This document shows, in pieces, positions 1-59,134 of a stretch of 59,134 bases of DNA. The notes below the pieces were generated by a model. The model searched no databases, was not told the origin of the DNA, and was given only the letters and a program-made list of their open reading frames with translations. The stretch comes from an uncultured Verrucomicrobiota bacterium (GTDB lineage: Bacteria; Verrucomicrobiota; Verrucomicrobiia; Limisphaerales; CAIMTB01). Each line of letters starts with the position of its first letter. Positions within the stretch are counted from its first letter, which is position 1. The DNA is taken from the NCBI GenBank assembly GCA_903844265.1, contig CAIMTB010000475.1:1-59134 (forward strand), read 5' to 3'. The position numbers were made by a program, and so were the translations under genes.

Positions 1-1
1 C

Positions 2-433
2 GGCCTCTTCGACAAGATCAAGGAAATGAAGCGCAGCAGCGGGTTCCCGGTGGTCAATCCCACCGAGTCGCTCGATGAAATGCAGCGCCATCTGCGCGGC
101 GAAAAGGAAAAGTTCGGGTGCCTCGGCGGACACAAGTACTTCTACCTCGACTGGAACCTGAACCTGTACCGCTGCCACTTCTGGGAATCCCCGATGTGCA
201 ACATCTACGAGTTCGACCAGTCCAGGATCATCCGCGACGGCTGCACCCGCTGCATGATCGACTGCTACCGCGACCCCAGCGTCCTCCAGGCCGTCGCCAT
301 CAACGCCAGCGACGCCTGGCACGCCCTCCGCCGCGGACGCCTCCTCACCGCCGCGAAACACATCCTCGATCCCCGCAACCTCACCTCCCTCAAGGCCGTG
401 TGGGAGGAACGCTCCTACATCAAGTCCGTCTAA
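2..433 (+). CDS. Radical SAM-type enzyme, C-terminal Cys-rich (SPASM/twitch-like) domain; 5' end outside the window
   Basis: Frame of ORF 26..433 stays open back to nt 2 (GLFDKIKEMK...). The tail carries FGCLGG, YRCHF, MCN and GCTRCMIDCYRD (CxxCxxxC), as in auxiliary Fe-S domains of radical SAM maturases. Confidence 0.5.
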   Translation, partial: GLFDKIKEMKRSSGFPVVNPTESLDEMQRHLRGEKEKFGCLGGHKYFYLDWNLNLYRCHFWESPMCNIYEFDQSRIIRDGCTRCMIDCYRDPSVLQAVAINASDAWHALRRGRLLTAAKHILDPRNLTSLKAVWEERSYIKSV

Positions 434-617
434 TCCTTCGCGCCCCCGTTTTTCCCGCGGACACCGGCCGCCGGGAGAGTACGCAGCGTCATCATCAGCT
501 TCAGCGGACCGCATCAAGACCCGCGTCATTCGTGGCTTTGGTGCGCGTCGGCCATGCCTCGGATGACTTCAGACTACCGGAATAATGATTTGACCCGTGT
601 CCTCATGACATGCGGCA

Positions 618-3600
618 ATGAACCTTCACTTTCGGCCGTTTGAATTAGCCATGCCCAGAGGTAGAAAGAATTCAGGGACACCCATCCTCCGCTCGTCCGC
701 CGCCGCCGCGCGGTACGACGCCCATCACAACGTCCTCGGACGTGCGTATGGCGCCCTGGCGGAGCTGCGCCGCGAACTCTCGGACTCCAAGAGCGCCGTG
801 GCCGAACGCAGCGTGATCCTGAGCCATTTTGGCGCTTGCGCCGATCCCCAGCGCGCATGGCTCCTCCTCGAGGATTACTTCGAGAAGCTCAATCTCTCCC
901 GCCGCGACTTTCCCGGTGACGACTGGTGGAGCCGGCTCATGGCGGCCCAGGGCAAGGCCCGGCTCGAGGAGGCCGCCCACCTCTTCCTCCGCGCCAACCG
1001 CGCGCTGCCCACCGAACTCCTTTCCCACGCGAACTTCGAGCGCTTCGCCCAGCAGCAGCAGGCCGAGCGCGACCAGCAGCTGGTCGACGACCTCGAGCGC
1101 TGGCTCTTCCCCCCCGCCCCGGACCACCTCGATTCCCCCCGTGCCGGACTCCGCGTGATCTGCGAACCCCGACGGGGCGAGAACGCCTCCGGACTCAGCC
1201 AGCTCGCGATCGCCTTCAACATCGTGCGCAGCCGCACCGGCGAGAAGGACCGCACGCTCCAGGAGGTGATCGAACTGACGCTCCGCGCCACACAGGAACA
1301 GGAACTCTTCCCGCCGGAAGACTGGGAACTCATCCGCTGGCTCGCAGAACAATACCGGCACCACGACCCGGTCCCGGACTCGCTCATTCTCGAGGGCGTC
1401 GAACTGCTCCGCTGGCTCGTCCGCTGGGGCCGCCTCGGCCGCATGTTGAACAACACCGACCAGGCCCCTCTCCTGTTCCGAGGTCTGCTCGCCAGGTTCA
1501 GCTACCGTCTCGATAACGGTGACCACGAGCTGAATCTCGCCCACTCGCTCGAGACTCCCAGTGGCAAATTCGGCCTCGCCGACGTCCATTTCTTCAGCGG
1601 CGAACTTCCCCTCGCGCTGGTGGCCGGCGAATTCTTCCTGCTCGAGAACGCACCGTCCGAGCGCCTTCTCACGGGCCTGCTCGAAAAACCCACCCAGCCC
1701 GTCCACAAGCTCAGCCATCGCCTGCTCACCCAGCTCCGCCGCGCCCACGCCCACCAGGACACCCGCTGGGACAGCCTCTGCGTCAGCCACACCGCCCGAC
1801 CGCAGTTCATCTTCGAACTCAGCGAGGAAGTCGTCCGCCTCCGCCTCCTCGCCGTCAGCGACCGCGACGGCTCACTCTGGCAATGGAATGGCCACGAATG
1901 GATCTTCGCCGGCCAGGGCGTCCGCAAGAGCGAGAAACCCGACCTCCTCGACGACCAACGCCTCGACGACGCCGTCAACTGGCTCCGTCGCCTCGACTGG
2001 TTCACCCCCGAACCCGGCCTCTGGGTCGGCGATGCCAACGAGAATTTCCTGAGCACGCTCTCCCAGGTCTGGGGCAGCAAGCCGGGCGGCGCTGATTTCC
2101 TGGGCAACCCCGCCTTCCAACGCCTCTTCCTCCAGCCCCGCAAACTCAAGCCCAAGCTCCTCGTCAAGGGCAGCGGCATCGATTGGCTCTCCGTCTCCGC
2201 CGAGTGGGAACAGGAGGGGATGAAACTCACCCCCGCCGACCTCCTGCGACTCGCCACAGCCACCAGCCGCTACGTCAAACTCCCGGACGCCGGCTGGGTG
2301 GAACTCGACACCGAAGCCGTCACGCAGGCCCACGAAACAATGGCCGAACTCGGCGTCGACGGGCTCGTCCCCATCGCCCAGAAAGTCGACATGGTCCAGG
2401 CCAAGGCCCTCGACGAAAGCACCCTCCAGAAATTCGGCGACAGCCCCGAGGCCCGCGCCCTCCGCCAGCGCCTCACGAACTTCAAGGGCGTCCCGGATAC
2501 CGACCTGCCCCCAGGCCTCAACGCAGAACTCCGCCCCTACCAGAAGGACGGCTTCGACTTCCTCTGCCACATCAACAACGTCCAGCTCGGCGCCATCCTC
2601 GCCGACGACATGGGCCTCGGGAAGACGCTGCAGACCCTTGCCTGGCTGCTCTGGCTCAAGCTCCGCAACGGCCGCAAATCCAAGCCGGTCCTCGTCATCT
2701 GCCCCGCCTCCGTGCTCCACAACTGGCGACGTGAAGCCGAGAAGTTCACCCCGAGCATGCGCGTCCTCGTCCTCGAAAGCGGCGCCGCACGACACAACCT
2801 TCGCAAGCAGATCCCCAATTTCGACATCGTCGTCACGAATTACGCCCTGCTCCGACGCGACCTCGAGGAACTCCAGAAATTCGAGTTCCAGGCACTCATC
2901 CTCGACGAGGCCCAGTTCATCAAGAATCCCGGCGCCCAGGTCACCCAGTGCGTGAAGCAGCTCGCCTCACAGCAACGCCTCGCCCTTACCGGCACGCCCC
3001 TCGAGAACCGCCTGCTCGACCTCTGGAGCATCGTCGACTTCATCCAGCCCAGCTATCTCGGCACCCAGGTCGATTTCAACGAGACCTACGAGGCCCCACG
3101 CGAGGATCCCGCCGCCCAACGCATCAATCGCCGACGCCTCTCCGCAAAGCTCCGACCCCTGATGCTCCGCCGCCTCAAGCAACAGGTGGCCAAGGATCTT
3201 CCCGATCGCATCGAGGAACGCCGCGACTGCGAGCTCGGCGAAGACCAGCGCAAACTCTACCTCGCCGAGCTGCGCCGCAGCCGCGACCAGGTCATGCAGG
3301 CCCTCCAGACCAAGGGCCTCGCCCAAAGCCGCATGCACGTCCTCGCGGCCCTCACCCGACTCCGCCAGATCTGCTGCCACCCCGCCCTCGTCGGCAGCGA
3401 CACCTCCTCCGGCAAGACCGAGACGCTGTTCGAACTGCTCGAACCCTTGATGGAGAAGGGCGAAAAGGTCCTCGTGTTCTCCCAGTTCGTGGAGATGCTC
3501 AAAATCCTCGAGAGGGAATGCGCCACGCGCTCCATCGTCACCCACATCCTCACCGGCAATACCAAGGACCGGCAGGAAGTCGTTCGATTGTTCCAGGAGG

Positions 3601-3917
3601 AAACCCGGCCCGCCGTCTTCCTCCTGTCGCTGCGCGCCGCTGGCACCGGCCTCAACCTCACCACCGCCAGCTACGTCATCCTCTATGACCCGTGGTGGAA
3701 CCCGGCCGTCGAAGCCCAGGCCATCGACCGCTCCCATCGCATCGGCCAGACCCGCACGGTCAATGCCTACCGGCTCATCTCACCAGGCACGGTCGAGGAG
3801 AAGATCTGGGACCTCCAACAGAAGAAGGCCCAGACGATCAGCGACGTCCTCGGCGAAGAAGGCTTTGCCAAGAACCTCACCAGCACCGACCTCGAATACC
3901 TGTTCTCCGAGGACTGA
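618..3917 (+). CDS. SNF2/RapA-family helicase with long N-terminal accessory region
   Basis: ATG start. Helicase motifs ILADDMGLGKT (I), LILDEAQFIKN (II), LTGTPLENRL (III), VLVFSQF, and LLSLRAAGTGLNLTTASYVILYDPWWNPAVEAQAIDRSHRIGQ (V-VI). Confidence 0.9.
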   Translation: MNLHFRPFELAMPRGRKNSGTPILRSSAAAARYDAHHNVLGRAYGALAELRRELSDSKSAVAERSVILSHFGACADPQRAWLLLEDYFEKLNLSRRDFPGDDWWSRLMAAQGKARLEEAAHLFLRANRALPTELLSHANFERFAQQQQAERDQQLVDDLERWLFPPAPDHLDSPRAGLRVICEPRRGENASGLSQLAIAFNIVRSRTGEKDRTLQEVIELTLRATQEQELFPPEDWELIRWLAEQYRHHDPVPDSLILEGVELLRWLVRWGRLGRMLNNTDQAPLLFRGLLARFSYRLDNGDHELNLAHSLETPSGKFGLADVHFFSGELPLALVAGEFFLLENAPSERLLTGLLEKPTQPVHKLSHRLLTQLRRAHAHQDTRWDSLCVSHTARPQFIFELSEEVVRLRLLAVSDRDGSLWQWNGHEWIFAGQGVRKSEKPDLLDDQRLDDAVNWLRRLDWFTPEPGLWVGDANENFLSTLSQVWGSKPGGADFLGNPAFQRLFLQPRKLKPKLLVKGSGIDWLSVSAEWEQEGMKLTPADLLRLATATSRYVKLPDAGWVELDTEAVTQAHETMAELGVDGLVPIAQKVDMVQAKALDESTLQKFGDSPEARALRQRLTNFKGVPDTDLPPGLNAELRPYQKDGFDFLCHINNVQLGAILADDMGLGKTLQTLAWLLWLKLRNGRKSKPVLVICPASVLHNWRREAEKFTPSMRVLVLESGAARHNLRKQIPNFDIVVTNYALLRRDLEELQKFEFQALILDEAQFIKNPGAQVTQCVKQLASQQRLALTGTPLENRLLDLWSIVDFIQPSYLGTQVDFNETYEAPREDPAAQRINRRRLSAKLRPLMLRRLKQQVAKDLPDRIEERRDCELGEDQRKLYLAELRRSRDQVMQALQTKGLAQSRMHVLAALTRLRQICCHPALVGSDTSSGKTETLFELLEPLMEKGEKVLVFSQFVEMLKILERECATRSIVTHILTGNTKDRQEVVRLFQEETRPAVFLLSLRAAGTGLNLTTASYVILYDPWWNPAVEAQAIDRSHRIGQTRTVNAYRLISPGTVEEKIWDLQQKKAQTISDVLGEEGFAKNLTSTDLEYLFSED

Positions 3918-3924
3918 GCGGCCT

Positions 3925-5508
3925 CTACGTAGGCTCCATCTCGAAGACATCCTCGGCGGGTGCCACATCCTTGCCTTGGCTCTGGCCTTGGGCCTTGCCG
4001 GATCGTGGGCCCCCGCGATTCACGAAGCCACCCATGCCGGCCTTGCCCGGCGCGGATACCGCGCCTTTCGACGGACGATTCACGCCCTCGATGATCAAGG
4101 TCAGTTCGTCCAAGGCGCGACGCAGCGCGTCGGACTGTGAGTTCAACACCTCCGCAGCGCTCGCGCTCTCCTCCGCAGCCGCCGCATTGGCCCGCGTCAC
4201 CTTGTCCACCTCGACGACCGAGGCGTTCACCTGCGCGATGGCCTGGCTTTGTTCCTTCGAAGACTTCGACACGGCGGCCGCAAGGTCATCCGCCTGCCGT
4301 ACCCGCCCCACGATCTGCTGAAGACCCTGGCCCACCCGCTCGCTGATCTCCACGCCCTGCGCGGCCTTCGCAATCGCGGCCTCGATCATGCCCGCCGTCT
4401 CCTGCGCGGCCTGCGCGCTGCGCTTGGCCAGGTTCCGCACCTCGTTCGCGACCACCGCAAATCCCAACCCCGCATCTCCCGCGCGGGCGGCTTCCACCGC
4501 GGCGTTCAAGGAAAGGAGGTTCGTCTGAAACGCGATGTCGTTGATCGTCCGGTTGACCTTCGCAATCTCGCCGCTGCTCGCCTTGATGCCCTCCATCGCT
4601 CCCGTCATGGCCTGCATCTGCAGGGACCCGGCATCCGCAGCCGTCCGCGCCAGCCGCGCACACTCGCTCGCCTGGGTCGCATCCTGCGCGTTGCGCTCGG
4701 TCATCGCCGCCACCTGCTCCAACGACGAACTCGTCCGATCCATCGAAGACGCCTGATCGGTCGCGCCCTGGGCCAACGAAAGACTGGCCGCGGAAACCTG
4801 ATGCGCTGCCAAGGCCGTGTGGTCCCCGGATTCCGAAAGAAGGTTCGCCACGCGCCGCAGGCGCCTGTCCATCCTGCTCGCAAGAATCCAACCGAGCACC
4901 GGTGCGACGATCAGCACCACCACCACGGACGCGATCGCCATCACCTCAAACTGCCGCGCCGCGTTCATGCCATGGAGATCCTGGGCCTTGGCCACCCCGT
5001 CCGATCGATCCCGCAGTTCCTTGACCAACGACGAGAGTTCCCTCGAATGCTGGCATGTTGCCGAGCGGTAAAACACCCGCGCCTCGGCTCGACCACTGCC
5101 CCCCTTCGCCAACAAAGCCTCCAGCTTCTCCACGGTGGCGTGGAGCGCCAGGTGCGGCGCCTCCAGGTTGCGCCAGAGGGTCGCCAGCGCAGGATCCAGG
5201 TTCGTCACCGACCGCCCGCCCTCCCCGTAGTACCACTTCCCAAAGGCGCAGGCGTGCCCATCCTTCGCAACATCGATCCTCAGGATCTGATCGTCCGTTT
5301 CAAAGTCACCCACCGTTCGCACCCAGTTCAAGTGGTCGATCTGCCGCTCCAGGAGGGTTTGGCCGATCAACTTATAAGCCGCTGATTTCGACATGTCCTC
5401 GCGGGCCTCCACGCTGCGCCACCATCCGATCAAGCTCCCGGTCACCGGGAACAACCCGGCCAACAGGAAGGTGAGGAGAAGCCTGGTGCGAAGTGATGTT
5501 TGTGCCAT
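3925..5508 (-). CDS. Methyl-accepting chemotaxis protein, two TM helices, periplasmic CZB-like sensor
   Basis: Internal ATG (cat at 5506-5508) gives [20 protein letters not shown]... (TM1). TM2 is [21 protein letters not shown]. Signalling hairpin is [45 protein letters not shown]. The 220-aa extension of the tracked ORF (to 6168) is Arg/Gly-rich junk overlapping the next gene. Confidence 0.85.
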
Positions 5509-5659
5509 GACGGTCGTCCCTCGTGGCGCCACATCGAAAGCTGCGATCCCCCTCGGAACGACCGGTGCAACCCACCCACCCCTGTTCCCGGGCCCCCACC
5601 TCGCGGACGCCTCATGCCTATGGACATCCCCACAGCCGACAAACCACGCGCCACGCGCG

Positions 5660-5687
5660 GCATCGGCAGGAGTAGCGCGGGCCTTTA
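5660..5687 (-). promoter_or_regulatory. Candidate sigma-28 (FliA)-type promoter for the chemoreceptor gene
   Basis: Minus strand reads TAAA-N16-GCCGATGC. Consensus from memory is TAAA-N15-GCCGATAA, so the spacer is one nt longer. It lies about 150 nt upstream of the MCP start. Confidence 0.3.
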
Positions 5688-5815
5688 ATGGAACTTCTGA
5701 ACCCATCCCGGTGAGATCCGGAAGAATCCCACGGGAACCCCACGCAATAGGACAAAATTGGGAACAGAAAAACCTCGAAGAGGTGCCGCACACTCGGTTC
5801 GCCGCCCATGAACCA

Positions 5816-6979
5816 TCAGGCCCGCCCCCTCCGCGACGCCCGTCGACTCTCCCGCAAACGATACAGCTGCCGCAGGGCATAGCGCGCATCGAGCCGGACG
5901 AGGAAGAAACCCGCGAGACGCTCCGCAACCTTGTTCCACCAGGGCCGCCGCCGCCATTCCTCGGGAAGAATCCGCCGGCTTCGTTCAAGGTCCCCCTCGA
6001 ACGCAGCGTGCCCCTCCGCCGCCAACACCGGATCCTGGACCCGGAGAAGAAGCTCGTAGTTGATGTTGAGGCTCCTGAGGTCGAGGTTCGCCGAACCCAC
6101 GTACACCACGTCATCCAGCAGGTAACGCTTCGCGTGCAACACCGCCGGCTGATATTCGAAGATCTCACAACCCGCCTGCAGCAACCGGCTGTACTGCCCC
6201 CTCGCCGCCAACTGCGCCATCCGCACGTCTGACTTCCCGGGCACGAGCAACTGCACCTTCGCGCCCTGACGGGCCGCCGTGCTCATGGCCAAACGCAGCC
6301 GCCGAGGTGGCAGGAAATAGGCGGTCGTCAACCGCACCAGGCGCGAACGAAGCACATCCGCGGCGAGGGATTCACGCGCTGGATTCCGCTCACGCCCCGG
6401 GGAAAGCAGAAACAGCGTCCCCGCCCCGAGCGGGACCTGCTGGGGAACCATGTGCTTTCGGAACCGCGCCAGTCGCCGATGCCGAAAACTCGCCGCCCCA
6501 AACATCCCGGCGAACGCCTCGGCAAGAGGAGGAACGAATTCCCCCGTCACCCCCACCCCCAGATCACGCCACCCCCCCACCACGCCGTCGCCGTCGTACT
6601 CGCGCCCGATGTTGAACCCGGTCACAAAGGCCAACTCACGGTCGATCACCACCAGCTTCCGGTGGTCGCGATACGTGTATCGCCCGAGTTCGCGCGGATT
6701 GAACCGGCGACATTCAGCCCCGGCATCGATCAGCGGCTGGAAAAAATCATACCGGAGTTCGAACGAACCGAACGCATCGACAAGCAACCGGACACGGACA
6801 CCACGCCTCGAGGCGGCCACAAGCGCATCGCGAAATCGCCGTCCCACGTCGGAATCCTCGAAGATGTACATCTCGAGATCGATCGACCGTGCCGCCGCCC
6901 CAACGGCCTCCATCATGGCGGCAAGGCCCTCCCGACCCGTAGGAAGCCATCTGACGAGGGTCCCCGATGCGGCGGGCAT
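5816..6979 (-). CDS. Phospholipase D / cardiolipin synthase-family protein (two HKD motifs)
   Basis: HKD motifs HRKLVVID...GFNIG and [19 protein letters not shown]. Start taken at ATG 6979 ([11 protein letters not shown]...). Alternative ATG 7042 would overlap the divergent dsbD start. The tracked ORF start 7336 is inside dsbD. Confidence 0.8.
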
Positions 6980-7040
6980 GCCCGTATGCTCCCGGTCATC
7001 CCGGATTTGGCAATCGCTAACCCGTGAGGCATTGTCCCTC

Positions 7041-9224
7041 ATGCGTTGGTTTCGTCTGCTCACCGCCCTGTCCCTGCTCCTCGCCGCGCCCCTCCCCACC
7101 CTCGCGGCAGGCGGAACGAGCGCCCGACTCCTCCTGCCCACCGACGCCGCCCGACCCGGCGAAACAATCCTCGCCGGGATCGAGCTCACGATGAAGCCCG
7201 GTTGGCACACGTACTGGCGAAACGGCGGGGACTCCGGGGCCCCCACCACCGTCGAATGGACCCTCCCTGCGGGCCTCACCGCAGGCACCCTCCGATGGCC
7301 CGCCCCCGAACGACTCGATGAGGACGGCCTCATCACCTACGTCTACCACCACCGGACCCTCCTCCTCGTCCCCATCTCCATCGCGCCCTCCACTCCTCCC
7401 GGCCCCATCAACCTCTCCGCGAAGATCAAGTGGCTCGAATGTGAAAAAAGCTGCGTCCCGGGAGGCACCACGGTCCAGGCCCGCCTCACCCTCGGCAATG
7501 CCTCCCAGCCATCCACCAACGCCAACCTCCTCAAGACCGCCGAATCCCAGCTCCCCAAGCCGCTCACCGCCGATATCGCGCAGGCCGCCTGGGACGGCCC
7601 ACCCACAGGCGACGAACGACCCCTCGTGATCCGATGGCGAACCGACGCCGCGGCCGGTACCCCGGAGTTCTTCGCCGATTCCTCCACCACCCTCGAAATC
7701 CCCACCACCACCGACGTCCTGCCCCAGGCCGACGGCACCGTCACGCTTCGAAAAAAGGTCAAACGCCTCGAAGCCTCGTGGCCCAACGAAGTCTCGGGCG
7801 TCCTCGCCCTGCTGAACTCCAAGCACACCGCCGTCCTCGCCTTCGAAGGAAAACTCACCCTCGCCGACGGCCCAACCCCGCCTCGCAACGTCGCCGCCGC
7901 AACCCACCCCAAGGACCCCGCCGCCGAAACCGAAGGCGGCGTCACCGTCCCACGCCTCTCACTCGGCAAGGCCCTGTTCCTCGCCCTGATCGGCGGACTC
8001 ATCCTCAACATCATGCCGTGCGTCCTGCCGGTGATCGCGTTGAAGATTCTCGGATTCGTCCGCCAAAGCGGAAGCCGACCCGCCGAGATCCGCAAACTCG
8101 GCCTGATCTACGGCCTCGGTGTCTGGTTCTCCTTCCTGGCCCTCGCCGCCGTGGTCATAGCGGTCCAGAAAGCCACCGGCGCCGCCAGTTGGGGCATGCA
8201 ATTCGGGAACCCCGTCTTTCTGGTCGCCATGACTTCACTGGTGATCCTGGTCTCACTCAGCCTTTTCGGCGTGTTCGAGATCATGGTGACGGGCCGCGCC
8301 ATGGATGCCGCCGGAGATCTCGCAAGCAAGGAGGGCCCGGCAGGCGCGTTCTTCAACGGAATGCTCGCCGTCGCCCTCGCCACCCCCTGCACCGCCCCCT
8401 TCCTCGCCCCGGCACTCGGCTACGCCTTCACAGCCCCCAATGATGCCACGATCGTCATCATCTTCAGCGCCGTGGCGTTCGGACTCGCCTCACCCTACGT
8501 CGTCCTCAGCTGGCAACCGGCCTGGCTGAAATTCCTGCCGAAACCCGGCGCATGGATGGAACATTTCAAGATCGCCATGGGCTTCCCCATGCTCGCCACC
8601 GCGATCTGGCTCTACACCCTCGCCGCAGATCGCCTCGGACCCGGCGGCCCCCTCTGGCTCGGACTCTTCCTGGTCGGCCTTGCGCTCTCGGCCTGGGTCT
8701 GGGGCGAATTCGCCCAACGCGGTCGCCGCCGCCCGGGCACCGCCACCGCCGTCGCCATTGTTCTCCTCGCCGTTTTTTATACTTACACACTCGAAAAAGA
8801 ACTCGACTGGCGGAACGCCCGCCCCGAGCCCTCCAGCGCCGCCAGCGGCACCCACCCGACTCGGACAGGCGGCATCGAGTGGCAGGCCTGGTCACCCGCC
8901 GCCCTCGCCTCCGCCCGCACCACCGGACGCCCCGTGCTCGTCGATTTCACCGCCGAATGGTGCCTGACCTGCAAGCTCAACGAGCGCTCGTCCCTCGCCA
9001 TCGACTCCGTCCGCGAGAAGCTCAGGTCCATCAACGCCATCACGCTCAAGGGCGACCACACCGCCACACCTCCCGCCATCACCGCGGAACTGAAAAGATT
9101 CGGACGCGCCGGCGTCCCCCTGGTGCTGGTCTATCCCAGGGACTCCTCCAAGGCCCCCATCGTCCTGCCCGAGGTGCTGACGCCCGGCATCGTGATGGAG
9201 GCCCTCGACAAGGCAGCCCTCTGA
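7041..9224 (+). CDS. dsbD: Thiol:disulfide interchange protein DsbD-family (N-terminal DsbD-alpha-like domain, CcdA-type membrane core, C-terminal thioredoxin)
   Basis: In-frame ATG 7041 gives signal peptide MRWFRLLTALSLLLAAPLPTLAA. Also KPGWHTYW, KWLECEKSCVPG, multiple TM helices (NIMPCVLPVIALK, ATPCTAPFL), and C-terminal FTAEWCLTCK thioredoxin CxxC. Confidence 0.85.
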   Translation: MRWFRLLTALSLLLAAPLPTLAAGGTSARLLLPTDAARPGETILAGIELTMKPGWHTYWRNGGDSGAPTTVEWTLPAGLTAGTLRWPAPERLDEDGLITYVYHHRTLLLVPISIAPSTPPGPINLSAKIKWLECEKSCVPGGTTVQARLTLGNASQPSTNANLLKTAESQLPKPLTADIAQAAWDGPPTGDERPLVIRWRTDAAAGTPEFFADSSTTLEIPTTTDVLPQADGTVTLRKKVKRLEASWPNEVSGVLALLNSKHTAVLAFEGKLTLADGPTPPRNVAAATHPKDPAAETEGGVTVPRLSLGKALFLALIGGLILNIMPCVLPVIALKILGFVRQSGSRPAEIRKLGLIYGLGVWFSFLALAAVVIAVQKATGAASWGMQFGNPVFLVAMTSLVILVSLSLFGVFEIMVTGRAMDAAGDLASKEGPAGAFFNGMLAVALATPCTAPFLAPALGYAFTAPNDATIVIIFSAVAFGLASPYVVLSWQPAWLKFLPKPGAWMEHFKIAMGFPMLATAIWLYTLAADRLGPGGPLWLGLFLVGLALSAWVWGEFAQRGRRRPGTATAVAIVLLAVFYTYTLEKELDWRNARPEPSSAASGTHPTRTGGIEWQAWSPAALASARTTGRPVLVDFTAEWCLTCKLNERSSLAIDSVREKLRSINAITLKGDHTATPPAITAELKRFGRAGVPLVLVYPRDSSKAPIVLPEVLTPGIVMEALDKAAL

Positions 9225-9238
9225 GTGGACCCCCGGCC

Positions 9239-10015
9239 TCAGTTCCCCGGATTGAACGCCCGGGTGGTCGCTTCCTGCATCAGGGCCGGCATCGAATCGA
9301 AGGTCTTGTAATCGGAAGGCACCCGGAACGAGTCGTCGTCCGGGCTCGACAAACGGACCCCGGAAAACGTCATCACGATGGTGCTGCCCTCCGATCGGAA
9401 CGCGATCCTGACCGGAAACCTGTCGAGCGCCGCCGCCTCCCAGGTCGTCGCCTCGGTCTTGCCCCCGTCGCTCGAGGTCAGTACCACCTGCTGCCGCACA
9501 CAGGGCTGACCATCCAGCGACTCCTTTCCCAACGCCTTCTTCGAGACCTTGGATCCCGGACTCGGAAGATCCGCATCCGACAACGCGACCCGGGTCGCAA
9601 ACTTGAGATCCGGAAAGAGCACGAACATCGTCCGGTCAGCCGGTGACACAATGCTCGTCATCCGCGCCATGCCCACCTTCTGCAACGCTCCCAGTCCCTG
9701 AACCGCCAGACCACCCCCCTGCATCTTCCCGAAATCCACCTCGATCCGAAGCCGGTCCTCGCGCTTCGCCATTTTCATCGGGATGACCAGGCGCGTTTTC
9801 TCGACGGAGTTGGTCATCGTCGTCTCCACCGACGCCGCAAACGCCGGAATGTCGTTGAGCAACTTCCCCAGGACCGCGTTGTACCCCACGCCACCTCCCG
9901 GCATCGACGAACCCTCCCCATACACCACAGCCGATCCCATCCATGCCAGGGACACGATCCGAACCCAAAGTCCCATCCGCAGCCACGCATGATCGAGTGA
10001 ACGCATGAAAGCCAT
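9239..10015 (-). CDS. Hypothetical exported protein (beta-rich, LolA/DUF4412-like impression only)
   Basis: Start at ATG 10015 (MAFMRSLDHAWLRMGLWVRIVSLAWMGSAVVYG looks like a signal peptide). The longer ORF to 10225 would run over the iscR promoter and start. No catalytic motif recognised. Confidence 0.5.
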   Translation of the reverse strand: MAFMRSLDHAWLRMGLWVRIVSLAWMGSAVVYGEGSSMPGGGVGYNAVLGKLLNDIPAFAASVETTMTNSVEKTRLVIPMKMAKREDRLRIEVDFGKMQGGGLAVQGLGALQKVGMARMTSIVSPADRTMFVLFPDLKFATRVALSDADLPSPGSKVSKKALGKESLDGQPCVRQQVVLTSSDGGKTEATTWEAAALDRFPVRIAFRSEGSTIVMTFSGVRLSSPDDDSFRVPSDYKTFDSMPALMQEATTRAFNPGN

Positions 10016-10184
10016 GCCTCCGAAACTGAGGGGAAAACCCCGCCGACGCGAGCCTTGCCGCCCCTGCCGATCCCCCGACGCCACTCGACGGAGGACAAAT
10101 CCGTCGCGACCGCTCCCCGCACGTACCGCAACAAACACCCCATCGGGTTTGACAGAACCAAGGACCCTGCTAACTAAGCGGGGC

Positions 10185-10207
10185 AATCGGACGAAATTAG
10201 TCCGATT
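10185..10207. promoter_or_regulatory. Perfect 8-7-8 inverted repeat, candidate Rrf2/IscR operator
   Basis: AATCGGAC-gaaatta-GTCCGATT ends 13 nt before the iscR-like ATG. The GAC-N7-GTC core matches the type-1 IscR site architecture as I remember it. TTGACA at 10149-10154 lies upstream. Confidence 0.5.
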
Positions 10208-10219
10208 TAGAATCAGCGA

Positions 10220-10774
10220 ATGCAAATCTCACGCGCAGGAGAGTACGGCGTCCTAGGACTGCTGCATCTGGCCCGACAACCGGCCGGGCTTCCGGTCATG
10301 ATCGATGCCGTCAGTCGCGGCGTCACGATCCCCAAGAGTTTTCTCGCGAAGATTTTTCAGGATCTGGCGAAGGCGGGATTGCTCCGGTCCCAGCGCGGAG
10401 CCGGGGGCGGATTCATCCTCGCCCGACCGCCGACAAAGATTTCGATCCTCGAGGTGATCGAGGCCATCGACGGCAAGATCGCGCTGCAGCGATGCCTCGG
10501 TGAAGGACCCGACTGTGAAAAGCGGGAGAGCTGCGCCCTCTGCGGTTTGTTCGAGGAAGCCCAGGATCGCTTGAAGGAGGTGTTCCGCAACACCTCCCTC
10601 GCCGATCTCGCCTCGCGTCAGAGCCACGCCGAGGCCTCCTTCGCAGCCAAGTCCGCAGCGAAGTCCACGCTCAGGTCCGCAGGCTCCACCTGCGCGCCTC
10701 CCGGCCGCCTCCCAGCCACCGCCTCGCAGTCCATCGCCTTCCGTCCCCGACCCAAATTCATCCCGGCCATCTGA
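10220..10774 (+). CDS. iscR: Rrf2-family (IscR-like) Fe-S-binding transcriptional regulator
   Basis: MQISRAGEYGVLGLLHLA... winged-helix N-terminus. Cys cluster is RCLGEGPDCEKRESCALCGLF. First gene of an iscU/nifS/apbC cluster. Confidence 0.8.
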   Translation: MQISRAGEYGVLGLLHLARQPAGLPVMIDAVSRGVTIPKSFLAKIFQDLAKAGLLRSQRGAGGGFILARPPTKISILEVIEAIDGKIALQRCLGEGPDCEKRESCALCGLFEEAQDRLKEVFRNTSLADLASRQSHAEASFAAKSAAKSTLRSAGSTCAPPGRLPATASQSIAFRPRPKFIPAI

Positions 10775-10782
10775 CCTATACC

Positions 10783-11223
10783 ATGAGCGACACTTATTCC
10801 CTCTACAACAAAACCGTCATGGATCACTTCATGAATCCCCGCAACATGGGGGACATCCCGGATGCCGACGGCATCGGGGAGGTGGGTGCCGCGGCCTGTG
10901 GCGACATCATGAAGATGAGCCTGAAGGTCGAGAACGGTCGCATCACCGACGCCCGCTTCAAGACGTTCGGCTGCGGTTCCGCCATCGCAAGTTCCAGCAT
11001 GGCCACCGAGCTGATCAAGGGCCGCACGCTCGAGGAGGCCCTGAGCTTCTCAAATCAGGAGGTGGTCGACGCCCTCGGCGGGCTCCCGCCCGTGAAGATC
11101 CACTGTTCGGTCCTGGCCGAAGAAGCCCTCAAGGCCGCGCTGGAGGACTACGTGAAGCGCCATCCTGAAGCTGCCAAGGCGGCCCCGTCCGCGGAAGCAA
11201 CATTGTCCACGGTCGCGTCCTGA
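10783..11223 (+). CDS. iscU: IscU/NifU-type Fe-S cluster scaffold
   Basis: NPRNMG, AACGD, FKTFGCGSAIASSS, and LPPVKIHCSVLA: the three ligand Cys in canonical contexts. Confidence 0.9.
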   Translation: MSDTYSLYNKTVMDHFMNPRNMGDIPDADGIGEVGAAACGDIMKMSLKVENGRITDARFKTFGCGSAIASSSMATELIKGRTLEEALSFSNQEVVDALGGLPPVKIHCSVLAEEALKAALEDYVKRHPEAAKAAPSAEATLSTVAS

Positions 11224-11228
11224 ACCCC

Positions 11229-12494
11229 ATGCGCCAAGTCTACCTCGACCACCTCTCGGCAACGCCGTTGCTGCAGGAGGCCTTCGAAGCCATGAAGCCG
11301 TTCTTCATGGAGGCCTACGGGAACGCATCCTCGTTGCACCAGCACGGGCTCCGCGTCCGCGATGCCCTCGCCAGCGCCCGCACCCAGGTCGCCGCGCTGA
11401 TCAACGCCGAATCCGCGGACGACATCTTCTTCGCGTCCTGCGGGACCGAGGCGGTGAATCTCGCGGTGAAGGGCGTCGCCTACGCCAACCGCCGCCGCGG
11501 CACCCATATCGTCTGGAGCGAAGTCGAGCATCCGGCGGTCATGAATTCCCTCGAATTCCTCGAAAAAGAGGGATTCACCAACACCAAGGTCCCGGTCGAT
11601 CCCATGGGCCGCGTCCAGGTGGACAAGCTCCGCGAGGTCATCACCGACAAGACCACGCTGATCTGCGTCCAGCTCGCAAACCACGACATCGGCACGATCC
11701 AGCCCGTGGCCGAGATCGGCCGCATCGCCGCCGAGAAAGGCATCCCGCTCTTCGTCGACGCGAATTCCTCCGCCGGCTGGCTTCCCATCGACGTCCAGCA
11801 GATGGGCGCGAGCCTGATGTCGCTTTCGCCCCACCGCTTCTACGGACCCAAGGGAGTCGGCGTCCTGTATCGCAATCGCCGGGCACGCCTGGTCAGCATC
11901 CTCCATGGCGGTGTCCAGGAAGGAGGCCGCCGCGCGGGCACCGAGAACGTTCCCGCGATCATCGGCGCCGGAGTCGCCGCCGAATTCGCATTGCGCGACC
12001 TGGATGCCCGGGCAACCCACGCAGCCCGGCTGCAGCGACGTCTCTGGGACGGCCTGAAATCCCGCATTCCGTTCATCAAGCTCAACGGCCCCGAGCCCGG
12101 TCCCGATCGGATCTGCAACAACATCAACATCAGCACCGAGTTCATTGAGGGCGAGGGCCAGCTGCTTCTCCTCGACGTTCACGGCATCGCGGTCGCCAGC
12201 GGATCGAGCTGTGTCAGCAAGTCGCTCAAGATCTCCCACGTCCTCGCCGCCATCGGGCTCGACCACGCACTCGCCCAGGGCAACCTCATCCTCACGCTGG
12301 GCAAGGACAACACCGACGACGACATGGACTACGTGGTCGCGCAGTTCGCGTTGATCGTGGAGAAGCTGCGGGGCATGTCGCCCATGTGGGAGGAGTTCCA
12401 GCGCGGCATCATCGACTCGGTCATCGCCCCGACCGGACGCGGCAAGTCCTTCTCGGAACACGCCGCAAGCATCTCCGGAAAAGCCTCCCACTGA
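11229..12494 (+). CDS. NifS/IscS-like class V aminotransferase-fold protein lacking the PLP lysine (probable non-catalytic desulfurase homologue)
   Basis: Collinear with E. coli IscS as recalled: EVEHPAV, FVDA, ASGSSCVS active-site loop Cys. But SLSPHRFYGPKGVG stands where IscS has SFSGHKIYGPKGIG (K->R, codon 11835-11837), and NLILTLG where IscS has SIRFSLG (R->I, codon 12288-12290). Confidence 0.8.
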   Translation: MRQVYLDHLSATPLLQEAFEAMKPFFMEAYGNASSLHQHGLRVRDALASARTQVAALINAESADDIFFASCGTEAVNLAVKGVAYANRRRGTHIVWSEVEHPAVMNSLEFLEKEGFTNTKVPVDPMGRVQVDKLREVITDKTTLICVQLANHDIGTIQPVAEIGRIAAEKGIPLFVDANSSAGWLPIDVQQMGASLMSLSPHRFYGPKGVGVLYRNRRARLVSILHGGVQEGGRRAGTENVPAIIGAGVAAEFALRDLDARATHAARLQRRLWDGLKSRIPFIKLNGPEPGPDRICNNINISTEFIEGEGQLLLLDVHGIAVASGSSCVSKSLKISHVLAAIGLDHALAQGNLILTLGKDNTDDDMDYVVAQFALIVEKLRGMSPMWEEFQRGIIDSVIAPTGRGKSFSEHAASISGKASH

Positions 12495-12569
12495 GCTGGA
12501 TTCCTTTGACCCGCCTCAAGCACGTTCGCAGCTTTGTCCGTCAGCCTTCCCCCCTCATACTGAGCACCC

Positions 12570-13688
12570 ATGATTTCCCAGGAACAGATCCTCGCCGCGC
12601 TTAAGACGATCCGGTACCCCGGCTTCAGTCGCGACATCGTCTCGTTCGGATTGGTCAAGGATACCGCCGCCTCCGCCGGTTCCGCCACCGCCGTCCTCCA
12701 ACTCACCACCGGCAACCCCGAGGTTGCGACACAGCTCAAGACCGAAGCCGAAGCCGCCCTTCGCACGATTCCAGGCGTCGAACGCGCCTTCGTCGAAGTC
12801 CGCCTCGGCGCCGGCTCACCCGGCGCCACCGCCCCAACCGCAGGCCACGGCCACGCTCACAACCACGGCCCGTCTCCCGCGGCCGGCCAACCCCCGGGCG
12901 GCGCCAATCCGTGGTCCACCCAGAACCGCGTTCCCGGCGTGAAACGCATCATCGCCGTCGCCAGCGGAAAGGGCGGCGTCGGAAAATCCACGGTGTCCGT
13001 CAACCTCGCCTGCGCCTTCCGCCATCTCGGCCTGCGCGTCGGCCTCCTCGACTGCGACATCTACGGCCCAAGCATCCCGCTCATGATGGGTTGCCACGAC
13101 CGCCCCGAGATCAGCGCCAGCGAGAAATTGCTCCCGCCCGAACGCCACGGGGTCCGACTGATGAGCCTCGGGTTCCTCATCGACGACAGCCAGCCCGTCA
13201 TCTGGCGCGGGCCGATGATCGTCAAGACGATCCAGCAGTTCCTCATGCAAACCGAGTGGGGCGAACTCGACGTGCTCCTCGTGGACCTCCCGCCCGGCAC
13301 CGGCGATGCCCAGCTCACGCTCTGCCAGACCGTGCCCCTCGACGGCGGCGTGGTCGTCACCACCCCCCAGGAGGCCTCCCTCGGCGTCGTACGCAAAGGA
13401 ATCGCGATGTTCCAAAAACTCAACGTCCCGATCATCGGCCTCGTCGAGAACATGAGCTACTTCACCGCCCCCGACGGTTCCCGCGTCGAAATCTTCGGCC
13501 ACGGCGGCGGCGCCCAGGAAGCCCAGCGCCTCGGCGCCCCGTTCCTCGGCGAAATCCCCATCTTCACCGACATCCGAAAAGGCGGCGACGCCGGCCTTCC
13601 CATCGTTGTCAGCGCGGTGTCAAGCGAGCCCGCGCAAGCCTTCCTCAAGATCGCCGAAGGCGTCCGTTCCCGCGTCCGCTTCGACTGA
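12570..13688 (+). CDS. apbC: Mrp/NBP35/ApbC-family P-loop ATPase with N-terminal DUF59-like domain
   Basis: IIAVASGKGGVGKSTVSVNLA deviant Walker A, LLVDLPPGTGD, VENMSYF. The N-terminal ~90 aa is MIP18/DUF59-like. The usual CxxC after ENMS is absent (TAPDG). Confidence 0.85.
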   Translation: MISQEQILAALKTIRYPGFSRDIVSFGLVKDTAASAGSATAVLQLTTGNPEVATQLKTEAEAALRTIPGVERAFVEVRLGAGSPGATAPTAGHGHAHNHGPSPAAGQPPGGANPWSTQNRVPGVKRIIAVASGKGGVGKSTVSVNLACAFRHLGLRVGLLDCDIYGPSIPLMMGCHDRPEISASEKLLPPERHGVRLMSLGFLIDDSQPVIWRGPMIVKTIQQFLMQTEWGELDVLLVDLPPGTGDAQLTLCQTVPLDGGVVVTTPQEASLGVVRKGIAMFQKLNVPIIGLVENMSYFTAPDGSRVEIFGHGGGAQEAQRLGAPFLGEIPIFTDIRKGGDAGLPIVVSAVSSEPAQAFLKIAEGVRSRVRFD

Positions 13689-13708
13689 GCCGCGACCCGG
13701 GGTCCGCC

Positions 13709-15217
13709 TCATCCCGCGATCCACCGCCACACCGCGGCCGTTCCCGCGCAAAGAACGAACCCGATCGCCATCGGGATCAACGCGGACCACACGGTCCATC
13801 GCCAGCTGCCCGTCTCCTTGTAGATGGTGTACAGCGTGGTGGAACATGGGTTGTGACAGAGGCTGAAGAGCATCAGGCACACCGCCGTCATCGGCGTCCA
13901 ACCGCCCGCGACCAGAAGCTTCTTCAGCACGTTGTCGCCCGCCTCGAACATGACGCCAGCACCCTGGCCAAGCTCCGTCATGCCCGTCACCAGGACGGTC
14001 AGCATCAGGATCGACGGCACCACGATTTCATTCGCAGGAATAGCGATCACGTAGGCCAGCAGGATCACCCCGCTCAAACCCATCACCCACCCCAGCGGCT
14101 CAAGCCCCGCGATCGCCCAGAACGCCAGCGGCCGACCCGTGACGGTGATGTTCGCCACGCACCAGATCGCCACCCCGGCCGGCGCCGCGAACAAGACCGC
14201 GCGCCACAACACGAAAAGCGTCCGGTCAATCAATGAGGTGTACAGCGTCCGCCAAAAACGAGGCGGCCGATACGGCGGCAGTTCCAGGCTGAACGCCGAC
14301 GCCTCCCCCCGGAGCAACGTCCGCGACAGGGCCCACGACACCCCAAGGCTCAGGACGACCCCAAGCAACGCCACCCCAAGCACCGCCACCGCCGCAGCCA
14401 CACCCGCCAGCGCCGGCGCCACGAGCGATCCCACAAACACCGTCGCAATCAGGATCTGGGTCGGCCACCGCCCATTGCACAGCGCGAAATTGTTGGTGAG
14501 GATCGCAATGAGCCTTTCCCTCGGCGAATCGATGATCCGACACGCCGTCACTCCCGCCGCGTTGCAACCCCACCCCATCGACATCGTCAGCGCCTGCTTG
14601 CCGTGCGCCCCGGCTCGCTGGAACAACCGGTCCAGGTTGAACGCCACCCGCGGCAGGTACCCGAAATCCTCCAGCAACGTGAACATCGGAAAAAAGATCA
14701 ACATGGGCGGCAGCATCACGCTCACCACCCACGCGGTCGTCAGATACAAACCGTCCACCAACAACCCGTTCAGCCACCACGGCATGCCCAACTGCCCGAG
14801 CCCGGACTTCAATGCCGGATGCAGCGTGTCCACCAGCACCCCCGCCATCGCCGCCGAGGGCACATTGGCACCTACAATCGTAATCCAAAGAGCCACGGCG
14901 AGCACCGCGATCATCGCCGGGAACCCGGTCCAACGCCCCGTGAGAAACGCGTCCATCCGCCGCTGCCACGTCTGGCGCGACGACACACCGGAACGGACCA
15001 CGTTGCGCGCTGCGATGCGCGCAGACTCGCCGTAGATCTCCTCGACGCAGCGGTCGTGGAACTCCGGCGGAACACGCCACCGCAGTTCCTCGGCCAACCC
15101 CAACACCGCCTCGATCCGGGGCGACGACCCCAAAATCACGCGATCCCCCGGGTTGGGCCGATCCGCCTCCGCGTCAGAAACCGGGCCCAACCCGGGCGAG
15201 GGTGTTCCGGTTTTCAT
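13709..15217 (-). CDS. feoB: Ferrous iron transporter FeoB, membrane (gate/nucleoside-recognition) portion, as a separate ORF
   Basis: About 10 TM helices, RMDAFLTGRWTGFPAM..., FFPMFTLLEDFGYLPRVAFNLDRLF, NNFALCNGRWP. ATG 15217 overlaps the TGA of the upstream G-domain ORF (ATGA). Confidence 0.85.
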   Translation of the reverse strand: MKTGTPSPGLGPVSDAEADRPNPGDRVILGSSPRIEAVLGLAEELRWRVPPEFHDRCVEEIYGESARIAARNVVRSGVSSRQTWQRRMDAFLTGRWTGFPAMIAVLAVALWITIVGANVPSAAMAGVLVDTLHPALKSGLGQLGMPWWLNGLLVDGLYLTTAWVVSVMLPPMLIFFPMFTLLEDFGYLPRVAFNLDRLFQRAGAHGKQALTMSMGWGCNAAGVTACRIIDSPRERLIAILTNNFALCNGRWPTQILIATVFVGSLVAPALAGVAAAVAVLGVALLGVVLSLGVSWALSRTLLRGEASAFSLELPPYRPPRFWRTLYTSLIDRTLFVLWRAVLFAAPAGVAIWCVANITVTGRPLAFWAIAGLEPLGWVMGLSGVILLAYVIAIPANEIVVPSILMLTVLVTGMTELGQGAGVMFEAGDNVLKKLLVAGGWTPMTAVCLMLFSLCHNPCSTTLYTIYKETGSWRWTVWSALIPMAIGFVLCAGTAAVWRWIAG

Positions 15218-16032
15218 GCAGCCGCCCCCACCCCACCGACCGCGGCGTCCTCGGACACAAGGCCCAGTTCACCCCGGGCCAGCGCCCGACGGACACTCTC
15301 ATCCCCATGCAACAAGCGAAGCGCGATCCATGGCGCGTTGGCCACGCCAGGGACTGCGGCCTCAACCTCTGCCGCGAGCCGCCGTATGGCGTCGCGAAGT
15401 CCTGGAACATCGTAGGTGAGCCGCCTGGGCCGCGCAGCCAGCTGCCCCGTCGCCACACGCTCGATCTCACCCAGGAGCTCCTCCATGCCCTCACGTTGAC
15501 GCGCCGCGGTGGGGATGACCGGAACACCGAGGTCACGCGCCAAACCACGGGTGTCGATTCGCAATCCATGCGCCCGCGCCTCGTCCATGAGGTTCAGGCA
15601 GACGATGGTGCGGTCGGTGATCTGCAAGACCTGCAGCGCAAGATTCAGGTTCCGCTCCAGCGCCGTGGCATCGACGACCACCACCGTGACATCCGGTTTC
15701 CCGAACAGGATGAAATCCCGCGCCACCTCCTCGTCCAGTGAAGACGAGAGCAGCGAGTAGGTGCCCGGAAGATCCACCAGCTTGTACCGACGATCGCGAT
15801 AGGAAAACCCGCCCTCGGCTCGCGCAATGGTCTTCCCAGGCCAGTTCCCCGTGTGCTGACGCAACCCGGTCAGATTGTTGAACACGGTGCTCTTGCCCGT
15901 GTTCGGGTTTCCCGCGAGAGCCACCACATGATCCCAGTTCTCAAGCCCCAGACCGAGCCGCTGAAGGCTCGCCGGGGACCGCCCGGGGACCGCACAGCCG
16001 GAACAGGCACTGGGCGGGCAACCACTGCTCAC
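15214..16032 (-). CDS. feoB: FeoB N-terminal GTPase (G-domain plus helical domain), as a separate ORF
   Basis: VALAGNPNTGKSTVFNNLTG (G1), DLPGTYSL (G3), CLNLMDEA (G4). GTG start overlaps the stop of the upstream gene (GTGA). Confidence 0.85.
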   Translation of the reverse strand: MSSGCPPSACSGCAVPGRSPASLQRLGLGLENWDHVVALAGNPNTGKSTVFNNLTGLRQHTGNWPGKTIARAEGGFSYRDRRYKLVDLPGTYSLLSSSLDEEVARDFILFGKPDVTVVVVDATALERNLNLALQVLQITDRTIVCLNLMDEARAHGLRIDTRGLARDLGVPVIPTAARQREGMEELLGEIERVATGQLAARPRRLTYDVPGLRDAIRRLAAEVEAAVPGVANAPWIALRLLHGDESVRRALARGELGLVSEDAAVGGVGAAA

Positions 16033-16976
16033 GTGCCCTCCTTCAGGTCCACGCCTTCCACCCTCTGCCCAATGAAGACCTGCTCCGCCTGCTCCGTGCG
16101 AAGCGCAATCAACGATCCCCGGACCCGGTAGGCGGACGGACTCGCCAACGGACTCGTGAATCCCAATTCCACCGGGCTTCCAGGAACAAAACCGAGGTCC
16201 AGGAGACGGTTCCGCTCGCGACCCCGGATGGCCGGTGACAACCCACGAACCTCCGCCACCTCCCCAGGCTTCAGATCCGCCAGACGACGCGTCGGCGCCT
16301 CCGCCATCGGGGCCTGCTCGAGACGCGCCACCGACACGTTGCCAGCCAGTGTCCGCGGCAGAACAAAGGCCCTTCCCTCACACCGCACCTTCAAACCCTC
16401 CACCACCGTGCCGTCCACCACCAACCGCATCCCCGGCACCAACCCAGCCTGCGCGATCGCCGCATACACCAGGGCCGGCTCATCCTCGACATGCACGATC
16501 CGCGCCTCGACACCCTCCGGCCAATCCAACAACACACTCCCTTGTGCCGGAGGAAGTTCACCCGATGCCGTCGGAATCGGATCCCCATGAGGATCATAAC
16601 GGGGATCCCCCAACCGCTGCGCCAGGGCATCCACACGCGCCGGCGTCAGGTTGTGCTCGTCAACCTCCGCCCGCTGATGCCATTCGCTCGAGCCCAACCC
16701 CGTCTCCAACGCCAGATAGGTCTCCACAACCCGATGCGCCCGCAACACCTGCACCGCATGTTCCCGCCCCAAAACCGTCAGGTAAAGCGCCCCACCCCCC
16801 CACGCCAGCCAACCGCCGGTAACCAAGCGATCCACCAGCAGACGCGCCGCATCCCGACTCAGGCGCAACGCCCCAGCCACACTGTCCGCACTCGCCGTCA
16901 GGCGATCATACTCACATTGGAACACGTGCTTGAGCGCATCCTCCGCCAACACGCGCTCGTGCCGGGAGGACGTCAC
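16029..16976 (-). CDS. DtxR-family metalloregulator fused to an extra FeoA domain
   Basis: DtxR-like HTH (DSVAGALRLSRDAARLLVDRLVTGGWL), dimerisation/metal region (HRVVETYL...EVDEHNL), SH3-like domain, then a canonical FeoA (LADLKPGEVAEVRGL...LLDLGFVPGSPVEL...VRGSLIALRTEQAEQVFI). Start set at GTG 16976. The tracked start 17108 is a TTG that overlaps the divergent gene. Confidence 0.7.
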   Translation of the reverse strand: MTSSRHERVLAEDALKHVFQCEYDRLTASADSVAGALRLSRDAARLLVDRLVTGGWLAWGGGALYLTVLGREHAVQVLRAHRVVETYLALETGLGSSEWHQRAEVDEHNLTPARVDALAQRLGDPRYDPHGDPIPTASGELPPAQGSVLLDWPEGVEARIVHVEDEPALVYAAIAQAGLVPGMRLVVDGTVVEGLKVRCEGRAFVLPRTLAGNVSVARLEQAPMAEAPTRRLADLKPGEVAEVRGLSPAIRGRERNRLLDLGFVPGSPVELGFTSPLASPSAYRVRGSLIALRTEQAEQVFIGQRVEGVDLKEGT

Positions 16977-17046
16977 CTCACACGTCCCTTCACCACGAGG
17001 CACTGGATGTTGACACTCATACGAAACGTAGCCTCTACTACAGGCG

Positions 17047-17523
17047 ATGTCCCGACCGGTCAAGTCCACGTCCAGAAAGACGTCATCACACCCCGCCCCA
17101 CGCCCCAAGGCCGACGAACAGGCCCTCCACCTCCAGAGAGTCCGACAGCAGAACCGATCCGAGGTCGTCGAAGACTACGTCGAGGCCATCGCCGACCTGA
17201 TCGACCAGACCGGCGAGGCACGCGCCGTCGACGTCGCCCGCAGGATCGGCGTGTCCCACGTCACGGTCATCCAGACGGTCCGGCGACTCCAACGCCAGGG
17301 CCTCGCCACCACCCAGCCCTACCGTTCGATCTTCCTGACTCCCGAGGGCCGACGACTCGCCGAACAATCGCGACATAAACACGACGTGGTCGTCGCGGTC
17401 CTCCGCGCCATCGGGGTCCCCGACAAACACGCCCTCGCCGACGCCGAGGGCATCGAGCACCACGTCGGCATCGAGACCCTCGCCGCCTTCGAACGATTCC
17501 TCGCCGCCATACCCCAGGCCTGA
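17047..17523 (+). CDS. MntR/DtxR-family metal-dependent repressor (no SH3 domain)
   Basis: ATG start. VEDYVEAIADLIDQTGEARAVDVARRIGVSHVTVIQTVRRLQRQGL HTH, then RHKHDVVVAVLRAIGV...AEGIEHHV metal-site helices. Confidence 0.75.
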   Translation: MSRPVKSTSRKTSSHPAPRPKADEQALHLQRVRQQNRSEVVEDYVEAIADLIDQTGEARAVDVARRIGVSHVTVIQTVRRLQRQGLATTQPYRSIFLTPEGRRLAEQSRHKHDVVVAVLRAIGVPDKHALADAEGIEHHVGIETLAAFERFLAAIPQA

Positions 17524-17607
17524 CAACGCGACGCTCCCACGATCGGACTCCCACGATGGGGCTTGCCTCGCTCCTGTGCCGTACCGGACGCTGCGCCCCC
17601 GATCCGC

Positions 17608-18330
17608 ATGGAACCCGACGTCCAGACCCCCGCGCCCAAGCCCGAAAGCCTCTGGATCAACCTTGTCTGCAACGCCGTCTTCCCCGCCGTGGTGCTCGGA
17701 ACGCTGAGCAAGGAATCAAGGCTCGGGCCCACCTGGGCTCTGCTCCTCGCCCTCAGTCTCCCCCTCGGCTATGGCGTCTACGACCTCCTCGCCCGCCGCA
17801 AGTGGAATATTTTTTCCGTGATCGGAGTGGTCAGCACCGCCCTCACCGGAGGGCTGGGACTCCTCAAGATCTCGGGGTTCTGGTTCGCGGTGAAGGAAGC
17901 CTCCGTACCCCTCGTGCTGGGTCTCGCCATCCTTCTCACCCAGAGATCACGCCAACCCCTCGTCAAGACGCTGGTCTGCAATGACCAGGTGCTCAACATG
18001 CCGCGGGTGGAAGCCGCCCTGGATGCCGCCTCCGCCCGACCCGCCTTTGAGCAGCTTCTCGGCCGCGTCGCCTGGATCATCTCGGGTTCTTTCGCGCTCA
18101 GCGCGATCCTCAACTTCATCCTTGCTCTCTGGATCCTGAAAAGCCCTTCAGGAACCCCCGCGTTTACCGAGGAACTCGGCCGCCTCACCGCCCTGAGCTA
18201 CCCGGTCATCGTCCTCCCTTCGATGGTGATGATGATGTTCGGGATGTGGAAACTGATCACCGGCCTCGAGAAACTCACCGGCCTTAGCGGCGATGATATC
18301 TTCCATCAACGGAAAAAATCCTCGACCTGA
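17608..18330 (+). CDS. Hypothetical inner-membrane protein (about 6 TM; VC0807/septation-protein-A-like impression)
   Basis: First ATG in frame (the tracked start 17563 is TTG). Hydrophobic helices LWINLVCNAVFPAVVLGTL, WALLLALSLPLGYGVY, VIGVVSTALTGGLGLL and others. Confidence 0.55.
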   Translation: MEPDVQTPAPKPESLWINLVCNAVFPAVVLGTLSKESRLGPTWALLLALSLPLGYGVYDLLARRKWNIFSVIGVVSTALTGGLGLLKISGFWFAVKEASVPLVLGLAILLTQRSRQPLVKTLVCNDQVLNMPRVEAALDAASARPAFEQLLGRVAWIISGSFALSAILNFILALWILKSPSGTPAFTEELGRLTALSYPVIVLPSMVMMMFGMWKLITGLEKLTGLSGDDIFHQRKKSST

Positions 18331-18345
18331 CCCAGTCACCGCTTC

Positions 18346-18359
18346 TTGACGCCGGTCAA
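18346..18359. promoter_or_regulatory. Crp/Fnr-type box TTGAC-gccg-GTCAA
   Basis: Perfect palindrome, 8/10 to TTGAT-N4-ATCAA. Its centre lies 41.5 nt upstream of ATG 18394 of the DUF2249 gene. Confidence 0.5.
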
Positions 18360-18393
18360 CGCGCCTGCCGCACGGACAGGGCATCGTCTCCCC

Positions 18394-18627
18394 ATGGCGG
18401 CAGACGTAATCCACCTCGACGCCCGAGGCCTCGAACCCCCGCAACCGATGATCCGGATCGTCGAAGCCCTCGAGGCCCTCCCCGCGGGAGCCGAACTCCA
18501 CGCCCGTACCGATCGCAACCCGGTGCATCTCCACCCCTTCCTCGCCGAGCGCGGTTTCCTCGGCAACTCCACCGCCGCCCCTGACCATGAATACGGCTTC
18601 CTCACCATCATCCGTCGCGCGGGCTGA
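18394..18627 (+). CDS. DUF2249-like small protein (TusA/SirA-like fold family)
   Basis: MAADVIHLDARGLEPPQPMIRIVEALEALPAGAELHARTDRNPVHLHPFLAERGF matches my memory of DUF2249 sequences. The tracked start 18346 is a TTG inside the Fnr-type box. Confidence 0.65.
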   Translation: MAADVIHLDARGLEPPQPMIRIVEALEALPAGAELHARTDRNPVHLHPFLAERGFLGNSTAAPDHEYGFLTIIRRAG

Positions 18628-20053
18628 TGCCCCCAGAAGCTCGGGTTCCGCAGGCCCGCGACTCGACGGCCCCGTGCCGGACGTGACCCTGCCGCTCCGT
18701 TTCGTGCTCTTCGGAATCTTCTCGCTGGTCTCCGGCATCGTGATGCTCGTGGCCCGACCCGACCTGCTCGCGGCCTACCACTACAACCAGCATATCGTGG
18801 CCATCACCCACGTGTTCGTCCTCGGCTTCCTCCTCTCGATCGTCAGCGGCGCCATGTACCAACTCGTGCCCATCGTGCTCGAGACCCCGCTCCACAGCGA
18901 ACGACTCGCACGCTGGCACTTCGTGGTCCACGTGGTGAGCGTCACCGGCATGGTCGCCATGTTCTGGGTGTGGAACATGAAACAGCTGGGCCACTTCGGA
19001 TCCGGACTCGCCCTCGGCGCCGCTCTCTTCTCCTGGAACATCATCCGGACTCTCCTCCGCGTCCGCGGCTGGACCGTGGTGTCGTTCGGCATCGCCTCGG
19101 TGCTGTTCTGGCTCGGCTCCGTCGTGATCGCCGGCCTCGCCCTCGCCGCCGCCAAGAGCACTTATGAACTGAACGAGAGCTCCGGCGTGAACCCCCTGCT
19201 CGCTGCAACGCTCAACGGATTGCGTGCCGCACAATCCTTCCTCGCCCGATTCGAGCCGCTCGCCGTCATGCATTCCCACGCCCACCTCGGCGTGCTCGGC
19301 GTGTTCATCCTCGTCACCTGCACCATCGCCTATCGGCTCGTCCCGATGTTCGTCATCGGCGAAATGCAGAACCCCCGACGCGCCTGGACCTCCCTCTGGC
19401 TCATCAATGCAGGCACCGCCGCCACCTTCCTGGCCGTCCTCAACCAAAGCCCACTCAAACCCGTCGCCGGGCTGATCAGCGCCAGCGGCCTTCTCCTCTA
19501 CGGTCTCGAACTCCACGCCATCATCCGCAATCGCCGCCGCAAGACGCTCGATTGGGGGATCCGCATGTTCCTCACTTCGCAAAGCCTCCTCGGCGTCCTG
19601 GTCCTCCTGGGACTCGGCCTCTCCCGGCCCGGCATCCCACTCACCCCATTCTCCGGCCAGCTGGAAACCACCTACGGGTTCCTCGCCATCCTCGGAGTCG
19701 CCGGCCTCGCCATCCTCGGCATGCTCTACAAGATCGTCCCGTTCCTGGTCTGGTTCGCGGCGTACAGCCGCCAAATCGGACGGACCCGAACCCCGGCCCT
19801 GCACGAAATGTATTCCACCCGGCTCCAGATCCTCGGCGGCGGTTCCTGGCTCGCCGGACTCGCGGTGACCATCGCCGGCATCCTCGCCTCGCACCCCGCC
19901 TGCATCCGCGCCGGAACGCTCCTGCTCGCCGCCAGCCTCGTCACCTTCGCCTTCAACATCGCCCGCATCCTCGGCCACCTCGTCCACCCCCAGCTCCAGC
20001 CCATCGCCCCACGAGTGCCCGCCAGCGGCGGCCCCCTCCGGACCACCACATGA
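18587..20053 (+). CDS. 12-TM His-rich membrane protein, NnrS-like / heme-copper-oxidase-subunit-I-like (family unresolved)
   Basis: ATG 18587 overlaps the DUF2249 gene by 41 nt (alternative in-frame GTG at 18674). About 12 hydrophobic helices. His clusters ITHVFVLGF, WHFVVHV and MHSHAHLGVLGVF. Threefold repeated Y-x-[LI]-V-P motif. Confidence 0.65.
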   Translation: MNTASSPSSVARADAPRSSGSAGPRLDGPVPDVTLPLRFVLFGIFSLVSGIVMLVARPDLLAAYHYNQHIVAITHVFVLGFLLSIVSGAMYQLVPIVLETPLHSERLARWHFVVHVVSVTGMVAMFWVWNMKQLGHFGSGLALGAALFSWNIIRTLLRVRGWTVVSFGIASVLFWLGSVVIAGLALAAAKSTYELNESSGVNPLLAATLNGLRAAQSFLARFEPLAVMHSHAHLGVLGVFILVTCTIAYRLVPMFVIGEMQNPRRAWTSLWLINAGTAATFLAVLNQSPLKPVAGLISASGLLLYGLELHAIIRNRRRKTLDWGIRMFLTSQSLLGVLVLLGLGLSRPGIPLTPFSGQLETTYGFLAILGVAGLAILGMLYKIVPFLVWFAAYSRQIGRTRTPALHEMYSTRLQILGGGSWLAGLAVTIAGILASHPACIRAGTLLLAASLVTFAFNIARILGHLVHPQLQPIAPRVPASGGPLRTTT

Positions 20054-20388
20054 ACCCAAACCCCACCGAACCTTCTCCCACCACGCCACCTCCCTCCGAA
20101 TCCGCGCTCTGGGAGGCCCTCCGCTCCGTGATCGACCCGGAAATCGGCCTCAACCTCGTCGACCTTGGCCTCATCTACGACCTTCACATCGAAGGCGGCC
20201 AGGTCCGCGTCACCATGACGGTCACCACTCCCGGCTGCCCAATGGTCCAAAGCCTCACCTTCGGCGTCGAAACCGCCGTGCTCGCCGTCGAGGGCGTGGA
20301 CGGCGTGCTCGTGGACGTCGTCCATGAACCCCCGTGGAACCCCGACATGATCCTTCCCGAAGCCAGGGCCGCCGCCGGTATCCGCTGA
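20050..20388 (+). CDS. DUF59/MIP18 (SufT/PaaD-like) metal-sulfur cluster assembly factor
   Basis: ATG 20050 overlaps the upstream stop (ATGA). LWEALRSVIDPEIGLNLVDLGLIY...VTMTVTTPGCPMV... is the conserved T-x-x-G-C-P motif context. Confidence 0.8.
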   Translation: MNPNPTEPSPTTPPPSESALWEALRSVIDPEIGLNLVDLGLIYDLHIEGGQVRVTMTVTTPGCPMVQSLTFGVETAVLAVEGVDGVLVDVVHEPPWNPDMILPEARAAAGIR

Positions 20389-20526
20389 ATTCCGCCGCGG
20401 TACTTCAGGAGGACGGGGATGGTCCATGCCCTACGCGGGCTCGGACCAGCGCCATGCTTCGGGTTTCCCGAGAATTTCACGACCCTTCCGCGTTCGTTGA
20501 AATGTCAGGGCGAAGACCCGGCATGA

Positions 20527-20540
20527 TTGACCTCAATCAA
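20527..20540. promoter_or_regulatory. Crp/Fnr-type box TTGAC-ctca-ATCAA
   Basis: 9/10 to TTGAT-N4-ATCAA. Its centre lies 42.5 nt upstream of ATG 20576 of the first gene of the molybdoenzyme operon. Confidence 0.5.
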
Positions 20541-20575
20541 GGCGCTTCATGAGAAAATGAGCAAACCTCGCCCCC

Positions 20576-22159
20576 ATGAACTCCCCCGGTTGCCGCAGGC
20601 CAGGGCCCTTTCCTTCGCTCCGCGCGATTTCCCTGAGTCTCGCGTACCTGACGGTCGGCAATGGCCTCCTTACCGCCCGAGCCGCGGATAGCAGCCCAGA
20701 CCTCCAGCAAGGCGAAACACTCTATCTCCAACATTGTGCCGCCTGTCATGGAAACCAGGGCGATGGCAACGGACCCGCAACGGTCTGGTTGTTTCCACGG
20801 CCGCGAAACTTCAATGCGGGCCTCTTCAAGATACAGTCCACCCCGGGCGGATCCCTGCCCTCCGATGAAGATCTCTATCGAAGCATCACCCGCGGCCTTC
20901 CGGGCAGCTCGATGCCGTCGTTCACCTACCTCCCCGAGAGCGACCGCCGAGCCGTTGTCCAGTACGTCAAACACCTCACAGCCTTCACCGGCTCCGATGG
21001 CAAACGGATCAACCGCTTCCAGGAAGCCCTGAAATCAGGTCCGGCTCCCAAAACAATCGTCGTCCCTCCGGAACCTCCTTCCACCCTCGAATCCATCGTC
21101 CACGGGAAGGAACTCTATACCCTTCTCGCCTGCAATACCTGCCACGGCCAGAACGGCGCAGGCGACGGCCCGTCCGCTCCAACCCTCAAGGACGCCCTCG
21201 GAATCCCCGTCATCCCGCGCGACTTCGCCATCGGCGCCTTCCGCGGCGGCTCAGACGGCAGCGACCTCTATCTCCGCATCAACACCGGCATCGCCGGCAC
21301 ACCCATGCCGCCGTTCCCGGACGAAACGGTCAAACCCGCAGACCGCTGGGACGTCGTCCATTACATCCAATCCCTCCGCCGCAAAGACGCCGAGGTGAAT
21401 GACATCCTCGCCCCAGAAAACGCACTCATCAAGGCCGCCCACTCCCAGGAACCCCTCCCCCTCGATCCCGTCGCCAATGCATGGGAGCGCGTCGAAGCCG
21501 TCCGCGTCCCACTCAACCCGCTCTGGCCCGAACCGAACTCCTTGCCCGCGGTCGCTGTTCGCGCCCTCCACGACGGCCGCACCCTCGCCATCCTGCTGCA
21601 ATGGCGCGACGACATTGCCAACGGCGCCCCGATCCGGGTCGATGAATTCCAGGACTCCGCAGCCCTGCAATTCTCACTCACCGGCCGCACGCCGTTCCTC
21701 GGCATGGGCGACGCATCCAATCCCGTCAACGTCTGGCACTGGAAGGCCGGCTGGCAGGCCGAAGTGAACGGACAACGTGAGGATGTCTCCACGACGTATC
21801 CCTCACTCCACGTCGATCTCTATCCCGAGGCGTCCAACCTGTTCATCACGGCCGCTTCCGCTGGCAATATCATGTCCCTGGCCCATGCCACACCCGTCGA
21901 GGACGCCAACGCCCGCGGCTTCGGCACCCTCACGTCCCAGGGATCCGACCGCCAGAATGTCCAGGGCCGCGGCGTATGGCGCGATGGCTTCTGGAATGTC
22001 CTCATCTTCCGCGATCTCACCTCCACCGATCCCGACGACGCCAAGTTCATCCCAGGCACCCCCATCCCGGTCGCCTTCGCCATCTGGAACGGGGAGCAAC
22101 GTGACCGCAACGGCCGCAAGGTCATCAGCAACTGGTACCAACTGACCCTCGAAAACTAG
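20576..22159 (+). CDS. Gamma-like subunit: Sec signal + diheme cytochrome c fused to an EB_dh-type heme-b domain (type II DMSO reductase family)
   Basis: Signal-like N-terminus. Two CxxCH (HCAACHGNQGDG, ACNTCHGQNGAGDG). C-terminal half ALHDGRTLAILLQWRD...DSAALQF...LGMGD...VNVWHWKAGW...WRDGFWNVLIFRDL...VAFAIWNGEQRDRNGRKVISNWYQL resembles the EbdC/SerC/NxrC heme-b subunit family. Confidence 0.8.
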   Translation: MNSPGCRRPGPFPSLRAISLSLAYLTVGNGLLTARAADSSPDLQQGETLYLQHCAACHGNQGDGNGPATVWLFPRPRNFNAGLFKIQSTPGGSLPSDEDLYRSITRGLPGSSMPSFTYLPESDRRAVVQYVKHLTAFTGSDGKRINRFQEALKSGPAPKTIVVPPEPPSTLESIVHGKELYTLLACNTCHGQNGAGDGPSAPTLKDALGIPVIPRDFAIGAFRGGSDGSDLYLRINTGIAGTPMPPFPDETVKPADRWDVVHYIQSLRRKDAEVNDILAPENALIKAAHSQEPLPLDPVANAWERVEAVRVPLNPLWPEPNSLPAVAVRALHDGRTLAILLQWRDDIANGAPIRVDEFQDSAALQFSLTGRTPFLGMGDASNPVNVWHWKAGWQAEVNGQREDVSTTYPSLHVDLYPEASNLFITAASAGNIMSLAHATPVEDANARGFGTLTSQGSDRQNVQGRGVWRDGFWNVLIFRDLTSTDPDDAKFIPGTPIPVAFAIWNGEQRDRNGRKVISNWYQLTLEN

Positions 22160-22201
22160 TCCGGCACGGCCCCCCGCCTCATCCAACAACCATTCCCTCC
22201 C

Positions 22202-25200
22202 ATGAGCACCGAGAACCTGAGCCGGCGTAACTTCCTTCAACGCAGCGGACTCGTCGGCGCCGGCATCGCCGCCGCGCAGATGCTCCCGCTCCGCCACCTC
22301 CAAGCCCAGGAGGCCATCCTCAACCCGCTCTCCCATTACCCCAACCGCGACTGGGAGAAGGTCTACAGGAACCAGTACTCGTACGACTCCAGGTTCTCCT
22401 GGGTCTGCGCGCCGAATGATACCCATAACTGCCGTGTCACCGCCCACGTCCGCAACGGCGTGGTGGTCAGGATGGGCGAGCAGTACGACATCGGCACCTA
22501 CAAGGATCTCTACGGCAACCACGCCACATCCAACTGGGGCAATCGCCACTGCGCCAAAGGCTACACCTTCCAGCGCGTCCTCTACGGCCCTTATCGCCTC
22601 AAACATCCCATCATCCGCCGTGGCTGGAAACGATGGGCCGAGGATGGATTCCCCCAGCTCAACAAGGAACTCCGCTCGAAGTATAAGTTCGACTCCCGAG
22701 GCACCGACACCTTCGAACGTCTGTCCTGGGATTCAGCCTTCGAACTGATCGCCAAGGGACTCGCCGCCATCTCACGCCGCTATAGCGGAGAGGATGGCGC
22801 CCGCATTCTCGCCGAACAAGGCTACCCGCCGGAGATGATCCAGGAAATGGGCGGCGCCGGCACACGCACCATCAAATGCCGCGGCGGCATGGGCCTTCTC
22901 GGTGTCCTCGGCAAGTACGGAATGTACCGCCTCTGCAACTCCCTCGCCCTCCTCGACGTCCACGTCCGCGGCGTCAAACCCGCCGACTCCCGCGCCGGCC
23001 GTAACTGGTCCAACTACACATGGCACGGCGACCAGGCCCCGGGCCATCCCTGGGTCCACGGACTCCAGAACTCGGAGTGCGACTTCAACGACCTCCGTTC
23101 CTCCAAGCTCATCATCATGAACGGGAAGAACCTGGTCGAAAACAAGATCACGGATTCCCATTGGTTCATCGAATGCATGGAACGTGGGGCCAAGATCGTG
23201 GTCATCGCCCCGGAGTACGGCGCCCCCTCCACCAAGTGCGACTACTGGATCCCCGTGCGCCCCGCGACCGATGCCGCCCTCTGGCTCGGCGTCACGCGGC
23301 ACATGATCGACAACCGCTGGTACGACGCCGACTTCGTCAAGCAGTTCACCGACTTCCCCCTGCTCGTCCGGGCCGACAACCTCCGCCGCCTCCGCGCCGC
23401 GGAAGTCATCCCCGATTACAAGTCCGCCCTCCCCGCCGACGGACCCAGCCGCACCGTCCAGGGTCTCACCCCCGAACAGCACGCCAGGCTCGGTGACTTC
23501 GTCGTCTGGGACACCAAGTCCTCCTCCCTCAAACCCATCCATCGTGATCTCGTCGGCAAGAAACTCGCCGAATCCGGCATCGACCCGGACCTCGAATACT
23601 CCGGCAAGGTCAAGCTAGTCGACGGCTCCGAAGTAGAGGTCAAGACCGCCTGGGTCCAGTATCAGGTCCACCTTCAGGACTACGACCTGGACACGGTCAG
23701 CGAGATCACCGGTTCGCCCAGGAATCTCATCGAGCAGCTGGCCAAGGATCTCGCGACGATCAAGCCCGCATCCATCCACCAGGGCGAAGGCATCAATCAC
23801 TGGTTCCACGCCACCGAGGCCAACCGCGCCGCCTATCTCCCCATCATGCTCACCGGCAACATCGGCAAGCCCGGCGCCGGCTGCCATGGCTGGGCGGGCA
23901 ATTACAAGGCCGCACTCTTCCAGGGCTCGAAACTCACCGGCCCAGGCTTCAAGGGCTGGGTCGCCGAGGATCCCTTCCATCCCAACCTCGACCCCGCCAC
24001 CCACGGCCGCGACATCGAGCCCCATGCCTATACCAAGGACGAGGAACCCGCCTACTGGAACCACGGCGACATCCCCCTGATCGTCAACACGCCGAAGGAG
24101 GGCCGCAAAGTCTTCACCGGGAAGACGCATATGCCCACGCCAACCAAGGCGATGCTCTTCAGCAACGTCAACCTCATCAACAACGCCAAGTGGGCCTACG
24201 GCGTCATCAAGAACGTCAACCCCCGCGTCGAACTCATCGTCAGCATCGACATCCAGGCCACCGCCTCCGTCGAATACGCCGACTTCGCGCTGCCCGCCAA
24301 CTCCTGGGTCGAGTTCCAGGACATCGAGGTCACCGCCTCCTGCTCCAACCCCTTCCTCCAGATCTGGAAAGGCGGGATCAAACCCCTCTACGACACCAAG
24401 GATGATCTCACCATCCTGGCCGGCCTCGCCGGCGGCCTCGCCCGGGTCACCGGCGACAACCGCTTCAGGGACTACTTCAAGTTCGAGAACGAAGGCCGCC
24501 GCAAGATCTATCTCCAGCGCCTCCTGGATTCCAGCACCACCACCGCCGGCTATCAGGTCGATGACATCCTCGCCGGTAAATACGGCCCCCCCGGCGGTGC
24601 CCTGATGAATTTCAGGACTTACCCGCGAATCCCCTTCTACGAACAGATCACCGACCAGTGGCCGTTCTACACCGACACCGGCCGCCTGCATTCCTACTCC
24701 GACGATCCCACCGCCATCGCCTGCGGCGAGAACTTCATCGTCCATCGCGAAGGTCCCGAGGCCACACCCTACCAGCCGAACATCATCGTAAGCTCCAATC
24801 CATGGGTCAGACCCAATGACTATGGAATCCCCGCCGGGGCCGAGCACTGGGACGAACGCACGATCCGCAACGCCAAACTCGGCTGGCGCGAGGTCAAGGG
24901 CACGAAGAATTTCCTCTGGGAAAAGGGCTATCAGTTCTACTGCCTCACCCCGAAATCACGCCATTCCGTCCACTCGTCGTGGGCCAACGTCGACTGGCAT
25001 CTCATCTGGAACTCCAACTTCGGCGACCCCCACCGCATCGACAAGCGGCTGCCAAACGTCAGCGAACACCAGGTCCACATGAACCCCCAGGCGGCCCGCG
25101 ACATCGGCCTCAAGGACGGCGACTACGTCTATGTGGACGCCAACCCCGCCGATCGTCCCTACCTGGGCGCCACGCCAAGCGATCCCTTCTACAAGGTCAG

Positions 25201-25675
25201 CCGGCTCATGCTCCGACTCACCTACAACGCCGCCTATCCCTATCACGTCATCATGATGAAGCACGGCACCTTCATCGCCACCGAAAAGACGGTCAAGGCC
25301 CAGCAGACACGCCCCGACGGCCTGTCCCTCACCGAGAACGGATACATCGCCAACTTCCGCTTCGGATCCCAGCAGTCGATCAACCGCAACTGGCACATGC
25401 CCATGCACCAGACCGACACCCTGTTCCACAAGACCAAGGTGTTCATGGGATTCCTCTTCGGCGGCGAGGCCGACAACCACGCCGTCAACACCGTCCCCAA
25501 GGAATGCCTCGTGCGCATCACGAAGGCCGAGGACGGCGGACTCGGCGGCCGTGGCCCGTGGAAGCCCGGAACCGACGGCATGTCGCCGGATGCCGAGAAC
25601 GACGAAATGAAACGCTATCTCCAGGGCACCTTCGCCACCGGCAATGGTCAGGGCTCTCCAGCCAGCTTCGAGTAA
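22202..25675 (+). CDS. Molybdopterin oxidoreductase alpha subunit, Tat-exported, NxrA / periplasmic NarG-like (type II DMSO reductase family)
   Basis: Twin-arginine signal SRRNFLQRSGLVGAGIAAA. FS0 motif C69-APN-D73-THN-C77...C117. 1157 aa. MGD-binding-type segments (KLIIMNGKN, IVVIAPEY, LTGNIGKPGAG). Followed by beta and chaperone genes. Confidence 0.9.
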   Translation: MSTENLSRRNFLQRSGLVGAGIAAAQMLPLRHLQAQEAILNPLSHYPNRDWEKVYRNQYSYDSRFSWVCAPNDTHNCRVTAHVRNGVVVRMGEQYDIGTYKDLYGNHATSNWGNRHCAKGYTFQRVLYGPYRLKHPIIRRGWKRWAEDGFPQLNKELRSKYKFDSRGTDTFERLSWDSAFELIAKGLAAISRRYSGEDGARILAEQGYPPEMIQEMGGAGTRTIKCRGGMGLLGVLGKYGMYRLCNSLALLDVHVRGVKPADSRAGRNWSNYTWHGDQAPGHPWVHGLQNSECDFNDLRSSKLIIMNGKNLVENKITDSHWFIECMERGAKIVVIAPEYGAPSTKCDYWIPVRPATDAALWLGVTRHMIDNRWYDADFVKQFTDFPLLVRADNLRRLRAAEVIPDYKSALPADGPSRTVQGLTPEQHARLGDFVVWDTKSSSLKPIHRDLVGKKLAESGIDPDLEYSGKVKLVDGSEVEVKTAWVQYQVHLQDYDLDTVSEITGSPRNLIEQLAKDLATIKPASIHQGEGINHWFHATEANRAAYLPIMLTGNIGKPGAGCHGWAGNYKAALFQGSKLTGPGFKGWVAEDPFHPNLDPATHGRDIEPHAYTKDEEPAYWNHGDIPLIVNTPKEGRKVFTGKTHMPTPTKAMLFSNVNLINNAKWAYGVIKNVNPRVELIVSIDIQATASVEYADFALPANSWVEFQDIEVTASCSNPFLQIWKGGIKPLYDTKDDLTILAGLAGGLARVTGDNRFRDYFKFENEGRRKIYLQRLLDSSTTTAGYQVDDILAGKYGPPGGALMNFRTYPRIPFYEQITDQWPFYTDTGRLHSYSDDPTAIACGENFIVHREGPEATPYQPNIIVSSNPWVRPNDYGIPAGAEHWDERTIRNAKLGWREVKGTKNFLWEKGYQFYCLTPKSRHSVHSSWANVDWHLIWNSNFGDPHRIDKRLPNVSEHQVHMNPQAARDIGLKDGDYVYVDANPADRPYLGATPSDPFYKVSRLMLRLTYNAAYPYHVIMMKHGTFIATEKTVKAQQTRPDGLSLTENGYIANFRFGSQQSINRNWHMPMHQTDTLFHKTKVFMGFLFGGEADNHAVNTVPKECLVRITKAEDGGLGGRGPWKPGTDGMSPDAENDEMKRYLQGTFATGNGQGSPASFE

Positions 25676-25695
25676 CACCCAACATCCTTCATCCC

Positions 25696-26001
25696 ATGCC
25701 CAAGAACGAATCAGACCCCGAGGATCCGCTGGAACTCAACGGCGTCGCCCTGCTCACCAACGAGGACACCCATGGCGAGATGGTGGTCTGTTTTACCGAG
25801 GAATTCATGCGCCTGGGCTACAACGCCTCCAAGATCCTCGCGCTGTTCCGCGATCCCTTCTACATCGGCCCCAGCATGGTCACCCAGGAAAAGGGCGAAG
25901 CCTTCGTCCATGACATCATATCCGAAACATTCAAGGCCTGGAACCGGGAGTGCGACCTTACACCGCCGCAACAACCGCAGGCCGAGGACCTTGTACCCTA
26001 G
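25696..26001 (+). CDS. Hypothetical 101-aa protein inserted between alpha and beta subunit genes
   Basis: ATG 20 nt after the alpha stop. Globular-looking composition (MPKNESDPEDPLELNGVALLTNEDTHGEMVVCFTEEFMRLGYNASKILALFRDPFYIGPSMV...), unlike the Arg/Pro/Gly-rich shadow ORFs. No family recognised. Confidence 0.55.
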   Translation: MPKNESDPEDPLELNGVALLTNEDTHGEMVVCFTEEFMRLGYNASKILALFRDPFYIGPSMVTQEKGEAFVHDIISETFKAWNRECDLTPPQQPQAEDLVP

Positions 26002-26023
26002 ACCCTAGACCCTAGACCCCAGA
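25996..26023. repeat. Heptanucleotide tandem repeat (CCCTAGA)x3 + CCCCAGA
   Basis: Direct reading: ccctaga ccctaga ccctaga ccccaga. It supplies TAG at 25999, 26006 and 26013, one in each reading frame, just before the beta-subunit ATG 26033. Confidence 0.8.
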
Positions 26024-26032
26024 CGAGTTCCT

Positions 26033-27307
26033 ATGAGCAAAGTCTACAACTGGCAGCTTGGTCGTGAGATGGAGTATCCCTACGACGCGGCCTTCCCTGA
26101 CCGTCAGTTTGCCTTCGTGTTCAACCTCAACCGCTGCATCGGATGCCAGAGTTGCACGATGGCCTGCAAGTCCACGTGGACTTTCTCCAAGGGACAGGAG
26201 CACATGTGGTGGAACAACGTCGAGACGAAGCCCTACGGCGGCTATCCCCACCACTGGGACGTCAAACTGCTCTCCCTGCTCGAGCAGTCCAATCCCGGCG
26301 GCCAGACCTGGAACGGCCAACCCGCGGACGTCAAGGCACCCTACGGACAATTCAAGGGCCGCACCGTCTTCGAGGCCGCGACCACCCATATCAGCCCCGA
26401 GGGCGCCCAACGCGCGCTCGGGTATCTCCCGACCGACGAGGAATGGGCGTCCCCCAACCGCTTCGAGGACAATCCCTCCGGCTCGGAGAAGGGACATCGC
26501 GGCCAGTTGGCCTTCAGTTCCGGCGCGAACACCCCCCAGCACAAGACCTGGTTCTTCTATCTGGCACGCCTCTGCAACCACTGCAGCTATCCCGCCTGCC
26601 TCGCAGCCTGCCCCAGGAACGCCATCTACAAGCGACCCGAGGACGGCATCGTGCTCGTCGACCAGGAACGCTGCCGCGGCTACCGCAAGTGCATGGAGGC
26701 CTGCCCCTACAAGAAGACCCTCTATCGCGGCACCACACGCACGAGTGAGAAATGCATCGGCTGCTTCCCTCGGGTCGAAGGGCGCGACCCCGACGGCGGT
26801 GGGATCCCCATGCAGACCCGGTGCATGGCCGCGTGCGTAGGACACATCCGGCTCCAGGGATTGGTCCAGATGAATGCCGACGGAAGCTGGAAGGAGGACC
26901 GGCAGCACCCTCTCTACTATCTCGTCCACGTCGCCAAGGTGGCTCTCCCCCTCTACCCGCAGTTCGGCACCGAGCCCAACGGCTATTACATCCCCCCGAG
27001 ATGGGTCCCGCGCCCCTATCTCCGACAGATGTTCGGACCCGGCGTCGATGCCGCCGTCGAGAGATATTCCAATCCCGACCGCGAACTGCTCGCCGTGCTG
27101 CAGCTCTTCGGGAAGGACGCCAGGATGTGCTTCCGCTACGAAATCAAGGAAGGCCCCAAGGTCTTCGAGAATTCCATCCGCGGCCGCAAGTTCGAGCTCT
27201 TCGATGACACGGTCATCGGCTATGGGGCCGACGGCACCAAGATCATCGAGACCAAGGTCGAGGAACCCCTCCACGTCCGCCCCAGCCAACATGCCAACTC
27301 CATCTGA
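26033..27307 (+). CDS. Fe-S beta subunit, NxrB/NarH-like (type II DMSO reductase family)
   Basis: VYNWQLGREMEYPYD...FAFVFNLNRCIGCQSCTMACK, WWNNVETKPYGGYP, CNHCSYPACLAACP, CRGYRKCMEACPY, EKCIGCFPRVE: four ferredoxin-type Cys groups. Confidence 0.9.
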   Translation: MSKVYNWQLGREMEYPYDAAFPDRQFAFVFNLNRCIGCQSCTMACKSTWTFSKGQEHMWWNNVETKPYGGYPHHWDVKLLSLLEQSNPGGQTWNGQPADVKAPYGQFKGRTVFEAATTHISPEGAQRALGYLPTDEEWASPNRFEDNPSGSEKGHRGQLAFSSGANTPQHKTWFFYLARLCNHCSYPACLAACPRNAIYKRPEDGIVLVDQERCRGYRKCMEACPYKKTLYRGTTRTSEKCIGCFPRVEGRDPDGGGIPMQTRCMAACVGHIRLQGLVQMNADGSWKEDRQHPLYYLVHVAKVALPLYPQFGTEPNGYYIPPRWVPRPYLRQMFGPGVDAAVERYSNPDRELLAVLQLFGKDARMCFRYEIKEGPKVFENSIRGRKFELFDDTVIGYGADGTKIIETKVEEPLHVRPSQHANSI

Positions 27308-28253
27308 ACCCTTCGTGACCGCGGGCGTGGAACCTCTTCCAGACTGCGAGTCGTCCGCCCGATCCGTGTTCGGGAATTATCAGGCCACCGGGAAGGGGAT
27401 CGACTCCGACGAGGCCTCTGCCGACGCAGCCACGTCGACCCCGAGGCGACGGGGCACCGCAGCTCCCCCGACCCTGCAACACGGCATCGACGAGGGCATG
27501 GCCCGGTCATTTCTCTACCGCTATCTCGCCCAGGTTTTTGACTACCCCGACGCCGATGTATGGGGGTGGATCAACGAGCCCGCGACAATCCAGGCCCTGC
27601 GTCTCTCCGCGGCCGCCCTCGCTGGAACCGGCGAAGGCGTCTCCCTGACGACGCGGGTCGAGACTACGTTGTCATCCCTGTGTTCCCACGGGTTTGAGCG
27701 TTTCCAGGACGATCATGTCGCGGCGTTCGGACACGGCGCCCGGGGTTCGTGCCCGATCAACGAGATCGAGTACGGCGACCTGAAGGCGGACCCGCTTTTC
27801 CAACCCCATCGACTCGCCGATCTCGGGGCCTTCTACCGCGCGTTTGGGCTGGTGGTTTCCGATGGCGGCGAGCGGCACGATCATGTGGCTGTCGAACTCG
27901 AGTTCATGGCGGTCCTCACGCTCAGGGAGGCGCACGCGCTCGAGCACCAACTCGGGCATGACGAATGGCTTCTCAACCGCGAAGCCGCGATTTCGTTCAT
28001 GCACGATCACATCGGACGCTGGACCCCTGCCTTCTCCCGGCGTGTGGCCCGCGCCCTCCCCGACTCTCCCATGCGCGCATGCGCCGATCTTCTGCTCGCC
28101 GCGATCGAGAACGACTGCCGACGCCTCGAGCTCACCCCGGGAAGTGAAGACCTTCTTCTCCGACCGGTCGACGCGGTCGCCGAATCGATGTGTTCCGGCT
28201 GCGGCCTCGACCAGACGCCACCCGGCGGCGACACGGTGACCAACGATCGCTAG
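27291..28253 (+). CDS. TorD/NarJ-family (delta) maturation chaperone
   Basis: SFLYRYLAQVFDYPD..., HDHVAVELEFMAVL..., FMHDHIGRWTPAF: typical TorD-family helices. ATG 27291 overlaps the beta stop by 17 nt. A shorter start at ATG 27498 (MARSFLYRY) is equally possible. Confidence 0.7.
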   Translation: MPTPSEPFVTAGVEPLPDCESSARSVFGNYQATGKGIDSDEASADAATSTPRRRGTAAPPTLQHGIDEGMARSFLYRYLAQVFDYPDADVWGWINEPATIQALRLSAAALAGTGEGVSLTTRVETTLSSLCSHGFERFQDDHVAAFGHGARGSCPINEIEYGDLKADPLFQPHRLADLGAFYRAFGLVVSDGGERHDHVAVELEFMAVLTLREAHALEHQLGHDEWLLNREAAISFMHDHIGRWTPAFSRRVARALPDSPMRACADLLLAAIENDCRRLELTPGSEDLLLRPVDAVAESMCSGCGLDQTPPGGDTVTNDR

Positions 28254-28273
28254 ACGGATCAACAAACCCGCTC

Positions 28274-29197
28274 ATGCAACTCCTCCTGGACGACGATCTG
28301 GTCGAGGGCGCGACATTCCTTTGCGCCACCCGTCGGCACGACATCCCCTCGACGTCCATCCGCCGATTCCATCAATCGCGCGAAAAAGCCTATTCCTTCC
28401 TCGACCCAGACGAGCGGCAGGAGGCGTTCGCGCGGGTGCATCAGGAATTCTTCCAGGAATGGGGCCTTCGTGCCGCACTCGATTCCGGACTCGCACGCTT
28501 CCAGAACCTCCAGCAGCACCTGATGGCGGCAGCCTTCCGAAAGGCCCGGGTCCGGACGGAGGAGGGCGCGGACCTCCACGTGAACCCCGACGCCCGGCGT
28601 CGTGCAATTGTCGCGCTTCTGCCCGAGCGCATGGCCTCCACGGACCGTCTGGACCCGTTTCTCAACCACGAACTCCAGCACGTCTCCGACATGGTGGACC
28701 CCGCCTTCGAGTATGATGCAGAAGGCGTCTCCGCGGGCGCCTCGCCATCCCAACAGCGACTCGTCCGCGAGCGCTATCGCCTGATCTGGGACGTCACGAT
28801 CGACGGCCGGCTCGGCCGGTGCGGATTCGCCACGGTCGCGACGGAAGCCGAGCGCAGCGCGGAATTTGAGCGGGCATTCGGGTTCCTGGCAGACCGCAGC
28901 GATCGATTCGTGCAGCTCTGGGAGGGTGATCACCCCACACACACGGAAGTGCTGTCGCTGGCACGCGACCCGCGGGGGTTCAGCCAGACACGACAGATCG
29001 AGCCCGGGGCGCCCTGTCCGCTCTGCGGCTTTGCCACCTTCCAGTGGATCAGGGCAGCAGACATCTCCGCCGTGGTGTTGGGACGGATTCGAAAGGATTT
29101 CAAGGAATGGCACGAGGACGAGGCTCTGTGCGCGCGATGCGCCGAAATGTATGAAGCGACCGCCATGGAAGGGCTGCCCACCACCATTGAGCTCTGA
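28274..29197 (+). CDS. Hypothetical protein with HExxH motif and C-terminal CxxC...CxxC zinc-ribbon
   Basis: ATG 28274 (MQLLLDDD...) lies 20 nt after the chaperone stop. FLNHELQHVSDM, and CPLCGFATFQW...(~40 aa)...CARCAEMYE. No family recognised. Confidence 0.55.
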   Translation: MQLLLDDDLVEGATFLCATRRHDIPSTSIRRFHQSREKAYSFLDPDERQEAFARVHQEFFQEWGLRAALDSGLARFQNLQQHLMAAAFRKARVRTEEGADLHVNPDARRRAIVALLPERMASTDRLDPFLNHELQHVSDMVDPAFEYDAEGVSAGASPSQQRLVRERYRLIWDVTIDGRLGRCGFATVATEAERSAEFERAFGFLADRSDRFVQLWEGDHPTHTEVLSLARDPRGFSQTRQIEPGAPCPLCGFATFQWIRAADISAVVLGRIRKDFKEWHEDEALCARCAEMYEATAMEGLPTTIEL

Positions 29198-29306
29198 CGC
29201 TCCCGAACCCGCGCCCCAGCACTTCGACTTCGCGCCAACTATCGTGCCGGTTCCCGGACGGCCCATCGGGTTGCATTCGATCTCCTGCGAGCCAGAGTGG
29301 GAGCAC

Positions 29307-30026
29307 ATGACCGGATCGCACTCGGAACTCAAGGAAGCGGCGCTGATGAACGCCCTGCGTTCCTCGCATGTCTTCGTAGGTCTGGGCGGTGAAGACCTTC
29401 GCCGGCTCGCGGGGCTCGTCCTCCCGCAAAACCTCGAGACCGACAATTATCTCTTCCACGAAGGCGATCCCTCCCGCGGCTTCTACATCGTGCGCAGCGG
29501 CGCGATCTGTGTCCATCGGGTCAACGCCGCCGGGAAGGAACAGGTGATCCACGTCTTCCGGGCCGGCGAGTCATTCGCCGAGGCGGCCCTCGCCATGGAA
29601 AACGGCTATCCCGCGCACGCACGCGCGCTCGAACCTTCCCAGGTGCTGCTCGTCCGTCGCGACGGCGTCATCGACATGCTCCGGTCCCAACCGGACCTCG
29701 CGCTTCGCATGATCGCCTCGATGGCGGTCCATCTCCACACCCTGGTCGGCCAGATCGAGGATCTCACGCTCAAGGATGTCGAGACGCGCCTCGCGAACTG
29801 GCTCCTGAAGCAATGTCCCAGCGCGTCCTGTATCCAGCCGTTCACCGTGCAGCTCAAAGGCACCAAGCGCGCCCTCGCCGCCGAGCTCGGCACCGTCAGT
29901 GAGACGTTCTCACGAACGCTCGCCAAGCTCCGCGAGCAGGGATTCATCGAGGTCGATGGCCCCGCCATCACCCTCCTCAACCCACAGAAACTCCGGGTCA
30001 TGCTCCGACGGAACCTCGGCGAGTGA
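29307..30026 (+). CDS. Crp/Fnr-family transcriptional regulator without N-terminal Cys cluster (Dnr/NnrR-like class)
   Basis: cNMP-binding-like beta-roll (LFHEGDPSRGFYIVRSGAICV), C-terminal HTH RALAAELGTVSETFSRTLAKLREQG with the E--SR recognition motif. Alternative start at ATG 29346. Confidence 0.85.
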   Translation: MTGSHSELKEAALMNALRSSHVFVGLGGEDLRRLAGLVLPQNLETDNYLFHEGDPSRGFYIVRSGAICVHRVNAAGKEQVIHVFRAGESFAEAALAMENGYPAHARALEPSQVLLVRRDGVIDMLRSQPDLALRMIASMAVHLHTLVGQIEDLTLKDVETRLANWLLKQCPSASCIQPFTVQLKGTKRALAAELGTVSETFSRTLAKLREQGFIEVDGPAITLLNPQKLRVMLRRNLGE

Positions 30027-30090
30027 GGCGCCACCCGCCCCGCGGAAGCGCGCCCCTCCGAAGCGGGACCCGTTGCCCCGCCCACCGGTC

Positions 30091-31527
30091 CTACTCGTTG
30101 TACGCGCTCTCGCCGTGCTCCGCGACGTCGAGGCCGGCGCTCTCCTCTTCCTCGCTCACGCGCAGTCCGACCAGGCGGTCGACAAACCTGAGGAGCACCC
30201 ACGTCGCGATGCCCGCGAAGGTTGCCGTGAAGAGGATCGCCTTGAGTTGGTTGAGAAACTGCCCGGTGCTGCCTGCAAGCGACACCACCTGCCCTCCCAC
30301 CTTGTAAGTCGAGGCAATCAGCGGGTTCACCTCGGCGCTCGCCAGGAATCCAACCATCATCGTCCCCACGGTGCTGCCGACGCCATGCACGCCAAAGACG
30401 TCCAGCGAATCGTCATAGCCAAAGCGGGCCTTCAGCTTCGAGACCGCCAGGAAACAGACAACCCCGGCGATGAGACCGATGAAAAGCGCCGACGTGGTGG
30501 TCACAAATCCCGACGCCGGCGTGATCGTGGCCAGTCCGGCAACCATGCCGGAAGCCGCCCCGAGAACGCTGGGTTTGCCGCGGAGCAGCCATTCCATGAA
30601 CGACCAGCTCAGCGCAGCCGCGGCGGCTGAAAAATGCGTCGCCGCCAGCGCGCTGGTCGCCAGCTCGTTCGCGGCAACCGCACTGCCCGCATTGAAGCCA
30701 AACCACCCCACCCAAAGCAGCCCGGTGCCGATGAGACTGAGCACGACGTTATGAGGGACCATCGGCTCGCGCGGATAGCCCATGCGCTTCCCGAGGACCA
30801 TGGACGCGACCAGCGCCGAAACTCCCGAGCTGATGTGCACCACCGTTCCCCCGGCAAAATCGAGCACCGGGATCGCGCCGCCCAACGCCCAGTTGAAACA
30901 CCCCCCCTTCCCCCAGACCATGTGCGCCAGCGGGAAATAGACGAGCGTCACCCACAGTCCCGTGAACAAAAGGTAGCCCGGAAAACGGATGCGCTCCGCA
31001 ATCGCGCCACTGATCAGGGCCGGCGTGATGATCGCAAACATCATCTGGAACAGCATGAATGTCTGTTGCGGCACCGTTGCGGCGTAGTCCGCATTCGGCG
31101 CGCCCCCCACGCCCTTCAGCAGAAAATACTGGAACGGATTGCCAAAGAACGCGTTCCCCTCACCAAACGCCACGCTGTACCCGAAGACCGCCCACAGCAC
31201 CGACACCAGGCCCATCAGAATCAGGCTGTGCATCATCGTCGCCAGCACGTTCTTGCTCCGCACCAGACCGCCGTAGAACAGAATCAACCCAGGCGCGGTC
31301 ATCATCAGAACCATCCCCGTGCTGACCAGCATCCACGCATTGTCACCCGAGTTGATCGCCGATGCCGATTTCGCGGCCTGCTCCAGACGCGCCAACCGCG
31401 CTTCCACACCCGCCGCCCCATCCCCCGCCACATCCGCCGAAAACGCGCTCAACCCGGCGCCGAAAATCCCCATCCCGAGGATCAACCCCATGAAAAACAC
31501 GCAGGCCAAGCGATGAACGGCTTTCAT
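30091..31527 (-). CDS. amtB: Ammonium transporter (Amt family)
   Basis: Signal peptide, DNAWMLVSTGMVLMMTAPGLILFYGG, DFAGGTVVHISSG, and SLDVFGVHGVGSTVG with the twin-His context. Confidence 0.9.
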   Translation of the reverse strand: MKAVHRLACVFFMGLILGMGIFGAGLSAFSADVAGDGAAGVEARLARLEQAAKSASAINSGDNAWMLVSTGMVLMMTAPGLILFYGGLVRSKNVLATMMHSLILMGLVSVLWAVFGYSVAFGEGNAFFGNPFQYFLLKGVGGAPNADYAATVPQQTFMLFQMMFAIITPALISGAIAERIRFPGYLLFTGLWVTLVYFPLAHMVWGKGGCFNWALGGAIPVLDFAGGTVVHISSGVSALVASMVLGKRMGYPREPMVPHNVVLSLIGTGLLWVGWFGFNAGSAVAANELATSALAATHFSAAAAALSWSFMEWLLRGKPSVLGAASGMVAGLATITPASGFVTTTSALFIGLIAGVVCFLAVSKLKARFGYDDSLDVFGVHGVGSTVGTMMVGFLASAEVNPLIASTYKVGGQVVSLAGSTGQFLNQLKAILFTATFAGIATWVLLRFVDRLVGLRVSEEEESAGLDVAEHGESAYNE

Positions 31528-31601
31528 TAAAGCCCGATCCTAGGCCGGCCAATGGTTTGCTTGTCAAACCCGGGACGGCCCGGGCGGCAATTCCAGGTCC
31601 A

Positions 31602-33161
<1,560 letters not shown>

Positions 33162-33345
33162 GGCCGCCCTTTCTACACCGGATCAGCGGCACGCGAAAGC
33201 ACGACGTGCATTGCAGCCCAACACCCCAACACCAAACAAAGGGACAGGTCGTTTATTGGATCGACCTCAACCCGCCGGTTGGCGCCCCCGCGCATTGACT
33301 TGCTTCCGCGCCCGCCGATAGCGTGAGCGACCCGAAAGATCCTCC

Positions 33346-34074
33346 ATGCTGGAAGCCCTCGAGAAACTTCTTATCCTTCAGGAGCGCGACCGGCGCCTCC
33401 TCCGCCTCCGCGCAGAACTCGCCGACATCGACCCCCAACGGCGCCTTGTGCAGTCCCGACGCACCACCGCCGAGCAGGAATTCGAAAAATCAAAATTCCG
33501 TTCCCACCAGCTCGAATCCGAGCGCAAGCGGCTCGAACTTGAGGTCGAGACCAGGAAATCCCAGATCGATCGGTACTCCGCGCAACAGTGGCAGACCAAG
33601 AAGAACGAGGAATACAAGGCCCTCACCCACGAAATCACCACGTGCAAGGAGGCCATCCGCCAACTCGAGGACCAACAACTCGCCTTGATGGAACAGAGTG
33701 AGGCCGCCGATCGCACCGTCGCCACAGCCGCCGAAGTCCTGAAGCGCGCCAAGGCCGACGCCGACGTCCAACTCCAGCAGTTCACCACCGCCGAATCCCG
33801 CCTCAGCGCCCAACTCGCCGAGGCCGAACAAAACCGCAGCCAGGCCGCGGCGGTCATCGACCCCACCGTCGTCATCCGCTACGAGCGCATCCTCAAGAAC
33901 CGCGGCGACAAGGTCATCGTCGACGTCGAGCGCGGGGTCTGCGGCGGATGCCACATGAAGCTGTCCCGCCAGGACGTCATCAACTGCCAGGCCAGCCGCG
34001 AGATCATCAATTGTCCGAATTGCGGCCGCATCCTCTATTATCTCCCAGGCATGGACGTCACCGCCGCGGAGTAG
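33346..34074 (+). CDS. COG1579-type coiled-coil protein with C-terminal C4 zinc ribbon
   Basis: Long heptad-like region, then CGGCHMKLSRQDV...INCPNCGRILY. Confidence 0.7.
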   Translation: MLEALEKLLILQERDRRLLRLRAELADIDPQRRLVQSRRTTAEQEFEKSKFRSHQLESERKRLELEVETRKSQIDRYSAQQWQTKKNEEYKALTHEITTCKEAIRQLEDQQLALMEQSEAADRTVATAAEVLKRAKADADVQLQQFTTAESRLSAQLAEAEQNRSQAAAVIDPTVVIRYERILKNRGDKVIVDVERGVCGGCHMKLSRQDVINCQASREIINCPNCGRILYYLPGMDVTAAE

Positions 34075-34309
34075 GTCAGACCCTCACCCTGCGGCCCGCT
34101 TCAGCGGAACAGTGGCAACTGTGCCCGACTGACCGACGGAACGTTGTCGAGGACGGCTCCAGCGCCGCGCCGGCGGGTCCGTGCCCCGGATCACCCCATG
34201 GAAAGGTGAGACCCGGCATCCTGCCGACAATCCTGCAAGGGACGCCCTCTCCAGAGCGTGGATCCGGACTGCCCAACAATTCCGTCGCACACCCCCAGTC
34301 ACCCCGCCG

Positions 34310-35719
34310 ATGAACGCAGCGTCGCCCCGCGCCATTCCGTCCGTGGACAAACTTCTCTCGGCCCTCGATGTCACGGCCATCCCCCGCAGCGTGGTCACCC
34401 GCAGCGTCCGTGAGCATCTCGACGAACTCCGCCGCACGACGCCTCTCGAGATTCCTCCCTTCGACGTCCTGGTCGCCCAATTGCGCACGAAACTCACCGC
34501 GCTCCAGCGCTCGCGGCTCCAACCCGTCATCAACGCCACCGGCATCCTCGCCCACACCAACCTCGGCCGCTCGCCCCTCAGCCCCTCCGCCGCCACCGCG
34601 GTCTACGACGCTGCCCGCGGTTATTCCAACCTCGAATTCGACCTCGAATCCGGCGAACGCGGACGCCGCGGCGCCTACGTCGAGTCAGCCCTCGCCCTGC
34701 TCTGCGAATCCGAGGACGCCACCCTCGTCAACAACGGCGCCGCCGCCCTCGCCCTCATCCTCCGCAACCTCGTCCGCCCCGCGCGCAACGAGGTCGTGAT
34801 CTCCCGTGGTGAACTGGTCCAGATCGGCGGCGGCTTCCGCATCCCCGACATCCTGGAGACGTCCGGCGCCCGGCTTCGCGAAATCGGCACGACCAATCGA
34901 ACGACCCTCGACGACTACCGCGGCGCCATCGGCGAGCGCACGGCCCTGCTGCTCAAGGTCCATCGAAGCAACTTCTTCATGGAAGGCTTTGTCGAATCAC
35001 CCGCCCACGCCGGACTCGCCGCGCTCGCGCGCGAACACTCCCTCCCGTTCGTCGAAGACCTCGGCAGCGGAGCCCTCGTCGACATCGCCACCCTCGCGCC
35101 GGTCAACCACGAACCCCAACCCCAGGAATCGATCCGCGCCGGCGCCGACGTCGTCTGCTTCAGCGCCGACAAGCTCCTCGGCGGTCCGCAGGCCGGAGTC
35201 ATCATCGGCAGGACATCCCTCATCCAGGGCTTCCGCCGCGACCCGCTCTTCCGGGCACTCCGCTGCGACAAACTCATCATCGCCGCGCTCCAGGCCACCG
35301 TGGAAGCCTACCTGCACTCCCTCGCAAGCAGGGATTCCAAGCCACCGGGGGACATCCCCGTCCTCGCCATGATGCAAATCCCGGTGTCTGAACTCGAGCA
35401 GCGCGCGGACCGGATGCTCACGGCCTTGGCCAGCCTCCCGTCGAAATGCGAAATCGGGACCGGCCGGTCCCAGGTGGGTGGCGGCGTCTGCCCACGCTCG
35501 TTCATCCCATCCGTCACCGTTCGAATCCGCCCCAACTCCATCTCCCTCGACGACTTTGCCGCCCGTCTCCGCCGCGGCGCGCCCCCCGTCATCGGCTTCA
35601 TCTCCGAGGACAGTTTCCAGCTCGACCTCCGAAGCGTGCCTCCTTCCCAGGATGCCGAACTGATCAGCGCCATCCACGCCACCTTGATGAAGGAACCACC
35701 CGAAGGCCGTGACCCGTGA
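34310..35719 (+). CDS. selA: L-seryl-tRNA(Sec) selenium transferase
   Basis: ATG 34310 (MNAASPRAIPSVDKLL). VINATGILAHTNLGRSPLS, and FSADKLLGGPQAGVIIG with the PLP lysine. Confidence 0.9.
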   Translation: MNAASPRAIPSVDKLLSALDVTAIPRSVVTRSVREHLDELRRTTPLEIPPFDVLVAQLRTKLTALQRSRLQPVINATGILAHTNLGRSPLSPSAATAVYDAARGYSNLEFDLESGERGRRGAYVESALALLCESEDATLVNNGAAALALILRNLVRPARNEVVISRGELVQIGGGFRIPDILETSGARLREIGTTNRTTLDDYRGAIGERTALLLKVHRSNFFMEGFVESPAHAGLAALAREHSLPFVEDLGSGALVDIATLAPVNHEPQPQESIRAGADVVCFSADKLLGGPQAGVIIGRTSLIQGFRRDPLFRALRCDKLIIAALQATVEAYLHSLASRDSKPPGDIPVLAMMQIPVSELEQRADRMLTALASLPSKCEIGTGRSQVGGGVCPRSFIPSVTVRIRPNSISLDDFAARLRRGAPPVIGFISEDSFQLDLRSVPPSQDAELISAIHATLMKEPPEGRDP

Positions 35720-35736
35720 CCAGCAACCCGTAGTCA

Positions 35737-37728
35737 GTGACCCTCCGTTATCCGGCCCAACACCCCGTGCCCCTCCCTCCCCCCTCCTTCATCCTGGCCA
35801 CCGCAGGTCATGTCGACCACGGCAAGAGCGCGCTGGTCAAGGCCCTGACCGGCACGGATCCGGACCGACTCCCCGAAGAGAAGGAGCGCGGCATCACGAT
35901 CGACCTCGGGTTCGCCCACCTCGAATTGATCGCCCCAGTCGGGAACCCGCAGGGTGCCGAACGCTATTCCTGCGGCATCGTGGATGTCCCGGGCCACGAG
36001 GATTTCGTCCGCAACATGGTCGCCGGTGTCGGGTCCATCGACCTCGCGCTTCTCGTCGTTGCCGCCGATGACGGCTGGATGCCGCAGACCGAGGAGCACC
36101 TCCAGATCCTCCTCCACCTCGGCGTGGAGAGGGCGGTCGTGGCGCTCGCCAAGTCCGACCTCGTGCCCGATCCGGAAGCGGTCGCCACGAATGTCCGCCT
36201 CCGACTTGCGGGCACCGCACTTGCCGAGGCGCCCATCGTGCCTACATCTGTAGTCACGGGTGGCGGGCTTGACGATCTCCGGAGCTCGCTCGCATCGGTC
36301 CTCGCGGCATCCCCGTTGCCCGCGGACATCGGTTGTCCTCGACTCTGGGTCGACCGCGCCTTCGCCCTGCATGGCATCGGCACGGTGGTCACCGGGACAT
36401 TGACCGGAGGTTGGTTCAAGCGCGGGGACCCGGTCCTCGCGCAGCCTGGCGCGCGGCCGAGCCGGGTTCGTTCCTGCCAATCCCACGGCCGGGAGAAGGA
36501 TCTTGTCGGTCCCGGCATGCGGGTGGCGCTGAATCTTCCCGACCTCGCGCCGTTCGAGAGCGACCCGGTGTCCGGCCTGCGACGTGGCGCCATGATCACC
36601 ACCGCGGCAGCGGGACCGGAGACTTCGACACTCGACGTCGTCGTCGAGCGCTCCCCGCGCCCGTTGCACACGAGCCTCCGGACGATGCGCCCGTTGAAGG
36701 ACGGGGCGATCGTCCTCCTGCACCTCGGCAGCGGGCATGTTCCCGCGCGGCTGCGTCTCCTCGATTTGCCGGAATTGACCGCGGGATCGGCAGCTCTCGC
36801 GCAACTGCGGTTGGAGCGCCCCGGATTCGCGTTTGCCGGCGATCGCTTCATCCTGCGCGACCCCGCGCAGCAGGTCACCCTTGCCGGCGGGCGCGTGCTT
36901 GATCCCGACGCGCGTCGCGCCGGCTCGCGAAATCCCGATCGGCTCCGCGCCCTCGCCGCATGCATGGCCCAACCCGAAGAGGCGGCTCCCTTCATCCTGC
37001 TCGCCCTTCAGCGTCCGAAGATCGCGCCGACCTCCGAACTCCTTCGCCGCTCGCGCTTCGACCCCAAGACAATCGCCACCGCGATCGACTCGCTCGTCGC
37101 CGATGGCGAGGTGGTGCGGGTCGGCGGTCTCCTCGCGATCTCGAGCGTGTGGTGGGGGATCCGCGCCGCGGCCATCGCCGCGATCGAGGAGAGCCACAGG
37201 CGCCAACCCGGGCTTCCTGGTCTCGCGCTCACCGAGCTTCGAGCCATCCTTGCCCGGATCCACGGCCTGGATGTCGGCTTCGACGAACTGGTCTCCTCCC
37301 TCGCCCGGTCCGGGTTTCTCGAGGAGGGAAAGACCATCCGACACGCCGGTCATCAACCCACCTCTTCCCCGACCTCGACAGCCGCGGAAATCCGGATCCT
37401 CCAAAGGCTCGGGATCCGGCCGCTCGATCCGCCCATCCGCCGCGAACTCGCGACCGACGCGCCGGCCCAGCAGGCGCTTCGCCGTCTGGTCCAGGCCCGC
37501 GCTCTCGTCGAGTTGGGACCCGACATCGTGGTGGCTGCCGAGGTGTACGATCGGGCCAGGGAGGTGATCCGGGTCTTCCTCGCCGAGCACGGGACCGCGA
37601 CAGCCGGTGAATTGCGCGAGGCACTGGCCACGACCCGCAGGGTGATCATTCCGCTCCTGGAACGGTGCGATCGGGAAGGGCTGACACGCCGTGACGGGAA
37701 CTCGAGGAGCCTCCGGAAACCCGCCTGA
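35737..37728 (+). CDS. selB: Selenocysteine-specific elongation factor
   Basis: GTG start 18 nt after the selA stop. [33 protein letters not shown], and a long C-terminal winged-helix region (663 aa). Confidence 0.9.
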
Positions 37729-37917
37729 TGTCAATGTCTTACATTTTCATTAGCAACGGGTTGCAATTAATGGAAACACCGTCAAGCCTATCCTTCCTTC
37801 ATAAGAAACCGTTGACACCCCTTCGACCACTGTTAGCGTTCCTTCACTCATTTGCGTGAGGGCCCGCGTGTCTCACAGCATCGGGTTCACGAATTGGAAG
37901 CATTGGAAAGCAACTCT

Positions 37918-40680
37918 ATGGCTACGAAAGCGACCCCGAAAACCAAAGGCCAGAAGTACGTCTACGTCTTCGGCAACAAGAAGTCCGACGGCGATGGCTC
38001 CATGAAGCCGCTGCTCGGCGGCAAAGGTGCGAACCTCGCCGAGATGGCCCGCATCGGCCTCCCTGTTCCTCCCGGTTTCACCGTCACGACCGAGGTCTGT
38101 ACCTATTACTACGCCAACAAACGCACCTACCCGAGCGTCCTCGACGCCCAGGTCAAGGCCGGCGTCGCCTCCATCGAAGGCGTCATGGGCACCAAGTTCG
38201 GTGACAAAGCCGCCATGCCCCTCCTCGTCTCCGTCCGCTCCGGCGCGCGCGACTCGATGCCCGGCATGATGGACACCATCCTCAACCTCGGCCTCAACGA
38301 CACCACCGTCCTCGCGCTGGTCAAGGCCACCAAGAACGAACGCTTCGCGTGGGATTGCTACCGCCGCTTCGTCCAGATGTACGGCGACGTGGTCATGGGC
38401 GTCCAGAAACGCGCCAACGAGGACCACGACCCCTTCGAGGTCGTCATCCACGGACTCAAGCACGAGCGCTATCATGCGGACATCGAGGACACCGCGCTGA
38501 CCGTTGGCGACCTCCAGGAACTCGTCGCCCGCTTCAAGAAGCTCATCAAGGAACGCGCCGGCGGTGAGTTTCCCCAGGACCCCTGGAAGCAGCTCTGGGG
38601 CGCCACCAGCGCCGTGTTCGGCTCCTGGATGAACGACCGCGCCATCGTCTACCGCCGCAAGTACGGCATCCCCGCCGAATGGGGAACCGCTGTCAACGTG
38701 CAGGCCATGGTCTACGGCAACACCGGCGACGGCTCCGGTTCCGGCGTGGCTTTCACCCGCAACCCAGCCAACGGCAACAAGGAATTCTACGGCGAATTCC
38801 TCATCAACGCCCAGGGCGAGGACGTCGTCGCCGGCGTCCGCACCCCCGAGCCCGTGCTCCAGCTCAACAAGCACATGCCGGCCGCCTACAAGGAACTCGA
38901 CAACATCCGCAAGACGCTCGAGAAGCACTTCAAGGACGTCCAGGACTTCGAGTTCACGATCCAGGAAGGCAAGGTCTTCATGCTCCAGACGCGCAATGGC
39001 AAACGCACCGCCATGGCCGCGCTGAAGTTCTCCATGGACATGTTCAAGGAGAAGCTCATCGACTGGGAAACCGGCGTGATGCGCAACCCGGCCGACCAGC
39101 TCGACCAGCTCCTCGCCCCGGTGTTCGACCTCGCCGCGATCAAGAAGGCGCCGGTCATCGCGACCGGCCTCCCCGCCGGCCCGGGCGCCGCCTCCGGCAA
39201 GATCTACCTCAACGCCGACCGCGCCTCCGCCGCGGCCGACAAGGGTGAAAAAGTCCTGCTCGTCCGCAACGAGACCTCCCCGGAGGACCTCCGCGGCATG
39301 ATCGCCTCCGAGGGCATCCTCACGGCCAGGGGCGGCGTCAGCTCGCACGCGGCGCTCGTCGCCCGCCAGATGGGCAAGGTCTGCATCTGCGGCGCCGCCG
39401 CGCTCCAGATCGACTACGTCACCAAGACGGTCAAGGTCGCTGGCCAGACCTTCGGCGAGGGCGACTTCCTCTCGATCGACGGCACCTCCGGCACGGTCTT
39501 CGCCGGCCAGATACCGACCGCCCCGTCCGAGATCATCGCGGGCCTCATCGGCGGCAACAAAGCCGCCCAGGCCACGGAGAAGTTCAAGAACTTCCAGCAG
39601 CTCATGAAGTGGTGCGAAAAGGCCACCCGCCTCCAGGTCCGCACCAACGCCGACAACCCGGAACAAACCGCCAACGCCCTCGCGTTCGGTGCCACCGGCA
39701 TCGGTCTCTGCCGCACGGAACATATGTTCTTCGAAGGCGACCGCATCGACGCCATGCGCGAGATGATCCTCGCGGACAACGTCGACGATCGTAAGAAGGC
39801 CCTCGCGAAGATCCTGCCTTATCAGAAGGGCGACTTCGCGGGCATCTTCCGCGAGCTCAAGGGATACCCCGCCACCATCCGCTTCCTCGACCCGCCGCTG
39901 CATGAGTTTCTCCCCCACGAGGAATCCGCGCAGGCCGACCTCGCCGCCAAGATGGGCGTGCCGGTCGAAAAGATTAAGCAGCGCGTCAAGGAACTCCACG
40001 AGTTCAACCCCATGCTCGGATTCCGCGGCTGCCGCCTCGGCATCGTCTACTCCGAGATCTCCGAGATGCAGGCCCGCGCCGTCTTCGAGGCCGCCGCCGA
40101 AGTCCAGAAGGCCGGCATCAAGGTCAAGCCCGAGGTCATGATCCCGCTCGTCGGGTTCAAACGCGAACTCGACCTCCAGGTCGAGGTCGTCCACCGCGTC
40201 GCCAAGGAGGTCATGGCCGAGAAGAAGATCAAGCTCAGCTACCTCGTCGGCACGATGATCGAAGTCCCGCGCGGCGCCCTCACCGCCGATGAAATCGCCC
40301 AGACGGCCGAGTTCTTCAGCTTCGGCACCAACGACCTCACCCAGACCTGCCTCGGCATGAGCCGCGACGACTCCGGCTCGTTCCTCCCGCCCTACACCGA
40401 ACTCGAGATCGTGAAGAAGAATCCCTTCGCCTCGATCGACCAGGCCGGCGTCGGACAACTCATGAAGATCGCCGTCGAGAAAGGCCAGGCCTCCCGCCCC
40501 GGCATCAAGCTCGGCATCTGCGGCGAACACGGCGGCGACCCCGAGTCCGTCAAGTTCTGCCATCGCACCGGGCTCACCTACGTGTCCTGCTCGCCGTTCC
40601 GCGTCCCGGTCGCCCGCCTCGCCGCCGCCCAGGCCGCCATCGAGGAAAAGCGCAAGACCGCCGCCACCAAGAAGAAGTAG
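37918..40680 (+). CDS. ppdK: Pyruvate, phosphate dikinase
   Basis: ATG 37918 ([19 protein letters not shown]). [30 protein letters not shown] (catalytic His), and [13 protein letters not shown]. Confidence 0.95.
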
Positions 40681-40726
40681 GCCGGTTCAGCCCTGGCTGA
40701 TTCCGTCTGTAATCCAATCCGCGAAC

Positions 40727-40757
40727 GCCGCCCCGGGAAACCGGGGCGGCTTCTTTT
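40727..40757 (+). terminator. Rho-independent terminator after ppdK
   Basis: GCCGCCCCGG-gaaa-CCGGGGCGGC, a perfect 10-bp stem, followed by TTCTTTT. Confidence 0.7.
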
Positions 40758-40823
40758 CAGGCCGAAGGCGCCGGAGGCTGAGAAGCATGGACTTCATGCC
40801 ACGGGCCTTGATTTCATCGCCGC

Positions 40824-41888
40824 GTGAACGCGACCCCGGGCTTTCGGCTGAGACACTTCGCCAGCGACAACAACTCGGGGATCTGCCCCGAGGTCTGGAC
40901 CGCGCTCGAGGAGGCCAACCGCGGCCATATCTCCGGTTACGGCGACGATCCGTGGACCGCGCGGGCCTGCGACCTCATCCGGGAACTGTTCGAGACCGAT
41001 TGCGAGGTGTTCTTCGTCTTCAACGGGACCGCGGCGAACTCGCTCGCCCTATCCGCGGCGTGTCGTCCCTACCATGCGGTGATGTGCCACGAACTCTCGC
41101 ACATCGGGCGGGATGAATGCGGCGCCCCGGAATTCTTCAGCGGGGGCGCGAAGCTCTGGGCGCTCCCCGGCGAGCACGCCCGTCTTTCACCCGAGAGGGT
41201 CGATGCGGCCGTGCGGTCCCACTTCAAGCTGCACAGCTCCAAGCCCGCCGCCCTCAGCCTGACCCAGGCAACCGAATGCGGGACGGTGTACCGGCCTGCG
41301 GAAATCGCCGCGCTCTCCGAGGTCGCCCGACGACACGGGCTCAAGGTGCACATGGACGGCGCACGATTCGCGAACGCCGTGGCCTCGACCAATGCCTCGC
41401 CACGACAGCTCACCTGGGATTCCGGCGTCGATCTCCTGAGCCTCGGGCTCACCAAGAACGGCGGCCTCTGCGCCGAGGCGATCGTCGTGTTCGACCTCGC
41501 GCTCGCGCAGGAGCTCGACTACCGGATCAAGCAGGGCGGACAACTGGCCTCGAAGATGCGGTTCCAGGCGGCCTCGTGGATCGGCCTTCTCGGCGATGGC
41601 GCGTGGCTCCGGCATGCCCGCCACGCCAACGCCATGGCCGCCCGCCTCGCCGCCGCCCTCGAACCGATGCCAGCCACCCGCCTCCTCCATCCTCGCGAGG
41701 CCAACGGCGTATTCATCGACCTCCCCCCGCAGGCCATCGAGTCGATGCACGCCCGCGGCTGGCATTTCTACGTGTTCGAGGCCGCGACCGGATGCCGGCT
41801 CATGTGCTCCTGGGACACCACGCCCGGCGACATCGACAGCTTCGCCGCCGACCTCGCCCCCTCCTTGGGGTCAAACCTGAATTGTTGA
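40824..41888 (+). CDS. ltaE: Low-specificity L-threonine aldolase / beta-eliminating lyase family
   Basis: GTG start. FASDNNSGICPEV, FVFNGTAANSLAL, HMDGARFANA, and LSLGLTKNGG (PLP Lys). Confidence 0.8.
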   Translation: MNATPGFRLRHFASDNNSGICPEVWTALEEANRGHISGYGDDPWTARACDLIRELFETDCEVFFVFNGTAANSLALSAACRPYHAVMCHELSHIGRDECGAPEFFSGGAKLWALPGEHARLSPERVDAAVRSHFKLHSSKPAALSLTQATECGTVYRPAEIAALSEVARRHGLKVHMDGARFANAVASTNASPRQLTWDSGVDLLSLGLTKNGGLCAEAIVVFDLALAQELDYRIKQGGQLASKMRFQAASWIGLLGDGAWLRHARHANAMAARLAAALEPMPATRLLHPREANGVFIDLPPQAIESMHARGWHFYVFEAATGCRLMCSWDTTPGDIDSFAADLAPSLGSNLNC

Positions 41889-42012
41889 CATTTGCAGGGC
41901 CCGGGCGCGGCGATCATCCTGGCTGCTGGGATCATTCCAAGAATGTCAACATTATAGAATTGAACCCAAGTCTAATTCCATCGGCTTGAGCCGGAGGGGA
42001 TGAGGTGGAAGG

Positions 42013-42867
42013 ATGGTCCCGGGAATGCGCAGCAATCTTCATGGCGGGCGGAAAGGCACGAGCCAGCGTGGCTTCACGCTGATCGAGTTACTGGTGGTGA
42101 TCACGATCGTGGCCATCCTGGTCAGTCTGGTGCTCCCAGCACTCAGCAAGGCCAAGCAACAGGCCAGGAAAGCCAACGAAATCAGCGCCGCCCGACAGGT
42201 GATCCTGGCATGGCACCTTTATGCCGACGACTACCTGGAAAAGGTGCTGCCCGGGTACCGGTACGGCTTCCCAGCCAAGGATTTCCAGGGGAACGATGTC
42301 GTCTTCCCGATCAACGCCCGCTACCCGTGGCGTCTCGCGCCCTACCTCGGAAACAGCTTCGACGTCATCTACGCCAACGAGAACCACGCCCTCCTCGAGA
42401 AATTCCGCCGCATGGAGGACAAGTCCCTCGGGATCTATGCCGCCAGCGTGTTCCCCTCCCTCGGCGTCAATGCCATCTTCGTAGGCGGCGACGACCTCGA
42501 CCTTCCTCCGTCCGACGCGGCGTTCGCCAAGTTCGGCGACTTCTGCGTCCTCCAGCGCACGCAGATCGAACGACCCTCGGAGCTCATGGCCTTCGTCTCC
42601 GCACGCGGCCCGTTCGAGAACAAGATCGTGAACGGCTCCCACGTCGTGAAACCCCCGTACCTCGATACCCGCCGCTGGTCCGCGAAATGGGATCCCACGG
42701 AAAACCCGGAGTCCTGGGGCTTCGTCCACCCGCGCTACAACGGGCACGCGGTCGCAGCCGTCACCGACGGCCACGTCTCGCAGCCCGGCCTCCGCGAACT
42801 TCAGGACATGCAGATCTGGGCCAACCCGGCGGACCGTTCGGACTGGGTCCTCAAACGGAGGCCCTGA
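42013..42867 (+). CDS. Prepilin-type N-terminal cleavage/methylation protein (PVC-type pseudopilin, H-X9-DG family variant)
   Basis: [26 protein letters not shown]-terminal RYNGHAVAAVTDGHV aligns with the H-X9-DG motif of the paralogue at 57990..58718 (H replaced by Y). Confidence 0.7.
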   Translation: MVPGMRSNLHGGRKGTSQRGFTLIELLVVITIVAILVSLVLPALSKAKQQARKANEISAARQVILAWHLYADDYLEKVLPGYRYGFPAKDFQGNDVVFPINARYPWRLAPYLGNSFDVIYANENHALLEKFRRMEDKSLGIYAASVFPSLGVNAIFVGGDDLDLPPSDAAFAKFGDFCVLQRTQIERPSELMAFVSARGPFENKIVNGSHVVKPPYLDTRRWSAKWDPTENPESWGFVHPRYNGHAVAAVTDGHVSQPGLRELQDMQIWANPADRSDWVLKRRP

Positions 42868-42879
42868 TTCCCCGGGGGA

Positions 42880-43920
42880 TCAGCGCTTCCTGCGGAAACC
42901 GGGCGGCAGGCCGCTCGGATCAACGTCACCGGCTCCGGACGCGGGCGCCTGCGGGATCTCCTCCCCCAGCGCTTCCAAGCGCTCGCGAGCCTTCGCTGCC
43001 GCGGGAGTTTCGGGACACTCGATGCAGATGCGCTGCATCAGCGCGACGGCCTGCGTCCCGCGGTCGAGCCGATTGTAGAGGTTCACCAGGTGGATCGCCG
43101 CCCACCCGCGACGGTTCGGCTCGAGCGGACGCTTCAGGACTTCCTCGTACTCCAGCGCCGCCGCCAGCGGGTTGTTCAGATCCTTCTCGTAGATCTCCGC
43201 GATCCGGAGCTGGGCATGCACCGCCTTCGGATTCGCCACGTGGAAATCGCGCAGCATCCGCACGGCCTCGAGATACTCCCCGCTCCCGTAGACCTTCTCG
43301 ATCTTCTCGTAATCCGTGTCGCCGACATCCGCCCCCCGGTCATCGAACAGCAACTGCGTCGCCCGGCTGGCCGTGTAGCTCGTGAGGTCATACGCGGACA
43401 GGAATCCAAGTCCCACCAGGGAAACCACCGCCAGAAGCCCGCAAATGATCATGCGTCCAAGTCCAGGACGCGCGCCGCTCTCCATTCGCATCGGGACCGC
43501 TTCGTTCTCGGGCGTCACCTCGCCGGCAGCCGCGGCAACCTCGTTGGTCTCCGCATCATCCGCGATGGCGGGGGCAGCGTTGGTGCCGTCCCCTTTCTTC
43601 GGCGGGGAGGAAGCGGTCCCCGTCGTCGAAACCCCGGCCTCATTCGTCACGCCGCCCACACCCTTCGGCTGGGTGGCCTTGGATGCCGCCGCCCCTGAAA
43701 CGACGGCATTGGACTTCGTGCCTGGCTTGGCGCTGACCGCGGCGGCGGACGAGCGTTTCACCGGCACTGCACCATCCGCGGTGGAACGACGCCAACTCTG
43801 CAGGAACAAGGTTCCAAACAGGAGCGTTCCCACGGCGGTCACGACATAGAGCCCGAGCTTCAGCTGCGCTTTCATCTCATCGGCGAACGCCCTGACAGTC
43901 GCGGACCCACGCCTCTGCAT
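42880..43920 (-). CDS. Hypothetical membrane-anchored protein with Ala/Thr/Gly-rich linkers and C-terminal TPR-like helices
   Basis: ATG 43920 (the tracked start 43923 is TTG). TM LGLYVVTAVGTLLFGTLFL and a second TM MIICGLLAVVSLVGLGFL. C-terminal YLEAVRMLRDF...AQLRIAEIYEKDLNNPLAAALEYEEVL... is helical-repeat-like. Confidence 0.5.
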   Translation of the reverse strand: MQRRGSATVRAFADEMKAQLKLGLYVVTAVGTLLFGTLFLQSWRRSTADGAVPVKRSSAAAVSAKPGTKSNAVVSGAAASKATQPKGVGGVTNEAGVSTTGTASSPPKKGDGTNAAPAIADDAETNEVAAAAGEVTPENEAVPMRMESGARPGLGRMIICGLLAVVSLVGLGFLSAYDLTSYTASRATQLLFDDRGADVGDTDYEKIEKVYGSGEYLEAVRMLRDFHVANPKAVHAQLRIAEIYEKDLNNPLAAALEYEEVLKRPLEPNRRGWAAIHLVNLYNRLDRGTQAVALMQRICIECPETPAAAKARERLEALGEEIPQAPASGAGDVDPSGLPPGFRRKR

Positions 43921-43999
43921 CAACGCGTTTCACGAAGCACACCCCTCCCCCTCCCACCTTGCCAGGACTACAATTGTAGCCTTAGCTCGCTACTAGCAC

Positions 44000-44842
44000 A
44001 TGCCCTTCTTCACGCTGCTCTTCCTCTTTGCCGGACTGGCGACCGTCACCGCCGCATGGATCTGGCTGATTGTCATTGCGTTCAGGGACAAGGACAATCT
44101 TTGGGGCACGCTGCTGATCGCCGGGATCTTTGTCCCGCCTTTCGCGCCGATCATCTACACCATCCTGAACTGGCGGCGCTGTTCGCGCGCCGCCATCACC
44201 TTCTACAGCGGCTGTGGACTCTCGGTGATCGCCCTTGTGACCCTTTTCGCCGGTCTTAAAAACACCATCGAAAACTCCCCCGAGATCAAGGCCGCCATCG
44301 CCCAGGCCCAGGCCCAGGCCGAAAACCAAACCGCCGCCCGCGCCGGGCGCACACCCTCCTCCAAGGCCCCGGACGCTCTGCCCAGCGTACCCACCCCATC
44401 GCCCGAGCCGCCCGTCGCTGATCCCAAGCCCGCCCCTGCCAAACCCATTGCCGTCGCCCCAAAGCTCCCGGCTCCTCCCGCTCCCCGCCCCGCCCAGGTT
44501 CAAGCCCGCCCCGCCGCCGTGGATCCCAGCATCCCGCCCGCGGAACTCTCGACGCTCTCCATCAGCGACGCAGGCCCCAACCAGCTCCGCACACTGCGGG
44601 TCCAGCTCGCCAACCTCTCCCCCCGGCCGATCCGCGAACTCAAGCTCGACCTCACCTATCTCGATGCCCGAGGCGAACGCCTCGGCGGTTGGACCACCGT
44701 CCACTCCGGGACCGGTTCACTCGCTGAGGCCCAGTCGACCAACGAATTCACCATGACCGCGTTCTTCGTTCCCCGGTTCACCGAGAAGATCCGGATAGGC
44801 GTTGCCACGGCGGTCTTCACGGACAACTCGCGCTGGCCCTGA
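44000..44842 (+). CDS. Hypothetical membrane protein (3 TM, Pro/Ala-rich linker, C-terminal beta-rich domain)
   Basis: ATG start. MPFFTLLFLFAGLATVTAAWIWLIVIAF, LLIAGIFVPPFAPIIYTIL, GCGLSVIALVTLFAGL. No motif recognised. Confidence 0.5.
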   Translation: MPFFTLLFLFAGLATVTAAWIWLIVIAFRDKDNLWGTLLIAGIFVPPFAPIIYTILNWRRCSRAAITFYSGCGLSVIALVTLFAGLKNTIENSPEIKAAIAQAQAQAENQTAARAGRTPSSKAPDALPSVPTPSPEPPVADPKPAPAKPIAVAPKLPAPPAPRPAQVQARPAAVDPSIPPAELSTLSISDAGPNQLRTLRVQLANLSPRPIRELKLDLTYLDARGERLGGWTTVHSGTGSLAEAQSTNEFTMTAFFVPRFTEKIRIGVATAVFTDNSRWP

Positions 44843-44875
44843 ACATCGGCTCACGGATCGGCCCCACCCCGCCCC

Positions 44876-46237
44876 ATGCTCCCGCAGTCCCCGGACCGCT
44901 GCGCGCCCCTTGCGATTGCCCGTCGCGCGGGCGCCCGACTCGTCTCGCTCGCGGTCTTGTGTTTGTTGGCTGCGAACGCCGGGGTCCTGCCCGGGATTGA
45001 TGTCCTCGAGAGCGACGGATTCATCGCTCTGCGTGGAAGGAGAATCGGTCTGCTCAGCAATCCTACCGGCGTCGATCGCCGCGGCATCCCCACCTGGCGG
45101 CTGCTTCATGACGCCCCGGGCCTGAAGCTCGTCGCGCTGTTCGGTGCCGAGCACGGATTCGATGGCCGGGCGAAGGCTGGCACCGAAGTGCCCGATGGAA
45201 CAAACGTCGCCAGCGGCCTGCCTGTCTACTCCCTGTACGGCCCCGGCCACGCCCGCAGACCCACGCCGCGCATGCTGGCGGGCATTGACACGCTGGTCTA
45301 CGACATCCAGGACACCGGCTGCCGGAGCTACACCTACATCAGCACTCTGGGCCTCGCGATGGAGGGCTGCGCCGCGGCCGGCGTGAACTTCGTCGTCCTC
45401 GATCGTCCCAACCCCCTCGGCGGCGCGCGCGTCGAGGGCCCGGGTCTCGACCCGAAATTCAAGTCGTTCGTCGGCCAATGGCCCGTGCCCTACGCCTACG
45501 GCCTCACACCCGGTGAACTCGCCCGCATGATCAACGGCGAGGGATGGATCACCAACCGCTGCCACCTCGACGTCATCGCCATGCGCGGTTGGAAACGTCG
45601 CATGACGTGGAAAGACACCGGCCTGCGCTGGATCCCAAGTTCCCCCAACGTCCCGTCCGGTGAAACCCCGCTCTACCTCGCCGCCACCGGAGTCCTCGGC
45701 GAGATCGGAGGACTCAACCTCGCGACCGGCACCCCCCTCGGCTTCCAGGTCATCACCGCTCCCTGGCTCGATTCCCGCCGCTTTGCCCAGCGCCTCAACG
45801 CCTGCCACCTCCCGGGCATCGCGTTCGACCCGGTCGACCTGGACTTCAACCGTGATCCAAAGGATGGAGCCGAACTTCACGGCGCCCGAATCCGGATCAC
45901 CGCACCCGCCACCGCACCGATCGTCGCCGTGAGTTACCACGCGCTCGAAGCCGTCAAGGCCGTGTCGGGCCATGATCTCTTCAAGCAGGCGGTCGAGCGT
46001 GGCCGCAGCTGGGACATGTTCGACAAGGTCACCGGATCCGACCGCACCCGCATCGCGCTGGGCCGGGGCCAGAAGGCGCGGGACATCATCGCGTCGTGGA
46101 AACCGGTCGAGGACGCCTTCCGCGAGCGCCGCCAGAAATACCTGATCTACCCCGCCGAATCGCGCCTTCCTACCCGCGCCCCGTCAGCCGCTTCAACTCC
46201 TTCAACGGCGCATCCACCAACTCCGCGGTCACGATGA
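44876..46237 (+). CDS. DUF1343-family protein (NamZ-like exo-beta-N-acetylmuramidase family)
   Basis: GIDVLESDGFIALRGRRIGLLSNPTGVD, ALFGAEHGFDG, VYDIQDTGCRSYTYISTL, FVVLDRPNPLGG. The 3' end overlaps the convergent ClpX-like gene by 68 nt. Confidence 0.8.
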   Translation: MLPQSPDRCAPLAIARRAGARLVSLAVLCLLAANAGVLPGIDVLESDGFIALRGRRIGLLSNPTGVDRRGIPTWRLLHDAPGLKLVALFGAEHGFDGRAKAGTEVPDGTNVASGLPVYSLYGPGHARRPTPRMLAGIDTLVYDIQDTGCRSYTYISTLGLAMEGCAAAGVNFVVLDRPNPLGGARVEGPGLDPKFKSFVGQWPVPYAYGLTPGELARMINGEGWITNRCHLDVIAMRGWKRRMTWKDTGLRWIPSSPNVPSGETPLYLAATGVLGEIGGLNLATGTPLGFQVITAPWLDSRRFAQRLNACHLPGIAFDPVDLDFNRDPKDGAELHGARIRITAPATAPIVAVSYHALEAVKAVSGHDLFKQAVERGRSWDMFDKVTGSDRTRIALGRGQKARDIIASWKPVEDAFRERRQKYLIYPAESRLPTRAPSAASTPSTAHPPTPRSR

Positions 46238-47495
46238 ACTTCCTCACCCGGCTCGAGGGCAGGCGGTACTTCAGGTCCCGGAACACCCGTTCACAGACCG
46301 TCATCAGGCCGCGCGCCCCGGTGCCCTCCTCGCTGGCCATCTGCGCCAACCGCCGCAAACCGTCATCACGGAACTCGACTTCGATGCCATACGCACCAAA
46401 GGCCCGTTCATATTGGTGAATCAGGCTGCTCTCGCTCTTCCTCAACACATTGAAGAGGTCGTCGCTATCCAACCCGTGACACGCGACGCGCACCGGCAAT
46501 CGCCCGACGAACTCCGGCTCCAACCCATAGGCAATCAGGTCCGAGGTGGTCATCTGCGCAAGGACAGGGTCCAGCATCGACGCCGAGCCCCTTGAACGCC
46601 TGCCGGGAGCGGATGATTTCAACAACGCATCCAGCCCGGCTCCTGCTTCCGGGGATTTCCCCTTCCCCTCCGCACGCAGCCGCGAGGCAGACTGCCGCTC
46701 CAGCCTGCTGCGAATGAGACGGTCGATCCCCGAGAACGCCCCGCTCACGATGAACAGGATATGCCGGGTGTTGATCGTCTCTGAATGCGGCGTGCCGCCC
46801 CCGCGCATCGCTGCCATCGCACTCTGCAATTGGCCGGTCACGTCGTTCGGCGACACCAACGGCACGTCGCCATCCTCCATCAGCTTCAGGAGATTCGTCT
46901 GGACCCCACGACCCGAGACGTCGCGGCCCGCCCCCGGCTCCTGAGTCGCCAGCTTGTCCACCTCATCGAGGTAGATGATCCCGTGCTCGGCTTTCCGCGC
47001 GTCCCCGCCCGCCCGCCTGACAAGGTCGCGCACCAGGTCATCGACATCTCCACCGACATAGCCGGTCTCGGAAAACTTGGTGGCGTCGGCCTTCACGAAC
47101 GGCACGCCGATAAGTTCCGCGGCAGAACGGATCAGGTGGGTCTTACCCACGCCGGTCGGACCGAAGAGGAGGACGTTCTGCTTCTGGTAGAACGGCGCCT
47201 GCTCCCCCTGGAGACTCAGGCGCACGTGCTGGAAATGATCGCACAACGCAACACTCAGCACCTTCTTCGCCTCCCGCTGGCCGATGACAAAACGGTCGAG
47301 ATACCGCGAGACATCGACCGGCATCAGGTCAAAGCCAAACGTGTCCGAAGGCGCCGCAGTCTCCGCAACGCCGGGCTTGGTCGAGGCATCGAGCTTCGAC
47401 TTGCGCAGGGAACGCCTCGGGACCGGCGGCTTCTCGGGCACGCCCTCCGTGACGGGCCCCAGCGAGTCCGGGTGTCCGGATGGTAGGTTGGACAT
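46170..47495 (-). CDS. ClpX-like AAA+ ATPase lacking the N-terminal zinc-finger and the IGF loop
   Basis: LDRFVIGQREAKKVLSVAL, LLFGPTGVGKTHL (Walker A), ETGYVGGDV (pore loop), IIYLDEVDKL (Walker B), EPEFVGRLPV, GTGARGL (sensor 2). Confidence 0.8.
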   Translation of the reverse strand: MSNLPSGHPDSLGPVTEGVPEKPPVPRRSLRKSKLDASTKPGVAETAAPSDTFGFDLMPVDVSRYLDRFVIGQREAKKVLSVALCDHFQHVRLSLQGEQAPFYQKQNVLLFGPTGVGKTHLIRSAAELIGVPFVKADATKFSETGYVGGDVDDLVRDLVRRAGGDARKAEHGIIYLDEVDKLATQEPGAGRDVSGRGVQTNLLKLMEDGDVPLVSPNDVTGQLQSAMAAMRGGGTPHSETINTRHILFIVSGAFSGIDRLIRSRLERQSASRLRAEGKGKSPEAGAGLDALLKSSAPGRRSRGSASMLDPVLAQMTTSDLIAYGLEPEFVGRLPVRVACHGLDSDDLFNVLRKSESSLIHQYERAFGAYGIEVEFRDDGLRRLAQMASEEGTGARGLMTVCERVFRDLKYRLPSSRVRKFIVTAELVDAPLKELKRLTGRG

Positions 47496-47577
47496 GCAAA
47501 ACCCCCGGGGAAGCCAGCCATCAGACGTCGGTCACCCGATCCGGCACTGACCACTGGCCAAATCCCCGGCGAAGTCC

Positions 47578-49080
47578 TCAGTAGCGGTAATGCTCCGGCT
47601 TGTACGGGCCCTCGACCGGCACGCCGAGATACTCGGCCTGCTTCTTCGTGAGCTTGGTCAGCTTGACGCCTATCTTGTCGAGATGCAGCCGGGCGACCTC
47701 CTCGTCCAGCTTCTTGGGCAGGCGATAGACGGTCTTGTCGTACTTGTCGCGGTTGGTCCAGAGGTCGATCTGCGCGAGGGTCTGATTGGTGAATGAGTTC
47801 GACATCACGAAGCTCGGATGGCCGGTGGCGCAACCCAGGTTCACGAGCCGACCTTCCGCCAGGAGATAGAGGCTGCGTCCGTTCGGCAGGAAATAGCGGT
47901 CGTACTGGGGCTTGATGTTCTGGATGCGGACGCCCTTGTGCCCCTTGAGGAGGTCGACCTGGATCTCGTTGTCGAAGTGGCCGATGTTGCAGACGATTGC
48001 CTGGTCCTTCATCTGGAGCATGTGCTCCACGGTGATGATATCGCAGTTGCCGGTGGTGGTGACGTAGATGTCACCCGCGCCCAGCGTGCTTTCGATGGTG
48101 TTGACCTCGAAGCCCTCCATCGCCGCCTGCAACGCGTTGATCGGATCCACCTCGGTGACGATGACCCGCGCGCCATAGGCCCGCATGGAATGGGCGCTGC
48201 CCTTGCCGACATCGCCATAGCCGCAAACCACCACCACCTTGCCCGCGATCATCACGTCGGTCGCCCGCTTGATGCCGTCCGCGAGCGACTCGCGACAGCC
48301 GTAGAGATTGTCGAACTTCGACTTGGTGACCGAGTCGTTCACGTTGATGGCAGGCACGAGAAGCTTGCCCACCTGGGCGAGCTGATACAGGCGATGCACG
48401 CCGGTGGTCGTCTCCTCCGACACGCCGCGCCAGGCCTTCACGATCTTCGTCCAGATGCCGGGCAACCCCTTCGCCGTGCTCTTGAGCAAGGCCTTCACAA
48501 CCGACACCTCATGGCTGTCGCTCGGCTCGTTCACCCACTTGCTGCCCTGCTCCATCTCATAACCCTTGTGGATCAGCATCGTCACGTCGCCGCCGTCGTC
48601 AACCACCAGCTCCGGCCCGAGATTGCCGGGATGGATGACCGCCTTGAGCGTGAGATCCCAGTATTCCTCGAGCGTCTCGCCCTTCCACGCGAACACCGGC
48701 GTCCCCGTCTCCGCGATGGCGGAAGCGGCATGGTCCTGGGTCGAGAAGATGTTGCAGCTCGCCCACCGGACCGACGCGCCCAATTCGACCAGCGTCTCGA
48801 TGAGCACCGCGGTCTCGATGGTCATGTGCAGCGATCCCGTGATACGCACGCCCTTGAGCGGCTTCTGCTTCGAGTGCTTCTTGCGCACCGACATCAGACC
48901 GGGCATCTCGTGCTCGGCCACCGAGATCTGCTTGCGGCCCCATTCGGCCAGCGCGATGTCACGGACGACGTAATCCTTGCCCGACGGCGTGAGCCCGGAG
49001 TAGGCAACGAGGTTCGCCCTGGCGGCACTGGCCTCGGCGATGACCGCCACGGCGGCCGCGGATTTCCTTGATTTGGCCAT
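47578..49080 (-). CDS. ahcY: Adenosylhomocysteinase
   Basis: [46 protein letters not shown] (NAD site), NIGHFDNEI, and the C-terminal YRY. About 35 aa of N-terminal extension relative to typical AhcY. Confidence 0.95.
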
Positions 49081-49202
49081 AAATAGAAAGGGAGTTGGAA
49101 TGAGTTACAGAAATAGGGAACGAGCGGGAAAACCCCGCGGCGGACACTTCCCGGCAAACCGGGAACCCCTGCCCGCCACGGGATCCAAGATGTCAGGAGG
49201 TC

Positions 49203-50384
49203 TTACTTGACCGCCTTCTGCAGCGCCTTCGTCTTGTCCGTGGCCTCCCAGGTCAGGTCCTTGTCGGACTTGCCGAAGTGCCCGTAGTTCGTGGTCTTGC
49301 CGTAGATCGGCCGGAGCAGGTTGAGCTGCTTCACGATGTCCGCGGGCTTGAAGCTGAAGACCCGCTGCACGGCGTCGGTGATGACCTCATCCGTCAATCC
49401 CTCCTTGGCCGTTCCAAACGTGTTCACATACACGCTCACCGGGTCCGGGTAGCCGATGGCATAGGCAAACTGCACCTCGCAATGCCGCGCCAACCCCGCC
49501 GCCACCACGTTCTTCGCCACGTAACGACCCATGTACGCCGCGCTCCGGTCGACCTTCGACGGATCCTTGCCCGAGAACGCCCCGCCACCGTGACGACCCC
49601 AGCCACCATAGCTGTCGACGATGATCTTGCGCCCCGTGAGCCCGGTGTCGCCCTGCGGCCCACCCACGACGAAACGCCCGGTCGGATTGATGAGATACAA
49701 CGTGTCCTTGGTCAGCATCTCCGCCGGCAGGACCTTGCGGATCACCTGCTCGATGCAGAACTCCTCGATCGTCTTGTGGTCCACCTCCGACGCGTGCTGC
49801 GTCGAAATGACCACATTCGTGATCCGTACCGGCTGGTCGTCGACGTACTCCACCGACACCTGCGACTTCGCGTCCGGCCGCAGCCACGGCGCAAGCTTGC
49901 CGGCCTTCCGGATCCGCGTGAGCTCCCGCCCCAGGCGATGCGCAAACATGATCGGCGACGGCATCAACTCCTGGGTCTCGTCGCACGCATAGCCGAACAT
50001 CAAACCCTGGTCGCCCGCACCCTGCTCCGCCTTCTTCTTCCCCTTCGCCGCCTTCGCATCCACCCCCTGCGCAATATCCGGCGACTGCTGCGTGACGTAG
50101 ACGTTCACGAAAACACGGTCCGCGTGGAACACGTCGTCGTCGTTCACATACCCGATCTCGCGGATCGCGCCCCGCGCAATCTTGGCGAAGTCCAGCTTGG
50201 CCTTGGTGGTGATCTCACCGCCCACCACGACCATGTTGCTCTTGGCGTAAGTCTCGCACGCCACGCGACTGTTCCGATCCTGCTCCAGGCAGGCGTCGAG
50301 TACGGCGTCAGAGATCGTGTCACAGACCTTGTCGGGGTGGCCTTCGCCGACCGACTCGGACGAGAAGATGAAGCGTTTGCTCAT
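49203..50384 (-). CDS. metK: S-adenosylmethionine synthetase
   Basis: [44 protein letters not shown], and [19 protein letters not shown]. Confidence 0.95.
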
Positions 50385-50439
50385 TCGATGATGGTTGTCG
50401 TTGACCCGCGGCTTGCGGGATCATATTAACGTATCCGGA

Positions 50440-50472
50440 TTTGACGATACGTCCCCCGGACGCCGCGTCAAA
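50440..50472. promoter_or_regulatory. Divergent metK / sahR-like control region: candidate metK promoter plus nested inverted repeat
   Basis: Minus strand: TTGACG (50466-50471) -N16- TATCGT (50444-50449). The same DNA is the inverted repeat TTTGACG-N19-CGTCAAA with an inner CGTCC-ccc-GGACG. Confidence 0.35.
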
Positions 50473-50485
50473 CGCCTTTTTTCCG

Positions 50486-51415
50486 ATGGCCTCCATCCTC
50501 AAGTGCCTCCGCGCCCTCGCCGACCCGACCCGGCTGCGTCTCCTCGCGGCGCTCGAGAAGGGGGAGGTCTCGGTCCACGAACTGCAGCAGATCACCAATC
50601 TCGTGCAGTCCCGCATCTCGACCCACCTTGCGCTGCTGCAGGAGGCCGGGCTGGTCCAGTCGCGACGCGAAGGCAAGCGTGCGCTCTACCGCCTGGTGGC
50701 AGATCCCGAGGCGGGGCTCAACGAGCAGATCCAGCTTGGCCTGCGCGCGGCTCGCGAGCTTCCCGAGCACGAGGCTGACGCCGCGAATCACCGCCGCGTG
50801 CTCACGCTCCGCGAGGACCACGCCAAGCTCCTTTTCAATCAGGTGGCCGGCCGCTTCGACCGGAGCTACGGCCCGGGCCGATCGTGGCAGGCCTTCGGCC
50901 AGATGCTGCTCCGACTGCTGCCGCCGCTGGACGTCGCCGACCTCGGCTCGGGCGAAGGGCTCCTGGGCGAACTGCTCGCGCTCCGCTGCCGCCGCGTGAT
51001 CGCCGTCGACAACTCCGAAAAGATCATCGCGTTCGCCGCCGCCAAGGCCCGCAAATCGGGAATCAAGAATCTCGAATTCCGCCTCGGCGACCTCGAGGAG
51101 CCGCCGATCGAGAAGTCGAGTGTCGACCTCGTGATTCTCAGCCAGGCCCTGCATCACGCCGCCGACCCCGCCCGAGCGATCCAGTCCGCCCACCGCATCC
51201 TGCGTCCACGAGGACAGATCATGATCCTCGACCTGCGCCAGCACGCGTTCGCCCAGGCCCGGCAACTGTACGGCGATCTCCGGTTGGGATTCGCGGAGAG
51301 CGACCTGACGCGCTGGCTCGAGGCCGCGGGATTCCATGACCTCGAGGTCTCCGTCGTCGCGCGCGAAGATCAACCCCCGCATTTCGAGACCCTGCTCGCG
51401 ACAGGCACGAAGTGA
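50486..51415 (+). CDS. sahR: ArsR-type HTH fused to a class I SAM-methyltransferase-like domain (SahR-like regulator of the methyl cycle)
   Basis: ATG 50486 (the tracked start 50441 is TTG). LADPTRLRLLAALEKGEVSVHELQQITNLVQSRISTHLALLQEAGLV (ArsR HTH), then VADLGSGEGLLG (SAM motif I) ...VDLVILSQALHH. Divergent from metK-ahcY. Confidence 0.7.
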   Translation: MASILKCLRALADPTRLRLLAALEKGEVSVHELQQITNLVQSRISTHLALLQEAGLVQSRREGKRALYRLVADPEAGLNEQIQLGLRAARELPEHEADAANHRRVLTLREDHAKLLFNQVAGRFDRSYGPGRSWQAFGQMLLRLLPPLDVADLGSGEGLLGELLALRCRRVIAVDNSEKIIAFAAAKARKSGIKNLEFRLGDLEEPPIEKSSVDLVILSQALHHAADPARAIQSAHRILRPRGQIMILDLRQHAFAQARQLYGDLRLGFAESDLTRWLEAAGFHDLEVSVVAREDQPPHFETLLATGTK

Positions 51416-51595
51416 CGGGCTGACCGTCCTCCGCTCGGCGTTGCCGCTTCATCCCTCGGAGTGAGGAGCTTGCGCGAGTCCTGCTGCATGGATTGCGCTC
51501 TCGATCCCGGTGGCTGAGAGTGTCGGAAGGCTGTCGTTCGCCTGGCCCGCCCGTTCGATGTTTTGGGGGCGCCGGGCGATGCCACCAAACGCCCC

Positions 51596-54500
51596 ATGTT
51601 CCGTCATTCCTCAATCGCCCTCTGGGTCTCGTTGCTCCTTGGCATCACCGCCGTCTCGAACCCTTCCGCCTCCCGCGCCCAACCGCTCGTCCCCCTCGAC
51701 GTAGGGACGGTGGTCGCCGGGTTCCAGGATGACTTCCCGGGCACGACCCTCAATGCCGCCTGGATCCCGGTCGGCGCGACCGACATCTATTCGGTCTCGG
51801 ACGGCGTGCTGCACGTGAGCACCACCGGCGGTGATCCCAACCACCTGCTCTATGCCGGCGCGCGATACGACGGCACGACCCAGGAGGTGCTCGCGCGGAT
51901 CCGGGTCAACCAGTTTGGAACCGGCGATCCCGCCCGCGGTGGAATCGGCGTCGGCGTCGATCCCACGTCCAGCCAGGGCATCAACCTGCATTTCCGTGAC
52001 GGGCCGCTCAACGGGCAGAGCGGCCCGCACGTCTCTCTCCTCGATGATTTCCGTGCCTGGGGGCCCGCGCAGGCGTTTCCGTGGAAGACGAATACCTGGT
52101 ACTGGCTGCGGCTTCGCCAGGAACCCGATGCCCCAGCCCAAGGTGCCGCCTCGGACGTCTTCGCCAAGATATGGCCCGCGGACGGACTCACTCCGGAGCC
52201 GGCCACCTGGTTGACCTACGACTACATACCGTCGCGCTCGATCCGCACCGGCCTCGCCGGAATAACGGCCGGCAGTTCGGCCGGCACCTCGGAGTTCGAT
52301 GTCGATTACATCCTGATCAAGGCCGCGGGTCTTCCTTCCATCACCGCCGCGCCGGGCGCCTTCCCCCTGTTCCATCCAGGCCCGATCCTCCTCACGAACC
52401 AACCCCCGGACCTGACCACCACCGCATGTTCCACCGCTGAATTCCGCATCGGCATCGACGGCACGCCGCCCTACCGGTTCCAGTGGTACCGAAACGGTGC
52501 CGCGATCCCCGGCGCAACCCAGGCCAGCCTCATCCTCCCCGCAGTGGCGCTGTCGGATGACGGCACGGTGTTCACGGTCACCGCGAGCAACATCACCGCC
52601 AGCCAAACCAACACCGTCACCAGCCGAAACGCGATCCTTCGGGTGGCTCCCGACCCCGTCCCACCCGCGCTGCTGGGCATCGTGCACGACGGCGATCTGA
52701 CCGCCGTGAAACTCACTTTCTCCAAGCCCATCGCGGTCCAGGGCGCCACCAACCCAGGTAACTTCCAGATAGCCGGCCCCAACGGACCTCTCGCCGTAAC
52801 CTCCGCCAGACCTGGCGCCGATCCCGGCGACATCCTGCTCACGACCGCCATCCAATCCGAAGGCACGACCTACTCGGTCATCGCGAACCATCTCACCGAC
52901 GCCTGCACGGGCCTCTCACCCGTGGCGGCCGACTCGAAGGCCGATTTCACCGCCCGAAGTTACTCGTCCACCGACATCGGCGGTGCCACCCCGCCTGGAT
53001 CCACCCTGGCCGTCCCTGGCGGTTATGACCTCATCGGAGGTGGCGCTGGCACCCTCGGTATTTCGGACCAATTCCAGTTCGGCCTGCGTCCAAGGATCGG
53101 CGATTTCGACGTCCGCGTGCGCGTCGCGGACCTGGTGGGCCCCGATTCCTGGAGCGAGGCAGGCCTGATGTTGCGCCATTCCACGACCTCCGGAAGCCGC
53201 TTCGCCTTCGTGTTCGCCACGCCCGGGATTTCAGGCGCCGCGTTCCGGTCCCGCGCCACCGATGCCTCCGCCGCCTCCCAGTCCGGATCCTACCCGGTGA
53301 ATTTCCCCAACACCTGGCTTCGACTGAAGCGCGCTGGAAATCTGGTCACCGGGTTCGCTTCTCGCGACGGGCAGGCGTGGTCCCTGCTCGGTTCCGCGAC
53401 CCTGAGCTTCTCGGGGCAGCCCTACCTCGGGTTCGCGGTTGCCAGTCACAACCCGGCGCAGACCTCGAAAGCGTCGTTCCGCGACCTGTCCGACGTGGTC
53501 AACCCCACGGCCGAAGACAACCCGCCTACTCTCGAGGCCTTCGGTCAAAGCAATCGCAAGACCGGCCTGGTCATTTCTGAGATCCATTATCACCCCGGAA
53601 CCCACGCCGGCTTCCCGGGTGTGACTCCCGGAGCCGCAACATTGCCACAACTCGAATTCGTCGAACTGCTCAACACCACCGGCATTCCCGAGGACATCAG
53701 CGGCTGCCGGATCGACGGCGATGTGCATTTCACCTTTCCTGACCCTACCGTCATTCCCGGAGGCGCTTGCCTGGTCGTGGCTCGATCCCCATCCGACCTG
53801 CAGTCGGCTTACTCACTCACCGGAGTTCTTGGACCCTACTCCGGCTCCCTTCCGAATAACTCCGGCAGGATACAATTCCGCAACCCCGCCGGGGCCATCC
53901 TGCTTGAGGTCAACTACGACAGCGCGCCCCCGTGGCCGGCCTCCGCCGACGGTGCCGGACATTCCCTGGTCCTCTCGCATCCATCGTTCGGTGAAAACGA
54001 CCCGAGAGCCTGGGCCGCGAGTGACCGGGTGGGCGGTTCCCCCGGCCACCTCGACACCCTGGACCCCGAACCCCTGCGCTCCCTGGTCCTCAATGAGTTC
54101 CTGGCCCACTCCGAGTCAGGACCCGCGGACTTTGTCGAACTCTACAACCACTCCAACGGTCCACTCGACATCTCAGGCTGCGTCCTCACCGACGACCCCG
54201 GCCTGGATCTCTATATCGTGCCCGGCGGAACCCTCCTTCCCCCGCGGGGCCACGTGGCCTTCGACCAGGACAAGCTCGGCTTCGCCCTCCAGGCGTCCGG
54301 CGGAACCCTGTATCTCCGCAATCCTTCCGGCAACCGGGTGCTCGACGCCGTCCGCTATGAGGCGCAGTCCGACGGCTTGACCTTCGGGCGTTGTCCCGAT
54401 GGATCGCCTGCCTGGCGGCCGCTGGCGTCGCCAAGCCCAGGATCCTCAAACGCAACCCGCTTCCTCGGCGACATCGTCCTGAACGAAATCCATCACCACC

Positions 54501-57500
54501 CCGTCTCCGGCCTCGACGACGACCAGTTTGTCGAACTGTTCAACCGCGGCACCCGGACGATCGACGTCGGCGGTTGGCAATTCGTGGCCGGGATCAGGTT
54601 CACCTTCCCGACCAACACGCTCATCGCCCCCAGGGCCTATCTCGTCGTCGGCCGCAACGCCGCACGCCTTCGCGCCGCCAACCCTTCCCTGGGGCCCGCA
54701 GCCATCCTCGGGGATTTCCAGGGAACCCTCGCGCACGCCGGCGAACGCCTCGCCCTGGCCCGCCCTGAGCTGCTCACCCGACCCGACCCGGCCGGCGGCC
54801 AACCCTCGACCAACTCGATCCTCTGCGTGGTCGCCGAAGTCACCTACAAGGACGCCGGCCGCTGGGGCCAATGGTCCGCGGGCGGCGGCAGCAGCATGGA
54901 ACTTATCCACCCCGACGCAGATCCCCAGCTTCCCGCCAACTGGGCCGACAGCGACGATACCGGCAAGGCGACCTGGACCGTCATCACCGCCTCAGGCACC
55001 GCCGACAATGGCAGCACTACCGGCGATTCACTCCAGGTCCTCCTCCAAAGCGCCGGTGAGGCTCTCATCGACGACGTCCAGGTCTTGAACGCCCAGGGCG
55101 TCAACCTTGTCGCGAACAGCACCTTCGAAGCGGGCGCGAACGGCTGGGTCGCCGAAGGAACGATGAATCGGTCGAGCCTCGAAACCACGGAGGGTTACAA
55201 TGGCGGGCAATCCTTCCACCTCCGCGCCGTGGAGCGCGGAGACAATCAGGTGAACCGCGTCCGAACCAGGCTGTCCTCCAAGGTCACGGCCAACACCACC
55301 GTGACCATCCGCGCCAAGGTCCGATGGCTCAAGGGCTCCCCGAGCATCCTCTTCCGGATCCGCGGCAACTGGGTCGAAGCCGCCGCCAACCTCAATCTCC
55401 CCTCCTGCTCCGGCACTCCCGGCACGCGGAACAGCCGCGCCCTGGCCTCCGCACCACCCACCCTCAGCGACGTCGTCCATTCCCCGGTGCTACCCGCCGA
55501 CCGACAGGATGTCCGAGTCACCGCCCGCGTCGATTTCAGCCACCGCCCCACGGCGGTCCGGCTCATCTACCGGCTCGACCCCGCCACGACTTACAAGACT
55601 GTCGCCATGACCGACGATGGCACCGGCGGCGACACGATCCCAGATGACGGGACCTACACCGGCACAATTCCCGGCCAACCCACCGGGACCACCGCCGTCT
55701 TCAGGGTCGAGGCGGTCGACGGACTCGGCGTCGCTTCGCAGTTCCCCGCCGCGCCGCTCGGCGAATGCCTGGTCCGCTTCGGCGAGTTGCAACCCACGGG
55801 GAACCTTCCCGTCTACAGGATCTGGATGACCCAGGCCAACTACAACTACTGGAGGTCACGGAACCACCTCGACAACAGCCCCATCGACGTCACGTTCGTG
55901 CTGGGCAACCAGCGCGTGATCTACAACGCGGTAGCCCTCTACGCCGGCAGTCCCTACATCGCCCCGGGTTACTGCGGCCCCGACTGCGGCCGTTGCGGCT
56001 ACAGCGTCTCCGTCCCGGCCGACGACGCCCTCCTCGGAAGCACCGACATCGTCCTCGACTGGCCTGGCGGTCACGGGAATGAGTCGACCGCGATGCAGGA
56101 GCAGATGGCGTATTGGCTCGCCGGCAGGATGGGGCTCCCTACCTGTCATCGCTACCCCATCCGGCTTCATGTCAACGGCGTGACCGACGAGCAGCGCGGC
56201 TCCATCTTCGAGGCGGTCAACCAACCCGCCTCTGAATTCCTCAAGGCCTGGGTCCCGGGCGATTCCAACGGCGATTTTTACAAGGTGGACCGCGCCTTCG
56301 ATTTCGACGACTCCGGCAACCTTGTCGCCGACCCGATGCCGACGCTCCAGGTTTTCAACACGACAGGCGGGGTGAAGAAGACCGCCCGCTATCGCTGGAA
56401 CTGGAACAAGCGGGCCGTGAACAACCCCAACGATTACACGAACATCTTCGCTCTCGTGGATGCCCTGAACGCCGCAGGCCCGGAACCCTACACCTCGCGC
56501 ACCGAGTCACTGGTCGACATCGAGGAATGGATGGGGATCTTCGCGGCGGAACATATCATCATCAACTTCGACAGCTGGGGCCATGATATCCCCAAGAACA
56601 TGTACATCTACAAACCCCAGAACGGAAAATGGCAGATCTACATGTTCGACCTGGACTGGCTCATGCTCGCATCGGTGAATTACAAGTCCGATTACACCGC
56701 CAAACTCGCCCCACTGTTCGTGAGCAGCGATCCCACGGTGACCCGGATGTACGCCCACCCCCCCTTCCGACGGGCCTACTATCGAGCCGTCAAGACCGCC
56801 GTCGACGGCCCCCTCCTCGCAGCGAATTGTGAGCCGCTCATGGACGCGAGGTATGCCTCCTACCTTGCGAACGGCGTGAAAGTCTGCGACGGCCAGACAC
56901 TCACTCCACCCAACGCGGTCAAGACCTGGTTCCGAGACCGCCGCACCGCGCTCATCGCCGAACTCAAAAAGGTCGCCGCTGAATTCACACTGTCCGGAGC
57001 CTCCCAGCTCACCACCACCACCAGCCCGATCACCCTCAAGGGAACCGCGCCCATCCAGGTGAAGACACTCCAGCTCAACGGCGTCGATATTCCCGTGACC
57101 TGGACCTCGGTCACGAACTGGTCCGCATCCATCCCCCTGCTCCACAGCACCAACGAGGTCGCCCTGGCAGGACTCGGCGTGGACGGCCAACCCCTGCCCG
57201 GCCTCACGGTGACCGCCACAGTGCGCTACACCGGAGCCCTACCCCCATCGCCCGCCGTCCTCGTCAACGAATGGATGGCCTCCAATACAAAGACCCTCGC
57301 GGATCTCTCCGGCCCAGCCCCGCGCTACGATGACTGGTTCGAACTCTACAACGCCGGCAGCTCACCCGCCGATCTTCAGGGGTTCTATCTCACCGACTCA
57401 CTTGCCAACCGCTCCCAGTTTCTCATCCCCGCGGGTTATATCATCCCTCCGGGCGGACATCTCCTGGTCTGGGCGGACAATCAACCGGAGGAAAACCTTC

Positions 57501-57937
57501 CCGGCCGACCCGAGCTCCACGTCAATTTTCAACTGTCGGCACAGGGTGAAGCCATCGGCCTCTTCGCCCCGGACGGCACGACGGTGGACTCAGTCACGTT
57601 CGGCCCACAAGCCAGCGACGTGAGCGAGGGCCGCTGCCCCGATGGCTCCGCCACGATTCTTCCCATCGACCCGTCCTCTCCCGGGACAGCCAACACGTGT
57701 CGCCCCGAGCTCCCCACGCCTTCGCTGTCCTGGACCCAGCGCGCAGCGGAGACGTTCGCGTTGGTCGCCGCAACCCAGCCCGGCCTTCGCTACCAACTCG
57801 AGACCCGTGACACCCTCGAGGGCGGACCGTGGACTCCGTTCGGCACGGAGACGGTGGCCACGGGCCCAAGCCTTTCGTTTGACATCAACACATCGACAAG
57901 CTCCCAGCACTTCTATCGCCTCCGTGTGACGAGGTAG
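51596..57937 (+). CDS. Giant secreted multidomain protein: LamG/DUF1080-like, Ig-like, four lamin-tail (LTD) domains and a CotH kinase-like domain
   Basis: ATG 51596 gives signal peptide MFRHSSIALWVSLLLGITAVSNPSASRA. LTD signatures are ISEIHYHP...EFVELLN, LNEFLAH...DFVELYN, LNEIHHHP...QFVELFN, and VNEWMAS...DWFELYN. CotH-like: YRIWMTQANYNYW... and IINFDSWGHDIPKNMYIYKPQNGKWQIYMFDLDW. Confidence 0.8.
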   Translation: MFRHSSIALWVSLLLGITAVSNPSASRAQPLVPLDVGTVVAGFQDDFPGTTLNAAWIPVGATDIYSVSDGVLHVSTTGGDPNHLLYAGARYDGTTQEVLARIRVNQFGTGDPARGGIGVGVDPTSSQGINLHFRDGPLNGQSGPHVSLLDDFRAWGPAQAFPWKTNTWYWLRLRQEPDAPAQGAASDVFAKIWPADGLTPEPATWLTYDYIPSRSIRTGLAGITAGSSAGTSEFDVDYILIKAAGLPSITAAPGAFPLFHPGPILLTNQPPDLTTTACSTAEFRIGIDGTPPYRFQWYRNGAAIPGATQASLILPAVALSDDGTVFTVTASNITASQTNTVTSRNAILRVAPDPVPPALLGIVHDGDLTAVKLTFSKPIAVQGATNPGNFQIAGPNGPLAVTSARPGADPGDILLTTAIQSEGTTYSVIANHLTDACTGLSPVAADSKADFTARSYSSTDIGGATPPGSTLAVPGGYDLIGGGAGTLGISDQFQFGLRPRIGDFDVRVRVADLVGPDSWSEAGLMLRHSTTSGSRFAFVFATPGISGAAFRSRATDASAASQSGSYPVNFPNTWLRLKRAGNLVTGFASRDGQAWSLLGSATLSFSGQPYLGFAVASHNPAQTSKASFRDLSDVVNPTAEDNPPTLEAFGQSNRKTGLVISEIHYHPGTHAGFPGVTPGAATLPQLEFVELLNTTGIPEDISGCRIDGDVHFTFPDPTVIPGGACLVVARSPSDLQSAYSLTGVLGPYSGSLPNNSGRIQFRNPAGAILLEVNYDSAPPWPASADGAGHSLVLSHPSFGENDPRAWAASDRVGGSPGHLDTLDPEPLRSLVLNEFLAHSESGPADFVELYNHSNGPLDISGCVLTDDPGLDLYIVPGGTLLPPRGHVAFDQDKLGFALQASGGTLYLRNPSGNRVLDAVRYEAQSDGLTFGRCPDGSPAWRPLASPSPGSSNATRFLGDIVLNEIHHHPVSGLDDDQFVELFNRGTRTIDVGGWQFVAGIRFTFPTNTLIAPRAYLVVGRNAARLRAANPSLGPAAILGDFQGTLAHAGERLALARPELLTRPDPAGGQPSTNSILCVVAEVTYKDAGRWGQWSAGGGSSMELIHPDADPQLPANWADSDDTGKATWTVITASGTADNGSTTGDSLQVLLQSAGEALIDDVQVLNAQGVNLVANSTFEAGANGWVAEGTMNRSSLETTEGYNGGQSFHLRAVERGDNQVNRVRTRLSSKVTANTTVTIRAKVRWLKGSPSILFRIRGNWVEAAANLNLPSCSGTPGTRNSRALASAPPTLSDVVHSPVLPADRQDVRVTARVDFSHRPTAVRLIYRLDPATTYKTVAMTDDGTGGDTIPDDGTYTGTIPGQPTGTTAVFRVEAVDGLGVASQFPAAPLGECLVRFGELQPTGNLPVYRIWMTQANYNYWRSRNHLDNSPIDVTFVLGNQRVIYNAVALYAGSPYIAPGYCGPDCGRCGYSVSVPADDALLGSTDIVLDWPGGHGNESTAMQEQMAYWLAGRMGLPTCHRYPIRLHVNGVTDEQRGSIFEAVNQPASEFLKAWVPGDSNGDFYKVDRAFDFDDSGNLVADPMPTLQVFNTTGGVKKTARYRWNWNKRAVNNPNDYTNIFALVDALNAAGPEPYTSRTESLVDIEEWMGIFAAEHIIINFDSWGHDIPKNMYIYKPQNGKWQIYMFDLDWLMLASVNYKSDYTAKLAPLFVSSDPTVTRMYAHPPFRRAYYRAVKTAVDGPLLAANCEPLMDARYASYLANGVKVCDGQTLTPPNAVKTWFRDRRTALIAELKKVAAEFTLSGASQLTTTTSPITLKGTAPIQVKTLQLNGVDIPVTWTSVTNWSASIPLLHSTNEVALAGLGVDGQPLPGLTVTATVRYTGALPPSPAVLVNEWMASNTKTLADLSGPAPRYDDWFELYNAGSSPADLQGFYLTDSLANRSQFLIPAGYIIPPGGHLLVWADNQPEENLPGRPELHVNFQLSAQGEAIGLFAPDGTTVDSVTFGPQASDVSEGRCPDGSATILPIDPSSPGTANTCRPELPTPSLSWTQRAAETFALVAATQPGLRYQLETRDTLEGGPWTPFGTETVATGPSLSFDINTSTSSQHFYRLRVTR

Positions 57938-57972
57938 CTCCCTCCATCGAATCGCGCCTTGATGGAGGGCGC
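57937..57972. terminator. Hairpin between convergent genes (possible bidirectional terminator)
   Basis: CCCTCCATC (57940-57948) / GATGGAGGG (57961-57969), a perfect 9-bp stem with a 12-nt loop. No clear T-tract. Confidence 0.35.
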
Positions 57973-57989
57973 CGGCCCACGGGAATTCG

Positions 57990-58718
57990 TCAGCCCCCGC
58001 TGCGGACTTCGCGCCACAGGTCGGTGACGATGGCGCGCGACTTGAGGTAGCGGGCGTGTCCGTCGAGAAAGACCGAATTTACTCCCTCATTGTGGCGGCC
58101 TGCGGCGACCCTGCGTTCGGGGTTCAGACGGCGCACGGTGCTCCCCTCACTGTAGGGGAGGTGCGCGGGGGACCAGATATCGTTCAGGTCGGTGATTGCG
58201 TCCTGGTAGCCCGTGACAATCGGCCGCCAGGCCCCGTTCTCGTTATCCGTCAGATGGATGGTATCGCTGGGGATCTCAAACGCCGTGATCCTCGAAGGTC
58301 CTTCCTGTTCGGAACCGACCTTGTCCTTGGGTCCTGTGAATTTCCATGCGTTGATCACATAGGTGATGATCTGGCGGCGGCGCCAATCGGTGTCGGGATA
58401 CCCGGCACACCGATATATCCTAACCGCACGAAAATCCTTCGCCGTGCCGCCCTCCGGCATATAGGGCATATAGGCCAAGAACCAGGGATGGCCGTTGCCG
58501 CGCGGGATATAGCCGTCCGAATCGTCGGAGTACATCAGCATGGCCAGGCCCATCTGCTTGAGGTTGTTCAGGCACTGGACGGCTTTCCCTTTCGCCTTGG
58601 CCCGTCCCAGCGCCGGCAGCAGCAGGCTGGCGAGAATGGCGATGATGGCCACCACGACCAACAGCTCGATCAGCGTAAACGCCCGACGAACGCCCCGTCT
58701 TGAAAGGCAAATCTCCAT
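57990..58718 (-). CDS. Prepilin-type N-terminal cleavage/methylation protein, H-X9-DG family (DUF1559-like)
   Basis: ATG 58718 ([37 protein letters not shown]). C-terminal [18 protein letters not shown] equals H-X9-DG. Confidence 0.75.
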
Positions 58719-58824
58719 GGGATCAGGAACCTCATTCCCACCCCGAGCCGGCACGGTGTCAAGCGGCGTGCCGCTTACCAGTCCGGCTACCGTGATCCCC
58801 GAGTTGTGGGTGGTAGGGCAACCT

Positions 58825-58894
58825 CTACCTTTATAAAGGGACGGGTCTTTTATAGGCTTCTACATTTATAAAGGGCCAGGTCTTTTATATGCTT
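58825..58894. repeat. 2 x 35-nt AT-rich tandem repeat, each unit CTAC-N-[hairpin-forming 25-mer]-N-GCTT
   Basis: CTACcTTTATAAAGGGACGGGTCTTTTATAgGCTT / CTACaTTTATAAAGGGCCAGGTCTTTTATAtGCTT. Arms TATAAAGGG / GGTCTTTTATA can pair. It sits immediately upstream of the RayT-like gene. Confidence 0.75.
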
Positions 58895-58927
58895 GACTTG
58901 CTACCTCCCCTCCCCTTTCTTCCGTCC

Positions 58928-59134
58928 ATGCGTGCGCGTCGTCTCAAGCTTCCCAACGACAGGCCCAGCGCCTTCTATCACTGCCTCTCCCGCATCGTCG
59001 ACAAACGCCCCATCTTCGGACCCACCGAAAAAGACCACTTCGTCTCCCTCCTCCGCGAATGTGAACGCTTCTGCCGCGTCCGCGTCCTCACCTTCGCCAT
59101 CATGCACAACCACTTCCACATCCTCCTCGAGGTC
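58928..59134 (+). mobile_element. IS200/RayT-like Y1 (HUH) transposase gene, 3' end outside the window
   Basis: The ATG 58928 frame is open to the window end: MRARRLKLPNDRPSAFYHCLSRIVDKRPIFGPTEKDHFVSLLRECERFCRVRVLTFAIMHNHFHILLEV. YH..R....R.IF and the HUH motif (HFH) are typical of REP-associated tyrosine transposases. Confidence 0.65.

Follow-up and report, generated by a model that had tools for sequence, protein, structure and literature searches.

The locus described here raises the question of what a molybdoenzyme resembling nitrite oxidoreductase (NXR), with no membrane anchor of its own, does in a bacterium that does not look like a nitrifier, and from where it would receive its electrons. 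The locus lies in a stretch of 59,134 nucleotides from an uncultured Verrucomicrobiota bacterium (the window), in which DUF1559 and N-methyl pseudopilins, a CotH giant and ppdK bear out the first-pass annotation in its reading of a PVC host of non-nitrifier type. Seven co-directional genes occupy positions 20576-30026 of the plus strand behind an FNR-type box, and all open reading frames were found where, and in the order in which, they had been placed. The intergenic gaps are 20-42 nt, or the genes overlap, as far as the HExxH gene, and the regulator gene begins 109 nt after it. The features are:

18587-20053, plus strand: polytopic membrane protein of 488 aa with a weak COX1 match (Pfam), missed in the first-pass annotation
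20527-20540, no strand: FNR/Crp-type palindromic box TTGACCTCAATCAA, 36 nt upstream of the gamma start codon
20576-22159, plus strand: gamma, 527 aa, export signal, diheme cytochrome c, then an NxrC/EB_dh heme-b domain, no membrane helix (Pfam and PDB matches)
22202-25675, plus strand: alpha, 1157 aa, catalytic subunit of NxrA type, Mo-bis-MGD, predicted to be Tat-exported (7B04_B match)
25696-26001, plus strand: acidic protein of 101 aa without signal peptide, conserved core at about residues 1-85 (ORF, synteny)
26033-27307, plus strand: beta, 424 aa, NxrB type, electron wire of four Fe-S clusters, without signal peptide (7B04_A match)
27291-28253, plus strand: TorD/NarJ-type assembly chaperone (PF02613, 1.6e-14; TIGR03482, 84 bits)
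28274-29197, plus strand: cytoplasmic protein of 307 aa with invariant HExxHxxDM and two CxxC pairs (zinc ribbon)
29307-30026, plus strand: Crp/Fnr-family regulator of 239 aa, cNMP_binding and HTH_Crp_2 domains (Pfam)

Judged by its sequence, the operon encodes a soluble, periplasm-facing nitrate/nitrite enzyme of the NXR family, a heterotrimer, as had been proposed for its relationship to the periplasmic Nitrospira/Nitrospina/anammox clade. Alpha matches Kuenenia stuttgartiensis NxrA (PDB 7B04, chain 7B04_B) over its full length with 1696 bits and is 60.9% identical to it over 957 residues, whereas PcrA reaches 191 bits, EbdA 137 and NarG about 105-111. The NxrA proteins of true nitrite oxidisers are about 54-62% identical to Kuenenia NxrA, those of Nitrotoga or Hydrogenobaculum about 40% and NarG about 20% (PMC3578206, PMC8387239); alpha falls at the level of the accepted NXRs. 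Its FS0 site, C69-x3-D73-x3-C77...C117, had been read as three Cys and one Asp, and this reading is correct: C69/N72/D73/C77/C117 align with C67/N70/D71/C75/C115 of KsNXR-A, and every ligand residue named for KsNXR is found here (PMC8387239). C69, N72, D73, C77, C117 and D277 are invariant among the aligned cassette homologues, and the substrate Asn and the Mo-ligand Asp are both present in alpha and invariant in the cassette. The SRRNFLQ motif scores 18.0 with the Tat model TIGR01409 (cutoff 16.7), and its arginine pair (R8R9) is kept in 78-79 of 82 aligned sequences.

The other two subunits point the same way. Beta aligns end to end with Kuenenia NxrB (7B04_A) at 576 bits, against 204 for PcrB and 177 for NarH, and has 16 Cys in four groups and a Fer4_11 domain. 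Gamma indeed combines two CxxCH sites (residues 54 and 186) with an EB_dh domain in one polypeptide, Pfam (two cytochrome c domains and EB_dh) and the motif scan being in agreement. Residues 44-269 resemble the Kuenenia diheme cytochrome 6H5L_B (2e-49) and residues 298-526 resemble Kuenenia NXR-C (7B04_C, 6e-39), and the positions of the NxrC heme-b ligands, Met155 and Lys305, are taken here by M377 and K515.

Two better-known enzyme groups were considered and rejected, in line with the earlier assignment. For NarGHI, alpha scores 123.7 with TIGR01580 (cutoff 1084), carries a Tat signal and has Cys instead of His at the first FS0 position, and the operon includes no membrane protein. For the Pcr/Clr/Ser/Ddh/Ebd subfamily, the type II DMSO-reductase models TIGR03477, TIGR03478, TIGR03479 and TIGR03482 are the best NCBIfam matches, but with TIGR03479/03478/03477 all three subunits stay below the cutoffs (alpha 340 against 984.75, beta 257 against 480.7, gamma 132 against 169.85).

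The operon is one copy of a cassette that is present in hundreds of non-nitrifying bacteria. A genome scan returned at least 593 relatives of alpha, and 80 related loci, drawn from more than ten phyla, were compared for synteny. The order gamma-alpha-small ORF-beta-chaperone-HExxH is found in about all of them. Thus the subunit composition, with a cytochrome c fused to NxrC in gamma, is the rule in many phyla and not the peculiarity that the first-pass annotation had taken it for; moreover, alternative NxrC proteins with c-heme and heme-b, a TorD-like chaperone and a 'putative zinc finger' protein already occur in nitrifier and anammox NXR clusters (PMC3578206). Two of the loci (L049 and L061) come from the study of Suarez et al., and the cultured Limisphaera sp. 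VF-2 (L012) has the complete cassette, with alpha 80% and beta 79% identical. Any two cassette alphas share at least 65.8% identity, and none of them exceeds 65.3% with Kuenenia; an unrooted neighbour-joining tree comprises 81 cassette alphas and Kuenenia only. Genes recurring nearby are those for Moco biosynthesis, Rrf2 and Crp/Fnr regulators, MOSC, CMD and an outer-membrane porin.

The two accessory proteins are strictly syntenic and fit no assignable family or fold. A homologue of the 101-aa protein lies between alpha and beta in 73 of the 80 loci; Pfam and NCBIfam searches gave no match, and its AF2 model, a four-helix core with pLDDT above 90, matched no fold in the PDB (best E = 3.8). 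The HExxH gene follows the chaperone gene in 58 loci. Its product (AF2 pLDDT 90) likewise had no Pfam match and no assignable fold among PDB structures (best E = 0.066, TM 0.25), and H132, E133, H136, D139, M140, C248, C251, C286 and C289 are invariant. It has 457 homologues, called 'hypothetical' wherever the source gives a name, and the family forms 1010 clusters at 50% identity. The start of the chaperone is uncertain (27291, 27366 or 27498), and gene callers give 320 or 295 aa.

TTGACCTCAATCAA is the sole match to TTGAT-N4-ATCAA with at most one mismatch in the window. Eight related verrucomicrobial loci carry the form found here, TTGAC-N4-ATCAA, 29-51 nt ahead of the gamma start; the chance expectation for those stretches is about 0.05 matches. 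The neighbouring Crp/Fnr-type activator, which carries an E-x-x-S-R recognition helix (ETFSR), may turn the operon on at this box. We considered whether it is FNR proper and rejected this: its N-terminal sequence has no CxxC or FNR Cys cluster, and therefore it is not the oxygen-sensing protein; the Fnr model gives 60.7 (cutoff 228), and the best NCBIfam match, FtrB, is also under its cutoff. Two observations weigh against the proposed regulation, namely the missing oxygen-sensing cluster and the absence of a Crp/Fnr gene next to the cassette in most related loci. Such a gene adjoins the cassette in only five loci by tblastn or seven by flank clustering. In favour of regulation of this kind, Rrf2 regulators lie upstream of the cassette in 12 other loci.

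What, then, would the enzyme do? At a probability of roughly 0.6, we read the operon as encoding a periplasmic NXR-type enzyme whose chief task would be respiratory nitrate reduction. Its electrons would enter by the fused cytochrome c and come from a quinol:cytochrome c complex whose genes lie at another locus; no electron donor complex was found within the window. On the model of the family, alpha would acquire Mo-bis-MGD and FS0 in the cytoplasm with the help of the TorD-like chaperone, possibly assisted by the 101-aa and HExxH/zinc-ribbon proteins, and would then be exported by Tat with beta, which has no signal peptide, riding along. Gamma would be exported on its own by Sec and receive two c-hemes and one b-heme. 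Electrons may pass from menaquinol to a quinol:cytochrome c oxidoreductase, which in Limisphaera would be alternative complex III, and on to the fused diheme cytochrome c, the Met/Lys heme b, the four Fe-S clusters of beta, the 3Cys+Asp FS0 and finally Mo. The main role would be dissimilatory reduction of nitrate to nitrite under low oxygen or N-oxide conditions in a heterotrophic verrucomicrobial lineage. Nitrate reduction in the periplasm is not itself electrogenic, which counts against this role, and energy would have to be conserved upstream of the enzyme and not by it.

The physiology of Limisphaera bears on the direction of the reaction, which had been left open. The earlier caution stands in part, but a cultured strain with the cassette respires nitrate. 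According to PMC13608581, Limisphaera VF2 and 4302-co both do so, and 'distant homologs of NarGHI' occur only in these two and are absent from the strictly aerobic type species L. ngatamarikiensis; these bacteria have MK-7, NrfAH and alternative complex III in place of bc1. KsNXR-ABC in vitro reduces nitrate at 1.5 µmol/min/mg and oxidises nitrite at 61 nmol/min/mg, about 25-fold more slowly (PMC8387239), and the present enzyme is probably reversible as well. A precedent for the route is selenate reductase, a soluble enzyme of the type II DMSO-reductase group that receives electrons from a quinol:cytochrome c reductase by way of cytochrome c4, as cited in PMC3578206. Against the nitrate-reductase role, the Limisphaera link runs through a homologue at 80% identity and assumes that the 'NarGHI-like' genes of PMC13608581 are the cassette.

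The reading that survives best beside nitrate reduction, unlikely as we consider it, is that the enzyme is a physiological nitrite oxidase of the periplasm, whose electrons leave by the fused diheme cytochrome c and end at a terminal oxidase of cbb3 or caa3 type; a heterotroph would gain supplementary microaerobic energy or nitrite detoxification. High-potential c-hemes and a Met/Lys heme b would fit either electron direction, and alpha is as close to Kuenenia NxrA as the NxrA proteins of true nitrite oxidisers are. FNR-type activators are established to control high-affinity oxidases as well. Lucker et al. proposed NxrC variants with c-heme as a route out to terminal oxidases (PMC3578206), cbb3 and caa3 oxidases are encoded in Limisphaera (PMC13608581), and Suarez et al. 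(PMC10732223), who found equivalent genes in Planctomycetota MAGs, hypothesised and favoured nitrite oxidation as their function. However, the cassette-bearing Limisphaera strains are described in PMC13608581 as organoheterotrophs respiring nitrate that did not grow autotrophically on H2/CO2, with or without sulfur, nitrate or nitrite. The accessory set of nitrifier and anammox NXR (bd-like oxidase, cupredoxins; PMC3578206) is found neither in the window nor among the recurrent neighbours, and the nearby Crp/Fnr and Rrf2 regulators are typical of anaerobic N-oxide regulons.

A second alternative concerns the anchor. A scan for hydrophobic segments found none above the membrane-helix threshold in any of the seven products, and neither a quinol dehydrogenase nor a membrane anchor is among the recurrent neighbours within about 10 kb in the 80 loci; the operon is anchor-less, as first described. 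It is quite improbable that the upstream COX1-like protein is the missing membrane partner, although its gene, on the same strand, stops some 520 nt short of gamma, its product shows roughly 10-12 hydrophobic segments and matches PF00115 weakly, an HxH-type motif included, and the DUF2249-COX1-like-DUF59 trio is also near the cassette in L016 and L024. Those are only two of the 80 related loci (three with a weak COX1-like match in L021), and in L024 the gene is on the opposite strand. The FNR box sits between the COX1-like cluster and gamma, a sign that the two are transcribed separately, a PDB sequence search with the COX1-like protein returned no relative, and nothing in it points to binding of quinol or cytochrome c.

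That the substrate is instead chlorate, perchlorate, selenate or an organic or sulfur compound is the least probable reading: a Tat-exported alpha, Fe-S beta, soluble EB_dh gamma and TorD-like chaperone are common to Pcr, Clr, Ser, Ddh and Ebd, and the best models are generic type II ones, but scores are far under those families' cutoffs, the scores of PcrA and EbdA against alpha are about a tenth of that of NxrA, the substrate-coordinating Asn (Ile in EbdA, PMC8387239) and the Mo-ligand Asp are invariant, and VF2 respires neither selenate nor arsenate (PMC13608581).

Compared with known systems, NXR-like genes in non-nitrifiers, alternative NxrC proteins with c-heme and the FS0 Asp are already published. 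Genes of the same kind appear in Planctomycetota MAGs (Suarez et al. 2023, PMC10732223), in NC10 CSP1-5 (PMC6094997) and as 'NarGHI-like' genes in Limisphaera (PMC13608581); their annotation goes no further than molybdopterin oxidoreductase or nitrate reductase, and no direction has been settled in print. In the available texts of these papers, neither the complete cassette of six genes nor the fused gamma nor the two unassigned accessory families are described. SerABC and ClrABC, as cited in PMC3578206, are also anchor-less type II enzymes whose heme-b gamma exchanges electrons with c-type cytochromes, but they form a different clade with a His-type FS0, and their cytochrome c is separate, whereas here it is fused. 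With Nitrospina and Nitrospira NXR (Lucker et al. 2010, 2013; PMC3578206) the operon would share the periplasmic orientation, a beta hitchhiking on alpha and a heme-b gamma that is soluble or weakly anchored. Those genomes also encode gamma-like proteins with 1-3 c-heme sites and a heme-b domain, a TorD-like chaperone and the 'putative zinc finger' protein, a possible counterpart of the HExxH protein. Their operon is nxrABC or nxrAB, with the c-heme gamma variants encoded elsewhere and candidates only (PMC3578206); here, in contrast, the fused form is the only gamma and the first gene. Kuenenia NXR-ABC (PDB 7B04; Chicano et al. 2021, PMC8387239) and the present enzyme have in common the Tat signal, the 3Cys+Asp FS0, the substrate Asn and Mo-ligand Asp, a beta alignable throughout, a heme-b domain with the same Met/Lys ligands in the C-terminal half of gamma, a soluble complex and small unassigned ORFs between nxrA and nxrB. 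Unlike Kuenenia, whose order is A-(two small ORFs)-B-C-T, the present operon lacks NXR-T as well as genes for multiheme proteins, cupredoxins and a bd-like oxidase, its host is not an anammox bacterium, and it opens with a gamma that carries the diheme cytochrome c at its own N-terminus, followed by alpha, the small ORF, beta, the chaperone and the HExxH gene.

We identify the operon as a member of the nitrite oxidoreductase (NXR) family, in which alpha, beta and gamma are the counterparts of NxrA, NxrB and NxrC. Seven tightly packed, co-directional genes lie on the + strand, as the first-pass annotation had described, and independent gene calling on identical metagenome contigs yielded the same gene set.

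The operon and its upstream box (domains from Pfam/NCBIfam)
20527-20540: FNR-type box TTGACCTCAATCAA, 36 nt 5' of the gamma start
20576-22159, + strand: gamma, 527 aa; two cytochrome c domains and EB_dh
22202-25675, + strand: alpha, 1157 aa; Molybdopterin domain and Tat signal
25696-26001, + strand: small ORF, 101 aa; no match
26033-27307, + strand: beta, 424 aa; Fer4_11
27291 or 27366 to 28253, + strand: TorD/NarJ-type chaperone, 320 or 295 aa; Nitrate_red_del
28274-29197, + strand: HExxH protein, 307 aa; no match
29307-30026, + strand: Crp/Fnr-family regulator, 239 aa; cNMP_binding and HTH_Crp_2

Alpha aligns end to end with NXR-A of Kuenenia stuttgartiensis (7B04_B) at 1696 bits, against 191 for PcrA, 137 for EbdA and 105-111 for NarG, and beta matches NXR-B along its full length at 576 bits. 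Over 957 compared residues alpha is 60.9% identical to Kuenenia NxrA. In published comparisons (PMC3578206 among the sources), NxrA of accepted nitrifiers shares about 60% identity with that of Kuenenia, and these proteins share 54-62% with one another; the values are about 40% for Nitrotoga and Hydrogenobaculum and about 20% for Nar and Ebd. The FS0 ligands C69, D73, C77 and C117 of alpha correspond to C67, D71, C75 and C115 of the Kuenenia crystal structure (PMC8387239), as do the substrate residue Asn72 to N70 and the Mo ligand Asp277 to D275, and none of these six alpha residues varies in any aligned homologue. Curated models for NarG and the type II subfamilies (Pcr, Clr, Ser, Ddh, Ebd) all score far under their cutoffs, which together with the PDB scores rules out membership in NarGHI, Pcr, Clr, Ser or Ebd. 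Thus, both the family assignment proposed in the first-pass annotation and its reading of FS0 as three cysteines and one aspartate are correct.

Gamma is a fusion, with residues 44-269 resembling the Kuenenia diheme cytochrome c 6H5L_B (2e-49) and residues 298-526 resembling NXR-C (7B04_C, 6e-39), and its M377 and K515 match the conserved heme-b ligands Met155 and Lys305 of NXR-C. Scanning one genome per species, we counted at least 593 stretches that encode a relative of alpha, and clusters in the protein database number more than 2700. Among the nearest 80 of these loci, which we compared with the window proteins by tblastn, essentially every sufficiently long one keeps the order gamma, alpha, small ORF, beta, chaperone, HExxH protein, with gamma fused. 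This layout is therefore standard for a very large cross-phylum cassette, and not the unusual subunit composition it had been taken for. The nearest alpha relatives (74-87% identity) belong to Verrucomicrobiota, among them the isolate Limisphaera sp. VF-2 (L012, 80%), and those at 66-76% to Planctomycetota, Omnitrophota, Acidobacteriota, Binatia, Methylomirabilia, Latescibacterota, Sumerlaeota and others. Across these loci and the window, all pairs of cassette alphas are at least 65.8% identical, and Kuenenia is 59-65% identical to them. In an unrooted neighbour-joining tree confined to cassette alphas and Kuenenia NxrA rebuilt from the PDB alignment, the Verrucomicrobiota alphas including that of the window form one group (bootstrap 44/50). 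Three loci (L009, L014 and L016), whose labels read Bifidobacteriaceae, Akkermansia muciniphila and Bifidobacterium sp., carry verrucomicrobial-type cassettes, with alpha 80-81% identical to that of the window, and group within Verrucomicrobiota; their labels probably reflect mis-binning or mislabelling.

The enzyme is anchor-less as encoded, as had been noted at first pass. None of the seven operon products has a membrane-helix-like segment, and when every flanking ORF in the 80 loci was clustered and the representatives searched with Pfam, neither a quinol dehydrogenase nor a bc-type complex nor a NarI-like protein was recurrent, and we reject an anchor encoded nearby. A COX1-like protein encoded upstream was considered as an anchor and rejected, being near the cassette in only 2 of the 80 related loci (3 with a weak match). 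This 488-aa polytopic protein, with a weak match to heme-copper oxidase subunit I (PF00115, 39 bits), has an HSHAH motif and no obvious HH CuB pair. Directly 5' of the operon (18346-20388, +), it lies with a DUF2249/TusA-like protein and a DUF59 Fe-S assembly protein, a trio found near the cassette in just two other loci (L016, L024).

Neighbours of the cassette (number of the 80 loci)
MoaA: 16
MobA: 13
Rrf2 regulator: 12
MOSC: 9
CMD: 8
MoeA: 8
MoaC-MogA: 7
MoaE: 7
Crp/Fnr: 7
Alginate_exp-type outer-membrane barrel: 7

The Rrf2-family regulator lies just 5' of the cassette in 12 loci, most of them outside Verrucomicrobiota (L015, L028, L041, L042, L045-L047, L050, L062, L066-L068; for example L068:7508-8071), the NsrR type being one possibility; in the window and a few other loci a Crp/Fnr gene takes its place. 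The beta-barrel adjoins the cassette in three phyla (L016, L024, L039, L062 at 18700-20220, L066, L068, L075) and could be an outer-membrane anion channel for nitrate/nitrite.

The box TTGACCTCAATCAA is the sole FNR-consensus match with up to one mismatch in the 59 kb window, against 0.44 expected by chance, and TTGAC-N4-ATCAA recurs 29-51 nt 5' of gamma in 8 related verrucomicrobial loci (chance about 0.05). Given this uniqueness and recurrence, we accept the predicted Crp/Fnr box ahead of the operon, first proposed at annotation, as real. The regulator encoded at the operon's end has the E-x-x-S-R recognition helix and no N-terminal cysteine cluster such as that of oxygen-sensing FNR. A promoter and terminator scan of 17.4-30.3 kb gave no signal exceeding the shuffled background.

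The remaining genes of the window are housekeeping genes with PVC hallmarks, in keeping with the PVC-type host suggested earlier. A 2139-aa protein that combines a CotH kinase-like domain with four lamin-tail domains (51518-57937) is flanked by PVC-typical N-methyl/DUF1559 pseudopilin-like genes. Upstream of the operon lie a DsbD homologue (6321-9224) and a run of iron and Fe-S genes (11169-17523) for a cysteine desulfurase-like class-V aminotransferase, an Mrp/NBP35-type P-loop protein with DUF59, FeoB, FeoA and an iron-dependent repressor; the machinery for selenocysteine incorporation, SelA and SelB, is encoded about 4 kb 3' of it (34133-37728). Throughout the window each 2-kb bin has a negative GC skew (-0.07 to -0.24, at 61-67% G+C) and, with the majority of genes on the + strand, the coding strand is markedly rich in C. 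Codon usage (C-ending codons) is the probable cause, to which a replication strand bias possibly adds.

As to the direction of the reaction, regulators, Limisphaera and a missing accessory set lead us to favour nitrate reduction in this lineage. The cassette-associated regulators are of the Crp/Fnr and Rrf2 types, as in anaerobic N-oxide regulons. According to the accessible text of PMC13608581, Limisphaera strains VF2 and 4302-co respire nitrate, and only these two have "distant homologs of NarGHI", not found in the type species, a strict aerobe; all of them have NrfAH, MK-7 and alternative complex III. The complete cassette is present in Limisphaera VF-2, and the NarGHI-like genes, as that text describes them, are presumably this cassette. 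In nitrifiers and anammox bacteria a bd-like oxidase, cupredoxins and extra cytochromes are conserved alongside NXR (PMC3578206); these are absent with the cassette, both in the window and among the recurrent neighbours of the 80 loci. Kuenenia NXR is reversible, and in vitro it is faster as a nitrate reductase (PMC8387239). Electrons would pass from menaquinol through a quinol:cytochrome c oxidoreductase to the fused diheme c domain, and from there through heme b and the Fe-S chain to Mo, a route with a precedent in selenate reductase (cited in PMC3578206).

Alternatively, the enzyme may oxidise nitrite and deliver electrons to cytochrome c oxidase, the reading preferred for the equivalent Planctomycetota genes by Suarez et al. 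in the accessible text of PMC10732223. We consider it unlikely that the cassette is a self-contained, horizontally spread module for nitrite oxidation to nitrate under microoxic conditions in hundreds of heterotrophic lineages (Verrucomicrobiota, Planctomycetota, Omnitrophota, Acidobacteriota and others), with the 101-aa protein and the HExxH/zinc-ribbon protein as new NXR-specific maturation factors; if true, the host lineages would be unrecognised nitrate producers.

NXR-type genes are in wide use as metagenome markers for nitrite oxidation. The occurrence of the family, in a fixed six-gene cassette, in ordinary heterotrophs, and its co-occurrence with nitrate respiration in at least one cultured relative, caution against equating an nxrA match with nitrification. 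Limisphaera sibirica VF2 offers a tractable organism in which to test the direction of the enzyme.

To our knowledge, heterologous production of the NXR enzyme family has never been achieved, and the 101-aa and HExxH proteins are candidate assembly factors for it. Neither has a Pfam or NCBIfam match even at E = 5. The 101-aa protein has an invariant N-terminus (MPK-E--DP-E) and a four-helix core predicted at pLDDT >90 in its AF2 model, for which Foldseek returned nothing in the PDB under E = 3.8; the all-helical model makes a NapD-like role unlikely. The HExxH protein (model pLDDT 90) has an invariant HExxHxxDM motif and two invariant CxxC pairs. Its best Foldseek match in the PDB, a putative zinc metallopeptidase (E = 0.066, TM 0.25), is not convincing, and an HExxH oxygenase domain also among the best is too weak for use. 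When 1.84 billion representatives were searched with a profile, about 1000 clusters (50% identity) matched; all consist of proteins of about 300 aa that stand alone, and thus no informative fusions turned up. Since both proteins lack signal peptides, a cytoplasmic role in maturation would be the simplest guess.

NXR-type genes in non-nitrifiers with an unresolved direction (the accessible text of PMC10732223 among the sources), the features of family membership including the Asp-ligated FS0 (PMC8387239) and c-heme-bearing NxrC variants (PMC3578206) are already in print. New here are the strictness and breadth of the six-gene cassette, the fused gamma as the only gamma, the two unassigned, consistently co-located accessory families, the conservation of the FNR-type box in the verrucomicrobial branch, and the tie to a nitrate-respiring isolate. 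A "putative zinc finger" protein, a candidate counterpart of the HExxH protein, is listed by Lucker et al. among the NXR-conserved genes (PMC3578206). The 101-aa ORF resembles, by position, the pair of small unassigned ORFs that Kuenenia has between nxrA and nxrB, which are transcribed but were not detected in the proteome.
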